DNA from: Terrimicrobiaceae bacterium
GTDB taxonomy: Bacteria; Verrucomicrobiota; Verrucomicrobiia; Chthoniobacterales; Terrimicrobiaceae
Direction: 5' to 3'
Assembly: GCA_044342325.1 (NCBI GenBank)
Contig: JBIIPZ010000001.1
Span: forward strand, 64,001 to 128,000
Length of the DNA: 64,000 nucleotides
The notes below the pieces were generated by a model. It was not told the DNA's origin and searched no databases. It worked only from the letters and a program-made list of their open reading frames with translations. The position numbers were made by a program, and so were the translations under genes. This document shows, one piece after another, positions 1-64,000 of the stretch (positions are counted from its first letter, which is position 1; each line of letters begins with the position of its first letter).

Positions 1-639
1 ATGGCAGGAACCGCTGTCATTGATGCGGGCCACGAGGATGCCGATGACTTCGCCATTCAAATTCAAAACAGGCGCGCCGCCCTCACCGCGATTCACAGCC
101 ATGTTGGCGCGGATGTGGGTGGTGGAAAAATACTGGCCCATGTGCTGGCGGTCGTGGCCGGCGATCATTCCGAAGCTGGCGCTGGAATTCCGATCCTCTG
201 GGAATCCAATCGTAATCACAGGCATCGCAACCTTAGCATTTTCGGAATTGCCGATTCGTATAAACGGGCTGATGCATTCCGTCTTGAGGATGGCGATGCC
301 GCTGCGCTCGTCGGTGGTCACCACGCGGGCTGGCAGGGAGTTTCCATTGAAGGTCACGCTGACATCCTCCGCATTTAAAACGACTCCGGCGTGCGTGTAG
401 ATCATGCCGGTGGGGTCGATGAAAAAACCACTGCCAAGGCGCACGCCAAGTGAGTCGCTGGCCTGCACACGCACAACAGACCTCTGGTTTTCATCAAAAA
501 TTTTCTGAATCTGGCAGGTGATACTTTCCGCCAAATCTGGCCCTGCCGCACGGGCGCGGGGTAGCGTCAATGCAAACAAGGATGCCGCCGTCAAAACGGC
601 CGCGCGCCTGGACAAACTAAAAGCTGCGTGCGGAAGCAT
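1..639 (-). CDS. HtrA/DegP-like trypsin-fold protein, predicted catalytically dead; runs off the window edge
   Basis: Manual translation (not in ORF track): signal-like N-terminus, then GSGFFIDPTGMIYTHAGVV, DERSGIAILK, VITIGFP, NRGEGGAPVLNLNGEVIGI, all HtrA protease-domain motifs. Start is ATG 639 or TTG 615. Confidence 0.85.
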   Translation of the reverse strand, partial: MLPHAAFSLSRRAAVLTAASLFALTLPRARAAGPDLAESITCQIQKIFDENQRSVVRVQASDSLGVRLGSGFFIDPTGMIYTHAGVVLNAEDVSVTFNGNSLPARVVTTDERSGIAILKTECISPFIRIGNSENAKVAMPVITIGFPEDRNSSASFGMIAGHDRQHMGQYFSTTHIRANMAVNRGEGGAPVLNLNGEVIGILVARINDSGSCH

Positions 640-1021
640 AGCTGACCGGTCTCGCAGGAAGGACATATTGCACAGCCGAACCGTTCTTACCCTTCGCGGG
701 GCGTGCCTTGGAATCCAGTTGCACCGCGCCGGATGAGGCCAGCGTGAGGTTTGAAGGCGTGTCGTCATCCGCCCAGTTCATAACAAAAACCGCAGCAAAG
801 ACGGCTGCGGCGAAGGAAGTGGCCATGACAAGCTTTGGGACCGGCGGCATGACAAACATGGAGCAAACACGATCCCAAGCGATATGGAGAAGCGGACGGT
901 GTATCACCTCAGCTCTCTGACGGGCTTGGAACTCAGCCAGGAAGCTTTCGAAGTATTCCTCCGGGGGTTGTTCGTAGCGTTTTAGTCGGAGAAGCTTTGT
1001 AATACTGTCTTCGTTATCCAT
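617..1021 (-). CDS. Probable single-pass anti-sigma factor
   Basis: Directly downstream of ECF sigma; soluble N-terminus (LLRLKRYEQPPEEYFESFL) plus one TM helix (LVMATSFAAAVFAAVFVM). Confidence 0.65.
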   Translation of the reverse strand: MDNEDSITKLLRLKRYEQPPEEYFESFLAEFQARQRAEVIHRPLLHIAWDRVCSMFVMPPVPKLVMATSFAAAVFAAVFVMNWADDDTPSNLTLASSGAVQLDSKARPAKGKNGSAVQYVLPARPVSYASARSF

Positions 1022-1029
1022 ACGGCTTG

Positions 1030-1614
1030 TTACTTATTAATAAACTCCTGAAGGTAATTTTGCAACTGTCGGTGGGCATAAAAGAGGCGTGAGCGCACCG
1101 TGCCCTCCGAAATCTTGAGAACTTTGGAAATCTCTGCGTGTGGCATGCCTTGGATATCAAACATAGTAACGACTGCTCTATGGTCATGTGACAGCTTGAG
1201 CATGGATTCGTTCAGTTTTTTTTGAAGTTCGCTAAGATTTGCTTCGCGGCTGGGGTCGCCATTGCTCGTGGCTTCGATAAAGTCCGGGTCATTGAGGATG
1301 CCGTTGTCCACATCATCAAGGCTCATGGTTTTCCTGCGGTTCCGTTTCTTGAGGAAGTTGATCGCCATGTGCACGGCGATGGTATGCATCCAAGTGTAGA
1401 AAGAGGATTTGCCCTGGAAGCCTTTGATGGAGCGGTAGGCTTTTGAGAAAATATCCTGAAGCAGATCGTTCGTGTCCTCATGGCTCGAAGTCATGTGGTA
1501 GACAAGTCCGTAAAGCCGTGGGCTGAACCTCACGACCAACTCGTCAAACGCACGAGCATCCCCCGCTTGGGTGCGGCGGACGAGTTCGTCATCTGGTGGC
1601 TCGAGCGTTTCCAT
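1030..1614 (-). CDS. ECF RNA polymerase sigma factor (RpoE/SigW-like)
   Basis: DDELVRRTQAGDARAFDELV, FQGKSSFYTWMHTIA, region 4 EISKVLKISEGTVRSRLFYA; ATG 1614 preferred. Confidence 0.93.
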   Translation of the reverse strand: METLEPPDDELVRRTQAGDARAFDELVVRFSPRLYGLVYHMTSSHEDTNDLLQDIFSKAYRSIKGFQGKSSFYTWMHTIAVHMAINFLKKRNRRKTMSLDDVDNGILNDPDFIEATSNGDPSREANLSELQKKLNESMLKLSHDHRAVVTMFDIQGMPHAEISKVLKISEGTVRSRLFYAHRQLQNYLQEFINK

Positions 1615-3217
1615 TTTCAGGCAAGCCCGCACACTTACCAAAATCCTCAGTCTTTGCGGAGAAAAATCGTCCCGTCCGCTCGGGTTGGGGCTGCGATGAG
1701 GTTCCGGTGCGCCAGCCTTCCTGGAGTTCGAGTTTCAGCCAGAGCCAGAGTCCATCGAACGCGGTGCGGAAGAGTTGCCCCAAGCGGAAATTGAATCCTC
1801 CCACCAGATCCCTTTGGCCCTCGTTATGCAGGCCGAAGACTCCGCGCTCGCGGCGATTTCTTCCCATGGCGGCGAGGCGGCGGTTGTAGAAACGCATGAA
1901 CCGGAAAAATGGGCCCGCTTCTTTTGGGGAGAACGGCGGCTTGAGAATCGCCTTCGGGCCGTCTTTGTAGAGAAACCGGACGATGTAGAGATAATAGGTC
2001 ACGATATCGAGGCGGAAGGCGACGCGCATGAGGTCGAGGTCGCCGAGGTAATCGTATTTGTCCTGATAGAGTGCGCCGAACATTCGCTGGTAGCTGATGC
2101 CGAAATCGCGGTTGTGTTTTTCCACAAGAGGTCCCGGTTTTTCACCATCTAGAGATTTTGCGATGAGTTCGACGGCGGCGGATGCCGTGAACGCGATCCA
2201 GTCCATGCCAGGGCTGTAGAGGGGATCGATGAAGGCTGAGGCATCGCCCACAAGCACAAATCCGTCACCCGCGTGGCGCTCCGACCAATACGGCAGGTTC
2301 CTGCGGAAATGCACATCGCCTTCGACGAACTCCGCATCGCGCATCATCACGCGGGCAGCAGGATGTCTTGAGAGGAATCCGCGCAGTTTTTCGCCGACTG
2401 TGCCTTCCTGTTCACTCCAGTCCACCAAGCGCTGGTCTACAACGGCACCGATGCTCACATCGCCGTTTTTCAATTGAATCCACCAAGCCCACCATCCATC
2501 GCCCGCGAAGTGGTTGGTTGCTGTGCCTCGAATGCCAAAAAATCCCTTCTTACTCGAGTCGCTGCTCATTTCGGAGTCGAGCCCATCCCAGTCGCCCGTA
2601 TTCCTCCAGCGGCTCCAAGCGGCAAGTGTGGGGTGGGCTTCGTTGGTATGGAGCCATCCGTTGGCACGCGCCAACTGGGCTTTCACGCCAGAGGCATCGA
2701 CCACCCAGCGGGCTTTGAGGGTTTTTGTCTCGGAGCCGGATTGCACGCGCAGCTCCTGTATTTCCCCCTCCTCAAGTCGCACATCGAGCACCTGTGCGGG
2801 GCGGAGCAACTCGACACCCGCGCCGATCGCGCGGCGCAGAATCTCTTCGTCGAGTTCAGAGCGATCGATTAGGAAGGCGGGAACGGTCGAGAGGTATTTT
2901 CCCCCGAGCTCCGAGCAGTCGGAGGGGGAGCCTTCGGGGTTCTTCGAAAACCAGAACCGCAGACCGTTTTTGGGAATCTGAGTTCGGACGAGATAATTCG
3001 TCAGGCCGAGCATGCGGGTGAGAAAAAATCCGCTGACCTCGGTAGTGGCCTCGCCGACTCGGCGCTTGAAGGCGGTGTTTTTTTCAACCACGAGAATGCG
3101 GAGGGCCGGGTTGCGCCGCTTCAAAAGAAATGCGGTCGAGGCTCCGGACAAGGCGCCGCCTATGACGATCACGTCAAATTGATCCCGCATATCAGGGTCC
3201 GTGTCCATGGCGGTCAA
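1589..3217 (-). CDS. Flavin-dependent halogenase-like FAD oxidoreductase
   Basis: FAD motif DVIVIGGALSG, RRVGE, KNGLRFWF, WWAWWIQL (WxWxIP-like), GDASAFIDPLYSPG. Confidence 0.8.
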   Translation of the reverse strand: MTAMDTDPDMRDQFDVIVIGGALSGASTAFLLKRRNPALRILVVEKNTAFKRRVGEATTEVSGFFLTRMLGLTNYLVRTQIPKNGLRFWFSKNPEGSPSDCSELGGKYLSTVPAFLIDRSELDEEILRRAIGAGVELLRPAQVLDVRLEEGEIQELRVQSGSETKTLKARWVVDASGVKAQLARANGWLHTNEAHPTLAAWSRWRNTGDWDGLDSEMSSDSSKKGFFGIRGTATNHFAGDGWWAWWIQLKNGDVSIGAVVDQRLVDWSEQEGTVGEKLRGFLSRHPAARVMMRDAEFVEGDVHFRRNLPYWSERHAGDGFVLVGDASAFIDPLYSPGMDWIAFTASAAVELIAKSLDGEKPGPLVEKHNRDFGISYQRMFGALYQDKYDYLGDLDLMRVAFRLDIVTYYLYIVRFLYKDGPKAILKPPFSPKEAGPFFRFMRFYNRRLAAMGRNRRERGVFGLHNEGQRDLVGGFNFRLGQLFRTAFDGLWLWLKLELQEGWRTGTSSQPQPERTGRFFSAKTEDFGKCAGLPENGNARATR

Positions 3218-3310
3218 AAATACGCCTGCGTCTGGTATTTAGCAAAGCTTCATCGAGGAGGTGGACGATTTTCCGCAAACGAGCTAAATTCACAGTGACC
3301 TCAATAATTC

Positions 3311-3841
3311 ATGCCGATCTACGAATTCCACTCACCCGATACGAACAAGATTTATTCGTTTTTCGCCCGCAGTCTTTCCTACGCGAGCAAGGTTCCCAAA
3401 TGCCCGGACGATCCGAATGCGCGGATGGAGCGTTTGATTTCGAAGTTCGCCTTCACCGGCCGGGCGAAGGAAAAGTCGGAGACGCCTGCGGGGGATGACA
3501 TGGATCCGCGGATGGAGCGTGTGATGGCCGAGATGGAACGCGACATGGCGGGCATGGATGAGAACAATCCCGATCCCCGCGCGCTGGGCCGAATGATGCG
3601 CAAGATGACTGAGGCAACGGGACAAAAAATGCCTGGCGAGATGGAGCAAATGATCCGCCGCCTCGAGTCTGGTGAGGATCCCGAGAAGCTCGAGGAGGAA
3701 TTTGGTGATGCTTTTGAGGGAATGGATTTTCCCGGCATGGAAGGTGGCGATGGCGAAGAGGCATCTGGCGGCGGCGTGAAAGCCCGCACTCGCCCGGCGG
3801 AGCGTGATCCCGCGCTCTACGAGTTTTCTGACTACCTTTGA
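3311..3841 (+). CDS. FmdB-family zinc-ribbon-like protein with degenerate Cys motif and Met/acidic C-terminus
   Basis: MPIYEF start typical of FmdB family; HSPDT and CPDD replace the CxxC pairs. Confidence 0.7.
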   Translation: MPIYEFHSPDTNKIYSFFARSLSYASKVPKCPDDPNARMERLISKFAFTGRAKEKSETPAGDDMDPRMERVMAEMERDMAGMDENNPDPRALGRMMRKMTEATGQKMPGEMEQMIRRLESGEDPEKLEEEFGDAFEGMDFPGMEGGDGEEASGGGVKARTRPAERDPALYEFSDYL

Positions 3842-4836
3842 GGGGCACTCAAAACAGCTGAGGCGGCGAGTTTGGCTGCCTCGATGGCGTCTTTTGGAGT
3901 GAAAGATTTTTCCGCTAAGGGAGGCGTTGTGAGGTTTTGCGTGCGAATTTCGCCGCCTTGCCAGATCCAGGCTTTTTCGGAAAACGGACCAACGCGACGG
4001 GGATCGCTCCAAGTGTGGATCGATAGTAGGGGAGTCCCGAGTGCGGCGGCTAGGTGCATAGGGCCGCTATCCACGCTCACAACGAAGCTTGCCCGCCGGA
4101 GGATGTCGGTGAGTTCCGCGAGCGTTGTGCGGTTGAGGAGATTCAGAAAACCCGCATCGTTCTCACGGGAGTAGTCGCCCGCGCCGACCAGCACGCAGAG
4201 CGCATTTGAGTGTGTGCGAAAGGTGGCAAGAAAGGCATCGAGGCACTCGTTGTTGAGGGACTTCCCTGCTCCGCGTGAGAAGGGATGAATCACCACGAAG
4301 GGCATGTTTTCAGGGATGGCGCTGCAGGTCTTGTCGGCTGGAAGAATCCACTCGGGCTTTTCTGGAATCGCAATTCCCATCGCTGGGAGGGCGCGCAGGT
4401 AGCGTTGCACGGAGTGCTGGTCTTTTAAAACCGCAACCCGGTCCGTGTAGAAAAATCCTGCCCCCTCGCGGGCGTCCGAGAGTCCCCAGACGCGTTGCGC
4501 ACGGCTGAAGTGCGCCATGAGGCCGCTTCGCAGGAGGCACTGCAAGTCGAGTGCGGCATCCGCTCTCAGTTTGGTGAGACGACGGCACCAAGCGAGGAAT
4601 CGGAGAATGCCCAGAGGCCCCCGAAAATCAGATCTGGGAAAAGGATGCGTCGCGGCGAGTGCGGAATTTTTTTCAAGAAGGGGTTCCCATCGCGGGTCGA
4701 TGATCCAAGTGATGCGTGTTTCCGGCCAGGCGCGGTGAATGGCCGAGGCTACGGGCAGCGCATGGATGACATCGCCCATCGAGCCGGGTTTGATGAAGAG
4801 AAGATTCTCAGGCCTTTGATGGGAAGTTTTGCTCAC
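3832..4836 (-). CDS. GT9 LPS heptosyltransferase (WaaC/WaaF-like)
   Basis: IKPGSMGDVIHALP, LDLQCLLRS, VSVDSGPMHLAAALGTP; GTG 4836 preferred over the longer ORF. Confidence 0.88.
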   Translation of the reverse strand: MSKTSHQRPENLLFIKPGSMGDVIHALPVASAIHRAWPETRITWIIDPRWEPLLEKNSALAATHPFPRSDFRGPLGILRFLAWCRRLTKLRADAALDLQCLLRSGLMAHFSRAQRVWGLSDAREGAGFFYTDRVAVLKDQHSVQRYLRALPAMGIAIPEKPEWILPADKTCSAIPENMPFVVIHPFSRGAGKSLNNECLDAFLATFRTHSNALCVLVGAGDYSRENDAGFLNLLNRTTLAELTDILRRASFVVSVDSGPMHLAAALGTPLLSIHTWSDPRRVGPFSEKAWIWQGGEIRTQNLTTPPLAEKSFTPKDAIEAAKLAASAVLSAPQR

Positions 4837-4855
4837 AGAATGACCAGAGGAAATA

Positions 4856-5578
4856 TCAGCGGCCTTTCTCGAGGCGGGTGGCGAGTTTCTCAGGCAAGCC
4901 GGCGGCGAGTATGGCGGCTTGGGCGCCGCGAAGGTCGTATTCGATCCGGCGCAATTCGACTTCCTGACGCTCGGTGTCGTAGATGCAATAGGCCGCCCGC
5001 CAGTCTGCATCCCTCGGTTGGCCGACGCTGCCGACATTGATGAGATATTTTTGGCTGCGATCGATCGGGAGGATATCGAGCGGAACGGTGCGGAAATCGC
5101 CTTCCTTCATGTAGGCGACGGGAACATGCGTGTGGCCGATGAAGCAAATGCCAGTTCGCTGGTAGCTGAAATTCGCCGCCGCATCGAGTTCGGTGTTTAC
5201 GTAGCCCCACTTGTGAGGGGTGTCGAGCGTGGCGTGGACGATGGTGAAATCGCGCACCAGGCGTTGCATGCGGAGTTCCCGCAACCATTGCATGTCGGCC
5301 GGATTGAGTTGATTTCGGGTCCAGCCCAAGGCCTCCTCCGCGAGGGGATTCAATCCTTCTTGAAAGAACTCCTTCGAGGCTTGCTCGTCGTGGTTGCCTT
5401 TGACCGTGGGGCAATCGAGTTCGCGGATGATGTCCACGCACTCTTTGGGATAGGCACAGTAGCCTACGATATCTCCCATGCAGACATGGTGCGTGACCTC
5501 CTGCTCAGCAGCATCCGCCAAAACAGCATGGAGCGCATGCAGGTTGGCGTGGATATCTCCGAGGATGGCAAATCTCAT
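4856..5578 (-). CDS. Calcineurin-like metallophosphoesterase
   Basis: GDIHAN, GDIVGY, GNHD, GHTH, NVGSVGQPRD. Confidence 0.92.
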   Translation of the reverse strand: MRFAILGDIHANLHALHAVLADAAEQEVTHHVCMGDIVGYCAYPKECVDIIRELDCPTVKGNHDEQASKEFFQEGLNPLAEEALGWTRNQLNPADMQWLRELRMQRLVRDFTIVHATLDTPHKWGYVNTELDAAANFSYQRTGICFIGHTHVPVAYMKEGDFRTVPLDILPIDRSQKYLINVGSVGQPRDADWRAAYCIYDTERQEVELRRIEYDLRGAQAAILAAGLPEKLATRLEKGR

Positions 5579-5585
5579 GGGGTCG

Positions 5586-6359
5586 TCAGTGCTCAGAATT
5601 GGGAACGCCGGACAATACGCGGTCGCTCGCGGGAATATCCAGTTTGTTTTCCATTTGCCGCAGGAGGTTTATGAGCGAGGGGAGGCGCTGTTTCTCGCCC
5701 TCCTCGTAGAGCTTCCGCAGGTAGTCGTAGGCCTCGCGTTCGCGTCCGGGACATTTTGCCATTTCGTATCCGGCGAACCGTGCCGCATATTGCGGAGCAT
5801 CGGGAAATTTTGAGGCTTTTAAAAACTGTTCCGCCGCAGCGCAGTGGTCTTCGACTTTATCCCTTAAAAGAACTCCGAGTTGAATGTGCAACTGGGGACG
5901 GTCGGGGTTGTTCAGAATGCCGCGCTCGAGAAAATCCCTGCCGAGTTGAATGTAGGCGCGCTGGGCGCGGATGCGGAGGGCCTCGCTGGGTTGTTTCTCA
6001 TTCTGGAGCGCGGCGACGCTGGCATTCCACGCCATGTGCCAGGCTGCCATGTCCCAGTAGGGCAGGGAGCGGGGCTGGAGGGTGGTGACGGTTTCAAAAA
6101 GCCCGGCCATTCTTCCCCACTCGGTGTTCTCCCATGCCGTATGGGCTTGAATCCAAAGCAGCGCGGCGAGCGGTGAACGGAATCCGCTGAGCGCGGCGAG
6201 GAAGCCGGCCTGTCCGATGCGTTCGCGGAGATTGATGCTCAGCGTCGTCTTTTGAAAATGGGCGGCCTGGGCTTCGCGCTGAAGCATTGATTGGAGCGGT
6301 AGAACGGCGGCTCCAAAAAGGCAAAGCAAGGCAAGGGCCGCGATTTTCCTGCGGTTCAT
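5586..6359 (-). CDS. Membrane-anchored TPR-like helical protein
   Basis: N-terminal TM/signal, Trp-rich helical repeats (FLERGILNNPD); overlaps the upstream permease by 4 nt. Confidence 0.6.
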   Translation of the reverse strand: MNRRKIAALALLCLFGAAVLPLQSMLQREAQAAHFQKTTLSINLRERIGQAGFLAALSGFRSPLAALLWIQAHTAWENTEWGRMAGLFETVTTLQPRSLPYWDMAAWHMAWNASVAALQNEKQPSEALRIRAQRAYIQLGRDFLERGILNNPDRPQLHIQLGVLLRDKVEDHCAAAEQFLKASKFPDAPQYAARFAGYEMAKCPGREREAYDYLRKLYEEGEKQRLPSLINLLRQMENKLDIPASDRVLSGVPNSEH

Positions 6360-7222
6360 AGTTCCCGACTCGAGAAAACCAGCGCCGACAACGCAAAATA
6401 GACGGCAACATACAAGATGCCCAGACCGGCAGTATTCAGAAAAAGAGCAAGCGGCACGGCGGTTCCAGCGATGATGTCATCCGTGAGGTTGAATGCCTGC
6501 AGATCCGGGAAGAGCAGCGCCACGGCGGCTGCGAGAAGGCGGGACCACCATTCCACATCCAAGCCCGAGAGCCAGTATTCCCTCGCAGTGGATTGCAGGT
6601 GGCCGATGAAATAAAGGGCCGCCGCCATCAGGATGGTGAAAATCGACGAGGTCGCGAAGCTGGATATGAAAAGGGTCAGTGAGGCGAGGAGGGCGGATTT
6701 TATGAAAATAATGGCGATGCCTGGCAGGAGGTTGATGTTGAAAGTGGCATCCGTGACCTCTTTCACAGCCAGCGCAATTTCCTCTGGTGAGGCGCCCTCG
6801 AGTTGGGCGCGCGTTTCCGCAAGAACGGTGCTCTCCCGCAGCCAGAGGGTGGCCAAGAAAAGTGCCGACATGAGCAGGGTGGCACAGGCTAGGAGGGTGA
6901 TGATGCCGAGAAGTTTTCCAAGCAGGTAACGGTAACGCGGCACCGGCTTCGCGAGGAGCGTGTAGATCGTGCGGTCCTCCATGTCCTTGGGTAAAAAATT
7001 CGCCGTCGCCAGGATTGCTATGAGTGAGGTGAAGACCGACATCGCTCCGAGTGAAATGTCCTTCAGCATCTGGAACTGCTCCTGAAACGAGAATTTTGCC
7101 ATGAAGGCAGAGTTCCCAATAATCAGAAGGGCAAAAATCAGGAGGAAAAAGAATACCTTCTGGCGGACAAGTTCCGTGAATGTATTTCGTGCAATCGCAA
7201 GAGTGGCACCTGTGCTTTTCAT
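6356..7222 (-). CDS. ABC-2 type permease (PilI-like)
   Basis: IARNTFTELVRQK, EDRTIYTLLAKPVPRYRYLLGKLLG, multiple TMs, C-terminal FSSREL. Confidence 0.85.
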   Translation of the reverse strand: MKSTGATLAIARNTFTELVRQKVFFFLLIFALLIIGNSAFMAKFSFQEQFQMLKDISLGAMSVFTSLIAILATANFLPKDMEDRTIYTLLAKPVPRYRYLLGKLLGIITLLACATLLMSALFLATLWLRESTVLAETRAQLEGASPEEIALAVKEVTDATFNINLLPGIAIIFIKSALLASLTLFISSFATSSIFTILMAAALYFIGHLQSTAREYWLSGLDVEWWSRLLAAAVALLFPDLQAFNLTDDIIAGTAVPLALFLNTAGLGILYVAVYFALSALVFSSREL

Positions 7223-7968
7223 TTGCCGAAGGCTGTGCCCACATCCTTGCCGGCCAGGGCGTCTTGCATGCGGTTGGGAATCCTGCCGTCGATGATATGG
7301 CAGGTAATATCAGCCGAGATGGCTTTGCGGACGGCTTCGAGCTTCGTCTTCATGCCGCCGGTGGATTCCTCGCCCTTGTCCGGGCGCACGAAGCGGAATG
7401 CCTCGGCGATGCTGCGAACGCGCGGCACCCGCTGGCCGTCGTGATCCATGAGCCCGTCAGTGCTGGTGAGGATGATCAATCGGTCGGCCTGAATGAGTGT
7501 GGCCACCTCAGAGGAAAGGCGGTCATTGTCGCCGAAGCGGAGTTCCTCGACGGCGACGGAGTCGTTTTCATTGATGATTGGAATGACGCCGTGCTCAATG
7601 AGGCGGTCGAGGGTGTTCCGGGCATTTTCGCGATGCATCAGGCTGTCGATGTCGCCGTGTGTGAGTAGAAGCTGTGCGACATTGAGGCCGTGTTTTTTGA
7701 AAGATGCCGTGTAGAGGCGCATCAACTCGGGCTGCCCCGCCGCCGCGCACGCTTGCTTCCCTGGGAGGTCGTCCGGGCGTTTTTTAAGCTTCAAAACCCG
7801 AACGCCCGCCGCGATGGCAGCGCTGCTGACCATGATGCATGCGTAGCCTTCATTTTGGAGTTCCGTGATTTCTGCCGAGAGGCGCGTGAATTGTGCCTGG
7901 TCGAGGGACTTTCCCCCGGGGGAGGACAGCACGCCTGTGCCGAGTTTGATGACGAGTCGCTTCTTCAT
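7219..7968 (-). CDS. proB: Glutamate 5-kinase, without PUA domain
   Basis: VIKLGT, VSSAAIAAG, KQACAAAGQ, IPIINENDSV, FGDNDRLS, TGGMKTK. Confidence 0.95.
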   Translation of the reverse strand: MKKRLVIKLGTGVLSSPGGKSLDQAQFTRLSAEITELQNEGYACIMVSSAAIAAGVRVLKLKKRPDDLPGKQACAAAGQPELMRLYTASFKKHGLNVAQLLLTHGDIDSLMHRENARNTLDRLIEHGVIPIINENDSVAVEELRFGDNDRLSSEVATLIQADRLIILTSTDGLMDHDGQRVPRVRSIAEAFRFVRPDKGEESTGGMKTKLEAVRKAISADITCHIIDGRIPNRMQDALAGKDVGTAFGK

Positions 7969-8924
7969 GGGTGGGCAATCATTTGGAGAAAACCGCTCTC
8001 GAGGGCAAGCGCCTCCTGCACACCGGCAGAGAGCATACGGCGGGTGCGTTCGAGCGCATCGAGGCGCTTGAGGAGAGTCTTCGGGTCATTCGCCTCCGCA
8101 ATGCGTTGGATGTTCGGCGGGCAATCCTCAGTAGGGCGGACTTTTTGCCGGAGGGCGGCGGCGAGAACCGCGCCGAGGGCGGCGAGAAAACGCCCACGCT
8201 CGCGCAGGACTGTGGACTCCCCTTGTGCCTTGATTTGATCCTCGCGGGTGTCTTTCCAGGTTTTATCGATCGAGTCGCGGTATTGCTTCAGCTGATCCTT
8301 GAACTCGGATTCGAGTCCCTCGGTGGCCTGCTCGCGGATCCCAGCCATGGCCGCTTGGAAGAGGCGTGTGAAGCGCAGGGCTGTTCCGGCGTCCGGGCCT
8401 CCATTTTGCAGGAGGGCTTTCTCAAAGGCGCCGCTGATGGATGCCGTGTGCTCGTCCTGCACGGTTTCCATTGGCGATTGAAGTGGAACAGTGATGCAGC
8501 GCGAGAGAATCGTTGTAAGCACGGCGTCGCGGAGAGTCGTGGTGAGGAGGATGTGCGAGCCGGTGGGAGGCTCTTCCAATGTCTTGAGAAAAGCATTCGC
8601 GGCCTGGGGTTGGAGTCGGTCGGCATCATGGATCACCGCCACCTTGTTTCCACCTGCCAGCGGCTTCATGTGCAAGGCCTGCTCGAGTTCGCGGATTTGG
8701 TCGGTAACGATGCGGCGGGATTTCGACTCCGGCGCGGCTTGGTGGAAATCGGGATGAGCCGACACATTCTCGGGACTTGTTCCAAGAATGGTTGCCGCGA
8801 GATGCGATGCGAGCCATTCGCAACCAGAGCCCGGGGGCCCTGACAGCAGGTAGGCATGGGCAAGCCGTCCCGCGTTGCGGGCTTCGATCAGTCGCTCAAG
8901 TGCTCTCTCCTTGGGAAGGGCCAT
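7965..8924 (-). CDS. holB: DNA polymerase III delta-prime subunit
   Basis: RLAHAYLLSGPPG, HPDF, AANAFLKTLEEPP, TILSRC. Confidence 0.9.
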   Translation of the reverse strand: MALPKERALERLIEARNAGRLAHAYLLSGPPGSGCEWLASHLAATILGTSPENVSAHPDFHQAAPESKSRRIVTDQIRELEQALHMKPLAGGNKVAVIHDADRLQPQAANAFLKTLEEPPTGSHILLTTTLRDAVLTTILSRCITVPLQSPMETVQDEHTASISGAFEKALLQNGGPDAGTALRFTRLFQAAMAGIREQATEGLESEFKDQLKQYRDSIDKTWKDTREDQIKAQGESTVLRERGRFLAALGAVLAAALRQKVRPTEDCPPNIQRIAEANDPKTLLKRLDALERTRRMLSAGVQEALALESGFLQMIAHP

Positions 8925-8995
8925 GGGATAGGAAATCTCGCGAAAACGGCGGCATCCGTCGAATCAAATTCCGCCCTGCCCGTGACTGCGAAGGC

Positions 8996-9997
8996 CTATT
9001 TTGAAGCAGCTTTGTCGCGGTATTGGATATAGCCGGTGCGGACAGCGATGTAGGGATCGATCGCATTCTGGGTGGCGGCATCGTAGAGGTTGATTCTGGT
9101 ATTCATGTTCCGCGCGGCGCTTGGCGCGGACACCGCCAAGGCGGTCGCACCGGTGACTCCCCCGTAGGAGAGCCAGGAAACAGGGTTCAAGGCATAGTCT
9201 CCGGCCATTCCCACCGTGTCGCGCACGCTCCTCGGCCCGAGCACCGGTAGGACGACATAGGCTCCATGGCCCATGCCCCACTTCGCGAAAGTCTGGCCTG
9301 TGTCCGCTGGGGGAATGTTTGCCAACTCGGGAATACGGTCGCTGACCTTTAGGATGCCTCCCACGCCGGCCACCGAATTCACCAAAAACTTCCGCGTCTC
9401 CAGATCAGCGCGCTTGAACTCAAATTGCAGGGCATGATTCACCACGCGGACTGGATACTCGACATTGTCGAAAATATTGTGAATCGCCTGGCGGGCGGGG
9501 GAGGGTAGGACAAACTCGTAGGCTTTGGAGACTGGTCGCAGCAGATAATTGTAAAGTTGGTGGTTCAGCCAGAAGGTGCCCCGGTTCAAAGGCTCCGCAG
9601 GGTCGGGAATGCTGGCAACTTGGCTGTATTCGTCCAAGTCATCACCCGCAGGCGCGGGCGCCGCCTTTTTCTGGATTCGAATGGTCGGATCCTTCGACTT
9701 GGGGGCGGTTTTTTGGACAGGTTTGACCGGCTTGGGGGCCGGCTTCGAAACGGATGGGGCCGGAGTTGGTTTTGGCTTCGGTATTGGCTTTGGAGTCGGC
9801 TTAGGGGATGGTTCCACAGCGCTTCTTAAAAACAGCGTCCCGTCAGAGTTTTTTGGGAGTTTCCCGCCGCGTGCAGGTTGGACCCCATCTTTCGTGATGA
9901 TGACGATGTCGTTATCCGAAGGGCTGCTTGCGGACGCTGCATTCAGGTCACACAAGGCCAGAGCGGCTACGACCAGAATCGAGAAAGACTTCTTCAT
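8996..9997 (-). CDS. mlaA: MlaA/VacJ lipid-asymmetry protein with long Pro/Lys-rich N-terminal extension
   Basis: DPAEPLNRGTFWLN, DTGQTFAKWGMGHGAYVVLPVLGPRSVRD, DPYIAVRTGY. Confidence 0.9.
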   Translation of the reverse strand: MKKSFSILVVAALALCDLNAASASSPSDNDIVIITKDGVQPARGGKLPKNSDGTLFLRSAVEPSPKPTPKPIPKPKPTPAPSVSKPAPKPVKPVQKTAPKSKDPTIRIQKKAAPAPAGDDLDEYSQVASIPDPAEPLNRGTFWLNHQLYNYLLRPVSKAYEFVLPSPARQAIHNIFDNVEYPVRVVNHALQFEFKRADLETRKFLVNSVAGVGGILKVSDRIPELANIPPADTGQTFAKWGMGHGAYVVLPVLGPRSVRDTVGMAGDYALNPVSWLSYGGVTGATALAVSAPSAARNMNTRINLYDAATQNAIDPYIAVRTGYIQYRDKAASK

Positions 9998-10009
9998 GGC
10001 AGTGGAGGG

Positions 10010-10591
10010 CTAAGGCGCGGAGACAGATTTTTTGAGCGCGCCCAGAACGGCATCGGCACCGCCCTGCTTGAATTCGGCGTCGAACTGGGTTCGGTAGTTC
10101 CCCACCATGCTCACGCCTTCAATGACGACATCGGTGATCCTCCAACCATCGATTTCCTCAAGGCGGTAGATGACATTGTATTTCGAGCCTTTGTAGAGCG
10201 TCATTGTGGAAACCTCGACCCGCTCGGGCGTTGGTGAAGTAGCGGCTTTGTAAGTGATCTCCGGCAGCTCGCCGGGTGTGAATTTTCCGGAATAGGTGCG
10301 GATGATCAATGTGCTGAAGAGTCGGATGGCTTCCTTCTGTTGCTCAGCCGTGAATTGCTTCCAGCCCGGCCCGACGGCTCGCCGCGTCATGGCATCGAAG
10401 CTGATGATCTTCAGCAAAAGGGGGCGAAGGCTGTCAGCCAGAGCCGTGCTGTTTGGCGAAGACTTGCCAATGCTGACGACTTCGTTGATGGATTTTTTCA
10501 GGAAAGCCTCGGCGTCTGCTGCTGAGGCAGCAAATGCGTTTGGAATAGCAGCCAGCAAGGTTAGTGCAATGAGAACGGGGAGTGTTTTCAC
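10010..10591 (-). CDS. mlaC: MlaC/Ttg2D periplasmic phospholipid shuttle
   Basis: FDAMTRRAVGPGWKQFTAEQQ, WRITDVVIEGVSMVGNYRTQF. Confidence 0.92.
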   Translation of the reverse strand: MKTLPVLIALTLLAAIPNAFAASAADAEAFLKKSINEVVSIGKSSPNSTALADSLRPLLLKIISFDAMTRRAVGPGWKQFTAEQQKEAIRLFSTLIIRTYSGKFTPGELPEITYKAATSPTPERVEVSTMTLYKGSKYNVIYRLEEIDGWRITDVVIEGVSMVGNYRTQFDAEFKQGGADAVLGALKKSVSAP

Positions 10592-10600
10592 GATGGTGGA

Positions 10601-11077
10601 TTACTTGGTTTCTTTTTCGGCTTTGTCTTGGTTAACGGATCCAAAAGCCATTTTACCGATCAGCGATTCGAGGTCTACTGCGGATTCGGTGAGTGTGATG
10701 CGATTACCCGGCTTCAAATAGGTTTCATCCGCTCCAGGAGAGAGGGAGACGAACTTGTCGCCAATTAGACCTGTGGTTTTGATCGATGCCATGGAATCGG
10801 TGGGTAATTGCAGACCTTCCAGAACGCGCAAGGTGACGATGGCACTGAAATCAGAGGGTTCGATGCGCACCCCTTCGACCCGGCCAACCGTGACTCCTGC
10901 CACCATGACGCTGCTACCGGGATGGATACCGCCGGCATTTGTAAAGCGGGATTCGATGATGTAGGTGTCGCCGCTGACCAGTGATCCCGTTCCGACTTGA
11001 ATCGTGAGGTAAGCGATGGCTGCGATGCCGAGTAGCACGAAGATGCCTACGGAAAGTTCGAGTTTCGTGTTTTTCAT
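10601..11077 (-). CDS. mlaD: MCE-domain protein MlaD
   Basis: ELSVGIFV, FTNAGGI..GSSVMVAGVTVGRV, TTGLIGDKFVSLSPG, DLESLIGK. Confidence 0.92.
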   Translation of the reverse strand: MKNTKLELSVGIFVLLGIAAIAYLTIQVGTGSLVSGDTYIIESRFTNAGGIHPGSSVMVAGVTVGRVEGVRIEPSDFSAIVTLRVLEGLQLPTDSMASIKTTGLIGDKFVSLSPGADETYLKPGNRITLTESAVDLESLIGKMAFGSVNQDKAEKETK

Positions 11078-11081
11078 AAAA

Positions 11082-11879
11082 TTAGGGTGTTGGATGGCTG
11101 CGGCGGATTTCGGCGAGTGACTCTCCGAGAGCCTGGGCACTGTCGCGGAAGAGCGAGACTACAGGTTCGCTTGAAGAGGAAAACTCGGCAGGTGAGCCGA
11201 CAAAGGCAATGCGCCCTTGGTTCAACAATGCCACCCGATCGCTCGCGACCAGCGCCTCGGGCACATCATGGGTCACGATGAGCGCTGTGAAATTGAAGTG
11301 GCGTTGATACTTGGCAATCATCGCAAAAACCGCATTCCGGCGCAGGGGATCGAGTCCGGCGGTGGGTTCGTCAAACAAGACCAGCTCGGGACGGGTTACA
11401 ATCGCCCTCGCCAAGGCCAAGCGCTTCTGCATGCCGCCTGAAAGTTGGGCCGGGTAGTGGTGGAGGAAGTCTTCCATTTCGAGTTGTTGCAAAGCATCCC
11501 GGCAGCGGCTCAGGATTTCCATCTTCCCCAGAGTTGTCGTTTGCTCCAAAGGAAGAGCCACATTTTCCAGAGTGGTGAGGGAATCGAACAGGGCGTTGCT
11601 CTGAAACAAAAAACTACATCGCCTGCGGAATTCAGCGCGCGCGGCGGAATCGCCCGCTTCCAGTTCCTGTCCGTCGAAGCGGATTCGCCCGGCGTCTGGT
11701 TGCAGGATGTTTGCGAGACATTTCAGGAAGACGGATTTCCCAGTGCCACTCGGGCCAAGGACGGTAAAAATACTGCCACGAGGAACTTCCAGATCCACCC
11801 CCCGGAGCACGGATTTTCCCTGGAAGCCTTTTTGCAGGCCCTCGACATGAAGAGCGATGGGGTGCTTGGCAGTTTCCAT
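11082..11879 (-). CDS. mlaF: ABC ATPase MlaF
   Basis: GPSGTGKS, LFQSNALFDSLT, LSGGMQKR, FDEPTAGLDP. Confidence 0.92.
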   Translation of the reverse strand: METAKHPIALHVEGLQKGFQGKSVLRGVDLEVPRGSIFTVLGPSGTGKSVFLKCLANILQPDAGRIRFDGQELEAGDSAARAEFRRRCSFLFQSNALFDSLTTLENVALPLEQTTTLGKMEILSRCRDALQQLEMEDFLHHYPAQLSGGMQKRLALARAIVTRPELVLFDEPTAGLDPLRRNAVFAMIAKYQRHFNFTALIVTHDVPEALVASDRVALLNQGRIAFVGSPAEFSSSSEPVVSLFRDSAQALGESLAEIRRSHPTP

Positions 11880-11881
11880 TC

Positions 11882-12676
11882 TCAGATAAAAAACGAACTA
11901 ATGATGTAATCCGTCACGAGCACAGCGATGCTTGAAAGCACCACCGCCCGCGTCGTGCAGGCGCTCACGGCTCGCGCCCCAACGGCGGATCCATTCCTGT
12001 CGGCATGAAATCCCTGATAAGCGCAGATGCTCATTGATAAAAGCCCGAACGCCGCCGCCTTGCTGAAGCATTCCATCAAATCCCTCGCCTCGACCGCCCG
12101 GTGCACAGCGGACCAGTAAACACCCGAATCCACGCCGAGCAGGACCGAGCCCGAAAGGCTTCCTCCCCATATTCCCAAGATGACAAAAAGCGCCGCCTGA
12201 ATTGGAAAAACAATCAGAGCCGCAACGAGACGCGGTGCCACAAGATAGCCATGGCTGTTCACTCCCATCGTCTCCAAGGCCACGATTTGCTCGGTGTTGC
12301 GTTGTATTCCCAACTCCGCCGCAAAAGCCGATCCCGCCTGCCCGATGAGCATGAGAGATGCCAGCACAGGTGCCATTTCCCGCACCAGACTCAGCGAAAC
12401 CAAAGTGCCCAACAACCCCTGCGAACCAAACCGGCTCAGCACATGGTAGCCCTGCAAACCCAACACCAACCCAGTGAAAACGCCCACAATCAATATGACC
12501 GGCAGACAAACCGTTCCCTGCTCATGCACAGCCCGGGCAATCCGCGTCAAAAGGCGCTTGGTCTGCGTCAAGGAAACAAACGACCTCCCGGTGAAAAGCG
12601 AGAACTCGCCCATTTCAAAAACAACGCTGAGCGTCCGCCTTCCAAGCCAGTGCAACATTGGGTGGATCATTGGCAC
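11882..12676 (-). CDS. mlaE: ABC permease MlaE
   Basis: REMAPVL, GSAFAAELG...EQIVALETMG, TTRAVV; start approximate. Confidence 0.92.
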   Translation of the reverse strand: MPMIHPMLHWLGRRTLSVVFEMGEFSLFTGRSFVSLTQTKRLLTRIARAVHEQGTVCLPVILIVGVFTGLVLGLQGYHVLSRFGSQGLLGTLVSLSLVREMAPVLASLMLIGQAGSAFAAELGIQRNTEQIVALETMGVNSHGYLVAPRLVAALIVFPIQAALFVILGIWGGSLSGSVLLGVDSGVYWSAVHRAVEARDLMECFSKAAAFGLLSMSICAYQGFHADRNGSAVGARAVSACTTRAVVLSSIAVLVTDYIISSFFI

Positions 12677-12780
12677 GAAAATGCGGATTTTACAACTGCT
12701 CGCGCATCCCCTGTCGGCGACAGCCGGGGTTCCTTAAAGGCAAATTGCACCAACCAAAACCGCTTGCTGATGCCTCAGAT

Positions 12781-14939
12781 CTACGCGCGGCGGAGGCTGA
12801 CAATGGTGGCGCGGAATTCGCCGCTGAGGTCGAGTTGCAGGGAATTGCCTTTGAGGGTTGCCGACAGGCCTTCTTTTTCGGGCCAGTCCTGATCGATTTT
12901 CCATCCGCTTTCGGCGAGTGGGATTTGCACGGACTTTGGAAATGCTTTGCCAAAGGTGTGGGCGACGAGCAGGGCGCGCTTGCCATTTTTCGAAGTGCGC
13001 AGCACGGCCTGCCAGCCTTGTGGGTGGCGCCAGCTTTTGCCGGTCTCGCTGTGGAAGGTGGAGTGGCCGTCGCGGATGATTGGATAGACGCGGCGGTAGA
13101 GTTCCATGGCGGAAACGCTGAGCTTCCATTGTGCAGCTGAGAGGTCGTGGACCTCGCCCGAAAGGCACATGCGGCCGAGGAAGGTGGCGGCGAGAGAGTA
13201 GGCGGGCGTTGCGCGGTGTCGTTCTTGCGCCGCACCGCCCAGATCTGTGACTGGCGCGGCAGGATGAGGCGTTGGAGATTGGCGGCGATGATAGAGATCT
13301 CGCGGGTCTCGTGCGCATCGGAGAATGATCCCATCGCGCAGAGGCCCATCATCGAGGGTTCGAGACGATGACCGCCGGAAGAGCAGTTCTCAATGACGAG
13401 ATCGGGAATTTCCTCGCGCATCTTGCGGAAGAATTTCTGCATGCCTTCGAGGTGCTGGCGCAAACCTTCACCGGGTGATTCGGCCCCATCGACGCCGAAG
13501 CCGATGGTCTCGTTGTAATCGACCTTGAGGTAGCCGAAGCCGTTGTTGCGCAAAAGGTCGATCGCCTTCTTGGTCAGATAATCGAACGTGCGCGGATCGC
13601 GAAAATCCCAGAAACGCCTGCCCGCATCCAGCACCTGTCCATCGCGACGCAGCAGCGCGTCGTCCTGAGCCGCCCGGGCGGAGTGAATTCCCAGCGTCTC
13701 CATCTCGAACCAAAGCCCGGGAATCAATCCGCACTCGCGGATGGCTTGGGCGGCTGCGGCAAGACCATTGGGAAAAAGGCGTTTGCTCACCTCCCAATCC
13801 CCATGCCCCGAGGACCAGCTCGTCCCTTCCGCCTGATACCAGCCCGCATCAATCACCAGGTATTTGGCAGGCGTCCCTTTGATCCGTTGGGCTAGTGCCA
13901 GCAGATCTTCCTGAGAGGGATTGCCCCAGCTGGTGCACCACTCGTTCACCACGATGGGCAGTTCGTTCTCGATCTTCGGCAAATTCGCCAGCGGGCCTTC
14001 CTGTGCGGAACTGAGGCGCTGCGCGAGTTCATCGATATTACCCTTGATACAACCGATCGTGGCGGCGGGCGTGTCGTAGGTTTCGCCTGCCTTTAGCGTT
14101 TTGAACCAATGTCCGAACTCGCGGTCGGCCTGACCACCCGATAGCGCGACGAAATCGTCCTTGCGGAACACTTCCATCTGCCACGAGCCGGGAGTGGCAA
14201 GTTGTGCGCCCCAGAGCACGCCGGCCTCGCGATCCTCGAGCGCGACGAAGGGGAAAAATCTCCGCACCGGCATCGAGCCAACCTGGCCAAAGCGTTCGCA
14301 GGCGATGCCGTGACCGATCCATGACCGCTCAAGTTGCAGGTCTTCGATGTCTTGCGTATTGAGGCGCCCTTCGGCACTCCAAGTGGAGCGGTAGCGATGC
14401 ACGGCCAAACGGTTCGGCGCGTCATCATGGGCATAGGGCGTCATGCCACCGAGCGAGAAGCTGCTGAGCATTTCGAGGGTCACCGGTTTCTTACCGGCAT
14501 TTCGCACGCTCACACGACTGGAAAAAACCGGTGTGTTTCCCTGCTATGAAAGCCTATGCTCGCAGCGCAAGCCCGAGGGATGCTTGAGGGTGGTGATGAC
14601 GCGCGTGCTGCCGTTTTTCTTGTGAACCTTCTGACCGATGAATTCGAGAACCTCCGTCGAGTGCCCCGCCCGCATGGTGCGACCCTGGGAAAAGGACCCG
14701 CCATAGATGTCCTCCATGCACTTGAGCTGCACCAGCGCATCGAGCGACCACGCATGCATCGGTTGCCACATTGCCGGCAGGCCCACGATCTCGACATCCG
14801 GCGGCAGGAATTCGCGATGCTTCACCGGCGCGAGCGATTTCGGATGAAGCGAGAGCTGCGGCGCGCCCTTGCCTTCGGCGGGTGCATCGAAGCGGATGAT
14901 CGTGTCGCCGACGGTGAATTTGGAAAGGAGTTTGGTCAT
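12781..14939 (-). pseudogene. GH36 alpha-galactosidase pseudogene
   Basis: VIDAGW, GLWFE, YLKVDYN, IENCSSGG. In-frame TAG at 14544-14546 and a 1-nt frameshift near 13204 (restoring it gives QRLAYSLAATFLGRMCLSG). Confidence 0.85.
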
Positions 14940-16033
14940 GATAAAGTAAGTATTAAGGGAGCGTCGGTCTCACTGAAACTTGCGGATGAAGTCAGGTGCA
15001 AACAAAATAATCTCCGTTTCGAGGCCGCGATCCGAACTTCGAAGACGGCTGCCGGGGCGTTGCTTTGCCTGGATGGCATTTCCAAGCGCAGGCAGTCGGT
15101 GGAAATGCTGCCCTGGAAGGCAATGACATCACGCGCCTGATGATTCTTCTCGATCCCGTGCAGGATGCGTCCGGTTCCGTCTAGCAGGCGGTAGTCGCGC
15201 ACAGTGAATGGCATCACCCGCTCCGGGTGGTCCATTAATACGCTCTCAAGCGGATGATCCTAGTCGGCGTCAAAAGTGATTTCTACCCGGCCGATGTTTT
15301 GAGGTGAGGGCCATTTGAGCTCAAGCCAGGCGTTCCCATCGCTTGGAGCCGCCACCCAGGCGTTGGTGGCATCGTTCGGGCGTGGGATGCCATTGATGAC
15401 ATTTTCCGAACCGAACCCTTCGAGCGCGGGAGAAAACCTCAGGGCGAGGTTTTGTCCGGCGGGTCGGCGCACGGGCGACCATTGTTCAAACGAATCGACT
15501 CCGATTCCTTCCGGAGCCTTTTGATCGCTTTTACGCCGCACGGTAAGCAAGCCGGTGATCTGTTCCTCGCTGGTCCGAATCCGGACGGCGGGGTTTGCGG
15601 CGAAAAAGACGAAGGCATAAGTCGCTTGGGCAAATTCCGTCTCGAATTCGATTGTTACTTCCTGCGCCAGTCCGGCCGAGAGTTCGATGCGGCGTGTGGC
15701 GAGGGTGTGCTCCGGGGTGAAGTTGTCGGGCCGATGACCGGTGCGCAGCGCCACTTCGAGGGTTGTCGGTTCCGAAACATCGAGTAGGCAGGTGATCACG
15801 GAGACGCGTGCGGCATGCAAGGGGAGCAGTTGCGCCCACGAATGTTCGAGGTGGATCAACGGGCCGTCGGGTGCCAGCGCTGAGAGACGAAGGTCTCCGG
15901 AGGAGGTCAGCGTTGCCTTTCGGGCAAGATTCTCCTCATCGAGCAGGCGGTAGCCGGGGATGTGTTGGTCGGTGCGTGCGAGATCGCGGCGGAACACGCG
16001 CAGGCGCTCCGGTTCATTCAGATCGCGCGGCTT
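14936..16033 (-). pseudogene. 3' remnant of a large FAD-dependent oxidoreductase-type gene of sugar loci
   Basis: RTDQHIPG...NVINGIPRP..TNAWVA..WLELKW..ITFDAD*DHPLESVLMDHPERVMPF; in-frame TAG 15260-15262; N-terminal FAD domain missing. Confidence 0.65.
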
Positions 16034-16456
16034 GGTATAGCTGTCGAGCCGCATGACCAGTGTGCGGGCATCGCGCTTATCGGTCTTGACGCGCATGCAG
16101 CGCGGGTCGACTCGCTCGGGCGTGACGACGATATTAGCGACGCCCATTTCCTCCAGAGCGCGATGAAGGTGGTATCCGAAAGACTCGGCCTCGTAGCAGG
16201 AGTGGAGCTCGATGCCAGGGCCGCCGGAATCCTTGATGAACTTGAAAGCTTGCTCCGAATTCATCTTGAGCGAGGGTTGCGGGGTTCTGTCGCCGATCTG
16301 GCGACACACAGTTATCTGGTTCGCGTGGACATCCAGACCGAATTTGATTTTGATGATTTCCTTGGCCGGAGCCTCGAACTTTTGGCTTACTGCGTCTTGT
16401 TTCATATGGAGCCGACAGTATGGCGCGGTTCACGCCGTCTCTTGGCTACATGTCAT
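16034..16456 (-). mobile_element. Truncated IS110-family element (left end plus N-terminal DEDD/RuvC-like domain)
   Basis: ATG 16405; GLDVH, CYEA(E)SFGYHLHRAL, RVKTDKRDA motifs; C-terminal Tnp domain and right end absent. Confidence 0.85.
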
Positions 16457-16493
16457 CTCCCGGTTGCACGAGTCGCGCTGCCGCGCGGCAGCG
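16457..16493. repeat. Interrupted REP unit abutting the IS110 left end
   Basis: ctccc-ggtt-gcacgagtcgcgctgccgcgcgg matches ctccc-attg-gcacgaatcgcgctgccgcgcgg (19753-19784), but the REP hairpin is replaced by IS sequence. Confidence 0.7.
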
Positions 16494-16512
16494 TGATCGT
16501 TCGCGAAAAGCT

Positions 16513-17295
16513 TCAAACCACGATTGTGTGGGGCAGGGGGAATCCCTCGGCACCAGGGCAATGAACGCAGGTATGGTTGTTTCCGGAGGCTTGGAGTTTT
16601 TCCTGGATGGTGCCGGTGGCTAGTGCCGGGGCGTTGCAGTCCTCGCTTAAGTGCGCGAGGAGGACATGGCGTAGATCAGGGCTTGCGATTTCGGCAATGA
16701 GGCCGGCTGCGGCTTGATTAGAAAGGTGGCCGTGACGGGAGAGGATGCGTTGTTTCACAGACCAGGGGCGCTTCTGATCATTTTGCAGGAGGGTCTCGTC
16801 GTGGTTCGCTTCGATGAGCACGGCATTGACGCCGCGCGTCGCGTTGACCACCTGGCGCGGGGCGTGTCCGAGATCGGTGAGGACGGCGAAGGATGAGGAT
16901 TCATGTCTCAAAACAAAACCTACCGGGTCGGCGGCATCATGCGGCACGGAGAAGGGATGGATGTTGAAGTCCCCGAGTTGAAAGGCGGCTCCGCTTGAGA
17001 AGAAGCGCCACTCTGCTTGCATGCCGCCTTTGCGCAGGCTGTCTGCAGTGAGTGGGTTTGTGAAAACAGGGATCGCATTTTTTCCGCAAAGCCCTTTGAG
17101 GCCGCGCGTGTGGTCCACATGCTCGTGAGTGAGAAAAATCCCTGCGAGCATCTCGGGCGGCGTCGCCAGTCCAGCAAGAAGCTCGTTGAGGCGTTTCGCG
17201 CTTAGGCCTGCGTCGATCAAAATCGAAGTCCCTCCCGCCTTGGCAAGAATGGCGTTTCCCGAGCTGCCGCTGGCGAGGATGGAGACATGAATCAT
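16513..17295 (-). CDS. MBL-fold metallo-hydrolase (YycJ/WalJ-like)
   Basis: LASGSSGN, IDAG, THEHVDH, VPHDAADPVG, IEANHD, GHLSN, LAHLS. Confidence 0.9.
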   Translation of the reverse strand: MIHVSILASGSSGNAILAKAGGTSILIDAGLSAKRLNELLAGLATPPEMLAGIFLTHEHVDHTRGLKGLCGKNAIPVFTNPLTADSLRKGGMQAEWRFFSSGAAFQLGDFNIHPFSVPHDAADPVGFVLRHESSSFAVLTDLGHAPRQVVNATRGVNAVLIEANHDETLLQNDQKRPWSVKQRILSRHGHLSNQAAAGLIAEIASPDLRHVLLAHLSEDCNAPALATGTIQEKLQASGNNHTCVHCPGAEGFPLPHTIVV

Positions 17296-17398
17296 GAGCT
17301 TTTTATGGTAATCAAAACGGCTCATGGTTTGCGAGTCGAAGATCGGTGCGCAAGAGAGGACTTGCAGTGGATATGCGGCACGGATAGAGCCTTCGGAC

Positions 17399-18010
17399 AT
17401 GAAAAGTTTTCTCACACTTCGCAAGGGCGGCAATGATGCGGGTGTCGTTGCTTTGGTCGCCGTATGCATTTTGCTCCTCGCGGGATTCCGCGTGCTTCGG
17501 GCAGGACTTCTTCCGGAGTTGCCAAACTTCTCTCCGGTGGCGGCTGTGGCTTTTTGCGGCGGGCTTTTCCTGCCCGGCGTTCTGGCTTGGGTCGTTCCTT
17601 TCGGCATCCTCTTTGTTTCCGACCTGGCTTTAGCCATGCTCCTCGGATACCCGGCATTCAGCTCCGCGCAGTTTGTTTCCTGGGCCTGCATTTTGGCAGT
17701 CGTTGGAATCGGCCGCCTTCTGTCCAAAGCATCCTTCTCAACGCCACGATTTTTTTCCGCGTTGATCGGCAGCGGACTCTTTTTTTACCTCGTGACCAAT
17801 ACCGCCGCGTGGATCGGAAATCCCTCGTATCCCAGAGGCTTGGGCGGGCTTTGGATGTCGCTCACCACAGGATTGCCTGGCTTTCCTCCTTCTTGGATGT
17901 TTTACCGCAACGCGGTAGTCTCGGACCTCATCTTTGGAGCGTTGCTTCTGGCGGTTTGGGCTCTAGCCCGTCGCGCCGTGAGGGAAAATCCTCAGCTCCA
18001 CAGCGCCTGA
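17399..18010 (+). CDS. Integral membrane putative transporter substrate component (DUF6580-like)
   Basis: PNFSPVAAVAFCGG, SDL, FFYLVTNTAAW, YPRGLGGL, GLP; about 6 TMs. Confidence 0.7.
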   Translation: MKSFLTLRKGGNDAGVVALVAVCILLLAGFRVLRAGLLPELPNFSPVAAVAFCGGLFLPGVLAWVVPFGILFVSDLALAMLLGYPAFSSAQFVSWACILAVVGIGRLLSKASFSTPRFFSALIGSGLFFYLVTNTAAWIGNPSYPRGLGGLWMSLTTGLPGFPPSWMFYRNAVVSDLIFGALLLAVWALARRAVRENPQLHSA

Positions 18011-18030
18011 TCTCGTGAGTTTTCCTCTCT

Positions 18031-18070
18031 AAAAAATAAAAAACCCGACCCGTTTGCGGGTCGGGGATTT
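18031..18070. terminator. Intrinsic terminator between convergent genes
   Basis: Stem cccgacccg-tttg-cgggtcggg (18044-18065) with an A-run on the left, giving a U-tract on the minus strand. Confidence 0.85.
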
Positions 18071-18093
18071 CATCGTAGAGAAGGAACGCTTTT

Positions 18094-18396
18094 TTATTTA
18101 GCGACCGGGATCGGGTCCGGAGTCAGGGCCTTGGCCAAGGAGGCGAGGCCTTTGTATTTTTTGCCGGTCTTTTTAACCATGCCTCGGGAAACAAGATTTT
18201 GGAGTTTCTCGTAGGCTCGAAGGCGAAGCATCTCTTCGCCGCCGCTGGCTGCGTTGCGAGCCTTCAGACGCTCATGGACCTGATCGAACAACTGCTTGAA
18301 TTCGAAGGAGGTCTTTTTAGTAAGAACTGCCACCAGTTCCTCGGTAACCAAATCAGGTCCGCGTCGGGAGAACGCACTTTTTCGTTGCATAAGCAT
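18094..18396 (-). CDS. Small basic protein, possible winged-helix DNA-binding protein
   Basis: 100 aa, Lys/Arg-rich; helices then LQNLVSRGMVKKTGKKY (wing-like); own AT-rich upstream region and terminator. Confidence 0.7.
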   Translation of the reverse strand: MLMQRKSAFSRRGPDLVTEELVAVLTKKTSFEFKQLFDQVHERLKARNAASGGEEMLRLRAYEKLQNLVSRGMVKKTGKKYKGLASLAKALTPDPIPVAK

Positions 18397-18441
18397 TAGA
18401 AGAAATCTTTACCATGATCCTGCGGACTTGTCCATCTTTTG

Positions 18442-18493
18442 TTTCCTTAATAAGGAAAATAAACGTTAATAACGCTGTAACAATTTATAATTG
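18442..18493. promoter_or_regulatory. Three AT-rich palindromes, candidate operator array
   Basis: TTTCCTTA-A-TAAGGAAA (18442-18458), CGTTA-A-TAACG (18464-18474), CAATT-TAT-AATTG (18481-18493). Confidence 0.45.
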
Positions 18494-18646
18494 AATTTTC
18501 TAAAAAAATAATTTATTCGCATTGGCAGTTGGCTAAATTCTTCTATGGGACGGAAAACTCCCAGCATTGAAACCGAACGGTCTGGCTATTGCCTCGATCG
18601 GAAAATAAACCATCCGCTGCCACCCTGTGTTTTTTTGAAATTCGGA

Positions 18647-18675
18647 TTTACAAGGCTGCGGCGGCGATGCATCTT
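18647..18675 (+). promoter_or_regulatory. Candidate sigma70 promoter of tRNA-Leu
   Basis: TTTACA-N17-CATCTT ending 12 nt before the tRNA. Confidence 0.45.
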
Positions 18676-18687
18676 CACCATCCCGTT

Positions 18688-18772
18688 GCTCACGTGGCGG
18701 AACTGGCAGACGCATACGACTCAGGATCGTATGGGGTAACCCGTGGAGGTTCGAGTCCTCTCGTGAGCACCA
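18688..18772 (+). tRNA. tRNA-Leu (anticodon CAG)
   Basis: Acceptor GCTCACG/CGTGAGC, D-arm GGCGGAACTGGCAGACGC, anticodon arm TACGA-CTCAGGA-TCGTA, long variable arm, GTTCGAGTC, encoded CCA. Confidence 0.97.
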
Positions 18773-18796
18773 TCCTTTTCCGGATATCGAAATAAA

Positions 18797-19495
18797 GTGG
18801 AATCTCAACTTGCCCAAAAAAATCCGGAGTTCGTGCGAAGCACCTTCGCTTCGATTGCCGGGCGATACGATCTGGCGAATCACTTGCTCAGCGGCGGGAT
18901 GGATTTTATCTGGAGAGCCAAGCTAGCTCGGCTTGTGGCTGCGTGTCATCCGTCGGAGGTTTTGGATTTGGCCACCGGCAGTGGAGACTTGGCTTTGGCT
19001 ATTAAGAAAGCCTGCCCGAAAGTCCGAATCACTGCTGCGGATTTTTGCTTGCCGATGTTGGAACAGGCGCGGCTCAAGGGGGTCGAGAGGTTGGTCCAAG
19101 CGGATGGCTTGGCGTTGCCCTTTTCCGATGGGTCTTTTGATGTGCTGACGGTCGCCTTTGGTCTTCGCAACATGGCGGATTGGAAGGCGGCGATCCTGGA
19201 GATGAACCGCGTTCTTCGGCCAGGTGGAGTTGTGTTTATTTTGGATTTTTCGCTGCCTGAGTGGGAGCCTCTGTTGTCCTTTTATCGCCTCTATCTCCAC
19301 CATGTGTTGCCACGATTGGCGCATTGGGCCACGCAGCGCAAGGAGGCGTATGAGTATCTCGGCGGCTCGATCGAGACATTTCCGAGCGGTCGGAAAATGA
19401 ATGCACTTCTCGAGGAGTGCGGCTTTTTCTGCGAGGCACCGCGACCTCTCACGCTCGGCGTCGTGTCGATTTATCAGGCGAGGAAAAGAGGGTAG
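18797..19495 (+). CDS. ubiE: Ubiquinone/menaquinone C-methyltransferase (UbiE/MenG)
   Basis: [43 protein letters not shown]. Confidence 0.92.
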
Positions 19496-19514
19496 GTTTT
19501 TTGCGGCGCCTTTT

Positions 19515-19618
19515 GTGAATGAAAAATGGGCCATGCCGGAGGATGGGCCATGGTCACGAGGCGCGCTGTCGCGCGGTTTTTTTGTGGGAGGGTCAGCGTC
19601 TCGCCTGACCCAAAATTT
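19515..19618. repeat. REP doublet (REPIN-like)
   Basis: aaatgggccatgccggagg... plus spacer plus tgggagGGTCAGcgtctcgcCTGACCcaaa; near-identical to 22930-23037. Confidence 0.85.
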
Positions 19619-19718
19619 CGGGTGCGGCGGGCTTTCGTTTTGCAGAGTGGTGAGAGGATGGCGGGGCGTGTTGGACTGGGGAGTGGTTCGGGAGTTTTTT
19701 TGAGTTTCGACGGGTTAT

Positions 19719-19784
19719 GTGAATTGAAAATGGGCCATGCCGGAGGACGGCCCTCCCATTGGCACGAATCGCGCTGCCGCGCGG
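19719..19784. repeat. REP unit
   Basis: gtgaattgaaaatgggccatgccggaggacggccctccca..cgcgctgccgcgcgg. Confidence 0.85.
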
Positions 19785-19797
19785 TGGTGTGTTGTTT

Positions 19798-20877
19798 TTA
19801 GTCGCCGAAGGAGATTTCGACGGCGCGGGCGTGTTCCACCAATTGGTCGCTGGGATCGACACGGCGCATTTTGTGGACGGCATCGGAGATTGGGACGGCG
19901 CAGGTGGAGTGGTTTTTGTAGCTCACCATGGAGCCGAATTTTCCTTCTTCGAGGAGCTGAACGGCTTTGATGCCGAAGCGGGTGCCGAGGATACGGTCGA
20001 GCATGGTGGGGGCGCCTCCGCGTTGGAGGTGGCCAAGGACGCAGGTGCGAACCTCTTTTCCGGTGCGGTTGCCGATTTCGCGCCCGACGATTTCGGCAAT
20101 GCCACCAAGGCGGTTTTCGCCGTTGGCGGATTGGAGTCGAGAGACCTTGCCGTCTTTTGGTTTTGCTCCCTCGGCGACGACGACCATGGTGCATTTGGCG
20201 CCTTCCTTTTCACGGCGCAGGACCTCTGCTGCCACTTTGGAAAACTCAAACGGAATTTCTGGAATGAGAATAATGTCAGCGCCTCCTGCCAAACCGCCGT
20301 GGAGGGCGATCCAGCCGGCGTGGCGGCCCATGACTTCGATCACCATCACGCGCTTGTGGCTGGTGGCCGTGGTGTGCAGGCGGTCGAGGGAACTGGCGAC
20401 GCATTCCACAGCAGAGTCGAAGCCGAATGTCATGTCGGTGGCCTCAAGATCATTGTCGATGGTTTTTGGAACTCCGATGACTGGCAGTCCCGCATGGTGC
20501 ATCTGGAGTGCGGTATTCAGGGATCCGTCGCCGCCGACCACGATGAGGCCATGGAGATTCAGGGATTGGAATGTCTGTCGTGTTTTGCCAAGCACCTCGG
20601 CCGGGATGAAGGAGCCTTGGCGGCCATTGCCGCGCGAGATGAACTGGCCTTTATTGACGGTGCCGAGGAGGGTGCCGCCAAGGTGCATGATGCCTGCTGT
20701 GGCGCGGCGGTTCAGAACGACATGTGTCGCTGGCGCGAGGAGACCCTCAAAGCCATCCTGAAATCCGATCAACTCCCAGCCGAGTTTCTCGGAGGCACGG
20801 CTGGCGGAGCGCAGCACGGCGTTGAGGCCGGGGCAGTCGCCGCCGCTGGTGAGAATCCCAATGCGTTTACGCTCCAT
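19798..20877 (-). CDS. pfkA: 6-phosphofructokinase (mixed-substrate group, GGDG type)
   Basis: TSGGDCPGLNA, GGDGS, PKTIDND, EVMGRHAGWIA, LGHLQRGG. Confidence 0.93.
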   Translation of the reverse strand: MERKRIGILTSGGDCPGLNAVLRSASRASEKLGWELIGFQDGFEGLLAPATHVVLNRRATAGIMHLGGTLLGTVNKGQFISRGNGRQGSFIPAEVLGKTRQTFQSLNLHGLIVVGGDGSLNTALQMHHAGLPVIGVPKTIDNDLEATDMTFGFDSAVECVASSLDRLHTTATSHKRVMVIEVMGRHAGWIALHGGLAGGADIILIPEIPFEFSKVAAEVLRREKEGAKCTMVVVAEGAKPKDGKVSRLQSANGENRLGGIAEIVGREIGNRTGKEVRTCVLGHLQRGGAPTMLDRILGTRFGIKAVQLLEEGKFGSMVSYKNHSTCAVPISDAVHKMRRVDPSDQLVEHARAVEISFGD

Positions 20878-20886
20878 GGAAGCGCC

Positions 20887-21804
20887 TCAGAGGCTTGTTG
20901 ATTTCTTCGTCGGGCGGCCTTCGGCGGCCCAGGCGTCGTAGAGGCTCCAGCCGTGTCTCAGGAGGGTCTGCCCTTCGCCAAAGCGATTCGGGGAATTCAG
21001 GACCACGACATTGATTCGGCGTGGGGTGATGAACACTGTCTCGCCTTCGCGCTGGGATTCCGGCGAGCGGGTGGATGAGAGGATGAGGCAATCCCCGGCG
21101 CGGCGGGTGCGGCCGGTTTTCACGCCGTCGATGCCATCTTTGCCGAGGAGTTCGTTGGTGTTGTTGATTTCGATGGGCGTGTCGATGCCGCCCCGGAAGA
21201 TATGAATCTGGCGGGATTTTTGGGACACATAGAAAGTAAAGCCGGCGTTGTTGTAGGCGTAGAGGACGAGACGAGCGAGATCCTCCGCTGTCGAGTGGGG
21301 AGTGGCGATGTCGGTGCGGTGATCCATTCCCGAGGGGTTCAGGAAAAGAGTTCGCTTCATGAACAGCGTTCGGGCGAGGGCGTTCATGTGGGCGACGAAA
21401 TTTTCCACGGGAGGGAGTTCCTGGGGATTTGCGACTTGGGCGCCAATATGGTTCGCGAGGGTGTGGGCGGCGATGTTATCTGAGGCAAGAAGCGCGCAGT
21501 AGATGAGGTCGCGCAGGCTCACCGAGTCGCCGGGTTGGAGGCCAACGGTGCTCACGGCTCCCTCTGCGTTGGCGTTAGCTGGGACCTCGGCGAGTGCAGC
21601 AAGGTCGGCTTTGTTGAGGTCTGCCCAATCGAGCGCAACGAGCGCCGTGGCGATCTTGGTCAAGCTGGCAATCTGGACCTTGGCGTTCTTGTTTTTGGAA
21701 TCCAGAATAGTCCCAGTCTGGTTATCGACGATGATGTAGCTCTCAGCGGCCTGTGAGGACCAAAGGAACGCGCTGAGAAGAGTGGTGATGATGAGTTTTT
21801 TCAT
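20887..21804 (-). CDS. D-Ala-D-Ala carboxypeptidase (peptidase S11)
   Basis: Signal peptide; SLTK, SDN and KTG motifs. Confidence 0.9.
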   Translation of the reverse strand: MKKLIITTLLSAFLWSSQAAESYIIVDNQTGTILDSKNKNAKVQIASLTKIATALVALDWADLNKADLAALAEVPANANAEGAVSTVGLQPGDSVSLRDLIYCALLASDNIAAHTLANHIGAQVANPQELPPVENFVAHMNALARTLFMKRTLFLNPSGMDHRTDIATPHSTAEDLARLVLYAYNNAGFTFYVSQKSRQIHIFRGGIDTPIEINNTNELLGKDGIDGVKTGRTRRAGDCLILSSTRSPESQREGETVFITPRRINVVVLNSPNRFGEGQTLLRHGWSLYDAWAAEGRPTKKSTSL

Positions 21805-21921
21805 TGCGCCTGCGGCGAGGAAAGTATGGTTAGGCGCGACGATAGCGGCAGGGGGTGCCGTTTCAAATCCTTTTCAAAAAAGAAGGATTTCCCCGGCGGG
21901 CGGACATGGTATTCACGCTTG

Positions 21922-22890
21922 ATGCGTATTCTTTCCGGCATCCAACCTTCGGGAACCCTTCACCTGGGAAATTACTTCGGCATGATGAAGCCCGCGATCG
22001 AACTTCAGGAGCAGGGTGAGGCCTACTATTTCATAGCGGATTTTCACGCCCTTACGAGTGTGCACGACGCCGCCGCGCTACGGGCCAATGTGCGGGAGTT
22101 GGCGGTGGACTTTCTCGCCTGCGGGCTCGATCCGGCGCGGGCTGTTTTCTTTCGTCAATCGGATGTGCCCGCCGTCACCGAGTTGTCATGGATTCTCAGC
22201 ACCGTGACTCCCATGGGGCTGTTGGAGCGGTGTCACTCGTTCAAGGACAAGACTGCAAGGGGTCTGGCAGCATCGCATGGCTTGTTTGCTTATCCGGTGC
22301 TGATGGCGGCCGATATTTTGATTTGTGACAGCGATCTTGTGCCAGTCGGTCGGGATCAGAAACAGCATCTTGAGGTGACTCGCGACATTGCGGTGAAGAT
22401 GAACGAAACTTTCGGGGAGATTTTTAAACTCCCGCTGCCGAGTATTCGGGATGAGACGGCTGTCGTGCCCGGACTGGACGGGGCGAAGATGAGCAAAAGC
22501 TACAACAACACCATTGAGATTTTTGCTCCTGAGGCTGCGCTGCGGAAAAAGATCATGGGCATCAAAACCGATTGCACGCCTGTCGAGTCGCCCAAGCCTG
22601 TCGAGGGTTCGGTGATTCTGGATCTCTACAAGCTCGTCGCGTCGCCGGGAGATTTTCAGTCCATGCTTGCTGCGTTCCACAACGGTGGCACGGGCTACGG
22701 GGATTTGAAGAAGCAGCTCTTCGCTGGAATCTGGGAATACTTCGCGCCTTTCCGTGTGCGCCGTGAGGAGATTCTCGCCGATGCCGGTCTGGTTGACCGA
22801 GTCCTCGCGAACGGTGCTGCAAAGGCCCGTGAGGTGTCGGATCGCGTTATGAAGCGTGTGCGGGCAGCGGTGGGGATTGGGGAGTGCTGA
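21922..22890 (+). CDS. trpS: Tryptophan--tRNA ligase
   Basis: SGIQPSGTLHLGNY, YPVLMAADIL, VPVGRDQKQH, KMSKS. Confidence 0.97.
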   Translation: MRILSGIQPSGTLHLGNYFGMMKPAIELQEQGEAYYFIADFHALTSVHDAAALRANVRELAVDFLACGLDPARAVFFRQSDVPAVTELSWILSTVTPMGLLERCHSFKDKTARGLAASHGLFAYPVLMAADILICDSDLVPVGRDQKQHLEVTRDIAVKMNETFGEIFKLPLPSIRDETAVVPGLDGAKMSKSYNNTIEIFAPEAALRKKIMGIKTDCTPVESPKPVEGSVILDLYKLVASPGDFQSMLAAFHNGGTGYGDLKKQLFAGIWEYFAPFRVRREEILADAGLVDRVLANGAAKAREVSDRVMKRVRAAVGIGEC

Positions 22891-22929
22891 GGGGGAAGGG
22901 CGGTGGCGGAAAGTGGTCTGTGGCTTTTG

Positions 22930-23037
22930 GTGAATTGAAAATGGGCCATGCCGGAGGAGGGCCCTCCCATGGGCACGAGGCGCGCTGCCGCGCGGATTTT
23001 TTTGTGGGAGGGTCAGCGTCTCGCCTGACCCAAATTT
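22930..23037. repeat. REP doublet (REPIN-like)
   Basis: Inverted pair of TGGGAG-led hairpins separated by a cgcgctgccgcgcgg spacer. Confidence 0.85.
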
Positions 23038-23140
23038 GAATACGGTGGGCGGTTTTTAGAGACGGAATGGAGGCGTGCAAGGAATGGTGAGGGCAGTGCT
23101 AGGCAAAAGGGGGGGGCTGGTTTGTGTTTCGGCGCGTTTT

Positions 23141-23197
23141 GTGAATGGAAAATGGGCCATGCCGGAGGAGGGCCCTCCCATGCGCACGAGGCGCGCG
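23141..23197. repeat. REP unit
   Basis: gtgaatggaaaatgggccatgccggaggagggccctccca. Confidence 0.85.
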
Positions 23198-23203
23198 AGC
23201 AGC

Positions 23204-23240
23204 AAAAAGCGGATGCCTCCTTTGGGTGGCATCCGCTTTG
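23204..23240. terminator. Bidirectional intrinsic terminator (trpS/greA)
   Basis: aaagcggatgcc-N10-ggcatccgcttt. Confidence 0.8.
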
Positions 23241-23256
23241 TGAGTTGTGACCGGTT

Positions 23257-25143
23257 TTAGTTGGAGGTGGCCATTCCGGCGGGGATGGCGTGGACTTTTG
23301 AGCGCAGGAGTTCGAGATCGGTGAAGGTTTTGATCGACTCGATGGTCACCTTGCGAGTGCCGTTTTCGGCGGGCAGTTCCAAGGTGGTGCCTGCGGCTGC
23401 GCCGAGGAGGGCTTGGCCGACGCCGGCTTTGTAGGAGACGATGCCGAGGTCGGGTGCGCTATCCCACGCTCCGAGGATACTGAATGTTTCCTTGGAGCCG
23501 TCTTCATTTTTGACGGCGACGACGGTTCCGATGGAAACCGTGGCTGTTGACGGAGTCTCGAAGTTTGTTCCGCGGGCGATAACCAAGTCGTGTTCCATCT
23601 CGGCGCGGCGGCGTTGGAGGACGCGCTGGTGCTCCTTGGCGGCCTTGAATCCCGCGTTTTCGCGCAGATCGCCTTGTTCCTTTGCGATGTTGATGTCGCG
23701 GAGGTTTTGCGGGATTTCTTTGGTGATGAGGTTGTCGAGTTCGGCTTTGCGTTTTTCGAGGCTGGCCCAGGACACGATGAGGTTATCGGCTTTCTCTTCA
23801 TCTTGATGTGCGCCGGTGATCATGCTCTGGGTATCCGGGTAGAGCTTGACGATGCGGGCCATGAGCGAGCGCTTGGAGAGGTCTTCAATCGCCGGAGTGA
23901 GCAGGAGTTTCCGCATGGAGTCGCGAACGACATCGCGGCTGGCTCCGATGAGAAGGTCGCCGATGAGGTCTCCGTCGTCGATGAGGAGGTCCTTGAGTCG
24001 CGAGGTGCGTTTTTCAGCGAGCAGATCTGCCTCGAGTGCGCTGAAAACGGCCGCGAGTAGCTCTGCGTTGAAGAGGGCTGGGAAGCGTTTGTCGCGCTCT
24101 TTGCAGAGCCAGATGAGCATCTCGGAGGAAATCGAGCGCTCACTGATCCATTTCTCGACGGTGGCTTGGAACTGCTCCTTGCGTTTGTGTTTTTCAAACA
24201 GGCGGCAGATGTCTGAAATCAAGCGGGCGCCAGCGGTGGGGAGGAGGGCGATTGCTTTGTCGCCCCAGACTTCGCCATATGCGGGTTCGAGGGCTTCGAG
24301 CACGCGCTTTTCCTTCGAACCTGGGATGGACTCCAGAATTTGACCGAGTTTTCCAGGTTCGGAGGCGATGATATTGGCGATGGTGGGAGATTCGGCTCCG
24401 GCTTGGAGATTGGGGAATTTCTCAAGCAGGTCATCGCGGGCGATGAGAATCTCAATGGCTGAGGCTGGATTCAGACGGCGGGCGCGCAGGGCGGCTTCTT
24501 CGATGAGTGTGACGATGGCTGGGAGTTCATCTTGGCTGCCTGCGAGGTCGTCGAGGGATTTCGAAATCTCTTCAAGAGCGAGAACTTGATCGCGCGTATG
24601 GCGTGCGGAGCGGAATCCATCGAGGAGACGCGATCCCGAATTCACCGGGGTGTCCAGCAGCACATAGGGGTCGGTTTTTTTCGCTGGCATGCCAAATTGT
24701 CCGTCGGACTTCATTTTCTTCCGGGCGGCATCCCACCAGCGTTTCAAGGCGGCGGCGTCGAAAACGCCTGGGCTGAGCGCAGACGCGATCTGGTCGCTTG
24801 TGGCTTTGCCACCGAAGTCTGTGAGGATTTTTTTGATCAGCGCGGAGGAGTCGGATTTTGCGAGTTCGCGAATGCTGTCCGGATTGGTCTCACGCTGGGC
24901 GAGGATGTGGTCCTCGGCGATAGGTGTGAGGGTCTCAGCCGCATAGACGGCCTGCATGGGGTGGTTTTTCTTGGTCTTGAAATCAATCAGGACCTGGCCG
25001 GCGAGAAGGTTCCATTCCGCGACACGTCCGAAGCCCCAGCTCTTGTGGGTGCAGTAGGATCCGGGCGTGAGGCGGGCGAGCCTGTCGGCAGTTTTTTTAT
25101 CGAGGGCGCCGCTCTCAACGGCTTGGGCGAGTTCATCTGTCAT
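23257..25143 (-). CDS. greA: Long-form GreA transcription elongation factor with large N-terminal extension
   Basis: C-terminal AKEQGDLRENAGFKAAKE, SILGAWDS, SYKAGVGQALLG; N-terminal HKSWGFG. Confidence 0.88.
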   Translation of the reverse strand: MTDELAQAVESGALDKKTADRLARLTPGSYCTHKSWGFGRVAEWNLLAGQVLIDFKTKKNHPMQAVYAAETLTPIAEDHILAQRETNPDSIRELAKSDSSALIKKILTDFGGKATSDQIASALSPGVFDAAALKRWWDAARKKMKSDGQFGMPAKKTDPYVLLDTPVNSGSRLLDGFRSARHTRDQVLALEEISKSLDDLAGSQDELPAIVTLIEEAALRARRLNPASAIEILIARDDLLEKFPNLQAGAESPTIANIIASEPGKLGQILESIPGSKEKRVLEALEPAYGEVWGDKAIALLPTAGARLISDICRLFEKHKRKEQFQATVEKWISERSISSEMLIWLCKERDKRFPALFNAELLAAVFSALEADLLAEKRTSRLKDLLIDDGDLIGDLLIGASRDVVRDSMRKLLLTPAIEDLSKRSLMARIVKLYPDTQSMITGAHQDEEKADNLIVSWASLEKRKAELDNLITKEIPQNLRDINIAKEQGDLRENAGFKAAKEHQRVLQRRRAEMEHDLVIARGTNFETPSTATVSIGTVVAVKNEDGSKETFSILGAWDSAPDLGIVSYKAGVGQALLGAAAGTTLELPAENGTRKVTIESIKTFTDLELLRSKVHAIPAGMATSN

Positions 25144-25259
25144 CCCCTCTGTTGTCACAGAAAACCCCCTATTGATGCAAGGGGAAGAAAATCGGGGCTT
25201 CCTGTGGACGGTGAAGTTTTCCCTTGCGGGTTCGGGCCGTCGCGGCAATGTCTGCGGCC

Positions 25260-25874
25260 ATGAGCAAAACTGAGGAACAGGTATTGGTGGTGAAACGGGA
25301 ATTCTTTGACGGCCTGGGAAGCTTTCAGGGCCTATGCCGGAGGGTGGATGACTACCTGCCTGCCTTCATGAAAAAGGAGAACAACTTCTTCGTGCCTCGC
25401 GGCGCGGCGGAGGAGGATCCCTCGCTCAAGCAGATCATACCCTACGCCGTTTTCCGCCATGGCGGGCGCATTCTGCATTACACACGCGGTGCGAAATCCG
25501 GCGAGAAGCGCCTCGTGGCGAAGTCCTCGATCGGCATCGGCGGCCATGTGAATGACACGGATGAGTGTCAGCATTTCGATCAAGCGACTTATCACAATGC
25601 CGTGAAGCGCGAGATCAGCGAGGAGTTGCGGCTCGGCGGCGGTTTCACCGAGCGGGCAGTTGCTTTGATCAACGACGATTCCAGCGAGGTTGGGCGGGTG
25701 CATTTGGGTATCGTGCACATCGTCGATTTGGAAAATGACAGTGTGAGCGCCGGCGAGAAGGCGATTGCCGAGTTGGGTTTTGCCACGCGCGCTGAGTTGC
25801 TGGCGCGGCGGGATTCCTTTGAAACCTGGTCGCAGATCGTGCTCGACGGGTTGGACGAACTCGACACCTTTTAG
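25260..25874 (+). CDS. Predicted Nudix-family phosphoesterase
   Basis: AEEDPSLKQIIPY, GEKRL..KSSIGIGGHVN, REISEE, INDDSSEVGRVHLG. Confidence 0.85.
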   Translation: MSKTEEQVLVVKREFFDGLGSFQGLCRRVDDYLPAFMKKENNFFVPRGAAEEDPSLKQIIPYAVFRHGGRILHYTRGAKSGEKRLVAKSSIGIGGHVNDTDECQHFDQATYHNAVKREISEELRLGGGFTERAVALINDDSSEVGRVHLGIVHIVDLENDSVSAGEKAIAELGFATRAELLARRDSFETWSQIVLDGLDELDTF

Positions 25875-25919
25875 CCTGCGCCCTTGCATGGCGTGGCGGG
25901 GTTTCGCATGATTTCCAGC

Positions 25920-26891
25920 ATGGATTATTTGAAGCTGGCGCGCCGTGTTTTTGAGATCGAGCTTTCCGAGATCGAGGCCACGGCCGCGCGCTTGGATGGT
26001 CAGTTTGTGGCGGCCGTCGATCTCATCAAGGCAGCCGTGGAGCGGCGCAACAAAGTCGTTGTCCTTGGCGTCGGAAAATCCGGGCACATTGGCGAAAAAA
26101 TAGCCGCCACGCTCACCAGCACTGGCAGCACGGCGGTCGTTCTGAATTCACTGAACGCCCTGCATGGCGACCTCGGCATCGTTGCCGACGGGGATGTTGT
26201 GCTGGCCCTGAGCTACAGCGGGGAGACGCAGGAGTTGCTGGCTGTGCTACCTGCCATCGTCCGCTTCGGCTTGCCGATTATCGCAATCACCGGTGATAAA
26301 AATTCCTCCCTCGCTAAGGCTGCGCAGGTCGTGCTGGATGTTTCTGTGACGCAGGAGGCGTGTCCGTTGAACCTCGCGCCGACATCGAGCACGACGGCGA
26401 TGCTGGTTCTCGGTGATTCGCTGGCGATGGTGCTCCTCGAGAGCCGGGGATTTCAAAAAGAGGATTTTGCAAGGTTCCACCCCGGAGGCAGCCTCGGGCG
26501 CTCGTTGCTGCTGCGGGTGAACCAAATCATGCGGCCGGTTGCGGAGATGGCGGTCATCTCGCCGGAGACACCAATTCTGGAGGCCATCCAGGCTATGACA
26601 TCCAAGCGGGCCGGTGCTGCTGTGGTCATTCATCAGGATAGCACGCTTGCCGGCATCTTCACCCACGGCGACTTCGCGAGGCACTTTCCCGAGAACCCGG
26701 GTATCGCCAATGCGCCGGTGGGGGATTTTATGAGTTTGCGGCCGGTGACTGTGGATGGCAACAAGCTCGCCGCCGAGGCGCTTCAAATTCTGGAGCGTCA
26801 CCGTATCGATGATCTCGTGGTGGTCGATGAAGGGCGGCACCCGATCGGCGTTGTCGACTCGCAGGACCTCACTCGCCTGAAGATCCTTTGA
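25920..26891 (+). CDS. kdsD: Arabinose-5-phosphate isomerase (KpsF/GutQ, SIS plus CBS)
   Basis: GVGKSGHIG, ALHGDLG, SYSGET, EACPLNLAPTSST, FHPGGSLG, CBS pair. Confidence 0.95.
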   Translation: MDYLKLARRVFEIELSEIEATAARLDGQFVAAVDLIKAAVERRNKVVVLGVGKSGHIGEKIAATLTSTGSTAVVLNSLNALHGDLGIVADGDVVLALSYSGETQELLAVLPAIVRFGLPIIAITGDKNSSLAKAAQVVLDVSVTQEACPLNLAPTSSTTAMLVLGDSLAMVLLESRGFQKEDFARFHPGGSLGRSLLLRVNQIMRPVAEMAVISPETPILEAIQAMTSKRAGAAVVIHQDSTLAGIFTHGDFARHFPENPGIANAPVGDFMSLRPVTVDGNKLAAEALQILERHRIDDLVVVDEGRHPIGVVDSQDLTRLKIL

Positions 26892-27457
26892 TTCTCGCCT
26901 TCCACAAACCCTACGGCGTGCTCTCGCAGTTCACGCCGGATGGCAGCGCGAACCGTCCGCTGGCGGAGTTTGGATTTCCGAAGGGGGTTTATCCTGTCGG
27001 GCGTCTGGATGCGGACTCTGAGGGATTGCTTTTGCTCTCTGACGAGGCGCGTTGGAATGAGCGTCTGCTCTCGCCCTCCAATCATGTGGAAAAAACCTAC
27101 CATGTCCTTGTCGAGCGATTGCCTGACGAGTCGGCGCTGCGGCAGCTTCGCGATGGCGTCGTGCTTGACGGGAAGCCCACGCTGTCTGCAGGTGCCGGAT
27201 TTTTGGATCCCCAGCCGGAATTTCCGCCGCGCGATCCTCCGGTTCGTTTTCGAAAAAATGTGCAGGATTTCTGGATCGAGTTGCGCCTGCGCGAGGGGCG
27301 GAACAGGCAGGTGCGGCGCATGACGGCTGCGGTCGGGCATCCGACGCTGCGGTTGGTGCGCATGGCGATTGGGGGAGTTCGGCTCGGGAGTTTGGTTTGT
27401 GGAAGTTGGCGGGAATTGACGGTCGGGGAGATCGGGATGCTGACGGGCGGATCGTGA
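26888..27457 (+). CDS. rluE: Pseudouridine synthase (RsuA/RluE family, no S4 domain)
   Basis: FHKPYGVLSQF, GRLDADSEGLLLL, EGRNRQVRRMTAAVGHPTLRL. Confidence 0.88.
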   Translation: MILAFHKPYGVLSQFTPDGSANRPLAEFGFPKGVYPVGRLDADSEGLLLLSDEARWNERLLSPSNHVEKTYHVLVERLPDESALRQLRDGVVLDGKPTLSAGAGFLDPQPEFPPRDPPVRFRKNVQDFWIELRLREGRNRQVRRMTAAVGHPTLRLVRMAIGGVRLGSLVCGSWRELTVGEIGMLTGGS

Positions 27458-27479
27458 GAGACGCCGCTTCGCGGCTGAG

Positions 27480-27512
27480 AAATGGGGCATGCGAGACGAT
27501 GCCCCTCCCAGA
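27480..27512. repeat. REP unit (reverse orientation)
   Basis: Reverse complement reads TGGGAGGGGCATCGTCTCGCATGCCCCATTT. Confidence 0.75.
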
Positions 27513-27533
27513 TTTACGAATCGCGCCGGCGGG

Positions 27534-27908
27534 CTATTTCTGGGGGAGGAGCGTCAACTGCGAGGCCTTAGTCACCTTGATTTGTGTCTTGGATTTGTAG
27601 GCTTCGAGGATTCCTCGCACTTCCACGCGCTGGCCTTTGTATTTTTCGAGATCGCCGATGGCTTTGTAGGCAGCTGGAAAAATCGCTGCCACGAATCCGC
27701 GCTCGCGGTCGGTGGTGAAATCAAGGAAGCGAATCTTGTCGGCGTCGCTTTTGCCTACGGAGATCACTTTGCCCCGCACTACGGCTTCTTGTCCGATGGA
27801 TGCAAAAAGTTTCTCCGTCTTTCGGGCGTCGATGGAAGGCGTTTTGCCTGCGAGTGCGGTGTGGCAGATAGCCAGCACCAACGCGACCGGGATAAAAAAC
27901 CGACTCAT
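27534..27908 (-). CDS. Exported OB-fold-like protein
   Basis: Signal peptide; IGQEAVVRGKV, FLDF, YKGQRVEVRGILEAYKSKTQIKV. Confidence 0.65.
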   Translation of the reverse strand: MSRFFIPVALVLAICHTALAGKTPSIDARKTEKLFASIGQEAVVRGKVISVGKSDADKIRFLDFTTDRERGFVAAIFPAAYKAIGDLEKYKGQRVEVRGILEAYKSKTQIKVTKASQLTLLPQK

Positions 27909-27918
27909 TTGAGGAGTT

Positions 27919-28296
27919 TTACTCAAAGCCCATGCCCAGGCAGTCGAGCATTTTGGTTGTGAGATCCTTCTCGAAAAATGGCTTGGTCATGTAGGCCGTG
28001 GCTCCGGCCTTGATGGCTGTGATGATTGCATCCTTGCTGCCTTCTGTGGTCAGCATGAGCACGGGGAGTGATTTCCAGCGTTCGTCGGCGCGGATGCGAG
28101 TGAGAAATTCGAGCCCATTCATGTTCGGCATATTCCAGTCCAGGCAAACGAGTGAGAACCCCTGGGGGTCGGCTTCGAGGACGCCAAGGGCTATGTGTCC
28201 ATCCTCTGCGGGAACGCACTCTGCACCTATAACCGATGCGGCAGAGGCCACGATGCGGCGAATAAGCATGGAGTCATCAACAGCTAAGACTTTCAT
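27919..28296 (-). CDS. cheY: Single-domain response regulator
   Basis: VLAVDDS, LDWNMPNMNG, MLTTE, YMTKPF. Confidence 0.9.
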   Translation of the reverse strand: MKVLAVDDSMLIRRIVASAASVIGAECVPAEDGHIALGVLEADPQGFSLVCLDWNMPNMNGLEFLTRIRADERWKSLPVLMLTTEGSKDAIITAIKAGATAYMTKPFFEKDLTTKMLDCLGMGFE

Positions 28297-28330
28297 AGTT
28301 TGGGGCGGGCTTCTGAAATGTAGGATTTTG

Positions 28331-28368
28331 AAAAAAACAAGCAATACGAATTCATGGTAGTCGTATTG
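28331..28368 (-). terminator. Weak terminator-like hairpin between the soluble MCP and cheY
   Basis: CAATACGA-N11-TCGTATTG followed by CTTGTTTTTTT on the minus strand. Confidence 0.35.
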
Positions 28369-28370
28369 AA

Positions 28371-29465
28371 CTAAGTTCCCAGAGTCTGGATAATGAGCGA
28401 ATGCCAACCAGTCGAATAAGTCTCATATCCGGGAGAGGTCGCCACCGCGAAGAGGGTGGGAATGCCGTGGTCTTCAGCGATGGTGAAGCCCTTTCCTTGG
28501 AGGATGAAGGATTCAAGGTGTGAAATGTTTACCCGGTCTTTCAGGATGGCATTTTTTGAGTCAGCCAAGATTGTTCCGGAAGGGTCTATTATGCAAACTC
28601 TTGAGACTTCTTTTTCGGAGGGCGATAGAGGCGTGCGGTGGACGATGGTCTGGGCGAGCGCTTCCCAGTTGAAGAGAATGCCCAAGACGCCGATCAATTC
28701 TCCATTCGGCTGTCCGTCGCGGCGGACTCCGCAGGAGTAGGCCAGAATGTGCTGTCCTTGGACCAATGGGGAGGCATGGACTGTTTCGAAGCCGAAATCA
28801 TCACCGCTTGCAGAGGTGCGAGCTTTGCGGAACCACTCGTTGGCCGCCACATTCATGCCGATGGATTTGTATTTTCCTGAGCGACCGTTTGCTATGACGG
28901 TTCCGTTGAGATCACACAACACGATGTCGTAATAAACGGTGTAGGCGTTCAAGATGACTCCCAAGCGTTCACAGGCATGGCGTGATGAGTCGGTGCCGGG
29001 GAAGGTGAGGGCATTGACCGCACTGGCATCGGTGGCCCACCAGCGGACATCGCAGGAGCGCTCGTAGAGGTTGCGGTCGATGAGATCTATGTTGGTAAGA
29101 GCGAGATCAACAAGGCGTCCACCGCGCACTACGGAATCCAAGCGGTCGCTGATTTCAGAGAGTTGCGTGATGTCATGCTTGGTTTCCTCGGCGAGGCCCT
29201 CAGCGACTTGTGCGGTATTGGTTGAGAGGTTTCCGATTTCATTGGCGACCACGGCGAAGGTGCGCCCTGCGTCACCGGCTTTGGCGGCTTGAATCTGCGC
29301 GTTGAAGGACAAAAGTCGAACGCGCATGTTGATGTCGTCGATTTGCCTCAGCGAGTTGTTCATCTTACTCGAAATGCTCTTGGAGAGGTGGCGGATGCTT
29401 TCGATCCACTTATCGAAGGAATCGGTTTTTGCCGGGTCGGAAGGTTGGATTTGTTGAGTTGCCAT
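28371..29465 (-). CDS. Soluble chemoreceptor-like protein: N-terminal MCP hairpin tip plus C-terminal Cache-like domain
   Basis: RLLSFNAQIQAAKAGDAGRTFAVVANEI near the N-terminus, then RNLYERSCDVRWWA and a Cache-like region; no TM. Confidence 0.85.
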   Translation of the reverse strand: MATQQIQPSDPAKTDSFDKWIESIRHLSKSISSKMNNSLRQIDDINMRVRLLSFNAQIQAAKAGDAGRTFAVVANEIGNLSTNTAQVAEGLAEETKHDITQLSEISDRLDSVVRGGRLVDLALTNIDLIDRNLYERSCDVRWWATDASAVNALTFPGTDSSRHACERLGVILNAYTVYYDIVLCDLNGTVIANGRSGKYKSIGMNVAANEWFRKARTSASGDDFGFETVHASPLVQGQHILAYSCGVRRDGQPNGELIGVLGILFNWEALAQTIVHRTPLSPSEKEVSRVCIIDPSGTILADSKNAILKDRVNISHLESFILQGKGFTIAEDHGIPTLFAVATSPGYETYSTGWHSLIIQTLGT

Positions 29466-29496
29466 AAGTATTAGGATTTTATTATTGAGCTAATTT

Positions 29497-30348
29497 TTAT
29501 TTCCTTCTGTAAAAGTAGGATCCGGCCACATTTTCCGTTGAAAAGAGATGCTGATGCGTGAAGAGGGATTCTGTTCCACCAAGCATGAGGTGTCCATTAG
29601 GTAAAATAACCTGCGCAAGTCGGGTGAAGAGGTCTTTTTTAAAATCTTCCTCGAAGTAAATGGCGACATTCCGGCAGAGCACTAAATCAAAAAGGCCCAG
29701 AATCGAGAGATCGTCTTGGAGGTTTCTTTTTTTGAATGTCACCATCGATCGAATCTCAGGCTTCAATGTCCATGTATTTCCGGGAGTGGATTCAAAGAAG
29801 TTGTTCTTCCAATAATCCGGCAGGCCGCGTGAGATTTCGAGTTGGCTGTAACGGCCGGCGGATGCCAAAAAAAGCGTTCCTGGGGAGATGTCGAAGCCAG
29901 TAATTTCAAACGATGAGAGGTTCACGCCGCCCAACATGCCAGAGGCCTTCAGTTTATGGAGAAGGAGGGCGATGGAGTAGGGCTCTTGGCCTGTGGAGCA
30001 GGCAGCGCTGAGGATACGAATGCGAGATTTTTTACCGGTCTGAAGAAGTTTTCCTAGTTCTGGAAGAATCGAATTTTCAAGTGATTCCCAAGGCCGCGTG
30101 TCGCGAAACCAGTAGGTCTCGTGGGTTGTCATGGAGTCGATGATTTTATCGCGCAGGCGGCCTGTGGCGTCCGCTTTCGCCATGCGTATGAACTCCGGAA
30201 TATCAGCGGCTCCGCTTTCGGCGATGATTTTGCCGAGGCGCGCCTCAAAGAGGTAGCGTTTTTCCTCGCCTAAGTGAATGCAGCAGGCTTGAGCAACATA
30301 TTCCGAGAGAAGTCCCAATTGGTTCGGGTTTTTAGAGAAATCAAACAT
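29497..30348 (-). CDS. cheR: Chemotaxis methyltransferase
   Basis: TTHETYWFRD, SAACSTGQEPYS, DLVLCRNVAIYF. Confidence 0.95.
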   Translation of the reverse strand: MFDFSKNPNQLGLLSEYVAQACCIHLGEEKRYLFEARLGKIIAESGAADIPEFIRMAKADATGRLRDKIIDSMTTHETYWFRDTRPWESLENSILPELGKLLQTGKKSRIRILSAACSTGQEPYSIALLLHKLKASGMLGGVNLSSFEITGFDISPGTLFLASAGRYSQLEISRGLPDYWKNNFFESTPGNTWTLKPEIRSMVTFKKRNLQDDLSILGLFDLVLCRNVAIYFEEDFKKDLFTRLAQVILPNGHLMLGGTESLFTHQHLFSTENVAGSYFYRRK

Positions 30349-30376
30349 ATGCCCAGAGATTTATCGCCCTTGATAA

Positions 30377-31435
30377 TTAAAGTCTGAAAAGTTTGTTAAT
30401 GCGGGGGCCGATTTCTTGAAGTGGCAAGATTTCGTTGCTCAAATGCCTCTGAGCAATGGCCTGAGGCATTCCATAAACTGTAGATGTTGCTGCATCCTGA
30501 GCGATGCACCACGTGGGCAATGCGTGTTGCAAGGTCGCTACGCCATCGGCTCCATCAGATCCCATCCCTGTGAGAATAATGGCAATAGCTCCGCGCAGGT
30601 TGCATTTGGCAGCGGAAGTGAAAAGAACATCCACCGAAGGGCGGCAAGATTGCACATGTGGGCTGCTAGTGATGCGGGTTTGAATTTTTCCTGCATCGTT
30701 TCGAAAGATTTCCAAGTGGAAGCCTCCCGGGGCTATGAGCACTTCTCCTGGTATGGGAATATCGCCGTTTGAAGCCTCTTTGATCGTAAGCCCGCTGATT
30801 TTGTCCAACTGCTCGGCCAAGGACTTGGTGAAAGTGGCGGGCATGTGTTGCACGAGCAAGATGGGAACCGGAAGCTTGGCCGAAATAATTGGAAGAACCG
30901 TGGAAAGGGCATTCGGCCCGCCAGTTGACACGCCTATGAGAACCAATTCAGGAAATGGCGGTGGTTGGAGGCGCTTGATCGGTGCCGCTGCCGTTGGACT
31001 GCTTGGCTCGGGAGCAGCATGCAAGGCCGAAGCCGAGGCGCCACGAAGGCGCGCCATCGTGGCAACTTTGCGAATATCTGCTTTAAGAGCCTCCATTCCA
31101 GACTCAAATGAGGAGCCTGAGGGTTTTGGAATGAAATCCATCGCTCCGTGAGACAGACAGCCGATCGTGATTTCTGCATCTCGGCCTGTGGCTCCGCTCA
31201 CCATGACCACCGGCAAACCGGGGTGGGACTGCTTAATTTTCTCGAGCGTTTGCGATCCGCTCATTTGATCCATGAAAACGTCCAGCAGAACAAGGTCGAA
31301 CTTTTCAGATTCGAGACGCTTGAGCGCCAGCTCGCCGCCCGAGACAGCTACGGTTTCCGCTCCCGGAACGCTTGAAGCAGCGTCCGAGAGAAGTTTCCGA
31401 TAAAGTGCTGAATCGTCAACGACAAGAATTCTCAT
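30377..31435 (-). CDS. cheB: Chemotaxis response regulator methylesterase
   Basis: REC domain plus GVSTGGP, VQHMP, RPSVD, LTGMGSDG. Confidence 0.95.
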   Translation of the reverse strand: MRILVVDDSALYRKLLSDAASSVPGAETVAVSGGELALKRLESEKFDLVLLDVFMDQMSGSQTLEKIKQSHPGLPVVMVSGATGRDAEITIGCLSHGAMDFIPKPSGSSFESGMEALKADIRKVATMARLRGASASALHAAPEPSSPTAAAPIKRLQPPPFPELVLIGVSTGGPNALSTVLPIISAKLPVPILLVQHMPATFTKSLAEQLDKISGLTIKEASNGDIPIPGEVLIAPGGFHLEIFRNDAGKIQTRITSSPHVQSCRPSVDVLFTSAAKCNLRGAIAIILTGMGSDGADGVATLQHALPTWCIAQDAATSTVYGMPQAIAQRHLSNEILPLQEIGPRINKLFRL

Positions 31436-31450
31436 GAAACAATGGCAGGG

Positions 31451-33535
31451 TTACAACTTGAATCGATTCACGAGTTGGCCGAGGGAACCGGCAAGGTGGC
31501 TCAGTTCCCCAGCGCTCGAGCTGATGCGCGAGGCTCCTTTGGCGGATTCGCTGGCGGCTTGGGAGACGCCGTTGATATTGCGTGAGACTTCATCCGCGCC
31601 GGCAGAGGCGTTCTTCACATTTTCGGACAGGCTCTTTGTGGAGGATGTCACATTGTGCAGTGAACGAACGATTTCTGATGTGGTCGCGGATTGTTCTTCG
31701 ACAGCTGCCGCAATGCTGGAAGCGATCTGGCTGACTTGTTCGATGACCTTGGCCACATCATCAATCGCTTCCATGGAATTTGAGGTATTTTCCTGGATGA
31801 GACTGACCTGAAGTCGGATGTCCTGAGTCGCTGCTGCAGACTGGCGGGCGAGTTCCTTGACCTCGTTGGCCACGACGGCGAATCCTCGACCGGCTTCACC
31901 GGCGCTGGCGGCTTCAATGGTTGCGTTGAGCGCCAACAGGTTTGTCTGCTCGGCGATTTGGTTGATGAGTTCTACGATTTTTCCGATCTGGCGCGCCGAT
32001 TCGTCGAGCTTGATCATAAGCTCGCGTGTCTGACGGGCTTGTGAATCCGCCTTGCGGGCGATTTCTGATTCTTGGGTGCAGTTGCGAGCTACCTCTTGGA
32101 TGGATGAGGACATTTCCTCCACGGCAGCGGCTACGGTGGTGGCGGATTGGCTGATCTCGCCGGCCGATGCTGTCATGGATTTGGAATTGATTGCAAGTTC
32201 TTCTCCTGCAGCAGCGACTGTATGGGCTTGCACATTGGTTTGCTCCGCGCCTGCGGCTTGCGAATTCGCGGTCTCGGTAAGGATCGAGGCGGATTCCGTC
32301 AGTGCTTCGGATGTATGCGTGATTTCCTGCACCATCTTGCGAAGGTTCTCGATGCAAGTATCCACCGAGTTGGCAAGAACGCCCACCTCATCACCGCGCT
32401 TGAGTTTGACGCTGCCACTCAGGTCGCCATCAGCCAGTTTTTTCACGGCTTGGGCGCATGCCACGATCGGTTTGCTAATCGAGCGACCGATGATCACTGC
32501 AGCGGCAAACATGAAGATAACGGCACAGATCGATATGGTCCAAGTGATTTCCACCACACGCTTGAGCAAGTCCTGCTCATGAACGCTCACAAGAACATGC
32601 CAATTGGCATTTGGGTATCCTAAAACGCCCTTGCTTCTGGCTGCGCCATAAACCGTCCACTCTTTGTGGATGGGATCAAATTCCCTGCCGATCGAGGAGG
32701 TTTTGGAAAGAATGTCTTTGGCGGCTTCTCTTCCTTCGGCAACAATGTTTTCGGTAAGAATGACTTTGGAATCTTTGATAAAATCTTCGCTTCCTGTGGC
32801 AGATGGGTCCAGTTTTCCGAGCACAAGGCCATGCTCGTTCAAAAGTGATATCTCAGTGGATAAAATTCCACTTTCCTTCATTTGAACGTAGGGTTTGTGT
32901 AAGATGTTTTCGACGAATGTCATGTCTGCAAAATTCTTCCAGACGCCCAAGAATTCTCCATTTTTCCCCGTGATCGGCGCAGCGAACCCGATGGTTTCGA
33001 ATTCTATGCCGAGGAGTTTATTGACATCTAGGTCTCGAGCCGGCTGGCCTACAACGGTGCCAGTCAAGGTATCCGATGCCGTGAAACGGCCTTGTTTGGC
33101 ATTGACAAACCAGTCTGCACCGGAAAAGTCTTTACCCAAAAGGTAGCTGGAGTCGATCGACTTTCCTAAAGCATCCAAAGAATTGACTGCAACAACCTTG
33201 CCATTTGCGTCAACGATGAGGCTGATCGGGTAGCACCCGTAGAGTCTCACATAGGTATTGATGGCCTCTGTAAGAGAAGAAGAGTCTTTTTCCTCACCGC
33301 CTAGAAAATTTTTGGCCACTGGGTTTGAGGCAAAGGCTTGCACATCACCATAGCGTTCGAAGAGATTTCGTTCGATGATTTCGATCGAGGCATCCGCATG
33401 GGCCAGAAGTTGTTTCTTGGAAAAGTCGGCGATGCGGTTGGCGGAGTTCAGGCCAAAGATGGTCAATGCCATCACTGGAATCAGGCCACCTATGGCCATG
33501 CTGATGATAAGCCGTGTTGAGAGGTTGATTTTCAT
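31451..33535 (-). CDS. Transmembrane methyl-accepting chemotaxis protein (Cache-HAMP-MCP signal)
   Basis: Two TMs, [14 protein letters not shown] sensor motif, HAMP (GDEVGVL), [31 protein letters not shown]. Confidence 0.95.
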
Positions 33536-33541
33536 GGTATT

Positions 33542-36313
33542 TTAATTGGTGAGAGTTGCTGCTTCTTTGGTGTTTGGTAGCTGGGTCATGTGGTGCTGGG
33601 GGTGGCCTGGCTGCTGCTGCGAGTTCGCCGTGAGCATGAAATGGCCTTGAGCGAAGAGTGATGTCTCGTCTCCGCCTGCGCTGAGCATTTCCGCGATCGC
33701 GTCGAAATCCAGGACCAGTGAAAGGCGATCCGATAGGACAGCGCTGCCCCTAAGTCCTCTGGCTCTGAATGTTGCTTTGTCGATTTGGTCTTCTGAGAGA
33801 TCGGCGGAGTCGACAATGCGGGAGGCGACAATGCTTAATCCATCGAATGGTGGCCTTGGCACAATGAGGAAGAATTCCTCTGCGCGTTGGGTCTGTGGCT
33901 TGATAGGGATAAGATCCGAGAGTTGGACCAATCGCAGCGTGGAGTCGTGGTTCTTGCGGAGGCAATCCATCGAGCCGATGCGCTCGATGTCGGAGGCTTT
34001 GACGGATTCGACGCGCATGACTTTTTTGAGGTGGATGGCGAGGAATTCGCCATCGGTCTCCTGAAAAATAAGCACGCGCTCGGAAGTAGAGTCGGAAAGA
34101 GCGACTTCGCTTGATTTCGAGGCGTTGAGAGCCAATTGAGAGGCTGAAATCCTGCCTTGAGCCATGGAATTCGGGTCCAGAATCATGGCGATTTCACCCT
34201 GACCTAATATCGTGGCTCCTGTATAATAAGGCACGGAGCGAAGATGGCGGCCGAGAGGTTTGACCACGATTTCCTCGTTGCTGATAATTTCATTAACGAT
34301 CAGGCCGTAGGAAACATGGTCCAATCTCAGAACGACCACGAAGTTTTCTTGTTTGGCATTCTCCCGGGGAGGGTGGCCCAAAAGGTCGGAGAGATCCACG
34401 ACGGGAAGGAGTTGTCCTCGCAGCTCAAGCACGCGTGCACCGCCCATGGATTTGAGCGGGTATTCCTCTCCAGGGTGCACGATTTCATCCACATTGATCT
34501 GAGGCAGTGCATAGTTTGTGCCTCGGCAGCCAACGATCAGGGCGGGAACGATCGCCAGTGTGAGCGGGAGGCGAATAATGATGCGGGTGCCCTGGCCCAA
34601 GCGGCTGTCAAGTTCCACATGGCCACCGAGTTTCTCGATGTTGGTTTTCACCACATCCATGCCAACGCCACGGCCTGAGATGTCACTGACTGCCGCAGCT
34701 GTGGAAAAACCAGCGGCGAAGATTAATTGGAGGGCGTCGGAGTCCGTCATGCGGGCGGCTTGATCGGCGGTGAGGATCCCTTTTTCGATAGCTTTTGATT
34801 TGAGGCGCTCGGGATCCATGCCGCCGCCATCGTCGAGGACCTCGATCTGGACGCGCCCAGCGAGGTGCGCAGCCGAGAGACGAATGGTTCCGCAGGAGCT
34901 TTTGCCTTTGGCTGTCCGATTTGCCGGGGCTTCGATACCGTGATCGACGCTGTTCCTCACAAGGTGGGTGAGGGGGTCGGAAAGGCCTTCCAGAAGGGTG
35001 CGGTCGAGTTCCACATCGTCGCCGAAAATTTCGAGCTGGATTTCCTTGTTCAGCTTGTGGCTGAGATCGCGGACGATGCGTGTGAATTTCCCAAAAAGAC
35101 CACCGACTGGCTGCAGGCGGGCTCGCATGATCGTATCCTGAAGATTGGAAGTCACCGAGCTGATCTCTTGCACCACGGATTGCATCTGGGAATTGTCAGG
35201 GCCATTATCCGAGCGGCCGGCTATCCGCAGGAGTCGGTTGCGGCCGAGAACCATTTCGCCCGCCAGATTCATGAGCGAGTCGAGAAGGCCGACACTGATG
35301 CGAATGGTTTCCTCGGGTTTGCGTCTGGCAGCTGCAACGGGCTTGGGATCAATCTGGGTGGCGGCTGGCTCCGCAGGTTGAGGCGCGATGGCGGGGACCG
35401 TCGGCGAGGTCGGCACGATGCTTTGAGATACGACAACCTCTGGAGTCGTTTCCTCAATCTCTTGCGACTCGTCCACGATAGGAGAGGTTTTTTCAGTTGG
35501 AGCAGTTTTTACCCATTCGCCCAGTTTGGATGATTCGATCTGGTGGATGTTTTCATCGCCCAGGCCGAGTGCACCACAGAGGATAAATGGCTCCAAGGCC
35601 GTTACAAAAAAGAAGCGGCAAGAGACATCGGCCTCTGCACAGTTCGAAAGAGTGACATGATCCGGTAGTGAGGCTTCGGTGCCTATGAGCGTGCCGAGGG
35701 ATGTTAGCTCTGATACAAAGTGCTCAAGGGTCTGTGCTTGAGATTCGATCTCTTTTTCCAATCCTGCTTGCACGATGTAGAAGTTTTGGCCGTGCTTCAG
35801 CCCATCCAAAAGATCATCCGGATGAAAATCAAATCTCGCAAGTTCCCTATCAAGGACGGAATCCGATTTTTTTTCAGGAAGTTTTGGGGCCGGTGTTTCG
35901 GCGCCGCTTGCGGCAGCCGACGAGGCCCCCGAGGAAGTGCCGTCGAGAATGGCTTGGAGGCCTGCAATCTCGCCTTCACAGGCGATTTCTATGGCCCTTT
36001 CCGGGTTGCCGAGCATGAGGTTCAGTTTGTCCGAGGTCGAGATGAGCAGGCTGACCATAGGCTGGTCGGCCTTAAGAACTGCATCCCGCAGGAGCGACAT
36101 CACGCTCTCCATCACATGGGCGAGCTTGACGATGGGGTCGAAGCCAAAGAAGCCGGCGCCGCCCTTGAGGCTGTGAACAGATCGGAAAATGCTGTTCAGT
36201 AGGGCATTGTCCGTTGGATTCGACTCGAGGGCCATCAAATCCGTTTCAAGGGTCTGCAAGTGCTCGCTGGACTCTTGAACAAAAAGATCGAGCATTTCCT
36301 GATCGGCACTCAT
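33542..36313 (-). CDS. cheA: Chemotaxis histidine kinase with two C-terminal CheW-like domains
   Basis: Hpt FRSVHSLKG, HLVRNSVDHGIE, DDGGGMD, SGRGVGMDVV, P5 domain and an extra CheW-like domain. Confidence 0.95.
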   Translation of the reverse strand: MSADQEMLDLFVQESSEHLQTLETDLMALESNPTDNALLNSIFRSVHSLKGGAGFFGFDPIVKLAHVMESVMSLLRDAVLKADQPMVSLLISTSDKLNLMLGNPERAIEIACEGEIAGLQAILDGTSSGASSAAASGAETPAPKLPEKKSDSVLDRELARFDFHPDDLLDGLKHGQNFYIVQAGLEKEIESQAQTLEHFVSELTSLGTLIGTEASLPDHVTLSNCAEADVSCRFFFVTALEPFILCGALGLGDENIHQIESSKLGEWVKTAPTEKTSPIVDESQEIEETTPEVVVSQSIVPTSPTVPAIAPQPAEPAATQIDPKPVAAARRKPEETIRISVGLLDSLMNLAGEMVLGRNRLLRIAGRSDNGPDNSQMQSVVQEISSVTSNLQDTIMRARLQPVGGLFGKFTRIVRDLSHKLNKEIQLEIFGDDVELDRTLLEGLSDPLTHLVRNSVDHGIEAPANRTAKGKSSCGTIRLSAAHLAGRVQIEVLDDGGGMDPERLKSKAIEKGILTADQAARMTDSDALQLIFAAGFSTAAAVSDISGRGVGMDVVKTNIEKLGGHVELDSRLGQGTRIIIRLPLTLAIVPALIVGCRGTNYALPQINVDEIVHPGEEYPLKSMGGARVLELRGQLLPVVDLSDLLGHPPRENAKQENFVVVLRLDHVSYGLIVNEIISNEEIVVKPLGRHLRSVPYYTGATILGQGEIAMILDPNSMAQGRISASQLALNASKSSEVALSDSTSERVLIFQETDGEFLAIHLKKVMRVESVKASDIERIGSMDCLRKNHDSTLRLVQLSDLIPIKPQTQRAEEFFLIVPRPPFDGLSIVASRIVDSADLSEDQIDKATFRARGLRGSAVLSDRLSLVLDFDAIAEMLSAGGDETSLFAQGHFMLTANSQQQPGHPQHHMTQLPNTKEAATLTN

Positions 36314-36627
36314 TCGGCGTCCTCCTGGGTTATGATGGACATGCGGCGTTTAAGATTGAACACATTCAGAAATTGTTTCGCCTCCGGCGAGGCTTGGATT
36401 TTCAGGGCAAGTCCCCGGTTTTGACATTCCTGAGCCAGGGTAAGTAGAATCTTGATCGTTCCCGAGTCGAAGCTGGCGGTCTCTGAGAGGTCGAGTTCGA
36501 CTGTGCTTGCGCCATCCGCCTTTTCGAGTGCCTTCTGGAGCTGTGGGGCGGCTTTGACGGCGGTCGAGACGTTCAACTCAAGACCAGGCGTGATCTTGAA
36601 GATGCCTTTTTGGTTCTTCGTTTTCAT
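36310..36627 (-). CDS. STAS-domain (anti-anti-sigma-like) protein
   Basis: VELDLSETASFDSGTIKILL; 105 aa; overlaps cheW and cheA by 4 nt. Confidence 0.85.
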   Translation of the reverse strand: MKTKNQKGIFKITPGLELNVSTAVKAAPQLQKALEKADGASTVELDLSETASFDSGTIKILLTLAQECQNRGLALKIQASPEAKQFLNVFNLKRRMSIITQEDAE

Positions 36628-37157
36628 GCCGAGTGGTTTTTCTTAAGCTCCGACATGGACACAAGGTTGCCGATTTGCAGCACGGTGGTGAGGGTGTCTT
36701 GAGAGCTGATAACTCCGGCGATGAACCGGGTATCCAAACCGCTGAGTGCCTCTGGAGGAGGTGGCAGAACCTTTGTTTCAGGCGGTAGGATGTCTCCAAT
36801 GGCGTCGACGAGCAGGCCGGTTGGGTCGGCGTCCGCCAGCTCATGGTCTTCGGGTGGGTGGGGAAGGCGCACCAGGTCGTTTGTTGTCTTGAAAAAGATG
36901 CAGCGGCTCGAGGGGCGGTTTTCAGGGATGGGGTGGCCGAGGCGTTCCTCCAAGTCGAGAGCCGTTAAAATCTGGCCTCTCAAGTGCACGACGCCGCGCA
37001 CATAGGAGGAAGCCAGTTTGACAGGAGTCACGGATGGGCAGCGCAGGACTTCTTTAACCCAGAGAAGGTCACAAGCGTATTGCCGGCCGCAGGAAGTGAA
37101 TCCCAGCCATTGCGATTCTCTGGATAAGGGTCCTGCTTTTGCGAGGCTAAGATTCAC
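36624..37157 (-). CDS. cheW: Chemotaxis adaptor
   Basis: VKEVL, YVRGVVHLRGQILTALDL, GLLVDAIGDI. Confidence 0.9.
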   Translation of the reverse strand: MNLSLAKAGPLSRESQWLGFTSCGRQYACDLLWVKEVLRCPSVTPVKLASSYVRGVVHLRGQILTALDLEERLGHPIPENRPSSRCIFFKTTNDLVRLPHPPEDHELADADPTGLLVDAIGDILPPETKVLPPPPEALSGLDTRFIAGVISSQDTLTTVLQIGNLVSMSELKKNHSA

Positions 37158-37181
37158 TTAAGATATGGTGAGGGTTGATCG

Positions 37182-38399
37182 TTAAAACGCCTTTTTAGCG
37201 GCGTCTCGATTTGGGTAAATATCCAGCGTGGTCTGGCCCTCAAATGGATTCTTAATATCTTTGAACGCAGCCACTTTTTGGTTGCTTGCAACGAGTGTGG
37301 GCAGGGTGAAGATGTCATCATCCGATCCCACGATGCGCCACGCGATATCCAAGGCCTTTGCTTCGACAAGGATGCATGCGATGGCTCGGAGCAATGGGAT
37401 TTCAAATTTTTTGACCCCAGTCAGATCCATGATGAGTTTGTTGTGTCCGGAGTTTACGAGGCCGGAAAGTCTGGCGCGGGAATAGCGAACAAGGTCGAGC
37501 GACCCGATCTCACTCAGATCCTCCGGCATGGAGACAACGAGAGCATCCTCGTCCATACTGTAGAAGAGCGGCGTGTTATCCAAATCCATGGCGCGGACTA
37601 AGCGGTCTGGAAGCTCTTTCAGGTCGAGAGGTTTCGTGATGCTGCCAACAAATCCTGTATCTTTCGCATTGTTTTGCTCGAAAGTTGCTGTTTTGACACA
37701 GAGACCCATAAGCGGCACCTTGCTCAATGCGGGATTCGAGCGCACGGTTGCGTAGAAGGTCAGGGCTGCTTTGTTAGGGTAAGCGAGGCTTATCAGAATG
37801 ATGTCGGGTGTATTTTCAACTGGCACCGAGGAGGCGACTTCTGCAGCCGCTTCGGTCGGACTTGCACTGCCCACGACTTTCCAACCGCGATTTGAAACCG
37901 CTTTTTGGATGGACTCGATGATGGCCGGGTGCTCGTCAACAACGAGGATTTTTAGAGCATCCGTCACGGATTTCTGTTTCTTGCCGGGTCCTGCTGCGAC
38001 CGCAGCTGGTGCTGCAGCTCCCTTGTGTTTGAGGTCCACCAGCTTTGATACGCGGTCAACGACGTTTGCTTCTGTGAAGGGTTTGACGATGTAGTCGCGG
38101 ACACCCATTTTGGCGATCTTGAGCACATTCTCTTTGCCTGCCTCGGCAGTGAGCATGATAACTGGAATGTCTTTGAGTGCCGGGTCTGCTTTGAGTTTCC
38201 CGAGGCATTCCACGCCGTCCATGACAGGCATGGTCACATCGAGAAGAATGACATCTGGTTTTTCATTGGCGGCTACTTCCAGGCCTTCGGCTCCATTGTT
38301 GGCGAACAGCATTTGGACATCATAAGGTGCAAAGCCTTTGTTGATAAGGGTGTGGATCATTCGACTGTCGTCGACGCTAAGAATTTTAGGTGAGCTCAT
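37182..38399 (-). CDS. Response regulator, REC-pseudoREC-STAS-like
   Basis: REC1 LLDVTMPVMDG; REC2 has ILISLAYP (no phospho-Asp); C-terminal KLIMDLTGV STAS-like region. Confidence 0.8.
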   Translation of the reverse strand: MSSPKILSVDDSRMIHTLINKGFAPYDVQMLFANNGAEGLEVAANEKPDVILLDVTMPVMDGVECLGKLKADPALKDIPVIMLTAEAGKENVLKIAKMGVRDYIVKPFTEANVVDRVSKLVDLKHKGAAAPAAVAAGPGKKQKSVTDALKILVVDEHPAIIESIQKAVSNRGWKVVGSASPTEAAAEVASSVPVENTPDIILISLAYPNKAALTFYATVRSNPALSKVPLMGLCVKTATFEQNNAKDTGFVGSITKPLDLKELPDRLVRAMDLDNTPLFYSMDEDALVVSMPEDLSEIGSLDLVRYSRARLSGLVNSGHNKLIMDLTGVKKFEIPLLRAIACILVEAKALDIAWRIVGSDDDIFTLPTLVASNQKVAAFKDIKNPFEGQTTLDIYPNRDAAKKAF

Positions 38400-38414
38400 A
38401 GATAGAAGAAAAAG

Positions 38415-38906
38415 TTAGTGTTCCAATGCGGCAAAAGCTTGAACAACCAAGCTGCCGGGGCAGTCCTCGATCGTGTAGTCGTTCCGAACGCTAACGGAGG
38501 CTGTCTTTGCCGAGACCCTGATATCATCGCCCTTTACGACGCTGGGAATGCTGAGGCTGCAATTGAAACCTGAATCGCACAGCTGGGACTTGAGGTTTCC
38601 CGTGATCATGTTTGTGAGTTCTGCAACGACATCTGAAACATCTTGGTCGCTGGCGCTTCCTCCGAGGATTTTTTCTGCCACGCACTGCGCCAGATCATAA
38701 GAAAAAGCGGTATAAACCATGCCGTTGACTTTTCCGCTCAGGCCGATGGAACCAGTCACGCCGACCAAACTTGCAGGCTGTGGTGCGTTTTCATTTCCCG
38801 TTCCAGGTTTGGCCGTGACACCTACCATGGTCTGCATGACCTCTGGAACATATCGGTTAAGAGTTGCTAAAAATAATTCGCCACCGGGCACGTTATAGTT
38901 TGACAT
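38415..38906 (-). CDS. cheX: CheX phosphatase
   Basis: VTGSIGLSG, DVVAELTNMITG (ExxN), SIPSVVKG. Confidence 0.9.
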   Translation of the reverse strand: MSNYNVPGGELFLATLNRYVPEVMQTMVGVTAKPGTGNENAPQPASLVGVTGSIGLSGKVNGMVYTAFSYDLAQCVAEKILGGSASDQDVSDVVAELTNMITGNLKSQLCDSGFNCSLSIPSVVKGDDIRVSAKTASVSVRNDYTIEDCPGSLVVQAFAALEH

Positions 38907-39046
38907 ATTAATTTAGTTTGAACTTGGGCACATTTTTAACTGCTAAGAACTCCTCAAATTCGGCGTTCTCCCCTTGATGCGGCGACTTTTTGACCAAAAT
39001 TACTCCATGCGGTCAATCGTCTTGTTGGATAAAATGGGAATTCCCT

Positions 39047-40696
39047 TCAAAATTTCCCGCATTCGAGTTCCAGTGTGATGGTCGGGCGGTCGCAGATATC
39101 GGCCGGGCCGAAGTATTGAATTGGGCCGGGGAATGCGTATTGGGTTTCCTTCGCCCAGGAGGCGCGGTGTTTTTCGAATTCCTTGAAGGCGGGGCCGTCA
39201 AGTTCGACGAGGGCTTTTTTGATGACGGGCACCATTTTGCCGTGGCGGCGTTCCATGTTCATCATCTGGGCCATAGGGATGCCGCCCGCTTGCCAGTCGG
39301 CGGCGGGTTTGGTTAGGCCGCGAACGGAGCAGATGTAGCCTGTGAGGCCCTCGCGGAGGAGGAGGGCGGCGGTGAAGCCGAGCGTGTAGGTGTAGTCGGC
39401 GTCGAAGTTCGACGGCACGGCGCAGCGGCCTTCATAGCCAAAATAGTGCGGCTGGGGCGAGAAGCTGGCTTTATAGGTGCCGGCGGCTTTCATTTCTTTC
39501 AAGCGCGCTTCGACGAGGTCGATCAGGAGGCGCTGGGTGTCAATGCGGGCGACTTGCACATTACCGTGCGGATCGCGGTCGAGGATAAGTTGATTCGCGA
39601 TGTCATCCGGCAGGCTGCGATAGAGCGATGCGGCGGCTGCGGTGAGCTTCGCGGCGACGAATTCGCGTTTTTGCGGGAGCGTTTCCAGGGCGTTGAAGGC
39701 GTCGCCGTGGTGTGCGAGGGTGTCGTTGAGTTCGCCGATGAGGGCGCCCATTTCCGGAACGAATTCGATGAGGCCTTCGGGAATGAGAACGGTTCCGAAT
39801 TTTTCGCCGTTGTCCGCGCGGTGGGCGACGGTGTCTGAGATCTGGTCGACGATTTGCTTGAGCGTGAGCCCGCGCTCAGCGACTTCCTCGGAGATGAGTG
39901 TGATATTCGGATGCGTCTGCAGCGCGCATTCCAGGGCGATGTGTGAGGCCGAGCGGCCCATGAGCTTGATGAAGTGCCAGTATTTGCGGGCCGAGATGGC
40001 GTCGCGCTGGATGTTTCCGATGAGGTCGGAGTAAACCTTGCTGGCCGTGTCGAAACCGAAGCTTGTCTCGATGTGCTCGCCGCGCAGGTCGCCATCAATC
40101 GTCTTCGGAACGCCGACGACGCAAAGCGGGGCGTTGTTGGCTTTTGCAAACTCGGCGAGCTTCGAGGCGTTGGAATTTGAGTCGTCACCGCCGATGACCA
40201 CCAGTGCGGTGAGATCGCGGGATTTTGCGGTTTCGAGGGCTTTGAGAAAATCCTCGTGCGATTCGAGTTTCGTGCGGCCCGAGCCGATGATGTCAAACCC
40301 ACCGGTGTTGCGGTAGCTCTCGAGGAGCTTGGCGTCGATTTCGATGCCCTTGTTCGTGAGAAGGCCGTCCGGGCCATTCAGGAAGCCGATGAGCGAGCTT
40401 TCGGGATGGATGCTTTTAATGGCGTCGAAGAGACCGGCGATGACATTGTGTCCACCGGGCGCAGGGCCGCCGGAGAGGATCACGCCAACGCGGATCGGCG
40501 AAGCTGCGGCTGGTGCGGAGCCTTTTTCAAAGGTCACAGCGGGTAGGTCGAAGGTGTTTGGAAAAAGGGCGCGGATTTCGCTGTTGCTGGATGTCGGTAA
40601 CGGAGTCTGCTTCGCGGTGGATGCCGCGCTGAGCGAGGCTGGGAGCTTGGGACGGTATGCTGAACGGGCTTGGGCGAGTGCTGTTTGCTGGATCAT
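39047..40696 (-). CDS. pfp: Pyrophosphate-dependent phosphofructokinase (long clade)
   Basis: SGGPAPGGHNV, GGDDSN, PKTIDGDL, KLMGRSASH, GYEGR. Confidence 0.95.
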   Translation of the reverse strand: MIQQTALAQARSAYRPKLPASLSAASTAKQTPLPTSSNSEIRALFPNTFDLPAVTFEKGSAPAAASPIRVGVILSGGPAPGGHNVIAGLFDAIKSIHPESSLIGFLNGPDGLLTNKGIEIDAKLLESYRNTGGFDIIGSGRTKLESHEDFLKALETAKSRDLTALVVIGGDDSNSNASKLAEFAKANNAPLCVVGVPKTIDGDLRGEHIETSFGFDTASKVYSDLIGNIQRDAISARKYWHFIKLMGRSASHIALECALQTHPNITLISEEVAERGLTLKQIVDQISDTVAHRADNGEKFGTVLIPEGLIEFVPEMGALIGELNDTLAHHGDAFNALETLPQKREFVAAKLTAAAASLYRSLPDDIANQLILDRDPHGNVQVARIDTQRLLIDLVEARLKEMKAAGTYKASFSPQPHYFGYEGRCAVPSNFDADYTYTLGFTAALLLREGLTGYICSVRGLTKPAADWQAGGIPMAQMMNMERRHGKMVPVIKKALVELDGPAFKEFEKHRASWAKETQYAFPGPIQYFGPADICDRPTITLELECGKF

Positions 40697-40756
40697 GGAA
40701 TGCGATAAAGGAAGGCGCTTTATTAGCCTTCTCAAAAACGAACGCAAGCGCGGCTT

Positions 40757-42112
40757 TTACTCGGAAGCGGGCGGTGTATCCTGGGGCAGCGTAGTGCTGG
40801 TTGGATCTACAGACGGGGAGGGATTCGGCGTCGGGCTAGGACTTGGAGTCGGCGAAGGTGTTGGCGTCGGCCACGGGGGCACAAGATTTGGCCATTCGTG
40901 CAATGGCACGGTGAGGCCGCCGAGTTCCTCAGCGAGTTGAGTGCATTTTTCCCGCCACTTCGCGAGATCAGGCGGGCCGGGGGATTCATCGGCCGAACCA
41001 GGGAAGACGAGGTAGGTCACATTGAGGTCGCTGGCGGCGCGGATGATATTCGACGAGCGCTGGCTGAGTTCGCGGCAGAGCAGGAGTGAGGCCTCGCCGA
41101 CTTTGTGGGAGGGGCCGGAATCGCCTAGGATGGCGGGATAGGCCCGGCCCTCGTGGATTACGATGGCGTAGTCCCCGATTTTCGGCACGAAGGGGCCGGT
41201 GTGGTCCCTCATGATGAATCCCGGTAGGACGATGAAGGGGTCCACCGAGGAGACCAGAAAGCTCCATTTCTTCAGGTCGTGGATGCGGCGGGTGGCGAGG
41301 TCGATGCCTTCGTTGATCTGGGTCACGCGTGCTGGCTTAAGTTCAGGCTTGAGTTTTTCGGCTTTGAAATCGGCGAGTCGCTTTTCCTCGATTGCCAGCA
41401 TGAGATTCGCCCGCTCGGTCTGTTTCGGCCAGCGATAGCTCGTCTGGGGAAGAAAGAAAATGGATGACGAATCGACTTGGACATTGCGGTCGCCATCCGA
41501 GCCGTCCGTGTTCACATCCATGTCAGCTATGACGAGCAGCGCGCGGCGCGATGTGGCGGTGTTCTCGAGCTCAAGCATCGTCTCGCAGTCGTAAAAATTA
41601 TGCCGAGTGAGCACGGCGTCGAGGTTGGCTAGCTTGCGGTTTAGGTCGTTTGTTTTGAGTTCGTAGATTTTTTCAAAAAACGGAGACACCGAAGCGCTGG
41701 TAAGCAGGACGGGAAGGTCCTTGAAAACGCTGGGCAGCGAGGGGTCGCTTGCCGCGATGTCTTCGAGCGCGAGGGCCGGGCGTGGCAGGCGGGCGCGCAA
41801 GGTCAGCTCGACTTTATAGGCATCCGGGTCACGGCGGTCCTGCGATGCCAGTTCGTTCGATGCATTCGCAACAGCGGCGGATTCCAGCGAGATGCCGCTG
41901 AAGAGCGTGGCCGTGGGAAGCGGCTTGCGAACCAGAGCGGGTATCGGCTTGGGCGTCGGGACCGGTGTCGGCGTGGGGGAGGGCATTGGCGTTGGGGGAG
42001 GAGGGGGTGGCGGCGGAGCTTTCGGGCAGGCGGTGAGGCTGAACGCGGCGAAGCACACTCCGAGAGCTGCAAATCCCCTGCGCCACCTGCCTGCCGTCGC
42101 GCCCGTTTTCAT
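40757..42112 (-). CDS. GH75 (chitosanase-like) lipoprotein with Pro-rich arms
   Basis: Lipobox LTAC, MDVNTDGSDG, GDSGPSHKVGEASL (Asp/Glu spaced as in fungal GH75), YLVFPGS. Confidence 0.75.
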   Translation of the reverse strand: MKTGATAGRWRRGFAALGVCFAAFSLTACPKAPPPPPPPPTPMPSPTPTPVPTPKPIPALVRKPLPTATLFSGISLESAAVANASNELASQDRRDPDAYKVELTLRARLPRPALALEDIAASDPSLPSVFKDLPVLLTSASVSPFFEKIYELKTNDLNRKLANLDAVLTRHNFYDCETMLELENTATSRRALLVIADMDVNTDGSDGDRNVQVDSSSIFFLPQTSYRWPKQTERANLMLAIEEKRLADFKAEKLKPELKPARVTQINEGIDLATRRIHDLKKWSFLVSSVDPFIVLPGFIMRDHTGPFVPKIGDYAIVIHEGRAYPAILGDSGPSHKVGEASLLLCRELSQRSSNIIRAASDLNVTYLVFPGSADESPGPPDLAKWREKCTQLAEELGGLTVPLHEWPNLVPPWPTPTPSPTPSPSPTPNPSPSVDPTSTTLPQDTPPASE

Positions 42113-42115
42113 TCC

Positions 42116-43969
42116 TCAGGTATGGGCGATGAAGGCCGAGTAAACATCCGGTGGGATGTCGAGCATCTTGTAGTCGCTGGATGAAACGAAGAGCAGGGTT
42201 TGCTTGCCCTTGCCGAGAAGTTGTCCGAGCGAGTCATAGATTTCATGTTCCAGTGTAGCGAACTTGCGGTTGTAGCTGGCAACGCGGATTTTCACCTGCA
42301 CGGTTTCAAACTCCCGGGTTTCGCGGACAAACTTGTGCTCGAACGAGCGGGTCAGGATGTAGAACGGTGTGTTCTTGAGATTGAACTTCGGCATGACGCG
42401 GTTGAAAAATAGCTCGCGCGCCTTACCGACCCACATGGCATACATGCCGAAATAGACATTACCGACCGAGTTGGTGTCCGCATAGGTCGCGACGAGGGTG
42501 TAAACAAACCACTTGTCTTCAAAATGCCCTGCCAAGCTGTGCTGGGAGGCTCCCGGGTCGAGAACAGTGATCGGGCTCGCCACGCTCACAGCGCTCTCTG
42601 GGCGTGACGCAAAGGCTGAGGGGGCGGTGGTGTCTAATTCCGCTGTATCGCTCACGAATTCATCCGAGGAAGTGGGCTTCAGCAGCAGCCAGATCACATA
42701 GCCGAGCGGCAGGAGCGAGCCGACGATTTGCAGGCTCGGAGAACGCAGGAAGTAGCCAAAGGAAAAAATGACCACTGCAATGCTGCCGATGCAGAACATT
42801 TTCACCTGCGGAATCGCATTCGCCGGGCTGACAATGTAGCAGCGGGCGATCGCCAGGATCGAGTAGCCAACGAAGAATGTGGCGTAAAAGATCATGAAAA
42901 ATTCCAGCTCAAACTTGAGCATGACTCCCGCCACGGCGACGATGCCTGCAAGCAGGTAGGCTGGGATCGGAGATGTGAGGAGCTTGGGCGGAACGAGTGA
43001 GAAGATCGGATGGTTGCTCGTGCTGGCGTTGGATTGCAAAAACCACTTCAAAGCGATGTAGCCGCTGTCGAGCGTGGTCAGCACACACACGCAGATGAAC
43101 ACAGCATAGGCGGCGAATGTCCAAGATGACGCATTGGAGAAGACCATGGTCAGCACTTCCTGGCCATAGTTGTGCCCGGTGATTCCCACGCGAATGAACT
43201 CTCCCGCGCCCCAGTTGAGCGCCCAGAGTGCTGTGATGCCGTGCCAGAGGATGAGGCCGAAAAAGAGGAGCGAGCCGATGATATATCCGGCAGCGATGGA
43301 GACGCGCTCGCGGTGCATTTGAATCGCCCGCTGCCATTGCTGGAGGTCAAGCCACGGGCCGACGAGGAAACCGATGATGATCGGCACGGCGTAGCCCCAG
43401 TAGTTCCAGTCGTTCGTAGGCAGCTTGGGAATCGTTAGTGGGCCGGTTCCCTTTCCGAGTGTGTGCACAGTAAGAATCACCAACGCCGGAGCAAGCAGCA
43501 GGAAAAGCGCTCCATGGCTGAATTTGATGCGTTTGATGTCAAATTCCTCGCCAAACAAAATCGCCGCCGCCAGCACCACAAGCATTGTGAGTGGTAAGTA
43601 GAGGAGTTCCGGACGGAAGCCCAAAGGCGCCCAAGCGTAGCGGATGAATGCAAAGATCGTCAGTGTGATGGCGAGCAGTTGATAGAGGAAAAAAACCAGC
43701 CGGAACGGCCTCGACCAAGAGGCAAAAAATTTCGCCAGCGACTCGGATCCCGACTCCCTCCGCGCCAAGTGGTGCGTGACCAAGCCGAAGATCAGAAGCC
43801 CCAGAAAATTCGGAATCGCAAAGGTCAGCAATCCGAAGAGTCCGAATTGCGTGGTGAATTGAACAGAGAAGAACAGGCCGAGCCCCCACATCCAGGAAAG
43901 CGCAATAGAGATTCCCCACAGCACAGCGCCGAGAGAGCGTGGGATTGGAAGAGCCGAAGATTTAGCCAT
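42116..43969 (-). CDS. Polytopic SSS-like permease fused to a C-terminal hot-dog thioesterase
   Basis: About 12-13 hydrophobic segments with SIALSWMWG, DLQQWQRA, LTTLDSG; linker; then YADTNSVGNVYFGMYAMWVGKARELFF. Confidence 0.75.
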   Translation of the reverse strand: MAKSSALPIPRSLGAVLWGISIALSWMWGLGLFFSVQFTTQFGLFGLLTFAIPNFLGLLIFGLVTHHLARRESGSESLAKFFASWSRPFRLVFFLYQLLAITLTIFAFIRYAWAPLGFRPELLYLPLTMLVVLAAAILFGEEFDIKRIKFSHGALFLLLAPALVILTVHTLGKGTGPLTIPKLPTNDWNYWGYAVPIIIGFLVGPWLDLQQWQRAIQMHRERVSIAAGYIIGSLLFFGLILWHGITALWALNWGAGEFIRVGITGHNYGQEVLTMVFSNASSWTFAAYAVFICVCVLTTLDSGYIALKWFLQSNASTSNHPIFSLVPPKLLTSPIPAYLLAGIVAVAGVMLKFELEFFMIFYATFFVGYSILAIARCYIVSPANAIPQVKMFCIGSIAVVIFSFGYFLRSPSLQIVGSLLPLGYVIWLLLKPTSSDEFVSDTAELDTTAPSAFASRPESAVSVASPITVLDPGASQHSLAGHFEDKWFVYTLVATYADTNSVGNVYFGMYAMWVGKARELFFNRVMPKFNLKNTPFYILTRSFEHKFVRETREFETVQVKIRVASYNRKFATLEHEIYDSLGQLLGKGKQTLLFVSSSDYKMLDIPPDVYSAFIAHT

Positions 43970-44023
43970 TGATGCAAAATCCATACAACGACCGGATCGA
44001 ACTCGCAACTTCTTCCAAAACTT

Positions 44024-44080
44024 CCGCGCGGCAGCGCGTAGTTCCCATGGGAGGGGCAGCGTCTCGTCTGACCCAAATTT
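44024..44080. repeat. REP unit
   Basis: ccgcgcggcagcgcg..tgggaggggcagcgtctcgtctgacccaaattt. Confidence 0.8.
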
Positions 44081-44145
44081 CCAGCAAGGACGGCGCCTCT
44101 CAACAAATTGATGTGCCTACCCTGGCACATTCAGCAGTTCAAGCG

Positions 44146-44553
44146 TTAGGCCAGTTGTTGACTCAGCGTGACCCTCCCCCGTGCGATGGCGCGGGATGCC
44201 GAAGTGATTTCAAATTCGAACTGCGCGAGTGGCCCAAGCTCTCTGACGAGCGTCACGCTGGCCTTCAAAGTCTCATTGGGCAGGGCCGCGCTCTGGATTC
44301 GCAGGGCGTCCACCGAAGCAACGAACAAAGCGGCGTCGGGTTTGGCGCTGTCTTTCATCCACAGCGCTCCAGCGGTCTGTGCGGCGAATTCCATAAGCAG
44401 CGCGGCAGGCACGATGGGGTTTCCTGGGAAGTGGTCTTTAAAAAACCACAACTCCGGATTCAGATGCCATATCCCGATGCCGTTGCCATCAACGCATTCG
44501 AAGGTATCTAAAAAACGGAATCCCGGGCCGTGGGGAGTGAGTGGTTTGTTCAT
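44146..44553 (-). CDS. FabA/FabZ-like 3-hydroxyacyl-ACP dehydratase
   Basis: PHGPGFRFLD, FFKDHFPGNPIVPAALLMEFAAQ. Confidence 0.88.
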   Translation of the reverse strand: MNKPLTPHGPGFRFLDTFECVDGNGIGIWHLNPELWFFKDHFPGNPIVPAALLMEFAAQTAGALWMKDSAKPDAALFVASVDALRIQSAALPNETLKASVTLVRELGPLAQFEFEITSASRAIARGRVTLSQQLA

Positions 44554-45521
44554 TTTTCGAGACGGGAGTAGTGGTGCCATTGTTCGGGTGCACGGGTGAA
44601 GAGAGGCACAAGCCCCTCCTTGGCCAATCGCGTGGTGAAGTTCTCCAGAGTGGCTTCGCGCCCCTCGGGCAACCATACCGGGCGCAATGGCGGCGCGGCT
44701 TCGATGGCAAATTGGCCATTCGGTTCGCGCCAGATGCCGGCGGCGACGATCGGCGCGCCGGAGAGGAGCGAAAGCAGGACCGGAGCGGTGGAGAAGGGAA
44801 TGCGGCCATGCGGTAGATCGACCTCGACGATGTTGGCGTCGAAAGGGCGGTCGCTAAGCAGGGCGATCATCGCTCCGTTTCGCAGCTTGCGCGTTATTTC
44901 CACAGCAGAGAAGGCATCGTTGCCGACCACCACCGTTTCAACCCCCCAGCGTTTGCGGAAGTCCGCCCGCCAGCGGGTCAGCTCGGTCGTAGGCTCGGGC
45001 AGCGTGAGCGTGGTCATCGGATATCCCAACTGGGACATCACAAGCCCGCCGAGTTCGAAAAATCCAAAGTGTCCAGTCACGAAAAGGCAGCCCTTTCCGT
45101 CGCTGCGTGCGTCCTCGATATGTTCAATGCCTTGTTTTGATCCCAGCATGTCGAGCACTACGCCGGTTTTGCTGACGCCCAGTTCCGCATATTCGCGGAA
45201 GTTCAACGCCTGGTGAGTGCAGACTCGTGCCGCATTTTTCCAAGTCGCTTTGCGGGGATCGAGCAGTGCGATGTTCGCGCGGATTTCGCGAAGCACCTTG
45301 GGGTGCGCAAGCGCATAGCCGGCGCCAATGAGGCGAGCGATCCAGATGCTCAGCGCCTTTCCGACAAGCCGCCGCGCTGAAATCGCCAATTCAAAGGCAT
45401 GCGGACGGTAGAGCGCCTTGTAAAACTTCGCCTCGCGGTAATCCTTGCCACGCCTCGGGCGCAAGGCCGCAACCAAGAGCGCCAGCAGACCCGTAATGAT
45501 CAAAATATGTCGGAGCCGCAT
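44550..45521 (-). CDS. LpxL/HtrB-like acyltransferase
   Basis: GKGCLFVTGHFGFFELGG, IALLSDRP, APEQWHHY. Confidence 0.85.
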   Translation of the reverse strand: MRLRHILIITGLLALLVAALRPRRGKDYREAKFYKALYRPHAFELAISARRLVGKALSIWIARLIGAGYALAHPKVLREIRANIALLDPRKATWKNAARVCTHQALNFREYAELGVSKTGVVLDMLGSKQGIEHIEDARSDGKGCLFVTGHFGFFELGGLVMSQLGYPMTTLTLPEPTTELTRWRADFRKRWGVETVVVGNDAFSAVEITRKLRNGAMIALLSDRPFDANIVEVDLPHGRIPFSTAPVLLSLLSGAPIVAAGIWREPNGQFAIEAAPPLRPVWLPEGREATLENFTTRLAKEGLVPLFTRAPEQWHHYSRLEK

Positions 45522-45562
45522 AGGTGGGGTTGGCGTCTGCCGCAGTGCGAGTTTGGGTCGCT

Positions 45563-45829
45563 TTACGCGCTGGCAAGTCGCCCGTTGATCCAGTCCCGAA
45601 GCACGCCGAGGCTCTGCAGGGCATCCCTCGCCGTCGTGGCGTCGCCGATCGAGATGCCGTATTTTTTTTCTACGGCGATGATGATTTGCAAGGCGTCCAG
45701 CGAGTCGAGACCGAGGCCGTCTGCGCCAAATAACGGCGTGTGCTCGGAGATGGTGGCGACATCGATTTTAAGCATCACATTTTCAGCCAGCATGGAGCGA
45801 AGAATGTCAACGGAGGTTTCTTTGTCCAT
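45563..45829 (-). CDS. Acyl carrier protein
   Basis: PLFGADGLGLDSLDALQIIIAVEKKYGI (Ppant Ser). Confidence 0.92.
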   Translation of the reverse strand: MDKETSVDILRSMLAENVMLKIDVATISEHTPLFGADGLGLDSLDALQIIIAVEKKYGISIGDATTARDALQSLGVLRDWINGRLASA

Positions 45830-45867
45830 GGGGTCAGGCAGCGGTGGAGTAGCAGAGCGTGTGAGTC

Positions 45868-46566
45868 TCAAGCTGACCCTGCATCCAGCCTGTCTGTGAA
45901 TATATAACCATCTACTTTCAGCGTATTCAGAAGCTCGGAAAGTGTGCAAGCCCGCTCTCCCTCGCGCATGCTGCGAAGGTGGCTTTCGTGAAGCAGGATG
46001 ATGCCTCCGGGCGTTGCGCTCCGGCGGATGCGCCGCACCACGCGGGCGGGGTCGTGGGCGATGCCGTCATGACCTGTGGCGGACCAGCCCATGATCTTGA
46101 GACCGCACGCCTCGGCCGCGAGATGCACAAAGGGGTTGGCCATGCCAACTGGGGCTCGAAAATGAACAGGCATTCGACCGATTGCTTTTTCAATAGCCGC
46201 CGAGCAACGCGTGATTTCCTCCGCCGCGCGGCGAGGCCCGGCGGACCAGAAGGTCGCCGAGGGATGTGAGTAGGTATGGTTCTGCACGGAGTGTCCTTCG
46301 TCCACCATGCGTCGACAAAGTGCCGGATGGGCCTCCGCCTTTTTCCCAATCACAAAAAATACCGCCCTCACTCGTGCTTTTGCCAAAGTATCCAAGATTT
46401 GCGGGGTCTGCTGGGGATCAGGGCCGTCATCAATCGTAAGCAGGAGTTCCCTCTCTCGGGTAGGGAAGGATTTTTCGACCGCTCCGAACCAGCCGCAGTT
46501 TCGAATCACCCCCGGTAGCACGAGCATCCAACCCGCGCAGGCTGTGAGATATCGCGACTTGTTCAT
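45868..46566 (-). CDS. Polysaccharide deacetylase (CE4/NodB domain)
   Basis: LTIDDGP, NHTYSH, FRAPVG, IILLHE; ATGA overlap with the upstream acyltransferase. Confidence 0.9.
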   Translation of the reverse strand: MNKSRYLTACAGWMLVLPGVIRNCGWFGAVEKSFPTRERELLLTIDDGPDPQQTPQILDTLAKARVRAVFFVIGKKAEAHPALCRRMVDEGHSVQNHTYSHPSATFWSAGPRRAAEEITRCSAAIEKAIGRMPVHFRAPVGMANPFVHLAAEACGLKIMGWSATGHDGIAHDPARVVRRIRRSATPGGIILLHESHLRSMREGERACTLSELLNTLKVDGYIFTDRLDAGSA

Positions 46567-47369
46567 TCCACGGGATCGGAACATCGCCGGATCGCCTCTC
46601 CCTCACGGATCAGGCGTTGGCGAAAATATTCCTCCAGCGTCTGGCTGAAATCACGCGCATTGGCATGTGGGTCGGGATGAAAAACCTGGCCGGTCGAAAG
46701 GCGGAAGTGGATTGGCATTTCGAGCGGGCTTTTGAATGAGATCGCTTTCCCTAAAAAACGGCTCGTGCACTCGATAAAGATGGTTCGCACAGCGGCACCG
46801 CCTTTGATGGCGGCGAGCGCGAATCCATCGAGGAACGGCCCAATCGCACCCTCGCGTGTTCGGGTGCCTTCGGGAAAAACAATCATGTTGCCGCCTTGGG
46901 CCACAAGTCGCCGTGTCTCCTTGACCATGCGCAGCGCAGGAAGGCTGGGTATGTATGCGGCCTGCTTGGCCGGGATGGAAAAAAGAGGATGTCGCCAAGG
47001 ATTTGCTCCGACCACACAAGCCGCGTGGGGAAATTTCTGGAAAAGTAGGAGCGCGTCAAAAATCGAGGGATGGTTCGCGCAAAGAAGAGAGCCACGCCAG
47101 TTGGCGGAGTCTTCAAAGCCCACATATTCGCAGCGGGTGCAACCCATGCGCGCCAGGCGATCGAGGTATCTCGCGCAGTGGCGGCTTATGGTCTCTCTCG
47201 CCCGGAGGTGGGATGTTTCGTCATTGCCGGATGGGAATCTGAAAAGCACGGAAGCTGCTAACCAACTCGCTCCAGCTAGATAGAGAGCGTAGGCGGCGTG
47301 GAGCCGCGCAGAATCTCGCAGAGGCCTGCTCTCGAACTGAGGCGCCGGCGCAGTCGCCGAATTCTCCAT
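46563..47369 (-). CDS. PlsC-type acyltransferase
   Basis: ANHPSIFD (NHxxxxD), VFPEGTRT. Confidence 0.88.
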   Translation of the reverse strand: MENSATAPAPQFESRPLRDSARLHAAYALYLAGASWLAASVLFRFPSGNDETSHLRARETISRHCARYLDRLARMGCTRCEYVGFEDSANWRGSLLCANHPSIFDALLLFQKFPHAACVVGANPWRHPLFSIPAKQAAYIPSLPALRMVKETRRLVAQGGNMIVFPEGTRTREGAIGPFLDGFALAAIKGGAAVRTIFIECTSRFLGKAISFKSPLEMPIHFRLSTGQVFHPDPHANARDFSQTLEEYFRQRLIREGEAIRRCSDPVE

Positions 47370-47604
47370 GGAAGCGAGCCTATTGAGTGCCATCCATCGT
47401 ATGTTTGACCGAGATGCGGGTCTTTCACCAGAACAACCTCACTCCTGCTTTGGACGCTCGGCTTGTTGTGGAGGCTTGCTTTGGGACAGGCTTGGATGCT
47501 TCTTTGCTGTTTCGTCGGAGATCAAGACCAAGCCGTGCGGCGGAGTGGATTGCGTTGCCTCAGGCATGGTCGCCGAGGTATTAAATTCTGGACCAATCGA
47601 ACAT

Positions 47605-48270
47605 ATGGCAGATTCCTTTTCCGCATTTCAGATAGCCCGCGCCTATGGTCGCTCCAGATGGCTTCGAGGCTATGTTGCTGGAAAAGTCGGCACGGATCCT
47701 GTTTTCAAGACGGCGTGGAAATTTATCAGTATGCGTCGCCAGCCCGTATGGGACATCGGATGTGGATTGGGTCTCCTTGGTATTTCCATGCGCGGCGCAG
47801 GTCTCACCGAGCGCTACCGGGGCTTCGACACCAGCGCCTGGAAGGTCAATCTGGGCAAGGAGGCCATGCGGCATTTTGGTTTTGAGGAAGTGGGCTTCGA
47901 AGTGCGCGACGCGCTGTCGGTGCAGATTCCCGAAGGGGCGACGGTCTGCATGTTCGATGTGCTTCATTATCTCTCGCCACCGGATCAGAAGCTCATGCTC
48001 GAGCGCTTGGCCAAAGCGGCTGAAGCAGGGTCTCTCATCCTCCTACGCACGACATTCAAAGACGCCGGTTGGCGTTATCTGGTAACCCTTCTTGAGGAGT
48101 GGTGGACCCGCGTTAGCGGCTGGATCAGCGGGGGAGATGTCAATTTTCCTCACCGTCGGGAGTTGGTTTCCTTTTTCAAGAATCGCGGCCTCGGAATCGG
48201 CGTAACCCCGCTCTGGGGTAAGACCCCCTTCGGCGGCGAGTTGGTCGTCATCGAAAAAATCGAGGCCTGA
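47605..48270 (+). CDS. Class I SAM-dependent methyltransferase
   Basis: GKVGTDPVF, WDIGCGLGLL, DVLHYL, PLWGKTPF. Confidence 0.85.
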   Translation: MADSFSAFQIARAYGRSRWLRGYVAGKVGTDPVFKTAWKFISMRRQPVWDIGCGLGLLGISMRGAGLTERYRGFDTSAWKVNLGKEAMRHFGFEEVGFEVRDALSVQIPEGATVCMFDVLHYLSPPDQKLMLERLAKAAEAGSLILLRTTFKDAGWRYLVTLLEEWWTRVSGWISGGDVNFPHRRELVSFFKNRGLGIGVTPLWGKTPFGGELVVIEKIEA

Positions 48271-48341
48271 TACCAACGGCTACTTGCGTTTTGACTACGG
48301 TGCTGAGGCGCGGGCGTGTCGCTTTCCGACCTCCTGCGCCA

Positions 48342-48374
48342 GGAAATGGGTCATCCCAGAGAATGACCCATTCC
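48342..48374. repeat. Degenerate REP-like hairpin or terminator between convergent genes
   Basis: aatgggtcat-cccagaga-atgacccatt; shares the aaatggg(t/c)cat start with the REP copies. Confidence 0.55.
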
Positions 48375-48408
48375 GGTGAAGGATTTCGATGCTGCTTGCG
48401 TTTTAGGA

Positions 48409-51400
48409 TTAGCGGGAGGCGATAACTTCTTCGCTGATGACCTTACCTGTGGCCTCGGGCTCTTTGGAGGGCTCGGGGACCGGTTTGGCGGTCGGGACAT
48501 TCGGGCTGACCTTCCAGAAGAGGGGCTGGAATTTGTTCCAGGCTCCGAGGATTTCGGTGGCGCGGGGGCTGCCGGTGAGATCGTGGTGCTCTTGGATGAG
48601 GGCCTTGAGTGTCGCGATGTCAGAGTCGGCAGCCAGACGCGAGATCGAGATGAGCTGGTTGTTGTAGAGGCGCTCGAAGCGGTTCTCGAGGTCTAGGATG
48701 TAGGCCGCGCCGCCGGTCATGCCGGCGCCGAAGTTTTTGCCAGTGCGGCCGAGGACCACGACGGTTCCATTGGTCATGTATTCACAACCGTGGTCACCGA
48801 TGCCTTCAACGACGGCAGTGCCGCCGGAATTGCGGACGCAGAAGCGCTCGCCGGCGCGGCCGTTTGCGAAGAGGCGTCCACCGCTCGCGCCATACATCAC
48901 GGTGTTGCCGATGATCATGGCCTCGTGCGGGATGAAGAGCGAGCCGGGCTCGGGTTTGATGACGATTTCGCCACCGCTCATGGTTTTGCCGACATAGTCG
49001 TTGGCTTCGCCGGTGAGGAGGAGTCGCACGCCGGGCGAGAGGAACGCGCCGAAGCTTTGTCCCGCGCTGCCCTTGAGCTTGAGTTCGACGGTGCCATTGG
49101 CAATGCCTTCCTCGCCCCACTGGTAGCCGATCTCGCCGGAGACCTGGGTTCCCACCGAGCGGCTGGTGTTTTCGACCTCGTAAGAGAGGGAAATGGGACG
49201 GCCATCGGTGATGGCATCCTTCGCGTCTTGGAGAACGGTCTCGTCGAGCGTCGAGTCCTCGGGTCCATCGTTGCGCGAGCGGGTGGCGTGGCGCACGGCG
49301 GAAGGATCATCGGCGGCGACATTCACGAGCAGGCGTGAGAGGTCGAGGGTGTTGGCTTTCGGGTGGTTTGGGATTTCCTTTTGGCGCAGGCATTCCACGC
49401 GGCCGACCATTTCATCAATGGTGCGGAAGCCTAGACGGGCCATCATTTCGCGGACCTCGGTGGCGACGCCGTTGAAGAAGGCGACGACATTTTCCGGGCG
49501 GCCTTTGAATTTCGCGCGGAGTCGGTCGTCGATCGTGGCGACGCCGACGGGGCAGGTGTTGAGATGGCACTGGCGGACATACACGCAGCCCATCGCGATG
49601 AGGGCGGCGGTGCCGAAGTTGAACTCCTCGGCTCCAAGCAGGGCGGCGTAAACAATGTCCTCGCCGCTGCGCATGCCGCCGTCGGTGCGGAGGGTGACGC
49701 GGTTGCGGAGCCCATTGAGCATGAGAACCTGATGGGCTTCGGCGACGCCGAGTTCCCAAGGTCCACCGGCATGCTTGATCGAGCTCAGCGGGGAGGCCCC
49801 TGTGCCGCCTTCATGTCCGCTGACGAGAATGATGTCCGCATGAGCCTTTGCCACGCCTGCGGCGATGGTGCCGACGCCTGCGGTGGAGACGAGCTTCACG
49901 CAAATACGGGCGCGGGGGTTCACCTGTTTCAAATCGTAGATGAGCTGGGCCAGATCTTCGATCGAGTAGATATCATGGTGTGGAGGTGGGGAAATAAGGG
50001 TCACTCCTTCCACCGAGTGGCGCAGCTTGGCGATGTAGGCGCTGACCTTGTGGCCGGGCAGTTGGCCGCCTTCGCCTGGCTTGGCGCCTTGGGCCATCTT
50101 GATTTCGATTTCTTTGGCGCTGGCGAGATAGGCTGCCGACACGCCGAAACGGCCGGATGCGATCTGCTTGATGGCGCTGTTCGCCCAGTCGCCATTGTCG
50201 CGGCGTTTGAAGCGGGCGGGGTCTTCGCCACCTTCGCCGCTGTTCGACTTGCCGCCGATGCGGTTCATGGCGATGGCCAGGCACTCGTGGGCTTCGGGGC
50301 TCAGGGCTCCGAGCGACATACCAGCTGTGGTAAAGCGTTTGCGGATGTCTTCAATCGGCTCCACCTCATCTATAGAGATCGGGCCTTCGGTCGTGGGCAG
50401 GATTTCGAGAAGATTGCGGAGTGCGACCGGCGTGTTTGCCAGCACCGAGTCGACATATTTTTTATAATCCTCCGCCTTGCCGGCTTTGTCGGCACCCTTG
50501 ATGCCCACATAGGCGTGGAAGCTTTGGAGGACAGGTGGAGTCACGGCATGCATCTCGCCGCCGCGACGGAAGCGGTAGTAACCGGGGTCGCTGAGTTTGC
50601 CGGCTTCGATCGGCACGGCTTCCGAATAGGCCATGGCGTGGCGGGTCAGGGACTCGATGGCGATTTCCTTGAAGCCGATGCCTTCAATCTGGGAGGCCGT
50701 GCCCTTGAAGCATTCCTCGATGAGTTTGGAGGAAATGCCGATGGCTTCGAAGATTTGCGCGCCACGGTAGCTGTTGACCACCGAAATGCCCATTTTAGAC
50801 ATGATCTTGAGGATGCCAGCTTCGATGGCTTTGCGGTAGTTGATGGCCGACTTGGCGAAATCGCCGTTCGCACCGTCGCGCTCGAGAAGTTCACGAATGG
50901 TCTCGAAGGCGAGGTAGGGATTCACTGCCGCAGCGCCGAAGCCGATGAGGCAGGCGATCTGGTGCACATCGCGGGCTTCGCCCGTTTGGCAAACCAAGCT
51001 GGCGCGCATGCGTTTTCCAACGCGAATCAGGTGGTGGTGCACCGCTCCCACGGCGAGGAGCATCGGAACGGGGACTTTCCCGTGGTCGACTCCGTAGTCC
51101 GAGAGAATGAGAATGCGTGTGTCGGCATCGATCGCCGCCTCGGCATCGGCGCAAATGCGCTTGATGGCAGGCTCGAGGCCGTCTTCGCCCTCGGAGGCGT
51201 TCCAGAGTGTCGAAACTGTGGTGGACTTGTGTTCATTGCCTACAGCTTGAATCGCGGCCAGTTCCTCGTTGAGAAGCGCAGGCGACTCCAGACTCACCAG
51301 GCGGGCATGCTCGGGCGTTTCGGCGAGCATGTTTTTGCGCCAGCCGAGCACGGTATTCAGGCTCATAACGAGCTTCTCGCGGATCGGATCGATCGGCGGG

Positions 51401-52992
51401 TTGGTGACCTGTGCGAAGAGTTGCTTGAAGTAGGTGTAGAGCAGGCGTGGCTTTGCGGACAGGACCGCGAGCGGTGTGTCATCCCCCATCGAGCCCACGG
51501 CTTCGGCGCCGTCTTTGAGCATGGGTTTGATGATCATGTCCACTTCTTCGGATGAATACCCGAATGCAACCTGGCGCTGGGTGAGCGTGAGGATGTCGAG
51601 TTCGCCAACGGGGGCGGTGACCTGCTTTTCGGTCAGCTGAGGCAGGTTGCTGAGGTTGTTTTTCAGCCATTCGCCATACGGTTGGCGGGCTGCAAGGCTG
51701 GCCTTGATGTCGGCATCGCGGAGGAGTTTTCCGGCGGCCGTGTCGATAGCGATCATCTCGCCGGGGGCAAGACGGCCTTTTTCAACAATCTTGAGCTGGT
51801 CGAGTTGGGAACCGCCGACCTCGGAGGCCATGACGAACATGCCGTCCTCGGTGATGTTGTAACGCGCAGGGCGGAGTCCGTTGCGGTCAAGGCAGGCTCC
51901 AGCGATGACGCCATCGGTGAAGGTGAGCGCGGCTGGTCCATCCCAAGGCTCGGAGAAGCAGCGGTGGTAGTTGTAGAAATCCTTGAGCTCCTGCGAGAGG
52001 TTCGGGTCCGTGCGGTAGGACGGAGGCACGAGCATCGTCACGGCGTGCAGGATGCTGCGGCCGCTCATGGTGAGAACCTCCAGCGCATTGTCGAGGCTGG
52101 CGGAGTCGGAGCCGCCAGGTTGGATGATCGGCTTGAGGAGGTCGATGTCGGCACCCCAGAAATCGGCTTTCAGCTCGGCCTCGCGGGCATGCATCCAATT
52201 CCGGTTGCCACGGATCGTGTTGATCTCGCCATTGTGGGCGAGCATGCGGAACGGATGGGCCAGCGGCCAAGTCGGGAAGGTGTTTGTGCTGTAGCGCTGG
52301 TGGAAGAGCGCGATGGCCGTCTCGTAGTCGGGATTCGCGAGGTCGGGGTAGAATTTTTCGAGGGATGCCGAAACGAGGAGGCCCTTGTAAACAATCGTGC
52401 GGTGCGAGAACGAAGGGATGTAGAAATCCTTGATCTTGTCGGCGGCGGCGCGGTCCTCGATTTCGTTGCGGGCTAGGAAAAGACGGCGCTCGTAGTCGTC
52501 ATCGGACATCCCGGCAGGGCGGCCGACCAGAACCTGCTCGATGAGCGGCATGGTGGACTGGGCTTTTTCGCCGAGCACATGGTCGTTGATGGGGACCACG
52601 CGCCATCCGAACACGAAGAGTTCGCGTTTTTTCAGAACCTCTTCGGTGATCGCGCGGGCGCGAGCGGTCTCGTATTCGTTGTGCGCGGGCAGGAACATGA
52701 CGCCCACTCCGAGGTCGCTGGGATTGTAAAGTGTGTGGCCAAGCTTCTCCACTTCGGGAGTGAAGATTTTGTAGGGAATCTGTGTGGTGATGCCCGCGCC
52801 GTCGCCGGTCTTCGCATCGGCATCCAGCGCGCCACGGTGCATGAGGCTGCAGATTGAGAGCAGGGCGGTCTCGAGAATGGCATTCGAGCGTTCGCCACTG
52901 ATCTGGGCCACGAGTCCGACGCCGCAGGCGTCATGCTCGAGGTCGGGATTGTAGAGTCCGTTCGAATCGCGGGATGGCAGAGCTTGGTTCAT
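48409..52992 (-). CDS. gltB: Glutamate synthase large subunit
   Basis: EHDACGVG, HQRYSTNT, EPWDGPA, QGAKPGEGGQLPG, Fe-S motif CVYVRQCHLNTCPVG, GXGXG domain. Confidence 0.98.
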   Translation of the reverse strand: MNQALPSRDSNGLYNPDLEHDACGVGLVAQISGERSNAILETALLSICSLMHRGALDADAKTGDGAGITTQIPYKIFTPEVEKLGHTLYNPSDLGVGVMFLPAHNEYETARARAITEEVLKKRELFVFGWRVVPINDHVLGEKAQSTMPLIEQVLVGRPAGMSDDDYERRLFLARNEIEDRAAADKIKDFYIPSFSHRTIVYKGLLVSASLEKFYPDLANPDYETAIALFHQRYSTNTFPTWPLAHPFRMLAHNGEINTIRGNRNWMHAREAELKADFWGADIDLLKPIIQPGGSDSASLDNALEVLTMSGRSILHAVTMLVPPSYRTDPNLSQELKDFYNYHRCFSEPWDGPAALTFTDGVIAGACLDRNGLRPARYNITEDGMFVMASEVGGSQLDQLKIVEKGRLAPGEMIAIDTAAGKLLRDADIKASLAARQPYGEWLKNNLSNLPQLTEKQVTAPVGELDILTLTQRQVAFGYSSEEVDMIIKPMLKDGAEAVGSMGDDTPLAVLSAKPRLLYTYFKQLFAQVTNPPIDPIREKLVMSLNTVLGWRKNMLAETPEHARLVSLESPALLNEELAAIQAVGNEHKSTTVSTLWNASEGEDGLEPAIKRICADAEAAIDADTRILILSDYGVDHGKVPVPMLLAVGAVHHHLIRVGKRMRASLVCQTGEARDVHQIACLIGFGAAAVNPYLAFETIRELLERDGANGDFAKSAINYRKAIEAGILKIMSKMGISVVNSYRGAQIFEAIGISSKLIEECFKGTASQIEGIGFKEIAIESLTRHAMAYSEAVPIEAGKLSDPGYYRFRRGGEMHAVTPPVLQSFHAYVGIKGADKAGKAEDYKKYVDSVLANTPVALRNLLEILPTTEGPISIDEVEPIEDIRKRFTTAGMSLGALSPEAHECLAIAMNRIGGKSNSGEGGEDPARFKRRDNGDWANSAIKQIASGRFGVSAAYLASAKEIEIKMAQGAKPGEGGQLPGHKVSAYIAKLRHSVEGVTLISPPPHHDIYSIEDLAQLIYDLKQVNPRARICVKLVSTAGVGTIAAGVAKAHADIILVSGHEGGTGASPLSSIKHAGGPWELGVAEAHQVLMLNGLRNRVTLRTDGGMRSGEDIVYAALLGAEEFNFGTAALIAMGCVYVRQCHLNTCPVGVATIDDRLRAKFKGRPENVVAFFNGVATEVREMMARLGFRTIDEMVGRVECLRQKEIPNHPKANTLDLSRLLVNVAADDPSAVRHATRSRNDGPEDSTLDETVLQDAKDAITDGRPISLSYEVENTSRSVGTQVSGEIGYQWGEEGIANGTVELKLKGSAGQSFGAFLSPGVRLLLTGEANDYVGKTMSGGEIVIKPEPGSLFIPHEAMIIGNTVMYGASGGRLFANGRAGERFCVRNSGGTAVVEGIGDHGCEYMTNGTVVVLGRTGKNFGAGMTGGAAYILDLENRFERLYNNQLISISRLAADSDIATLKALIQEHHDLTGSPRATEILGAWNKFQPLFWKVSPNVPTAKPVPEPSKEPEATGKVISEEVIASR

Positions 52993-53013
52993 GGTCAAAA
53001 AAAATAACGAGCC

Positions 53014-53029
53014 AGCAAGAATCGCTCCA
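53014..53029 (-). promoter_or_regulatory. Candidate sigma54 -24/-12 promoter of gltB
   Basis: Minus strand TGGAGCGATTCTTGCT: GG-N10-GC with TTGC, 21 nt before the ATG. Confidence 0.4.
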
Positions 53030-53137
53030 CAATTTAGAATGTGGAGAATTTTTTTGAAAAAAATTGACGGTCAATCCGAGCGGTTCGCCGGATTTTTCAT
53101 TTGGGGGAGTCTGGCGAATTGGGTGCTCAATCCGCTC

Positions 53138-53686
53138 TCAACGGGCGTGGCGGCGGATCGCCTCCTCTTTGAGAATGCCGATGTAGGGCAGGTTCCGGTA
53201 TTGCTCGTTGTAGTCGAGTCCGTAGCCGACCACGAATTCGTCGGGGATCTCAAAGCCGACATAATCAGCCACTGTGGCTGCCTCGCGCTGTAGTTTTTTG
53301 CGCAGCAACACGCAGGAACGGATGCTTGCCGCGCCGGATTCCGCTGCGAGACGGTCTTTGATGGCACGCAGGGTCAGGCCGCTGTCGAGGATGTCGTCGA
53401 GGATCAAAACATGCCGCCCGGTGACATCGGCGATGGAGTTTTGCCGGAATTCGATGCGGCCCTTGGATTTCGTGCCGTGGTAGCTGGAGACGCTCCACGA
53501 ATCGATTTGGAGCGGCAGTGGAACACGCCGTAGCAGGTCGGCCATGAAAATGAAGCTGCCATTCAGGATCGAGACTACGGTCAGTTCCTTACCCTCGTAG
53601 TCCTTGGCGATGGTATGGGCCATCTCGTCTAGGCGGCTGAGGATAGTTGTCTCGTGATACAGAATCCGGTCGATGTCGCCTTGCAT
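53138..53686 (-). CDS. hpt: Hypoxanthine phosphoribosyltransferase
   Basis: LNGSFIFMADL, VLILDDILDSGLT, FVVGYGLDY. Confidence 0.95.
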   Translation of the reverse strand: MQGDIDRILYHETTILSRLDEMAHTIAKDYEGKELTVVSILNGSFIFMADLLRRVPLPLQIDSWSVSSYHGTKSKGRIEFRQNSIADVTGRHVLILDDILDSGLTLRAIKDRLAAESGAASIRSCVLLRKKLQREAATVADYVGFEIPDEFVVGYGLDYNEQYRNLPYIGILKEEAIRRHAR

Positions 53687-53723
53687 GCGGGGGATTCGTA
53701 GCCAGCGCGCTGCGGCAGGCAAG

Positions 53724-54338
53724 CTATTCGATCACGCCCAGCGAGCGCAGGTTGCCGTTCTCGAGGGCAAAAATCTCGCGGCTCACGGGGTGGTTGGAGG
53801 AGAGGTAGGTATTGATGATCCTTTCCGACAAGCGGAGGTGGATATTGTCCTGCTTAGAAAAAACCAGCACCTGATTGCGTGTCGGTATGGCGACGAGCAG
53901 GTCGGGGCCGAGTGTTTTCTCAAAAGCAGACGCAAACTCCGGCGCGAGCACGCAGGAGGCGGTGAGGGGATCATCCGACTCGATGGCGGCGTATTGGATC
54001 ACCTGCTTTTTATTTCGCACAAAGGTGGGCTTCATACGCTTGAAAACCTCCGAAGCGGTCTGCAGAGCCTGCTCCTGGATCATTGGATAGGTCATGTGGA
54101 CGGATTTTTTCTCCTCGCGGGTGAGCGGTTGGATTTCTCCATTCGCGATGCGGGCTATTGCCAGCACTGTCCGCTGCGAGTCCTGAATCGGGCGTCGCAT
54201 TTTGTGATCCATGAACGATGGCTCCACGAGGAGGGCCCATTGGTCGGCGCGGAGGGTTGCGGTGGAAGCCGCCGCAAAAAGAAAAACCAAGATCGCCCTT
54301 TCGAGTGTGGTGCGGGCTCTGGTAGTAATGGAAGGCAT
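53724..54338 (-). CDS. Exported hypothetical protein
   Basis: Open frame with signal-like ILVFLFAAASTATLRA; LLVAIPTRNQVLVF; start uncertain. Confidence 0.6.
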   Translation of the reverse strand: MPSITTRARTTLERAILVFLFAAASTATLRADQWALLVEPSFMDHKMRRPIQDSQRTVLAIARIANGEIQPLTREEKKSVHMTYPMIQEQALQTASEVFKRMKPTFVRNKKQVIQYAAIESDDPLTASCVLAPEFASAFEKTLGPDLLVAIPTRNQVLVFSKQDNIHLRLSERIINTYLSSNHPVSREIFALENGNLRSLGVIE

Positions 54339-54339
54339 C

Positions 54340-54945
54340 ATGATTGCGTTTTTAGAAGGAACACTCGCCGAGTCTCTCCCCACACAGATCGTCGTCAATG
54401 TCCATGGTGTCGGGTATCAAGTGATGATTCCCATATCAAGTTTCGAGCGGTTGCCGCAGCCTGGCTCGGCCGTGAAGATCCTCACGCATCTCGCCGTCCG
54501 CGAGGATGCACATGTGCTCTATGGATTTTGCACCGCCGGTGAGCGCGATCTCTTTCGTCTGCTTCTTAATCATGTCACTGGCGTCGGCCCGAAGATCGCG
54601 CTCGCGGTGCTCAGCGGTCTCTCGGTGGAAATGTTTAAATCCGCCGTTGTGGCCGGGGATACCGGAACGATCTCGAAGATCAGCGGAGTTGGTAAAAAAA
54701 CCGCCGAGCGAATTGTGCTCGAGCTGAAAGACAAGGTTGGCGTCGCCGCCGAGTGGGAGGCCTCCAGTGCGAAGAACGCACCGAGCCAGGAAGATGTCCG
54801 CTTGCATGATGCCGTGCTGGCTTTGATTTCCCTCGGTTACAAACAGGTCGAGGCCCACAAGGCGATTCGGGCGGTAATGAAGACGGGGGATGAAATGCCG
54901 ACCTCTGAGGAGTTGATCCGCCAGGCGCTGAAAATCCTCTCATGA
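54340..54945 (+). CDS. ruvA: Holliday junction branch migration protein
   Basis: MIAFLEGTL, VHGVGY, VREDAHVLYGF, GVGPKIAL, GVGKKTAERIVLELKDK. Confidence 0.96.
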   Translation: MIAFLEGTLAESLPTQIVVNVHGVGYQVMIPISSFERLPQPGSAVKILTHLAVREDAHVLYGFCTAGERDLFRLLLNHVTGVGPKIALAVLSGLSVEMFKSAVVAGDTGTISKISGVGKKTAERIVLELKDKVGVAAEWEASSAKNAPSQEDVRLHDAVLALISLGYKQVEAHKAIRAVMKTGDEMPTSEELIRQALKILS

Positions 54946-56228
54946 GTCCGATTGAATCGGCCCGTGCCGTCCGTGCCGCCATGCCCGAGGGTGGTCTCTT
55001 TCATGAAAAGGAATGGCGCATCGCCCCGGCACCCTTTGCGCTGCCGGATGGACTCGCGCCGGAACTCGAAAAGCTCGGCTACCGGCTCATGCTTTTCCTG
55101 CGAGCATGCGACCAACTTTACCGCCAGAGCGTGAAAGGCCGCCAGCCCGCTTGGGTTGCCGATCTCCTCGATGCGGGCAAACCGCCGGAACTCGTCGCCT
55201 TCCAGCGCGACTGCGGACTCGCGGGCGACATTCACCGCGTCATTCGGCCCGACTTGGTTCTCACCGAAGATGGCTTCACCATCGCCGAGATCGATAGTGT
55301 TCCTGGCGGAATCGGGCTCACGGCCTGGCTCAACAAAACCTACGCAGCGCTGGGATTTGATGTCCTTGGCGGGGCGGATGGCATGCTGCGCGGATTCTCG
55401 GACATCCTACCCGGGGGTGACATCGTCGTCTCGGAGGAGGCGGCGACCTACAGGCCGGAAATGGAATGGCTCGCTGGCGAGTTGAATGCGACCTCGCCGC
55501 AATGGCGCGTCGTGGATGGTTCGGCGAGGGATGACTGGCAGCAACGGATTTATCGTTTTTTCGAACTGTTCGATTTGGCGAATGTGCCTGCGTCATTGGG
55601 AATCATGGACGGCGTTCGTGCTCGCTCGATCCAAGTCACTCCGCCGTTCAAGCCTGCTTTGGAAGAGAAGCTGTGGTTCGCCCTTTTTTGGATGAAGCCG
55701 CTGGAGGACTTCTGGCGCCGCGAACTCAGCGAGCGCGCGTTTTTAGCGCTGCAAAAAGTGATCCCCTACACATGGCTGGTCGATCCGCAGCCGCTGCCGC
55801 GTCACGCGGTTCTTCCGAGGCTCGAGGCGCATTCGTGGGACGAGGTCGCGAAATTCAGCCAGAAGCGTCGGAATTTTATTTTGAAGGTGAGCGGATTTTC
55901 CGAACGGGCGTGGGGGTCGCGCGGTGTGGTTGTGGCAAGCGACCTGCCGCAGAAGGAATGGCAGGGCGAGTTGGAATCGGCCTTGGTGGCTTTTCCCTCG
56001 CAGCCTCACATCCTCCAGGTTTTTCATACGGGGAGGCTCTTCGATGCCGAATACTGGCTCCCTGAAAATGCCGACCTACAGAGGATGCGTGGACGGGTGC
56101 GCCTGTGTCCGTATTTCTTCGTTGGCGAAAAAACGACGCAACTCGGCGGTGCGCTGGCCACCATCTGTCCCGACGACAAAAAGCTCCTTCATGGAATGCG
56201 CGACGCCATTTTGGCTCCTGTCGCGTGA
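54942..56228 (+). CDS. ATP-grasp-like ligase (glutathionylspermidine-synthase/circularly permuted type)
   Basis: IRPDLVLTEDGFTIAEIDSVPGG, EEKLW, ILKVSG..AWGSRGV, RLCPYF. Confidence 0.65.
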   Translation: MSPIESARAVRAAMPEGGLFHEKEWRIAPAPFALPDGLAPELEKLGYRLMLFLRACDQLYRQSVKGRQPAWVADLLDAGKPPELVAFQRDCGLAGDIHRVIRPDLVLTEDGFTIAEIDSVPGGIGLTAWLNKTYAALGFDVLGGADGMLRGFSDILPGGDIVVSEEAATYRPEMEWLAGELNATSPQWRVVDGSARDDWQQRIYRFFELFDLANVPASLGIMDGVRARSIQVTPPFKPALEEKLWFALFWMKPLEDFWRRELSERAFLALQKVIPYTWLVDPQPLPRHAVLPRLEAHSWDEVAKFSQKRRNFILKVSGFSERAWGSRGVVVASDLPQKEWQGELESALVAFPSQPHILQVFHTGRLFDAEYWLPENADLQRMRGRVRLCPYFFVGEKTTQLGGALATICPDDKKLLHGMRDAILAPVA

Positions 56229-56234
56229 GCGGCC

Positions 56235-57098
56235 TCAGGGCTTGAGTCGGCGTGACAGGTCGCGCAGGGCGCGGGCGAGCAAGGGATCGCTGATTCTCAG
56301 CAGCGCGCGGTAAACCGGCAGCACAACGCGGCGGCGGACGAACCGTTCGGGCCAGTGTGGCAGAAGCGTCGCGACACGAAGCGGGAAGAGTTGCAGTGTG
56401 CGGCCATCCTCAGTGGGACATTGCATGCGACAGCCGGGCTGGATGGTTCCTATGGCACCTGCCTCTTCGGCTGCTTCCATGAGTGCGACTTCTTCGAGTG
56501 ACATCCCGGATTCGAGGTGTCCTTTAGGAATAAGCCAGCGTGCGCCCGAGGAACTGGTGATGAGAACGATGTGGAGAACGCCCTTTTTGAAAAGAAACGG
56601 CACGGCCCCCGCTTGGACATCTGTATCGCCGGACACCGGGACGCCATGCAGGGCGATCTGGCGGAGGGAGTCGGAATCGGGGAGCGTGATTTCGCGGCCA
56701 AGAAATGCAGGTTTTCGGAAACGGCGCGCGCTTGAGGCATTCGAGAAGCGGATTCGTGCCATCACCAGCGGAGCGTGCATGTCGGTGAAGACATCGAGTT
56801 CCATGGTCGCATCGCCGTGGGGAAGTTGGTGGCGGGTCACTTCAACACGGTGGCCTTCCGTGTTTTTCCATAGCGCATTGAAGGTCGTTTCCGGGATGGG
56901 AACAGGATCTAAAACACTTCCATTCGAGGGGGCGGTGATGACGGCAATGCCACAGTTTCGCCCCTCTTGCCTCACCCAGACCTCACGCGTGCGGTCATGC
57001 GAGAGACATCCGAGTTTCACACGGGAGGCAGCTAGGCCCTTGAGGACAGGTAGCGGGCCTTCGACGAGGAAAAGGCGTTCCGATTTGCGGGCTGTCAT
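56235..57098 (-). CDS. Degenerate CYTH domain fused to a Nudix hydrolase
   Basis: SERLFLV, MELDVF, KPAFLGREIT (CYTH); QAGAVPF, WLIPKGHLESG...EAAEEAG (Nudix). Confidence 0.78.
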   Translation of the reverse strand: MTARKSERLFLVEGPLPVLKGLAASRVKLGCLSHDRTREVWVRQEGRNCGIAVITAPSNGSVLDPVPIPETTFNALWKNTEGHRVEVTRHQLPHGDATMELDVFTDMHAPLVMARIRFSNASSARRFRKPAFLGREITLPDSDSLRQIALHGVPVSGDTDVQAGAVPFLFKKGVLHIVLITSSSGARWLIPKGHLESGMSLEEVALMEAAEEAGAIGTIQPGCRMQCPTEDGRTLQLFPLRVATLLPHWPERFVRRRVVLPVYRALLRISDPLLARALRDLSRRLKP

Positions 57099-57155
57099 GG
57101 GATGGGGCTCACTCGTTCAAATGACGGTTGGGAAATTCGGGAGTCAAGCTTGGCT

Positions 57156-58796
57156 TCAAGCTTTTTGTAGGAGTGAGGAGGCCCGACGTGCGTTGGCACC
57201 CCGAGAAAATTGATCCAGCGAGGAGCATAGTTTTTCGCGGAGGGCGGCGTGTTCGTGGTGTAGGCTGCCAATGAGGCCGCCAAGGGACAGCGCGAGGCGG
57301 GTATCGCCGGATTCGAGATGTCTTCCGGCGTGATGCAGAAGATAATCCTGTTGGAGCGATGTGTCGTTGTAACGGCCGAGGCGGTTCTGGAGTTTTGCCA
57401 GTTGCCTAGCAAGGGGATCGACTGTCTCCGCTGGAAAGAGATGGCCAAAGCACTCCAGAAGATAGCGCATTTTTTTACAATCGATGCGGATCGAGTGGAT
57501 CACCGGGTCCGGAGTTTCCGCAGTGATCGATTTGCTGATTTTGCGAATACGGCGGAAGCGTTTCAGAATTCGCTCTCCGGCAACTGCGAGGATCGGACGC
57601 GTGGAATTTGGTGTGGCATCCATCGAGTGAGCCGAACCCCATGCATTTTGAAGCGAGGCTATGTGGTTTTTGTAGGTATCGGAGCTAAAAAACTCCGCAA
57701 CCCGCGCCGCTTCGAGTTGGCGCTCAGCCTTGAGTTCCTCGAAGAACGAATCAAGCCCGCTTCGAATTTCCTCGGGCAGCATGTTTTCAAGACGGCGTCG
57801 CGAGAGAAGATAAACATCGAAATCGCGCAGGGCGTTTGTTCTGCGGCAAAGGTCGCCGATTTGTTTCTTCCATGCTTCGGCGAGGTGCTCGGGAAAAACG
57901 CCTTTCATTTGGCCGGTCACCGAGCGGAGTTTGCGGAGCGAGACGCGGTAGTCGTGGAGAAATTCCGTGTCGATATCCTTGATTATGCCTTCCTCATTCC
58001 AGCGGGCGATGGACAGCAGGCTGCTGAAGATTTCCAGCAGGACGGTGCGGGCGTGTGTCTCTGGAGCAAAGGCGAGCCGGAGTTTCAGCGAGTAGGGCGC
58101 CGGGCGCACCCTGCAGAGCTTGTAGGCTTCCTGGACAAGGTTCTCGTGGGTTGGTCGGCAGTCGGCGGCTATCAAGGCCTGAGCAACCGCTCCCATGTCG
58201 AATTTCACGCCTGCGACAGGAAGGACTTCGACCAGGGTTGTCCGAACTTTTCGCGATCTTGTGGTCGCAATCCGGCACACCGCAAGGCGGAAGACAATCC
58301 GGCGCGATGCATCGTGGGCCTCGAAAAAATCCCGCTGCAAATGCACCGAAGCCGTCTTCCGCAGCGCACGGATATCCGTCAAGTCGCCCAGTTGAGTGCG
58401 CAGCGGTCCCTCCGAAAAATCCTCCGCGAATTTTGGGGTTTGCGGGGTATCGGCTGATCGAAACAATTCGTCACCCGCTTGGAGCGTCCATCCATTTTCG
58501 TTCGCCAGAATGGCGTTGCCGAACCAGAGGCTCCACACATGGGTGTCGTAAAAATCGCACGGGCGGGATTCGGATTCGATCCTCCGGAGGCTCAGGTCTT
58601 TAAATATGCGGGGTTTGATTTCAAAGGAGCCCCTGCAAACAAAGTGATGCACAGCGGCGGCATCCGGCGCGGATTCGTCGGGAGCTATGTGGAATGGATT
58701 TTCCGGTTTCAACAAAGGGAAATCAAATGTCGCAGGTTGGATTTTGCAATGGGGGTGAAGGACTCTCCGGCCAATCAGTAAACTTCGGGAACCCAC
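57156..58796 (-). CDS. CHAD-domain polyphosphate-binding protein with N-terminal extension
   Basis: DTEFLHDYRVSLRKLRS, LRDFDV, IHSIRIDCKKMRY, LQNRLGRYND; start uncertain (TTG 58712 plausible). Confidence 0.85.
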   Translation of the reverse strand: MGSRSLLIGRRVLHPHCKIQPATFDFPLLKPENPFHIAPDESAPDAAAVHHFVCRGSFEIKPRIFKDLSLRRIESESRPCDFYDTHVWSLWFGNAILANENGWTLQAGDELFRSADTPQTPKFAEDFSEGPLRTQLGDLTDIRALRKTASVHLQRDFFEAHDASRRIVFRLAVCRIATTRSRKVRTTLVEVLPVAGVKFDMGAVAQALIAADCRPTHENLVQEAYKLCRVRPAPYSLKLRLAFAPETHARTVLLEIFSSLLSIARWNEEGIIKDIDTEFLHDYRVSLRKLRSVTGQMKGVFPEHLAEAWKKQIGDLCRRTNALRDFDVYLLSRRRLENMLPEEIRSGLDSFFEELKAERQLEAARVAEFFSSDTYKNHIASLQNAWGSAHSMDATPNSTRPILAVAGERILKRFRRIRKISKSITAETPDPVIHSIRIDCKKMRYLLECFGHLFPAETVDPLARQLAKLQNRLGRYNDTSLQQDYLLHHAGRHLESGDTRLALSLGGLIGSLHHEHAALREKLCSSLDQFSRGANARRASSLLQKA

Positions 58797-59683
58797 ATTT
58801 CCTTGGGAACATCGTGCCGGTGGTAATCCGGATGATGGATTCGGGCGGGCAGAGTGATCGGGGCGTGAGGCACTGCTTCGTAGGGGACTTGGCTCAGAAG
58901 GTGCGCGATACAGTTCAAGCGGGCCTTCTTTTTATCCACCGCATGGACGACCCGCCACGGAGCCTCCGGGATGCTCGTGCGCTGGAGCATGACCTCCTTG
59001 GCTTTGGTATAGTCCTCCCAGCGGGTGCGCGATTCGAGGTCCATCGGGCTGAGTTTCCACTGCTTCAAGGGATCCTGAATACGCGCGTTGAAGCGGAATT
59101 CCTGCTCGGCGTCTGTGATCGAGAACCAGTATTTGATGAGCTGAATTCCGGAACGCACGAGCATCTTCTCAAACTCCGGCACATCGTTGAAAAATTGTCC
59201 GTATTCCTCGACGGAGCAGAAGCCCATGACGCGCTCGACGCCGGCGCGGTTATACCAACTACGGTCGAAGAGAACGATCTCGCCCGCCGCCGGGAGGTGC
59301 GCGACATAGCGCTGGAAATACCACTGCGTCCGCTCACGGCTGTTCGGTGCTGGCAGCGCTGCCACGCGGCAAACGCGTGGGTTCATCCGTTGGGAAATGC
59401 GTTTGATGACTCCTCCTTTGCCTGCGGCATCGCGGCCTTCGAAAATAATGACGATCTTTTTTCCCGTTTTGACGACCCAGTCCTGGAGCTTCACCAATTC
59501 ACTCTGGAGGCGGAAGAGTTCGCGGAAATAAGTTTGGCGGAACGCGTGGTCGGTGGCTTTCGAATCCGCATTGCCTGCCCCGGGGCCGACTGTCTCCTCC
59601 AGTTCGAGTTCCAGTTCCTCGTCGAGATTGTCGAGGATTTCTTGGCGGATTCGTTGGTGAAGGTCGTCGGGTTCTTTTGTCAT
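58775..59683 (-). CDS. ppk2: Polyphosphate kinase 2
   Basis: FEGRDAAGKGG, QWYFQRY, FDRSWYNRAGVE, WKLSPMD. Confidence 0.96.
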   Translation of the reverse strand: MTKEPDDLHQRIRQEILDNLDEELELELEETVGPGAGNADSKATDHAFRQTYFRELFRLQSELVKLQDWVVKTGKKIVIIFEGRDAAGKGGVIKRISQRMNPRVCRVAALPAPNSRERTQWYFQRYVAHLPAAGEIVLFDRSWYNRAGVERVMGFCSVEEYGQFFNDVPEFEKMLVRSGIQLIKYWFSITDAEQEFRFNARIQDPLKQWKLSPMDLESRTRWEDYTKAKEVMLQRTSIPEAPWRVVHAVDKKKARLNCIAHLLSQVPYEAVPHAPITLPARIHHPDYHRHDVPKEMWVPEVY

Positions 59684-59766
59684 GATGCGATTTTCTCTCT
59701 AACCTTCCGGACTGTCCACAATCCGCCGCTTGTGAACTTTTCGTGACACAAGCGAAGCGAGGGCGC

Positions 59767-61221
59767 TCAGACGCCGGGCGGGCGCTGGCTCGAAAAACCC
59801 GCCGCCGTCTCATAGGCGTCGGCGATTCCCAGAAGGCGGGTTTCATCCAGCGCCTTGCCGAGGAATTGCAGTCCGACAGGAAGCTTTGAGCCGCCCTCCT
59901 CCACGAATCCGCACGGCACACTGATGCCGCAAATTCCGGCGAGGTTGGTCGCGATGGTGAAAATATCCGCCAGATACATGCGGAGCGGGTCGTCCACGCG
60001 CTCGCCGATTTTGAAGGCCGCATCGGGTGATGTCGGGCAGATGAGGGCGTCCACTTTTTCAAAGGCGTTTTTGAAATCCTGCCGGATGAGCGTGCGAACC
60101 TTCTGGGCGCGCAGGTAGTAGGCATCGTAGTAACCGCTTGAGAGAACATAGGTGCCGAGAATGATGCGGCGTTTGACCTCGCTGCCGAAGCCCTCCTCCC
60201 GAGAGCGCATGTAGTGGTCGAGCAGGTCGCGCGGATTCTTGGCGCGATGGCCGTAACGCACGCCGTCGAAGCGGGCCAGATTCGCCGAGGCCTCTGCTGT
60301 GGCGATGATGTAATACACGCCCACGGCATACGAGGTGTGCGGAAGCGAAACCTCAATGATCTCAGCTCCGAGTTCCTTGCAGCGCTGGATGGCTGCCTCG
60401 ACTTGCGAGCGGACGCTTGGGTTCATGCCGTCCACGAAATATTCCTTCGGAACGCCCAGCTTCACGCCTTTCAAGTCGCCGCCGAGCTTCGCGGTGAAAT
60501 CCTCCGCCGGCAGGTCGAGTGAGGTCGAGTCGTGCGAATCCTTGCCGGTGATGACATTTAAAATAGAGGCGCAATCCCGCGTCGTGCGGGCAATCGGGCC
60601 GATCTGGTCGAGGGATGATGCGAAGGCTACGAGGCCGTAGCGGGACACGCGGCCGTAGCTGGGCTTGAGGCCGACCACGCCGCAGAGCGCGGCCGGTTGG
60701 CGGATCGAACCGCCCGTGTCGCTGCCGAGAGTGGCGAAAGCCTCACGGGCCGCTACCGATGCCGCCGAGCCGCCGCTCGAGCCGCCCGGAATGCGTGTGG
60801 TATCCCAAGGATTGCGGGTCTTTTTGTAGGCGGAATTTTCGGTGGAGGAGCCCATGGCGAACTCGTCCATGTTCAGTCGGCCGTAGGGAATCGCTCCCGC
60901 CGCACGGAGCTTGCCGATGACGGTCGCGTCGTAGGGCGATTTGAATCCGGCGAGCATTTTGGAGGAGCAGGTGCAGGACTCGCCGAGCACATTGATAGCG
61001 TCCTTGATGCCGATGGGCACGCCGCCGAGAGGGAGGTTGATGTCCGCTTTCTCCGCAGCCGCCAGGGCCGTTTCAAAATCGCGGGAAAGGTAGGCGTCGA
61101 TCGAGGGATCCACGGCAGCAATGCGTGCCTCGAGTGCGCGCAGTGCATCGGCGGGTGTGAAGTCTCCACGGCGGAAACCTGCTTGGAGTTCAGAAATGCT
61201 GAGATCGGTGAGTTCGCTCAT
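59767..61221 (-). CDS. gatA: Glu/Asp-tRNA amidotransferase subunit A
   Basis: NMDEFAMGSSTENS, PGGSSGGSAA, GSDTGGSIRQPA, SSGYYDAYY. Confidence 0.97.
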   Translation of the reverse strand: MSELTDLSISELQAGFRRGDFTPADALRALEARIAAVDPSIDAYLSRDFETALAAAEKADINLPLGGVPIGIKDAINVLGESCTCSSKMLAGFKSPYDATVIGKLRAAGAIPYGRLNMDEFAMGSSTENSAYKKTRNPWDTTRIPGGSSGGSAASVAAREAFATLGSDTGGSIRQPAALCGVVGLKPSYGRVSRYGLVAFASSLDQIGPIARTTRDCASILNVITGKDSHDSTSLDLPAEDFTAKLGGDLKGVKLGVPKEYFVDGMNPSVRSQVEAAIQRCKELGAEIIEVSLPHTSYAVGVYYIIATAEASANLARFDGVRYGHRAKNPRDLLDHYMRSREEGFGSEVKRRIILGTYVLSSGYYDAYYLRAQKVRTLIRQDFKNAFEKVDALICPTSPDAAFKIGERVDDPLRMYLADIFTIATNLAGICGISVPCGFVEEGGSKLPVGLQFLGKALDETRLLGIADAYETAAGFSSQRPPGV

Positions 61222-61222
61222 T

Positions 61223-61510
61223 TTATTCAATCACTTTGGTCACCACGACGAGGTTGTTTGCGGAGTGCGGCGCATTGGCGAGCGCTGCCTCGCGGGTCAG
61301 GCCAGGATGGGAAACATCCTCGCGGAGGACATTGAAAACAGGGTTCGCGTGGGCCGTGGGCTCCACATTGGAAACATCGAGCGTCTTGAGTTGCTCGACA
61401 TATTCCAGCACGCGGCCGAGCTGCGATTGGAATGTGGTGGCTTCTTCGTCGGTGAGTTCGATGCGGGCCAGGCGGGCGACATCTCGGACATCAAGGTTGG
61501 GACTGCTCAT
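61223..61510 (-). CDS. gatC: Glu/Asp-tRNA amidotransferase subunit C
   Basis: VARLARIEL, LDVSNVEPT, LREDV, ALANAP. Confidence 0.93.
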   Translation of the reverse strand: MSSPNLDVRDVARLARIELTDEEATTFQSQLGRVLEYVEQLKTLDVSNVEPTAHANPVFNVLREDVSHPGLTREAALANAPHSANNLVVVTKVIE

Positions 61511-61562
61511 GCGCGGATATTGGTAGGAGTTCGAGGGCGATTTGTCCAAAAGTTTGATCCCG

Positions 61563-62321
61563 TCACGGTAGAATCTCCCGCAGGCGTTCGACCAGCGGAT
61601 GCTCGACGCGCTGCGTTTGGCCATCCGGATCAAGCAAAAGCAGGTGTCCTTCCGGATCCAATCCCGTGAAAAGTCCGGCAACGCTTCCACCCGTGGAGAG
61701 CTGGATCTCAACAGGCGAGGGGACCTGCCAGCTTTGGTTGAGTTCCTCGATGGCCGCCGCCATGCCGCCGCTTTGCATTTCGGCATGCGCGCTAGAGAGT
61801 GCCTCCAGGACGCCATGCGCTACGGCAGCGATATCTGGCGGCTCGATCCACTCGGCGAGGTTCGTGGCTGTGGCGCGGAGGGCGGGATCGTCCAGCCATG
61901 GTTCGTTGGTGATGTTTAATCCAAACCCGACGATGAGCATGCCGCTGGCGGGTTGCTCGATGAGCAGACCTGCCACTTTGCGCGGTCCGCACATGAGATC
62001 GTTCGGCCAGCGAAGGCGCGCGGAGGGGATGCCGAGGCTTTTCAGGTAGCGCAGCAGGCACGCGCCAACGCGGAGTGAAAAACCCGCCCACTGCTCCGGC
62101 ATTCCAATTGCCGGCATCGCTGCTGAAATCCACAGACCGCCCTGCCCTGAAACAAACGCCCTCCCGAAACGCCCCCGGCCCTTGCTTTGCACATCCGCCC
62201 GCACCGCCGACCATGCCGCCAGTTCGCGACAAATATCGTTCGTCGATCCAGCCGAGGGATAATGCCGCAACACCCACTCCGTTCCACACCCCGTCAGATA
62301 TTTTTCCTCTTCAAAATTCAC
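61563..62321 (-). CDS. birA: Biotin-protein ligase (no N-terminal HTH)
   Basis: GSTN, QSKGRGRFGR, LRWPNDL, KVAGLLIE, VGFGLN. Confidence 0.9.
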   Translation of the reverse strand: MNFEEEKYLTGCGTEWVLRHYPSAGSTNDICRELAAWSAVRADVQSKGRGRFGRAFVSGQGGLWISAAMPAIGMPEQWAGFSLRVGACLLRYLKSLGIPSARLRWPNDLMCGPRKVAGLLIEQPASGMLIVGFGLNITNEPWLDDPALRATATNLAEWIEPPDIAAVAHGVLEALSSAHAEMQSGGMAAAIEELNQSWQVPSPVEIQLSTGGSVAGLFTGLDPEGHLLLLDPDGQTQRVEHPLVERLREILP

Positions 62322-62435
62322 TCACCTAAACAAAACACTCCAGCAGCATTTACAAGATCAACAGAACCACTGGAACGCCACTCGAGGCTTCGAGCGCCAA
62401 GTAAAAATAACGCCCATATAGCCTTATCCAAAATT

Positions 62436-62464
62436 TCTCCGTGCCCTTTGTGTCCTCTGTGGTC
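62436..62464. repeat. Short 9-mer-periodic intergenic element
   Basis: tctccgtgc-cctttgtgt-cctctgtgg; reverse reads ACCACAGAGGACACAAAGGGCACGGAGA. Single copy in the window. Confidence 0.45.
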
Positions 62465-62540
62465 AATCCCTCCCGATGCGCACCCAAGAAAGACATTGCC
62501 CCTCGGGCGGTTTTCCAAAACATTACCCGTCTTTCTTTTC

Positions 62541-64000
62541 ATGAGCACCGACACACAGGAACCAAAGCCACTCAGCGCAAACGAAGTCCTCAAAGCCGCA
62601 TCGCACCACCTGCGCGGCACGATCGCCCAGGAACTCGCCGACACCTCCACGGGAGCCATCGCCGAGGAGACCGGTCAGCTGACGAAATTCCATGGGCTTT
62701 ATCTTCAAGACGACCGTGACCTCCGCGTGGCGCTCAAGAAGGCGGGTAAGGAAAAAGCCTTCTCCTTCATGCTCCGTGTGCGCCTGCCCGGCGGCAAGGC
62801 AACGCCCGCCCAGTGGCTCGTTCTCAATAAGCTCGCGGGGGATGTCTCCTCGCCCTCGCTCCGTCTCACCACGCGCCAAACCTTCCAATTCCACGGCGTG
62901 CTCAAGGGCAATGTCAAAAAGCTCGTCAAGGGCATGCACCAGGTTCTCCTCGATTCCATCGCCGCCTGTGGTGATGTGAACCGCAATGTCATGGCGCCGC
63001 CAAACCCCGAGCGCAGCGTGGCGGCCCAGCAGGTCTACGATGCCGCTGTGTCCTGGAGCGAATTCGCCCTTCCTAAAACCCGTGCCTACCATGAAATCTA
63101 CCTCGATGAGGAACTCGTCGCCGGCGGCGAGCCCGAGCGCGAGCCCATGTATGGAGACACCTACCTCCCGCGCAAATTCAAGACCGGCTTTGTGCTGCCT
63201 CCCTCTAACGATGTGGATGTCTTTTCCCAGGATCTTGGCTACATCGCGATCATCGAGGACGGCAAGCTCGTCGGCTACAATGTCACGGTCGGCGGCGGGC
63301 TCGGAATGAGCCATGGAAATGCCGAAACCTTCCCGCGCCTAGCCGATGTTCTGGGCTTCATCACTCCCGACCAGGTCAATAAAGTCGGAGAGGCCATCCT
63401 CACCACCCAGCGTGACTTCGGCGACCGCACAAACCGCAAGCATGCGCGTCTCAAATACACCATCCAGGATCGCGGCATTGCCTGGTTCAAAGGCGAGGTC
63501 GAGAAACGCTCGGGCATTGTCTTTGGTCCGGCCCGCGACTTCCATTTCACCACGATTCAAGATCCCTTTGGTTGGCACGAGTGCACCGACGGCACTTGGT
63601 TTTACGGCTTGCACATTCTCAGCGGACGCATCATCGACAAGGAAGGCTGGGCGATGAAAACCGCCCTCCGCGAAATCGCCGAAATCCATACCGGCGACTT
63701 CCGCCTCACTCCTTCCCAAAACCTCACCATCTCCGGCGTCACCGCCGCACAGAAGCCTGTCATTGAAGCGATCCTCGCCAAGCACGGTCTCGACAAGGAA
63801 AACGACCGCTCTGGCATGCGTTTGAATGCCCTCTCCTGCGTGGCCCTGCCCACCTGTGGCCTCGCCCTCGCCGAGAGCGAGCGCGCCCTGCCCGAGTTGC
63901 TCGAAAAATTCGAAACCGTCCTCGAGGAGCACGGCCTCGCCCACGATGCCATCAGCATCCGCATCACCGGTTGCCCGAACGGCTGCGCCCGACCCTACCT
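62541..64000 (+). CDS. cysI: Sulfite reductase hemoprotein subunit; runs off the window edge
   Basis: Manual translation (not in ORF track): MSTDTQEPKPLSANEVLKAASHHLRGTI, KFHGLYLQDDRD, YLPRKFK, CVALPTC, ITGCPNGC. Confidence 0.93.
   Translation, partial: MSTDTQEPKPLSANEVLKAASHHLRGTIAQELADTSTGAIAEETGQLTKFHGLYLQDDRDLRVALKKAGKEKAFSFMLRVRLPGGKATPAQWLVLNKLAGDVSSPSLRLTTRQTFQFHGVLKGNVKKLVKGMHQVLLDSIAACGDVNRNVMAPPNPERSVAAQQVYDAAVSWSEFALPKTRAYHEIYLDEELVAGGEPEREPMYGDTYLPRKFKTGFVLPPSNDVDVFSQDLGYIAIIEDGKLVGYNVTVGGGLGMSHGNAETFPRLADVLGFITPDQVNKVGEAILTTQRDFGDRTNRKHARLKYTIQDRGIAWFKGEVEKRSGIVFGPARDFHFTTIQDPFGWHECTDGTWFYGLHILSGRIIDKEGWAMKTALREIAEIHTGDFRLTPSQNLTISGVTAAQKPVIEAILAKHGLDKENDRSGMRLNALSCVALPTCGLALAESERALPELLEKFETVLEEHGLAHDAISIRITGCPNGCARPY

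Follow-up and report, generated by a model that had tools for sequence, protein, structure and literature searches.

The 64-kb stretch of DNA analysed here (the window) contains a fragment of an insertion sequence (IS) of the IS110 family, IS1111 group, whose left end directly abuts an interrupted REP-like repeat and whose distal part has been lost. The locus is probably the relic of an IS1111-group element that inserted in the repeat and was later truncated by a deletion. Judged from its sequence, the element is of the IS1111 type: its left end is short and carries a 7-nt extension ahead of a subterminal inverted repeat. What the window holds at present is a dead, decayed IS fragment and not a complete member of the group.

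The repeat family and its interrupted copy

The repeat belongs to a family marked by the 15-mer CCGCGCGGCAGCGCG, which occurs exactly four times in the 64-kb window, at 16474-16488, 19770-19784, 22981-22995 and 44024-44038. When up to two mismatches are allowed, eight occurrences are found against 1.22 expected, a number reached in 0 of 100 shuffles. Besides the interrupted copy, the repeat is present at five or more other intergenic sites within the 64-kb window, all of them between gene ends: on the minus strand from 19784, 22995, 23200 (a partial copy) and 19576 (a variant), and on the plus strand from 44024. The copy at 19715..19791 lies in an intergenic region with a UbiE-type methyltransferase gene on one side and a phosphofructokinase gene on the other, and the intergenic cluster at 22926..23037 is flanked by a class I tRNA synthetase gene and a GreA-like gene.

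Folding predicts two hairpins per repeat unit, with energies modestly better than those of shuffled sequences (z -0.9 to -3.1). In every uninterrupted copy, with the exception of the 19576 variant, which is without GGGA, the motif GGGAG continues into GG and a hairpin, the latter being either of type 1 (GGAGGGCCCTCC...GGCATGGCCCAT) or of type 2 (GGGTCAGCGTCTCGCCTGACCC). The motif TGGGAGGG has seven sites in the 64-kb window, six of which are inside repeats and one, at 41105, outside the clusters. The family is repeated, extragenic and palindromic within the 64-kb window, and calling it REP-like is fair.

The interrupted copy is found just 3' of the stop codon of a gene for an MBL-fold hydrolase (Table 1). 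On the minus strand, this stop codon is followed by CCGCGCGGCAGCGCG (16488-16474), by ACTCGTGCAACC and by GGGAG, which ends at 16457, and then by ATGACATGTAGCCAAGAG / ATGACATGTAGCC from 16456 onward. In an alignment of six copies, the interrupted one agrees with the family as far as GGGAG, beyond which no similarity is left; a manual count against the copy at 19784 gives 28 identical positions of 32 up to GGGAG. The junction is ambiguous by 2 nt, since the dinucleotide AG is common to the element end and the target throughout the clade.

Table 1. Features of the window at the interrupted repeat and at the other copies of the repeat family
Feature	Position	Strand	Basis or composition
FAD-dependent oxidoreductase gene, 3' portion (pseudogene)	14939..16030	-	Joined in frame to codon 125 of the transposase; equivalent to residues 417-753 of the 753-aa P0032
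N-terminal 125 codons of DEDD (RuvC-like) transposase	16031..16405	-	NCBIfam NF033542; P0003 homology
IS left end, up to transposase ATG	16406..16458	-	7-nt extension AGATGAC (16458-16452), subterminal inverted-repeat arm ATGTAGCC (16451-16444), decayed hairpin
AG dinucleotide common to REP (GGG-AG-GG) and IS left terminus (AG-ATGAC); crossover or 'core' position	16457..16458	-	
Interrupted REP-like repeat, left part	16459..16495	-	Extended palindrome CGCTGCCGCGCGGCAGCG, 12-nt spacer, GGG; 15-mer match, alignment, hairpin fold
MBL-fold (metallo-beta-lactamase superfamily) hydrolase gene	16513..17727	-	Pfam PF12706 (E 7.4e-19), PF00753 (E 2e-13)
REP cluster	19511..19617	-	Inverted type-2 hairpin (GGGTCAGCGTCTCGCCTGACCC; TGGGAGGG on + strand 19585-19592) beside variant type-1 unit
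Intact REP copy	19715..19791	-	Hairpin 1, spacer, ATGGGAGGG, type-1 hairpin; alignment, fold
REP cluster	22926..23037	-	Intact type-1 unit (22995 down to 22930) beside inverted type-2 hairpin (+ strand 23004-23031)
REP type-1 unit, first hairpin divergent	23137..23200	-	Alignment
Intact REP copy	44024..44080	+	Hairpin 1, spacer, ATGGGAGGG running into type-2-like hairpin (GGGGCAGCGTCTCGTCTGACCC); between gene ends

The truncated element and the ends of its relatives

The transposase fragment is part of a chimeric ORF at 15260..16405 on the minus strand (P0001, 381 aa), in which only the first ~125 codons are IS110-like. This part matches the NCBIfam model NF033542, 'IS110 family RNA-guided transposase', over model positions 3-102 of 343 with an E value of 6.6e-10 and 38.6 bits, a score which stays under the curated cut-off of 140 bits because only a fragment of 124 residues remains; its match to Pfam PF01548 is weak (E 0.018). 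When the 360-aa full-length homolog P0003 is compared with the window by tblastn, residues 1-125 only are covered, with 84% identity. The residues D25, E72, D109 and D112, which are invariant or nearly so in the transposase alignment, are all retained in the window copy, and the same alignment shows EAES where the homologs have a nearly invariant EAGP. The C-terminal PF02371 domain with its S/T-G motif is absent from the window copy according to the tblastn comparison; P0003 contains this domain (60.8 bits against a cut-off of 21.3) and carries GLCPSEYSSG. This sequence of the full-length homologs fits the GL-P----S(t)G motif that IS1111 transposases are described to carry (Siddiquee et al., PMC11187229).

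The remainder of the chimeric ORF, from residue 126, derives from the FAD-dependent oxidoreductase gene and matches residues 417-672 of P0032 with 90% identity; residues 674-753, with 86% identity, follow beyond the in-frame TAG at 15260-15262. The oxidoreductase remnant is a pseudogene because of this stop codon. The window element has lost the C-terminal two thirds of its transposase and, beyond that, the 3' non-coding region together with the right end. As for remnants of the right end or of a guide, the motifs GATAGCAGG and AAGTCATCT were not found in the window, and a blastn comparison of the 3' region of the relative L001 with the window gave chance matches only, with E values of 0.07 or worse. 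The covariance model R1 of the relatives' RNA (see below), applied to the window with the filters off, had a best match of 9.1 bits (E 0.18), and Rfam recognised one tRNA and no other family in the window.

The position of the left terminus is given by L004, a locus from a Terrimicrobiaceae MAG, which shares 88% identity with the window across 402 nt and whose match begins exactly at 16458 with AGATGACATGTAGCC. Left of AGATGAC, L004 contains the 3' end of a Polbeta nucleotidyltransferase gene, unrelated to the repeat of the window. The left end is 51-53 nt long in the window, and its hairpin has a folding energy of -18.8 kcal/mol (z -6.3) in L004 versus -7.2 kcal/mol (z -0.7) in the window.

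Relatives of the element were obtained as 78 loci from one scan of genome contigs with two N-terminal peptide patterns, and the ends of 39 more distant relatives (27-52% protein identity) were examined with patterns that were written after the first examples had been seen. Closer copies are represented by the protein clusters P0002-P0007. A search of a plasmid collection with P0003 by tblastn returned only relatives of less than 35% identity, with no closer full-length copy. A left end was found in 32 of the 39 and consists of AG[A/T]T[G/A]AC, an inverted-repeat arm (ATGGGGx, ATGAGGG, ATGTAGC...), a hairpin and the start codon, with flanks that differ between elements. The right end, found in 30 of the 39, reads TTGAC, then 6-22 nt that include the other arm, AGC (or AGG) and AG, followed by variable DNA. 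These boundaries are confirmed by multiple copies of one element within one genome; L019 and L020 are both located in the same kind of hairpin target, with the right boundary placed at 5425 by the end motif. The subterminal arms are ATGTAGCC and GGCTTCAT+AGC in L001 and ATGGGGT and ACCCCAT+AGC in L013, and in the clade these repeats measure 7-8 bp and the left end ~50 nt. The AG is considered a shared 'core', since the element both opens with this dinucleotide and is immediately followed by it.

In IS1111 elements the inverted repeats are described as subterminal, with extensions of 7 bp beyond them on the left and 3 bp on the right (PMC11187229; cf. PMC11208160). The left side in the window fits this rule, with AGATGAC (7 nt) preceding ATGTAGCC; the right side has been lost there with the deletion, and in the relatives both sides fit. 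The repeat beside the fragment is target DNA and not a part of the element, because L004 and the more distant relatives start at the same terminus with unrelated DNA to the left of it.

The preliminary description had been made from the letters of the window; its observation is confirmed and its interpretation supported in part. Direct reading confirms that the left terminus of the element abuts the repeat at GGGAG, within the 2-nt ambiguity of the AG, that the transposase ATG (16405) follows 51 nt past GGGAG, and that intact copies from 19784 and 22995 (minus strand) and 44024 (plus strand) run from GGGAG into GGCC... or GGGCAG... hairpins. Its short left end agrees with the 51-53 nt given above, and its placing of the REP-like part outside the IS is in line with the check for a left end extending past 16457, which came out negative, L004 and the 32 of 39 relatives all starting at AG. 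The assignment to the IS110 family is borne out by the NF033542 match and by the domains and ends of the homologs, and can be made more precise as the IS1111 group.

Guide RNA in full-length relatives

The guide analysis covered 26 insertions for which both ends are defined, in elements of 1376-2080 bp with a 3' non-coding region of 248-890 nt counted from the end of the protein match. In 16 of these 26 insertions, AG and 5 nt or more of the right flank recur, as their reverse complement, within the 3' region of the same element; the 26 are not independent because repeated copies of four elements are among them. The same test for at least 5 nt was positive in 40 of 582 cases with the dissimilar flanks of other elements and in 95 of 5200 cases with random 10-mers. 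In 10 of the 26 insertions the match to the right flank is no longer than 3 nt by this simple exact-match test. Examples of guide and right flank are TGCCCCT / GGGCA in L001, CCGCACT / TGCGG in L010, GACGCCCCT / GGGCGTC in L011, AAGCCCCT / GGGCTT in L019, GCCCCAGCT / CTGGGGC in L023, CCCGCCCT / GGCGGG in L027 and GCCAAACT / TTTGGC in L028. Comparison of the relatives shows that the putative guides covary with the flanks around the common AG dinucleotide.

In about ten clear elements, the first guide is typically located 70-100 nt after the gene, and farther in long 3' regions. It is followed by a small hairpin and, ~25-33 nt on, by 2-6 nt of the left flank, AG and AT. The match of this second guide to the left flank is short, mostly 2-4 nt. 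For IS1111 elements, a guide order with the 'top-strand complement first' has been reported (PMC11187229), and their bridge RNAs are placed in the right end (PMC11208160). About 100 nt further on the relatives contain GGATAGCAGG, which is a copy of the right end of the element plus AG and G. This internal copy (ATAGC-AG or ATAGG-AG) agrees with the element's own end in 25 of 26 insertions, the ATAGG form occurring in the six insertions, from four elements, that themselves end in ATAGG. The trailing G of GGATAGCAGG fits the right flanks, which start with G in 22 of the 26 relatives.

An RNA of ~170 nt could be aligned in 20 elements, with compensatory changes in 13 of the 14 consensus base pairs. 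The covariance model R1 finds it in the loci of 21 held-out relatives, six of which are near-identical copies of training elements; against more distant cyanobacterial, actinobacterial and other relatives, R1 gave no match, save one weak. No Rfam family was found for the RNA in the ten relatives' loci searched. A donor guide spanning AG and the left end was detected by the exact-match test in only 3 of 26 elements. Inspection by eye gave shorter or core-less candidate donor matches, for example ATGTCAT in L031, GTTTT in L029, and GCCA versus GTCA in L011 and L010.

The window copy would have used a guide of this kind, and the guide may have matched the repeat. The guide RNA had been expected in the deleted right end of the element; this placement is backed by the layout of the clade, where full-length relatives have the RNA in the 3' non-coding region, together with the lack of an R1 match in the window.

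Target choice, history and relation to known systems

The view that this lineage has a REP-targeting IS110 is not upheld by the flanks. The window contains one insertion of the element, and the sole other left flank of the lineage, that of L004, is in the Polbeta nucleotidyltransferase gene, so that one of the two lineage left flanks is a repeat; the L004 flank has only (G)nAG in common with the window flank. Since the guide matches to left flanks are short, the surviving left flank is the less informative half of the target. At the cut, the repeat offers AG|GGTCAGCG (type 2), AG|GGGCAGCG (the 44024 copy) or AG|GGCC (type 1). Right flanks of the clade most often read AG|GGGTCA(G), and L006 is located at AG|GGTCAGG. 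By this comparison, the repeat sequence after the cut (AG|GGTCAG, AG|GGCC) resembles the commonest targets of the clade.

Some of the relatives are associated with palindromes. L012 is inserted in the loop of a 13-bp palindrome, L019 and L020 precede GGGCTT..AAGCCC, and L027 and L010 are placed likewise. Of 29 right flanks, 6 begin with a perfect hairpin that has 5 bp or more and starts no farther than 5 nt from the AG, compared with 53 of 1160 random positions. Targeting of hairpins or REPs as a general rule for the clade was rejected: a hairpin is at the crossover in only 6 of 29, though this is an enrichment over the control.

The main competing explanation, which is possible but rather unlikely, is that the element reads a short motif (~nAG|G..., or AG|GG(G)TCA) and that the REP was hit for containing this motif and for the survival of intergenic insertions, and not as a dedicated target. 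The L004 copy, which is in a coding gene and not in a repeat, would agree with this, as would the four L029-type insertions, which have just GTT-AG-G in common around the crossover, and the short guide matches to left flanks. The right-flank guides of 16 of the 26 relatives, however, extend 5-8 nt beyond AG, which corresponds to a specificity of ~7-10 nt. The distribution of TGGGAGGG can be read either way, as one site is outside the repeat clusters, at 41105, but 6 of the 7 sites in the 64 kb are inside repeats. Moreover, the repeats make up an estimated <1% of the window, yet the sole insertion is in one of them and at a conserved position.

It is very improbable that the junction was made by the truncating rearrangement or by another one, in which case the fragment would have been placed beside the repeat by deletion or recombination instead of insertion. 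The locus did undergo at least one large deletion, the source of the fusion between transposase and FAD-oxidoreductase, but the repeat stops exactly at the native terminus (AG+ATGAC), on the base at which L004 and the clade consensus also begin, and a random breakpoint would strike the terminal base by chance only about once per element length. Even less credible is the reading in which the REP-like stretch is a part of the IS, with the true left end farther to the left and the other 'REP' copies being solo ends or miniature derivatives: the CCCAT-GGGAG|GG of the repeat does resemble the right-end junction of the clade, CCCCAT-AGCAG|GG, but L004, 88% identical within the element, is unrelated immediately left of AGATGAC, all relatives with a defined left end begin at AG with differing flanks, and neither the 15-mer of the repeat nor GGGAGGGTCAGCG is present in any of the 78 relatives' loci, so the repeat is not carried with the element.

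In the preferred history, that of insertion followed by truncation, the element would have entered the REP-like repeat downstream of the MBL-fold hydrolase gene, with the crossover on the AG in ...CCGGG-AG-GG..., where the second hairpin of the repeat has its 5' foot. Elements of the clade, as far as can be deduced from the relatives, would excise as circles, and their DEDD recombinase would use the ~170-nt RNA (seekRNA/bridge RNA) transcribed from the non-coding region 3' of the transposase gene. One loop of this RNA is predicted to contain two guides, the first consisting of AG and 5-8 nt of the right flank in reverse complement and the second, ~28 nt on, of 2-6 left-flank nucleotides, AG and AT, while the later segment GGATAGCAGG would repeat the element's own right end. 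Recombination at the common AG would set the element between the two halves of the target. The sequence shows that a later deletion cut the element off after transposase codon 125. Lost with it were the remainder of the transposase gene, the guide RNA and right end, the repeat's second half, and 416 codons from the start of the neighbouring FAD-oxidoreductase gene; the dead chimeric ORF left behind has since gathered damaging substitutions. There is also a slight chance that the clade may be an undescribed IS1111 subgroup (fixed AG core, compact ~170-nt 3' RNA with a target loop that is directly readable in the sequence) and that the REP (..CCCAT-GGGAG|GG plus hairpin) is a co-evolved landing pad or derives from the right-end junction (..CCCCAT-AGCAG|GG).

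REP-directed insertion is documented for ISPa11, an IS1111-family element of Pseudomonas aeruginosa (PMC11187229). Like the clade of the window, ISPa11 has subterminal inverted repeats and a DEDD transposase, and its seekRNA comes from a long non-coding region 3' of the transposase gene. It inserts at a fixed position of the REP, while in the window the REP preference rests on one insertion and the RNA is deleted. The two also differ in their core, which is AG here, and in the repeat, which is of a different sequence family. The transposase of the window is only distantly related to that of ISPa11 and of a Verrucomicrobiota-type lineage, the best plasmid-borne relatives of the IS110 family being less than 35% identical.

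In IS621, an element of the IS110 group from E. coli, RNA-guided recombination has been described, with separate target- and donor-binding segments of the RNA and a dinucleotide core common to both (PMC11208160). The bridge RNA of IS621 comes from a long left end, its right end is short and its core is CT, whereas the clade described here combines a left end of ~50 nt with an RNA located in the right end, and its subterminal repeats measure 7-8 bp around elements with the core AG. IS621 resides in REPs. ISPpu9, an IS110-family element of Pseudomonas putida KT2440, is likewise documented to insert in REPs (PMC12288879); according to its published description it is comparable to the window element in this respect, although host phylum and repeat are different.

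In the IS1111-family element ISEc11, the 7-bp left extension repeats target bases and used to be taken for a target duplication; its 3' non-coding region is indispensable, and the circle junction forms a promoter (PMC11187229). ISEc11 targets a short linear sequence and not a repeat, and shares 4 bp with its target as opposed to 2 bp (AG) here. In the clade of the window element, TTGAC is conserved 13-24 nt ahead of the right terminus (AGC/AGG) and may be the -35 element of a circle-junction promoter as in ISEc11.

RNA-guided, REP-directed insertion by IS110 and IS1111 elements is already established, and the case in the window is tidy but ordinary. The finding extends the IS1111 layout, with its 7/3-bp extensions, subterminal repeats, 3' guide RNA and shared core, to elements from Verrucomicrobiota-type genomes. 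The locus also provides a worked example in which the target of an RNA-guided recombinase is read from sequence alone, and it accounts for a 381-aa chimeric 'protein' as the scar left by an insertion and a subsequent deletion that also destroyed the FAD-oxidoreductase gene. The relic itself is dead and unusable, but its intact relatives (e.g. L001, L013, L019, L029 and L031), with their clear guide-target pairs, are useful material for collections of natural bridge recombinases.

Modules of the repeat and their likeness to element ends

The REP-like units of the window (see the table) are modular, being built from a first hairpin, a spacer, the motif (A/G)TGGGAGGG and then either of two alternative second hairpins (type 1 or type 2), and an inverted type-2 hairpin sometimes adjoins the unit. 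Two of the clusters, 19496-19797 and 22891-23256, are flanked by convergent gene ends, and in this they resemble the mosaic REP clusters of enterobacteria. The CCCAT-GGGAG|GG of the repeat is similar to the right-end junction of the element's relatives, CCCCAT-AGCAG|GG or CCCTCAT-AGGAG|G. This likeness could be due to chance, to target mimicry or to an origin of the repeat in element ends. Rfam gave a single match in the window, a tRNA gene.

Features of the window and of loci carrying relatives of the element
Feature	Sequence	Position	Strand	Remark
REP-like units, modular and clustered	window	19496-19797, 22891-23256, 44009-44145		
Repeat stretches with junction likeness	window	22962-22975, 23173-23186, 44043-44056		
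Right end of a relative with junction likeness (example)	L013	5341-5358		
Right end of a relative, with conserved TTGAC (example)	L001	1737-1759		
Head-to-tail pair, two copies of one element	L015	3711-6756		
Arrays of TAAAGGGGTCA-like units	L013	3815-3845, 5353-5380		
Arrays of TAAAGGGGTCA-like units	L018	3750-3771		
Arrays of TAAAGGGGTCA-like units	L022	2250-2275		
Region of the Polbeta nucleotidyltransferase gene broken by closest element copy	L004	1443-2125		
FAD-dependent oxidoreductase pseudogene	window	14939-16030	-	homology to P0032
tRNA gene	window	18688-18769	+	RF00005, 52.8 bits

Right ends and insertion sites of the relatives

All 30 right ends found contain a conserved TTGAC, 13-24 nt before their terminus (AGC/AGG). 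This position would suit a -35 box whose promoter becomes complete when the circle junction forms; a promoter at that junction is reported for ISEc11 (PMC11187229). No convincing -10 for this putative promoter was identified in the left end.

At L015, the right-end junction of the first copy (..CCCCATAAAGGGGTCATAAAG) is followed immediately by the second copy's left end, as expected if insertion re-forms a usable target beside itself. In several relatives the insertion site lies among short arrays of TAAAGGGGTCA-like units; a host repeat and footprints of earlier insertions are the candidate readings.

Genes interrupted by or fused to the element

The insertion at L004, the closest copy, falls in the last ~12 residues of the Polbeta nucleotidyltransferase domain, and the stop codon of the interrupted gene comes from the element's AG|ATGA. 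Its partner is an NTase_sub_bind (HEPN-like) gene, and the two form a toxin-antitoxin-like pair.

In the window, the pseudogene retains only residues 417-753 of the 753-aa oxidoreductase homolog P0032, with 86-90% identity, contains an in-frame TAG at 15260-15262 and is joined in frame to transposase codon 125. The resulting chimeric 381-aa ORF is found as a predicted protein in public protein sets (a cluster of 14 sequences from 3 contigs), and the transposase/FAD-oxidoreductase scar is therefore probably common to related genomes.

Follow-up and report, generated by a model that had tools for sequence, protein, structure and literature searches.

The fusion gene occupies positions 42116..43969 on the minus strand of the window, which is the whole 64-kb stretch of DNA analysed here, and encodes 617 amino acids followed by a stop codon (42116-42118). 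A plus-strand reading of 42116-43969 was rejected because stops occur throughout. The uninterrupted 617-aa frame described in the original prediction, which had given no strand, is real and lies on the minus strand. The listed open reading frame, 42116..44008 (minus), covers 630 aa with a TTG start, and an ATG located 13 codons into it gives the 617-aa protein with its start at 43969. A length of 617 aa is the commonest among the close relatives of the fusion protein, and the N-terminus MAKSS... is common to the protein and these relatives in the family alignment. On the 5' side of the gene, the DNA likeness to the close relatives ends at about 44019-44025, which fits the ATG start at 43969.

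We showed that this single polypeptide joins a 12-TM LeuT-fold carrier, a floppy linker and a C-terminal hot-dog thioesterase (TE). The carrier domain, which is sodium:solute symporter (SSS)-like, comprises aa 1-433 (42671..43969, minus), the flexible linker comprises aa 434-477 (42539..42670, minus) with pLDDT below 50, and the cytoplasmic hot-dog TE domain, assigned by Pfam 4HBT_2 and Foldseek, comprises aa 478-617 (42119..42538, minus). The AlphaFold2 model of the full-length protein had a pLDDT of 85.7.

Downstream, a gene for a GH75 chitosanase-like lipoprotein of 451 aa (40757..42112, minus) starts 3 nt after the fusion stop codon. A 4.4-kb segment directly upstream of the fusion gene (44024..48408) carries six genes identified by Pfam/NCBIfam domain matches. 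They encode a FabZ/ApeI-like dehydratase (44146-44676 as listed, although an internal ATG at 44553 seems the more probable start), an LpxL-like acyltransferase (44550-45521), an acyl carrier protein (ACP, 45563-45829), a NodB-type deacetylase (45868-46584), a PlsC-type acyltransferase (46563-47393) and a divergent methyltransferase (47368-48270, plus). The PlsC-type protein also gave weak matches to Aas-type families of NCBIfam. A search for mobile-element signatures around the 4.4-kb segment returned just short, chance-like repeats. The domain scan of the window covered 27.9-64 kb, and bases 1-27900 were covered by tblastn with 14 flank proteins.

Spread and integrity of the fusion

Among 8000 candidates scored, 1113 proteins matched at E<=1e-3, and a relative was found to be encoded in 582 genomic stretches from species-representative genomes. 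PF13279 was present in 120/120 relatives listed. The tail was kept in 30/30 scanned representatives of at least 568 aa, in agreement with the earlier view that this is one gene and not two. The fusion occurs in two phyla. It is present in Verrucomicrobiota, where hundreds of species carry it, and, among cultured Alphaproteobacteria, in many strains of Methylobacterium, Methylorubrum, Phyllobacterium, Aureimonas and Aurantimonas. One copy was located on the megaplasmid of Methylorubrum extorquens AM1 (L081, 9965-11800), and other Methylobacterium strains have copies on the chromosome.

Long contigs carry a few proteins of 144-205 aa that consist of the TE alone (P0436, P0450, P0421, P0474 and P0489), and TM-only relatives of 390-500 aa exist as well. 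These could be taken to mean that an error in sequencing or assembly fused two genes, or that the frame is not a real gene. However, the same unbroken architecture recurs in assemblies made independently of one another, complete genomes from cultured bacteria among them, and most of the short matches are labelled partial or lie on contigs of ~1-2 kb. The idea of a split gene or a misassembly was therefore rejected and is virtually out of the question, and the fusion was confirmed as real, being neither a chance product nor an artefact.

Every named database record calls the protein just 'acyl-CoA thioesterase', with FadM/YbgC as source labels, and so the 430-residue carrier goes unnoticed. Both halves come from well-studied superfamilies, and the literature search found no paper on an SSS-thioesterase fusion, just as the original prediction had known of no characterised example. 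The SSS-like carrier with a TE is thus a conserved yet unstudied combination.

Relationship of the carrier half to sodium:solute symporters

Pfam and NCBIfam gave no match on the carrier half (aa 1-470), even at E<=10. The carrier domain stayed below the gathering score of the curated PF00474 model, and a plain search of the family profile against PDB sequences found no carrier. The SSS link was obtained via a bridge of distant relatives. Phmmer reached 9 PF00474-bearing proteins with whole-library E of 1e-9 to 1e-5, and hhalign of the fusion-family profile against these proteins gave a probability of 99.8% (E 2.3e-27, 380 columns), with the alignment beginning at template column 43. The bridging PF00474 group in turn matches DUR3, vSGLT, SGLT1/2, CHT1, SiaT, SMCT1 and NIS.

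Of the 12-13 TM helices claimed before, the AlphaFold2 models agreed with 12 and not with 13, helices 1 and 6 being broken. In the TM-only model (pLDDT 92.3, pTM 0.92), the breaks were located at aa 26-28 for TM1 and at aa 208 for TM6, as is characteristic of the LeuT fold. The full-length Foldseek query was swamped by hot-dog matches, and the search was rerun with the TM-only model. All 49 rows listed were then LeuT-fold/APC carriers, among which SSS members came top by TMq (0.58-0.65 vs 0.38-0.55 for the other listed carriers). The best E-value was obtained with SGLT2, and TMq reached 0.65 for DUR3, 0.62 for NIS and 0.59 for SiaT. The resemblance of the TM motifs to sodium:solute symporters, noticed at the outset, was borne out by both hhalign and Foldseek, and so was the fold of the TM region. 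These profile alignments and models support the assignment of the carrier half as a divergent offshoot of the SSS family, to which it is homologous over the whole TM domain.

A positive-inside count of 18 vs 7 favours an N-in orientation, and the same bias was seen in 37/37 members. The aligned SSF group has an extra N-terminal helix (outside N-terminus, 13-14 TM), which is typical of the whole SSS family. The carrier has 12 helices, not 13-14, and since this extra helix is absent from it, the N-terminus lies inside; both carrier termini are cytoplasmic. It further differs from SSS members in that an enzyme tail is added and that Pfam/NCBIfam do not recognise it.

The carrier-core residues G43, N54, Q97, P205, D208, W212, R214, T299, D301 and S302 are fully or almost fully conserved, even in relatives of 29% identity. 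The motifs quoted in the original prediction are all present and conserved in the family alignment (SWxWGLG, DLQQWQR and TLDS in the carrier, DTNSVGNVYF..Y..W.GK.RELF in the tail), and SW.W, PN, D.QQWQR and TLDS are common to the carrier and a true SSF subgroup. Via the SSF profile, T298/T299 align with the 'SS' of AAIVSSLAS in vSGLT, which would place their hydroxyls at the Na2 site (core TM8), and T299 is invariant in the fusion-family alignment. The two vSGLT serines are presumably S364/S365, with a role at the Na2 site. Since the broken TM1/TM6 and the Na2-position Thr pair are kept, the domain looks like a working ion-coupled carrier, and not like an anchor; the core motifs kept down to 29% identity point the same way.

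Linker and thioesterase tail

The Ser/Ala/Pro linker expected earlier was recovered at aa 434-477. Among 37 family members the linker is 36-103 aa long (median 55) and Ala/Pro/Ser/Gly-rich, with no conserved column in the family alignment. Since it is long and disordered, any coupling between the two halves would be by proximity and not by mechanics.

The hot-dog domain of ~140 aa that had been announced was found at ~aa 482-614, and Pfam 4HBT_2 (PF13279) matched aa 497-613 with E 6.6e-11 and 43.2 bits (cut-off 25.5). Foldseek revealed a single hot-dog fold, with TMt 0.81-0.84 and rmsd 2.1-2.6 against EspE7, CalE7, SgcE10 and DynE7, at an identity of just 23-29%. In the PDB search with the family profile, the top six matches were enediyne TEs (E 2e-14 to 4e-12), and the next was a YbgC-type protein (E 8.7e-6); enediyne TEs also came first when the sequence alone was searched. 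N500/Y510/R518 align to CalE7 N19/Y29/R37, residues with catalytic roles in CalE7. In the 37-member family alignment Y510 and R518 do not vary and N500 is kept in at least 90%, and the R518 column corresponds to the residue changed in the EspE7 R35A entry 9ccr. H545 and H575 are family-specific invariants, absent from the aligned EspE7 and CalE7. The resemblance to SgcE10/DynE7/CalE7 had been proposed with the Arg included, and these proteins are indeed the nearest solved relatives, R518 being the equivalent of CalE7 R37. Sequence profiles and the model thus support the enediyne TEs CalE7, DynE7, SgcE10 and EspE7 as closest to the tail, and the kept N19/Y29/R37 equivalents, together with the top six PDB matches, argue for a catalytic TE.

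The tail shares with the enediyne TEs the fold, the Asn/Tyr/Arg set and the lack of an Asp at the 4HBT/YbgC position. In contrast to the tail, which sits on a membrane carrier and occurs in Verrucomicrobiota and Alphaproteobacteria, the enediyne TEs are free-standing, measure ~140-160 aa and occur in actinomycetes, where their genes lie next to that of an iterative type I PKS. The minimal PKS cassette beside PKSE by which an enediyne TE is recognised was not found in the window: no PKS domains occurred among the ORFs scanned at 27.9-64 kb, and tblastn with two ketosynthase (KS) queries detected no KS-like sequence in the 64-kb window.

The TM domain might do no more than tether a general YbgC/FadM-like acyl-CoA TE to the membrane, where the enzyme would serve housekeeping of phospholipids or the envelope, with neither transport nor coupling. 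The labels given by the sources and weak NCBIfam matches to the YbgC/FadM models would agree with such an anchor, and the envelope genes YkuD, PBP1 and LptF/G are frequent neighbours. However, the curated YbgC/FadM scores were far under cut-off (TIGR00051 22.2 vs 68.7 bits, TIGR02799 17.1 vs 141.35), and an anchor would not need 12 helices with carrier-core motifs invariant across two phyla, broken TM1/TM6 and a Na2-position Thr. By our placement, N500 stands here in the position of the catalytic Asp of 4HBT and YbgC, in a column that is Asn in at least 90% of the 37 members, as it is in the enediyne TEs. That Asp, located in the loop that precedes the central helix, matters for catalysis in 4HBT and YbgC; its importance is also described in PMC8918352. 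We consider simple anchoring improbable.

The protein might also be a sensor or a gate, in which the SSS-like domain, on binding or transporting a solute, switches the TE, or an acyl-thioester bound by the tail gates the carrier, as the original prediction had also suggested. Sensor kinases of the CbrA/CrbS type provide examples of SSS-type domains joined to cytoplasmic signalling modules; CbrA likewise combines a carrier-type domain with a signalling module, its partner being a kinase and not a TE. The family-specific H545 and H575 could form the interface needed. However, a linker of 36-103 residues in which no column is conserved is ill suited to passing on conformational signals, and the full catalytic set is kept, which binding-only regulation would not need. 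This reading, too, seems improbable to us.

Gene neighbourhood and possible function

Neighbourhoods were compared for 80 of the 582 related stretches, all from Chthoniobacterales-type genomes, plus the AM1 plasmid copy. The six genes of the 4.4-kb segment were found beside the fusion in 0/80 loci, and upstream sequence of 4.5 kb or more was available for 55 of these. The segment was absent even where the fusion protein is 96-99% identical, and in two loci (L003 and L005) gltB abuts the fusion gene with a ~140 bp gap in place of the 4.4-kb segment. The segment is thus not conserved with the fusion, and the ACP/acyltransferase genes were rejected as a conserved partner. The link to the ACP at 45563-45829 implied in the original prediction did not hold up, the ACP and its five neighbours missing beside the fusion in 80/80 related loci.

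A FabF-like KS, scoring below every curated cut-off, flanks the module in 19/80 loci, and a degenerate KS-like partner is present in 14/80; the flank KS genes of the related loci are exclusively type II-like. Behind the KS pair in L027, L029, L050 and L069, none of 15 small ORFs matched an ACP. A DUF374 gene lies within the flank in 10 loci, and an HpnN-like MMPL exporter gene lies directly upstream in one.

The recurrent partner is the GH75-like lipoprotein, which starts 3 nt behind the fusion gene and which the earlier note had missed. Its gene was found directly downstream on the same strand in 62/80 loci, that is, in 62/70 with enough downstream sequence. The window's lipoprotein has the lipobox LTAC with Cys29 and Pro/Thr-rich linkers, and it matched Pfam Glyco_hydro_75 with 45.8 bits (cut-off 27) and V-Csn (7tvm) by phmmer with E 4.2e-8. 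D331 and E340 stand at the positions of V-Csn D148/E157 and are nine residues apart in both proteins, D148/E157 being the catalytic D/E pair of V-Csn (PMC9485262). D197, D199, D331 and E340 were invariant in 24 partners. D197-M-D199 lies at the start of the Pfam match, and the second acidic pair of V-Csn, D34/D36, is outside the phmmer alignment, which covers aa 283-401. The partner thus shares the GH75 domain and the invariant D331/E340 with GH75 chitosanases (V-Csn, fungal Csn). Unlike them, it is a bacterial lipoprotein, extended at the N-terminus by a region of ~130 aa and carrying an invariant WPTPTP motif as well as Pro/Thr-rich linkers. Complex prediction with carrier aa 1-440 and GH75-like aa 60-425 scored 0.00 in both runs, which speaks neither for nor against binding.

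This partner points to a possible uptake module, in which the lipoprotein would cut a GlcN glycan in the periplasm (chitosan, or a de-N-acetylated wall or exopolysaccharide) and the carrier would import the amino sugar with Na+/H+. The TE would then be accessory, either adjusting the acyl-CoA pool or acylating the incoming amine as a trapping step. The close and recurrent GH75-like neighbour on the same strand and its invariant catalytic pair (PMC9485262) favour uptake. SSS carriers serve uptake, and DUR3, SGLT and CHT1 are matched by the closest true SSF group; in addition, sugar-metabolism genes are sometimes found downstream, namely PPi-PFK after the module in the window and in L002-L007, and GlmS in L060. 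However, the fusion is retained where the GH75 gene is absent, in 8 loci with room downstream and in the Methylorubrum copy, and kinase, deaminase or glucosaminidase genes were not recurrent in the loci examined. To our knowledge, TEs play no part in the uptake of amino sugars, and N-acyltransferase activity is not known among hot-dog TEs. We regard the uptake module as doubtful.

The best explanation as a whole, to which we give a probability of about one in three, is that a dedicated acyl thioester is cleaved at the membrane and the carrier moves the product. Both halves would act in turn on one small molecule at the inner membrane face. The TE is probably dimeric, since hot-dog active sites lie at subunit interfaces, and its CalE7-type Asn/Tyr/Arg set would hydrolyse an acyl or polyenoyl thioester carried by an ACP (or CoA) that was loaded by a dedicated, non-housekeeping KS system. 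The carrier would then move the polar-headed acid across the membrane, and because this acid is released by the tethered TE, release and export would be coupled by proximity. In Chthoniobacterales the product may serve the cell envelope, where the putatively co-transcribed GH75-like lipoprotein would act on a glucosamine-containing glycan. The substrate, the transport direction and any link to the lipoprotein are only what we infer.

Besides the features of the two domains given above, the tail kept in 30/30 scanned representatives and the presence in two phyla argue for a selected fusion. A link to dedicated acyl-chain synthesis is suggested by the flanking KS, KS-like, DUF374 and MMPL genes (19, 14, 10 and 1 of the 80 loci), and by the ACP/dehydratase/acyltransferase segment directly upstream in the window. 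Against cleavage followed by export stand the variable lipid-gene neighbours, with the window's ACP segment in 0/80 loci, the KS pairs of the four scanned loci that are followed by no ACP, and the AM1 copy, near which no GH75 or KS gene lies. The partner seen most often is a periplasmic glycosidase, and this alone suggests sugar uptake and not acid export. None of the characterised SSS members known to us is an exporter; ion-driven uptake is what the family is known for.

By analogy, a precedent for cleavage followed by export may be ApeK, the hot-dog TE of aryl-polyene clusters, which is encoded beside acyltransferases and an RND exporter (PMC8253772). ApeK and the lipid-attachment half of these clusters are among the closest counterparts of the fusion: a 4HBT-type TE is encoded there together with KS pairs, an ACP, an ApeI-like dehydratase and a methyltransferase, as well as lysophospholipid-type acyltransferases and an RND/MMPL exporter (PMC8253772). 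Similar kinds of genes occur around the fusion, spread over different genomes, and the likeness to the parts of the clusters described there is one of gene context. In contrast, none of the fusion loci showed a complete aryl-polyene cluster, ketoreductase, LolA/LolB-like and acyl-ACP synthetase genes being absent around the fusion, and its neighbours vary by genome, and ApeK, unlike the tail, is not fused to a carrier. ApeK also counts against the proposal, since it did not hydrolyse in vitro and was suggested to act in proofreading (PMC8253772).

A concerted mechanism, a 'vectorial de-esterification' in which hydrolysis of acyl-ACP or acyl-CoA by the tethered hot-dog dimer directly feeds or energetically biases the carrier, so that a dedicated KS system's product would be released and exported through the inner membrane in a single step, appears decidedly improbable. 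If true, it would be the mirror image of vectorial acylation in fatty-acid uptake, and would represent a new coupling mode in LeuT-fold carriers and a new outward-working SSS subfamily.

If the two halves cooperate, the fusion would show how a secondary carrier is wired to thioester chemistry, and would bear on the release and placement of specialised lipids or polyketide acids in the bacterial envelope. If they do not, the carrier is still an unrecognised SSS subfamily, and a warning that annotation by the single recognisable domain hides the main body of a protein. Since AM1 is a genetically tractable model with one copy, the question is directly testable. Among known systems, CbrA and LplT-Aas demonstrate that couplings of this kind occur; LplT-Aas pairs a lysophospholipid transporter with an acyltransferase/acyl-ACP synthetase; it likewise combines a secondary carrier with an acyl-thioester module, its carrier being of the MFS type.

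The fused gene and its carrier half

The fusion gene lies at 42116-43969 of the window, as the original prediction had placed it, but on the minus strand, the plus-strand reading being riddled with stop codons. The minus-strand ORF 42116-44008 contains this frame; the ATG at 43969 gives 617 aa, the most frequent length among close relatives, to which the N-terminus is common in the family alignment. AlphaFold2 modelled the full-length protein with a pLDDT of 85.7 and the transmembrane (TM) part alone with a pLDDT of 92.3 and a pTM of 0.92. The models contain 12 TM helices, the lower of the 12-13 predicted, with breaks in helix 1 (aa 26-28) and helix 6 (aa 208), followed by a disordered linker (aa 434-477) and the hot-dog domain. 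The sole Pfam match was 4HBT_2 (aa 497-613, E 6.6e-11), and the first 470 residues gave zero Pfam or NCBIfam matches, even at E ≤ 10.

When aa 1-470 were searched exhaustively with phmmer against 1.84 billion representatives, just 193 proteins reached E ≤ 1e-3. The domain scan covered 56 of the 150 matches listed, with proteins shorter than 387 aa left out as likely fragments. A C-terminal 4HBT_2 domain was found in 31 of the 56, comprising each of the 30 proteins with 568 aa or more, as expected for the single fused gene proposed, and one N-truncated protein. Nine, among the most distant matches, were true PF00474 SSF proteins, and the other 16 (387-497 aa) had no confident family match and look like TM-only relatives.

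The predicted resemblance to sodium:solute symporters (SSS) was borne out by profile and fold. The profile of 37 fused members (A1) aligned with that of eight of the nine SSF proteins (A2) over 380 columns covering the entire TM domain (probability 99.8%, E 2.3e-27); since the alignment begins at template column 43, the fusion family lacks the extra N-terminal helix of the aligned SSF group. A2 itself matched DUR3 (1e-47), CHT1, vSGLT (4e-24), SGLT1/2, SiaT, SMCT1 and NIS. In the PDB fold search with the TM-only model, the matches listed were exclusively LeuT-fold/APC carriers, with SGLT2 at the best E-value. The highest query-normalised TM-scores all belonged to SSS members (DUR3 0.65, NIS and SGLT2 0.62, SiaT 0.59), while the non-SSS carriers listed, NKCC1, LAT1, AdiC, CodB, Nramp and LeuT among them, scored 0.38-0.55.

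The carrier core is conserved down to 29% identity, namely SW.WGLG (TM1), PN (TM2), Q97, GPW.D.QQWQR (TM6 break) and TLDS (TM8), which include the motifs first noticed. Via A2, T298/T299 land on the 'SS' of vSGLT AAIVSSLAS, presumably the Na2-site serines S364/S365. From these features the TM half looks like a working ion-coupled carrier rather than a mere anchor. The positive-inside count for an inside N-terminus was 18 versus 7, with the same bias in 37 of 37 members; on this basis both termini of the carrier are cytoplasmic, and so is the thioesterase tail. The linker is 36-103 residues long (median 55) with no conserved column in the family alignment, so that the tail is tethered and not rigidly coupled. 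Simple anchoring of a housekeeping thioesterase by the TM half, against which the conserved carrier core speaks, seems unlikely; a sensor or gate arrangement of the two halves, against which the flexible linker speaks, is equally improbable.

The thioesterase tail and the spread of the fusion

By sequence, family profile and fold, the closest solved proteins were the enediyne-type thioesterases EspE7 (5vpj, 9ccr), CalE7, DynE7 and SgcE10, in agreement with the original prediction. The six top profile matches were all of this type (E 2e-14 to 4e-12), followed by a YbgC-type protein at 8.7e-6, and the tail scored far under the cut-offs of the YbgC/FadM models. N500, Y510 and R518 align with N19, Y29 and R37 of CalE7, which we take to be catalytic; in the 37-member alignment Y510 and R518 (the predicted Arg) never vary, and at least 90% of the members keep N500. 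The R-to-A change of the PDB entry titled EspE7 R35A sits in the R518 column. We showed a cytoplasmic thioesterase of predicted polyene/acyl-type activity, with its catalytic set intact, tethered to a conserved SSS-type carrier.

At least 1113 relatives were found among 8000 candidates scored, and at least 582 genomic stretches in species-representative genomes carry one. The 120 matches listed had 66-99% identity, those named being Spartobacteria, Terrimicrobiaceae and Chthoniobacterales. A profile of the distant members (A3) added 230 proteins at E ≤ 1e-10, named ones coming from cultured Methylobacterium, Methylorubrum, Aurantimonas, Aureimonas, Phyllobacterium and Methylocapsa; the Methylorubrum extorquens AM1 megaplasmid carries one copy. 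Nearly all short thioesterase-only matches came from contigs some 1-2 kb long or were marked partial; five on long contigs might be real stand-alone forms. The names given by the sources were all variants of 'acyl-CoA thioesterase', of 'thioesterase family protein' or of 'hypothetical protein'. As predicted, no characterised SSS-thioesterase fusion was described in the literature searched, including the domain-fusion section of a hot-dog survey (PMC516016), a coverage that leaves out most subscription journals and hence is not proof. We regard the fusion as new both as an SSS subfamily and in its domain partner.

The GH75-like partner and possible function

The recurrent partner gene (40757-42112, minus strand) begins 3 nt past the fusion stop codon; its product is a lipoprotein of 451 aa that carries a GH75 chitosanase-like domain (Pfam score 45.8 bits, cut-off 27). 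The lipoprotein matched the solved GH75 chitosanase V-Csn (7tvm) at E 4e-8, and its D331/E340, invariant in 24 partners, correspond to the catalytic pair D148/E157 given for V-Csn (PMC9485262). In 62 of 80 related loci a GH75-like gene was the immediate same-strand neighbour of the fusion gene; ten loci ended too early to judge, and it was absent in eight despite at least 1.4 kb downstream (one with just 1.5 kb), as also beside the AM1 copy.

We tentatively favour, at a probability of about one in three, a reading in which both halves would act in turn on one molecule: at the membrane, an acid would be released from its thioester with ACP or CoA, and would then pass through the carrier. Against this stand the known role of SSS carriers in uptake, the periplasmic glycosidase as commonest partner and the floppy linker. 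Uptake of the GH75 product by the carrier, with the tail as an accessory, is a rather doubtful alternative, for which this glycosidase speaks. The acid release-and-passage reading is likened to pathways for specialised lipids that pair a release enzyme with an exporter, for example ApeK and ApeM of the aryl-polyene clusters (PMC8253772).

In the lipoprotein, a WPTPTP motif (40856-40873, aa 414-419) was invariant in 24 of 24 aligned partners, directly after the catalytic domain within an otherwise variable Pro/Thr/Ser-rich tail, and may serve for glycosylation or docking; behind the lipobox lies another conserved Pro/Thr stretch. Just 9 nt separate the GH75-like gene from a PPi-dependent phosphofructokinase gene (39047-40747) that follows it in the same orientation, likewise in L002-L007, and is possibly co-transcribed with it.

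Other neighbours

Between gltB and the fusion gene lie 4385 bases (44024-48408) encoding a FabZ/ApeI-like dehydratase, an LpxL-like acyltransferase, an ACP (45563-45829), a NodB-type deacetylase, a PlsC-type acyltransferase and a divergent methyltransferase, without a ketosynthase (KS). None of these six genes adjoins the fusion gene in the 80 loci, 55 of them with at least 4.5 kb upstream; the segment was rejected as a partner, and the implied link to its ACP was not upheld. In L003 and L005 about 140 bp separate gltB from the fusion gene, and in L001, L002, L004 and L006 DNA similarity also ends at about 44019, with different genes upstream. No repeat or mobile-element signature was seen at the segment ends. 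The six genes together recall the lipid-attachment half of aryl-polyene-type clusters; their product could be an N-acylated amino-sugar lipid.

A dedicated FabF-like KS, under every curated cut-off, flanks the fusion in 19 of the 80 loci. This KS lies upstream and divergent in the closest relatives (about 8684-9906 in L001, L002, L004 and L006; about 2270-3480 in L007), and in another clade (L025-L052, L069) follows the GH75 gene with a degenerate KS-like partner, the latter present in 14 loci; a search for an ACP behind the KS pair, made in four loci, gave none. DUF374 flanks the fusion in ten loci, LptF/G in seven and GT2 in five. A YkuD L,D-transpeptidase occurs in 12, upstream in L010, L012, L014, L015, L026, L058, L062, L072, L073 and L075 and at greater distance in L049 and L060; in L024 a class A PBP takes the YkuD place. 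These neighbours hint at a theme of cell-wall genes. In L049 alone, the gene directly upstream encodes an HpnN-like MMPL/RND lipid exporter (7440-9890). The 64-kb window contained none of KS, KS-like partner, DUF374, YkuD, LptF/G, GT2 or HpnN-like MMPL. In Chthoniobacterales the fusion and GH75-like genes are a stable two-gene core amid shifting neighbours, which often have to do with the cell envelope or with the dedicated synthesis of acyl chains.

On the AM1 megaplasmid (L081, 17245-18793), a single locus, the fusion copy is followed at 5.4-6.4 kb, past an OmpR-type regulator, by genes for an autoinducer-binding regulator of the LuxR type and an autoinducer synthase of the LuxI type; LuxI enzymes use acyl-ACP. 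The window also holds a complete minus-strand chemotaxis cluster (27919-38906) encoding CheX, a two-receiver response regulator, CheW, a STAS protein, a CheA in which the CheW-like stretch occurs twice, an MCP (dCache and HAMP), CheB and CheR, in which ORF 28371-29465 is odd in having an MCP signalling piece N-terminal to a Cache piece.
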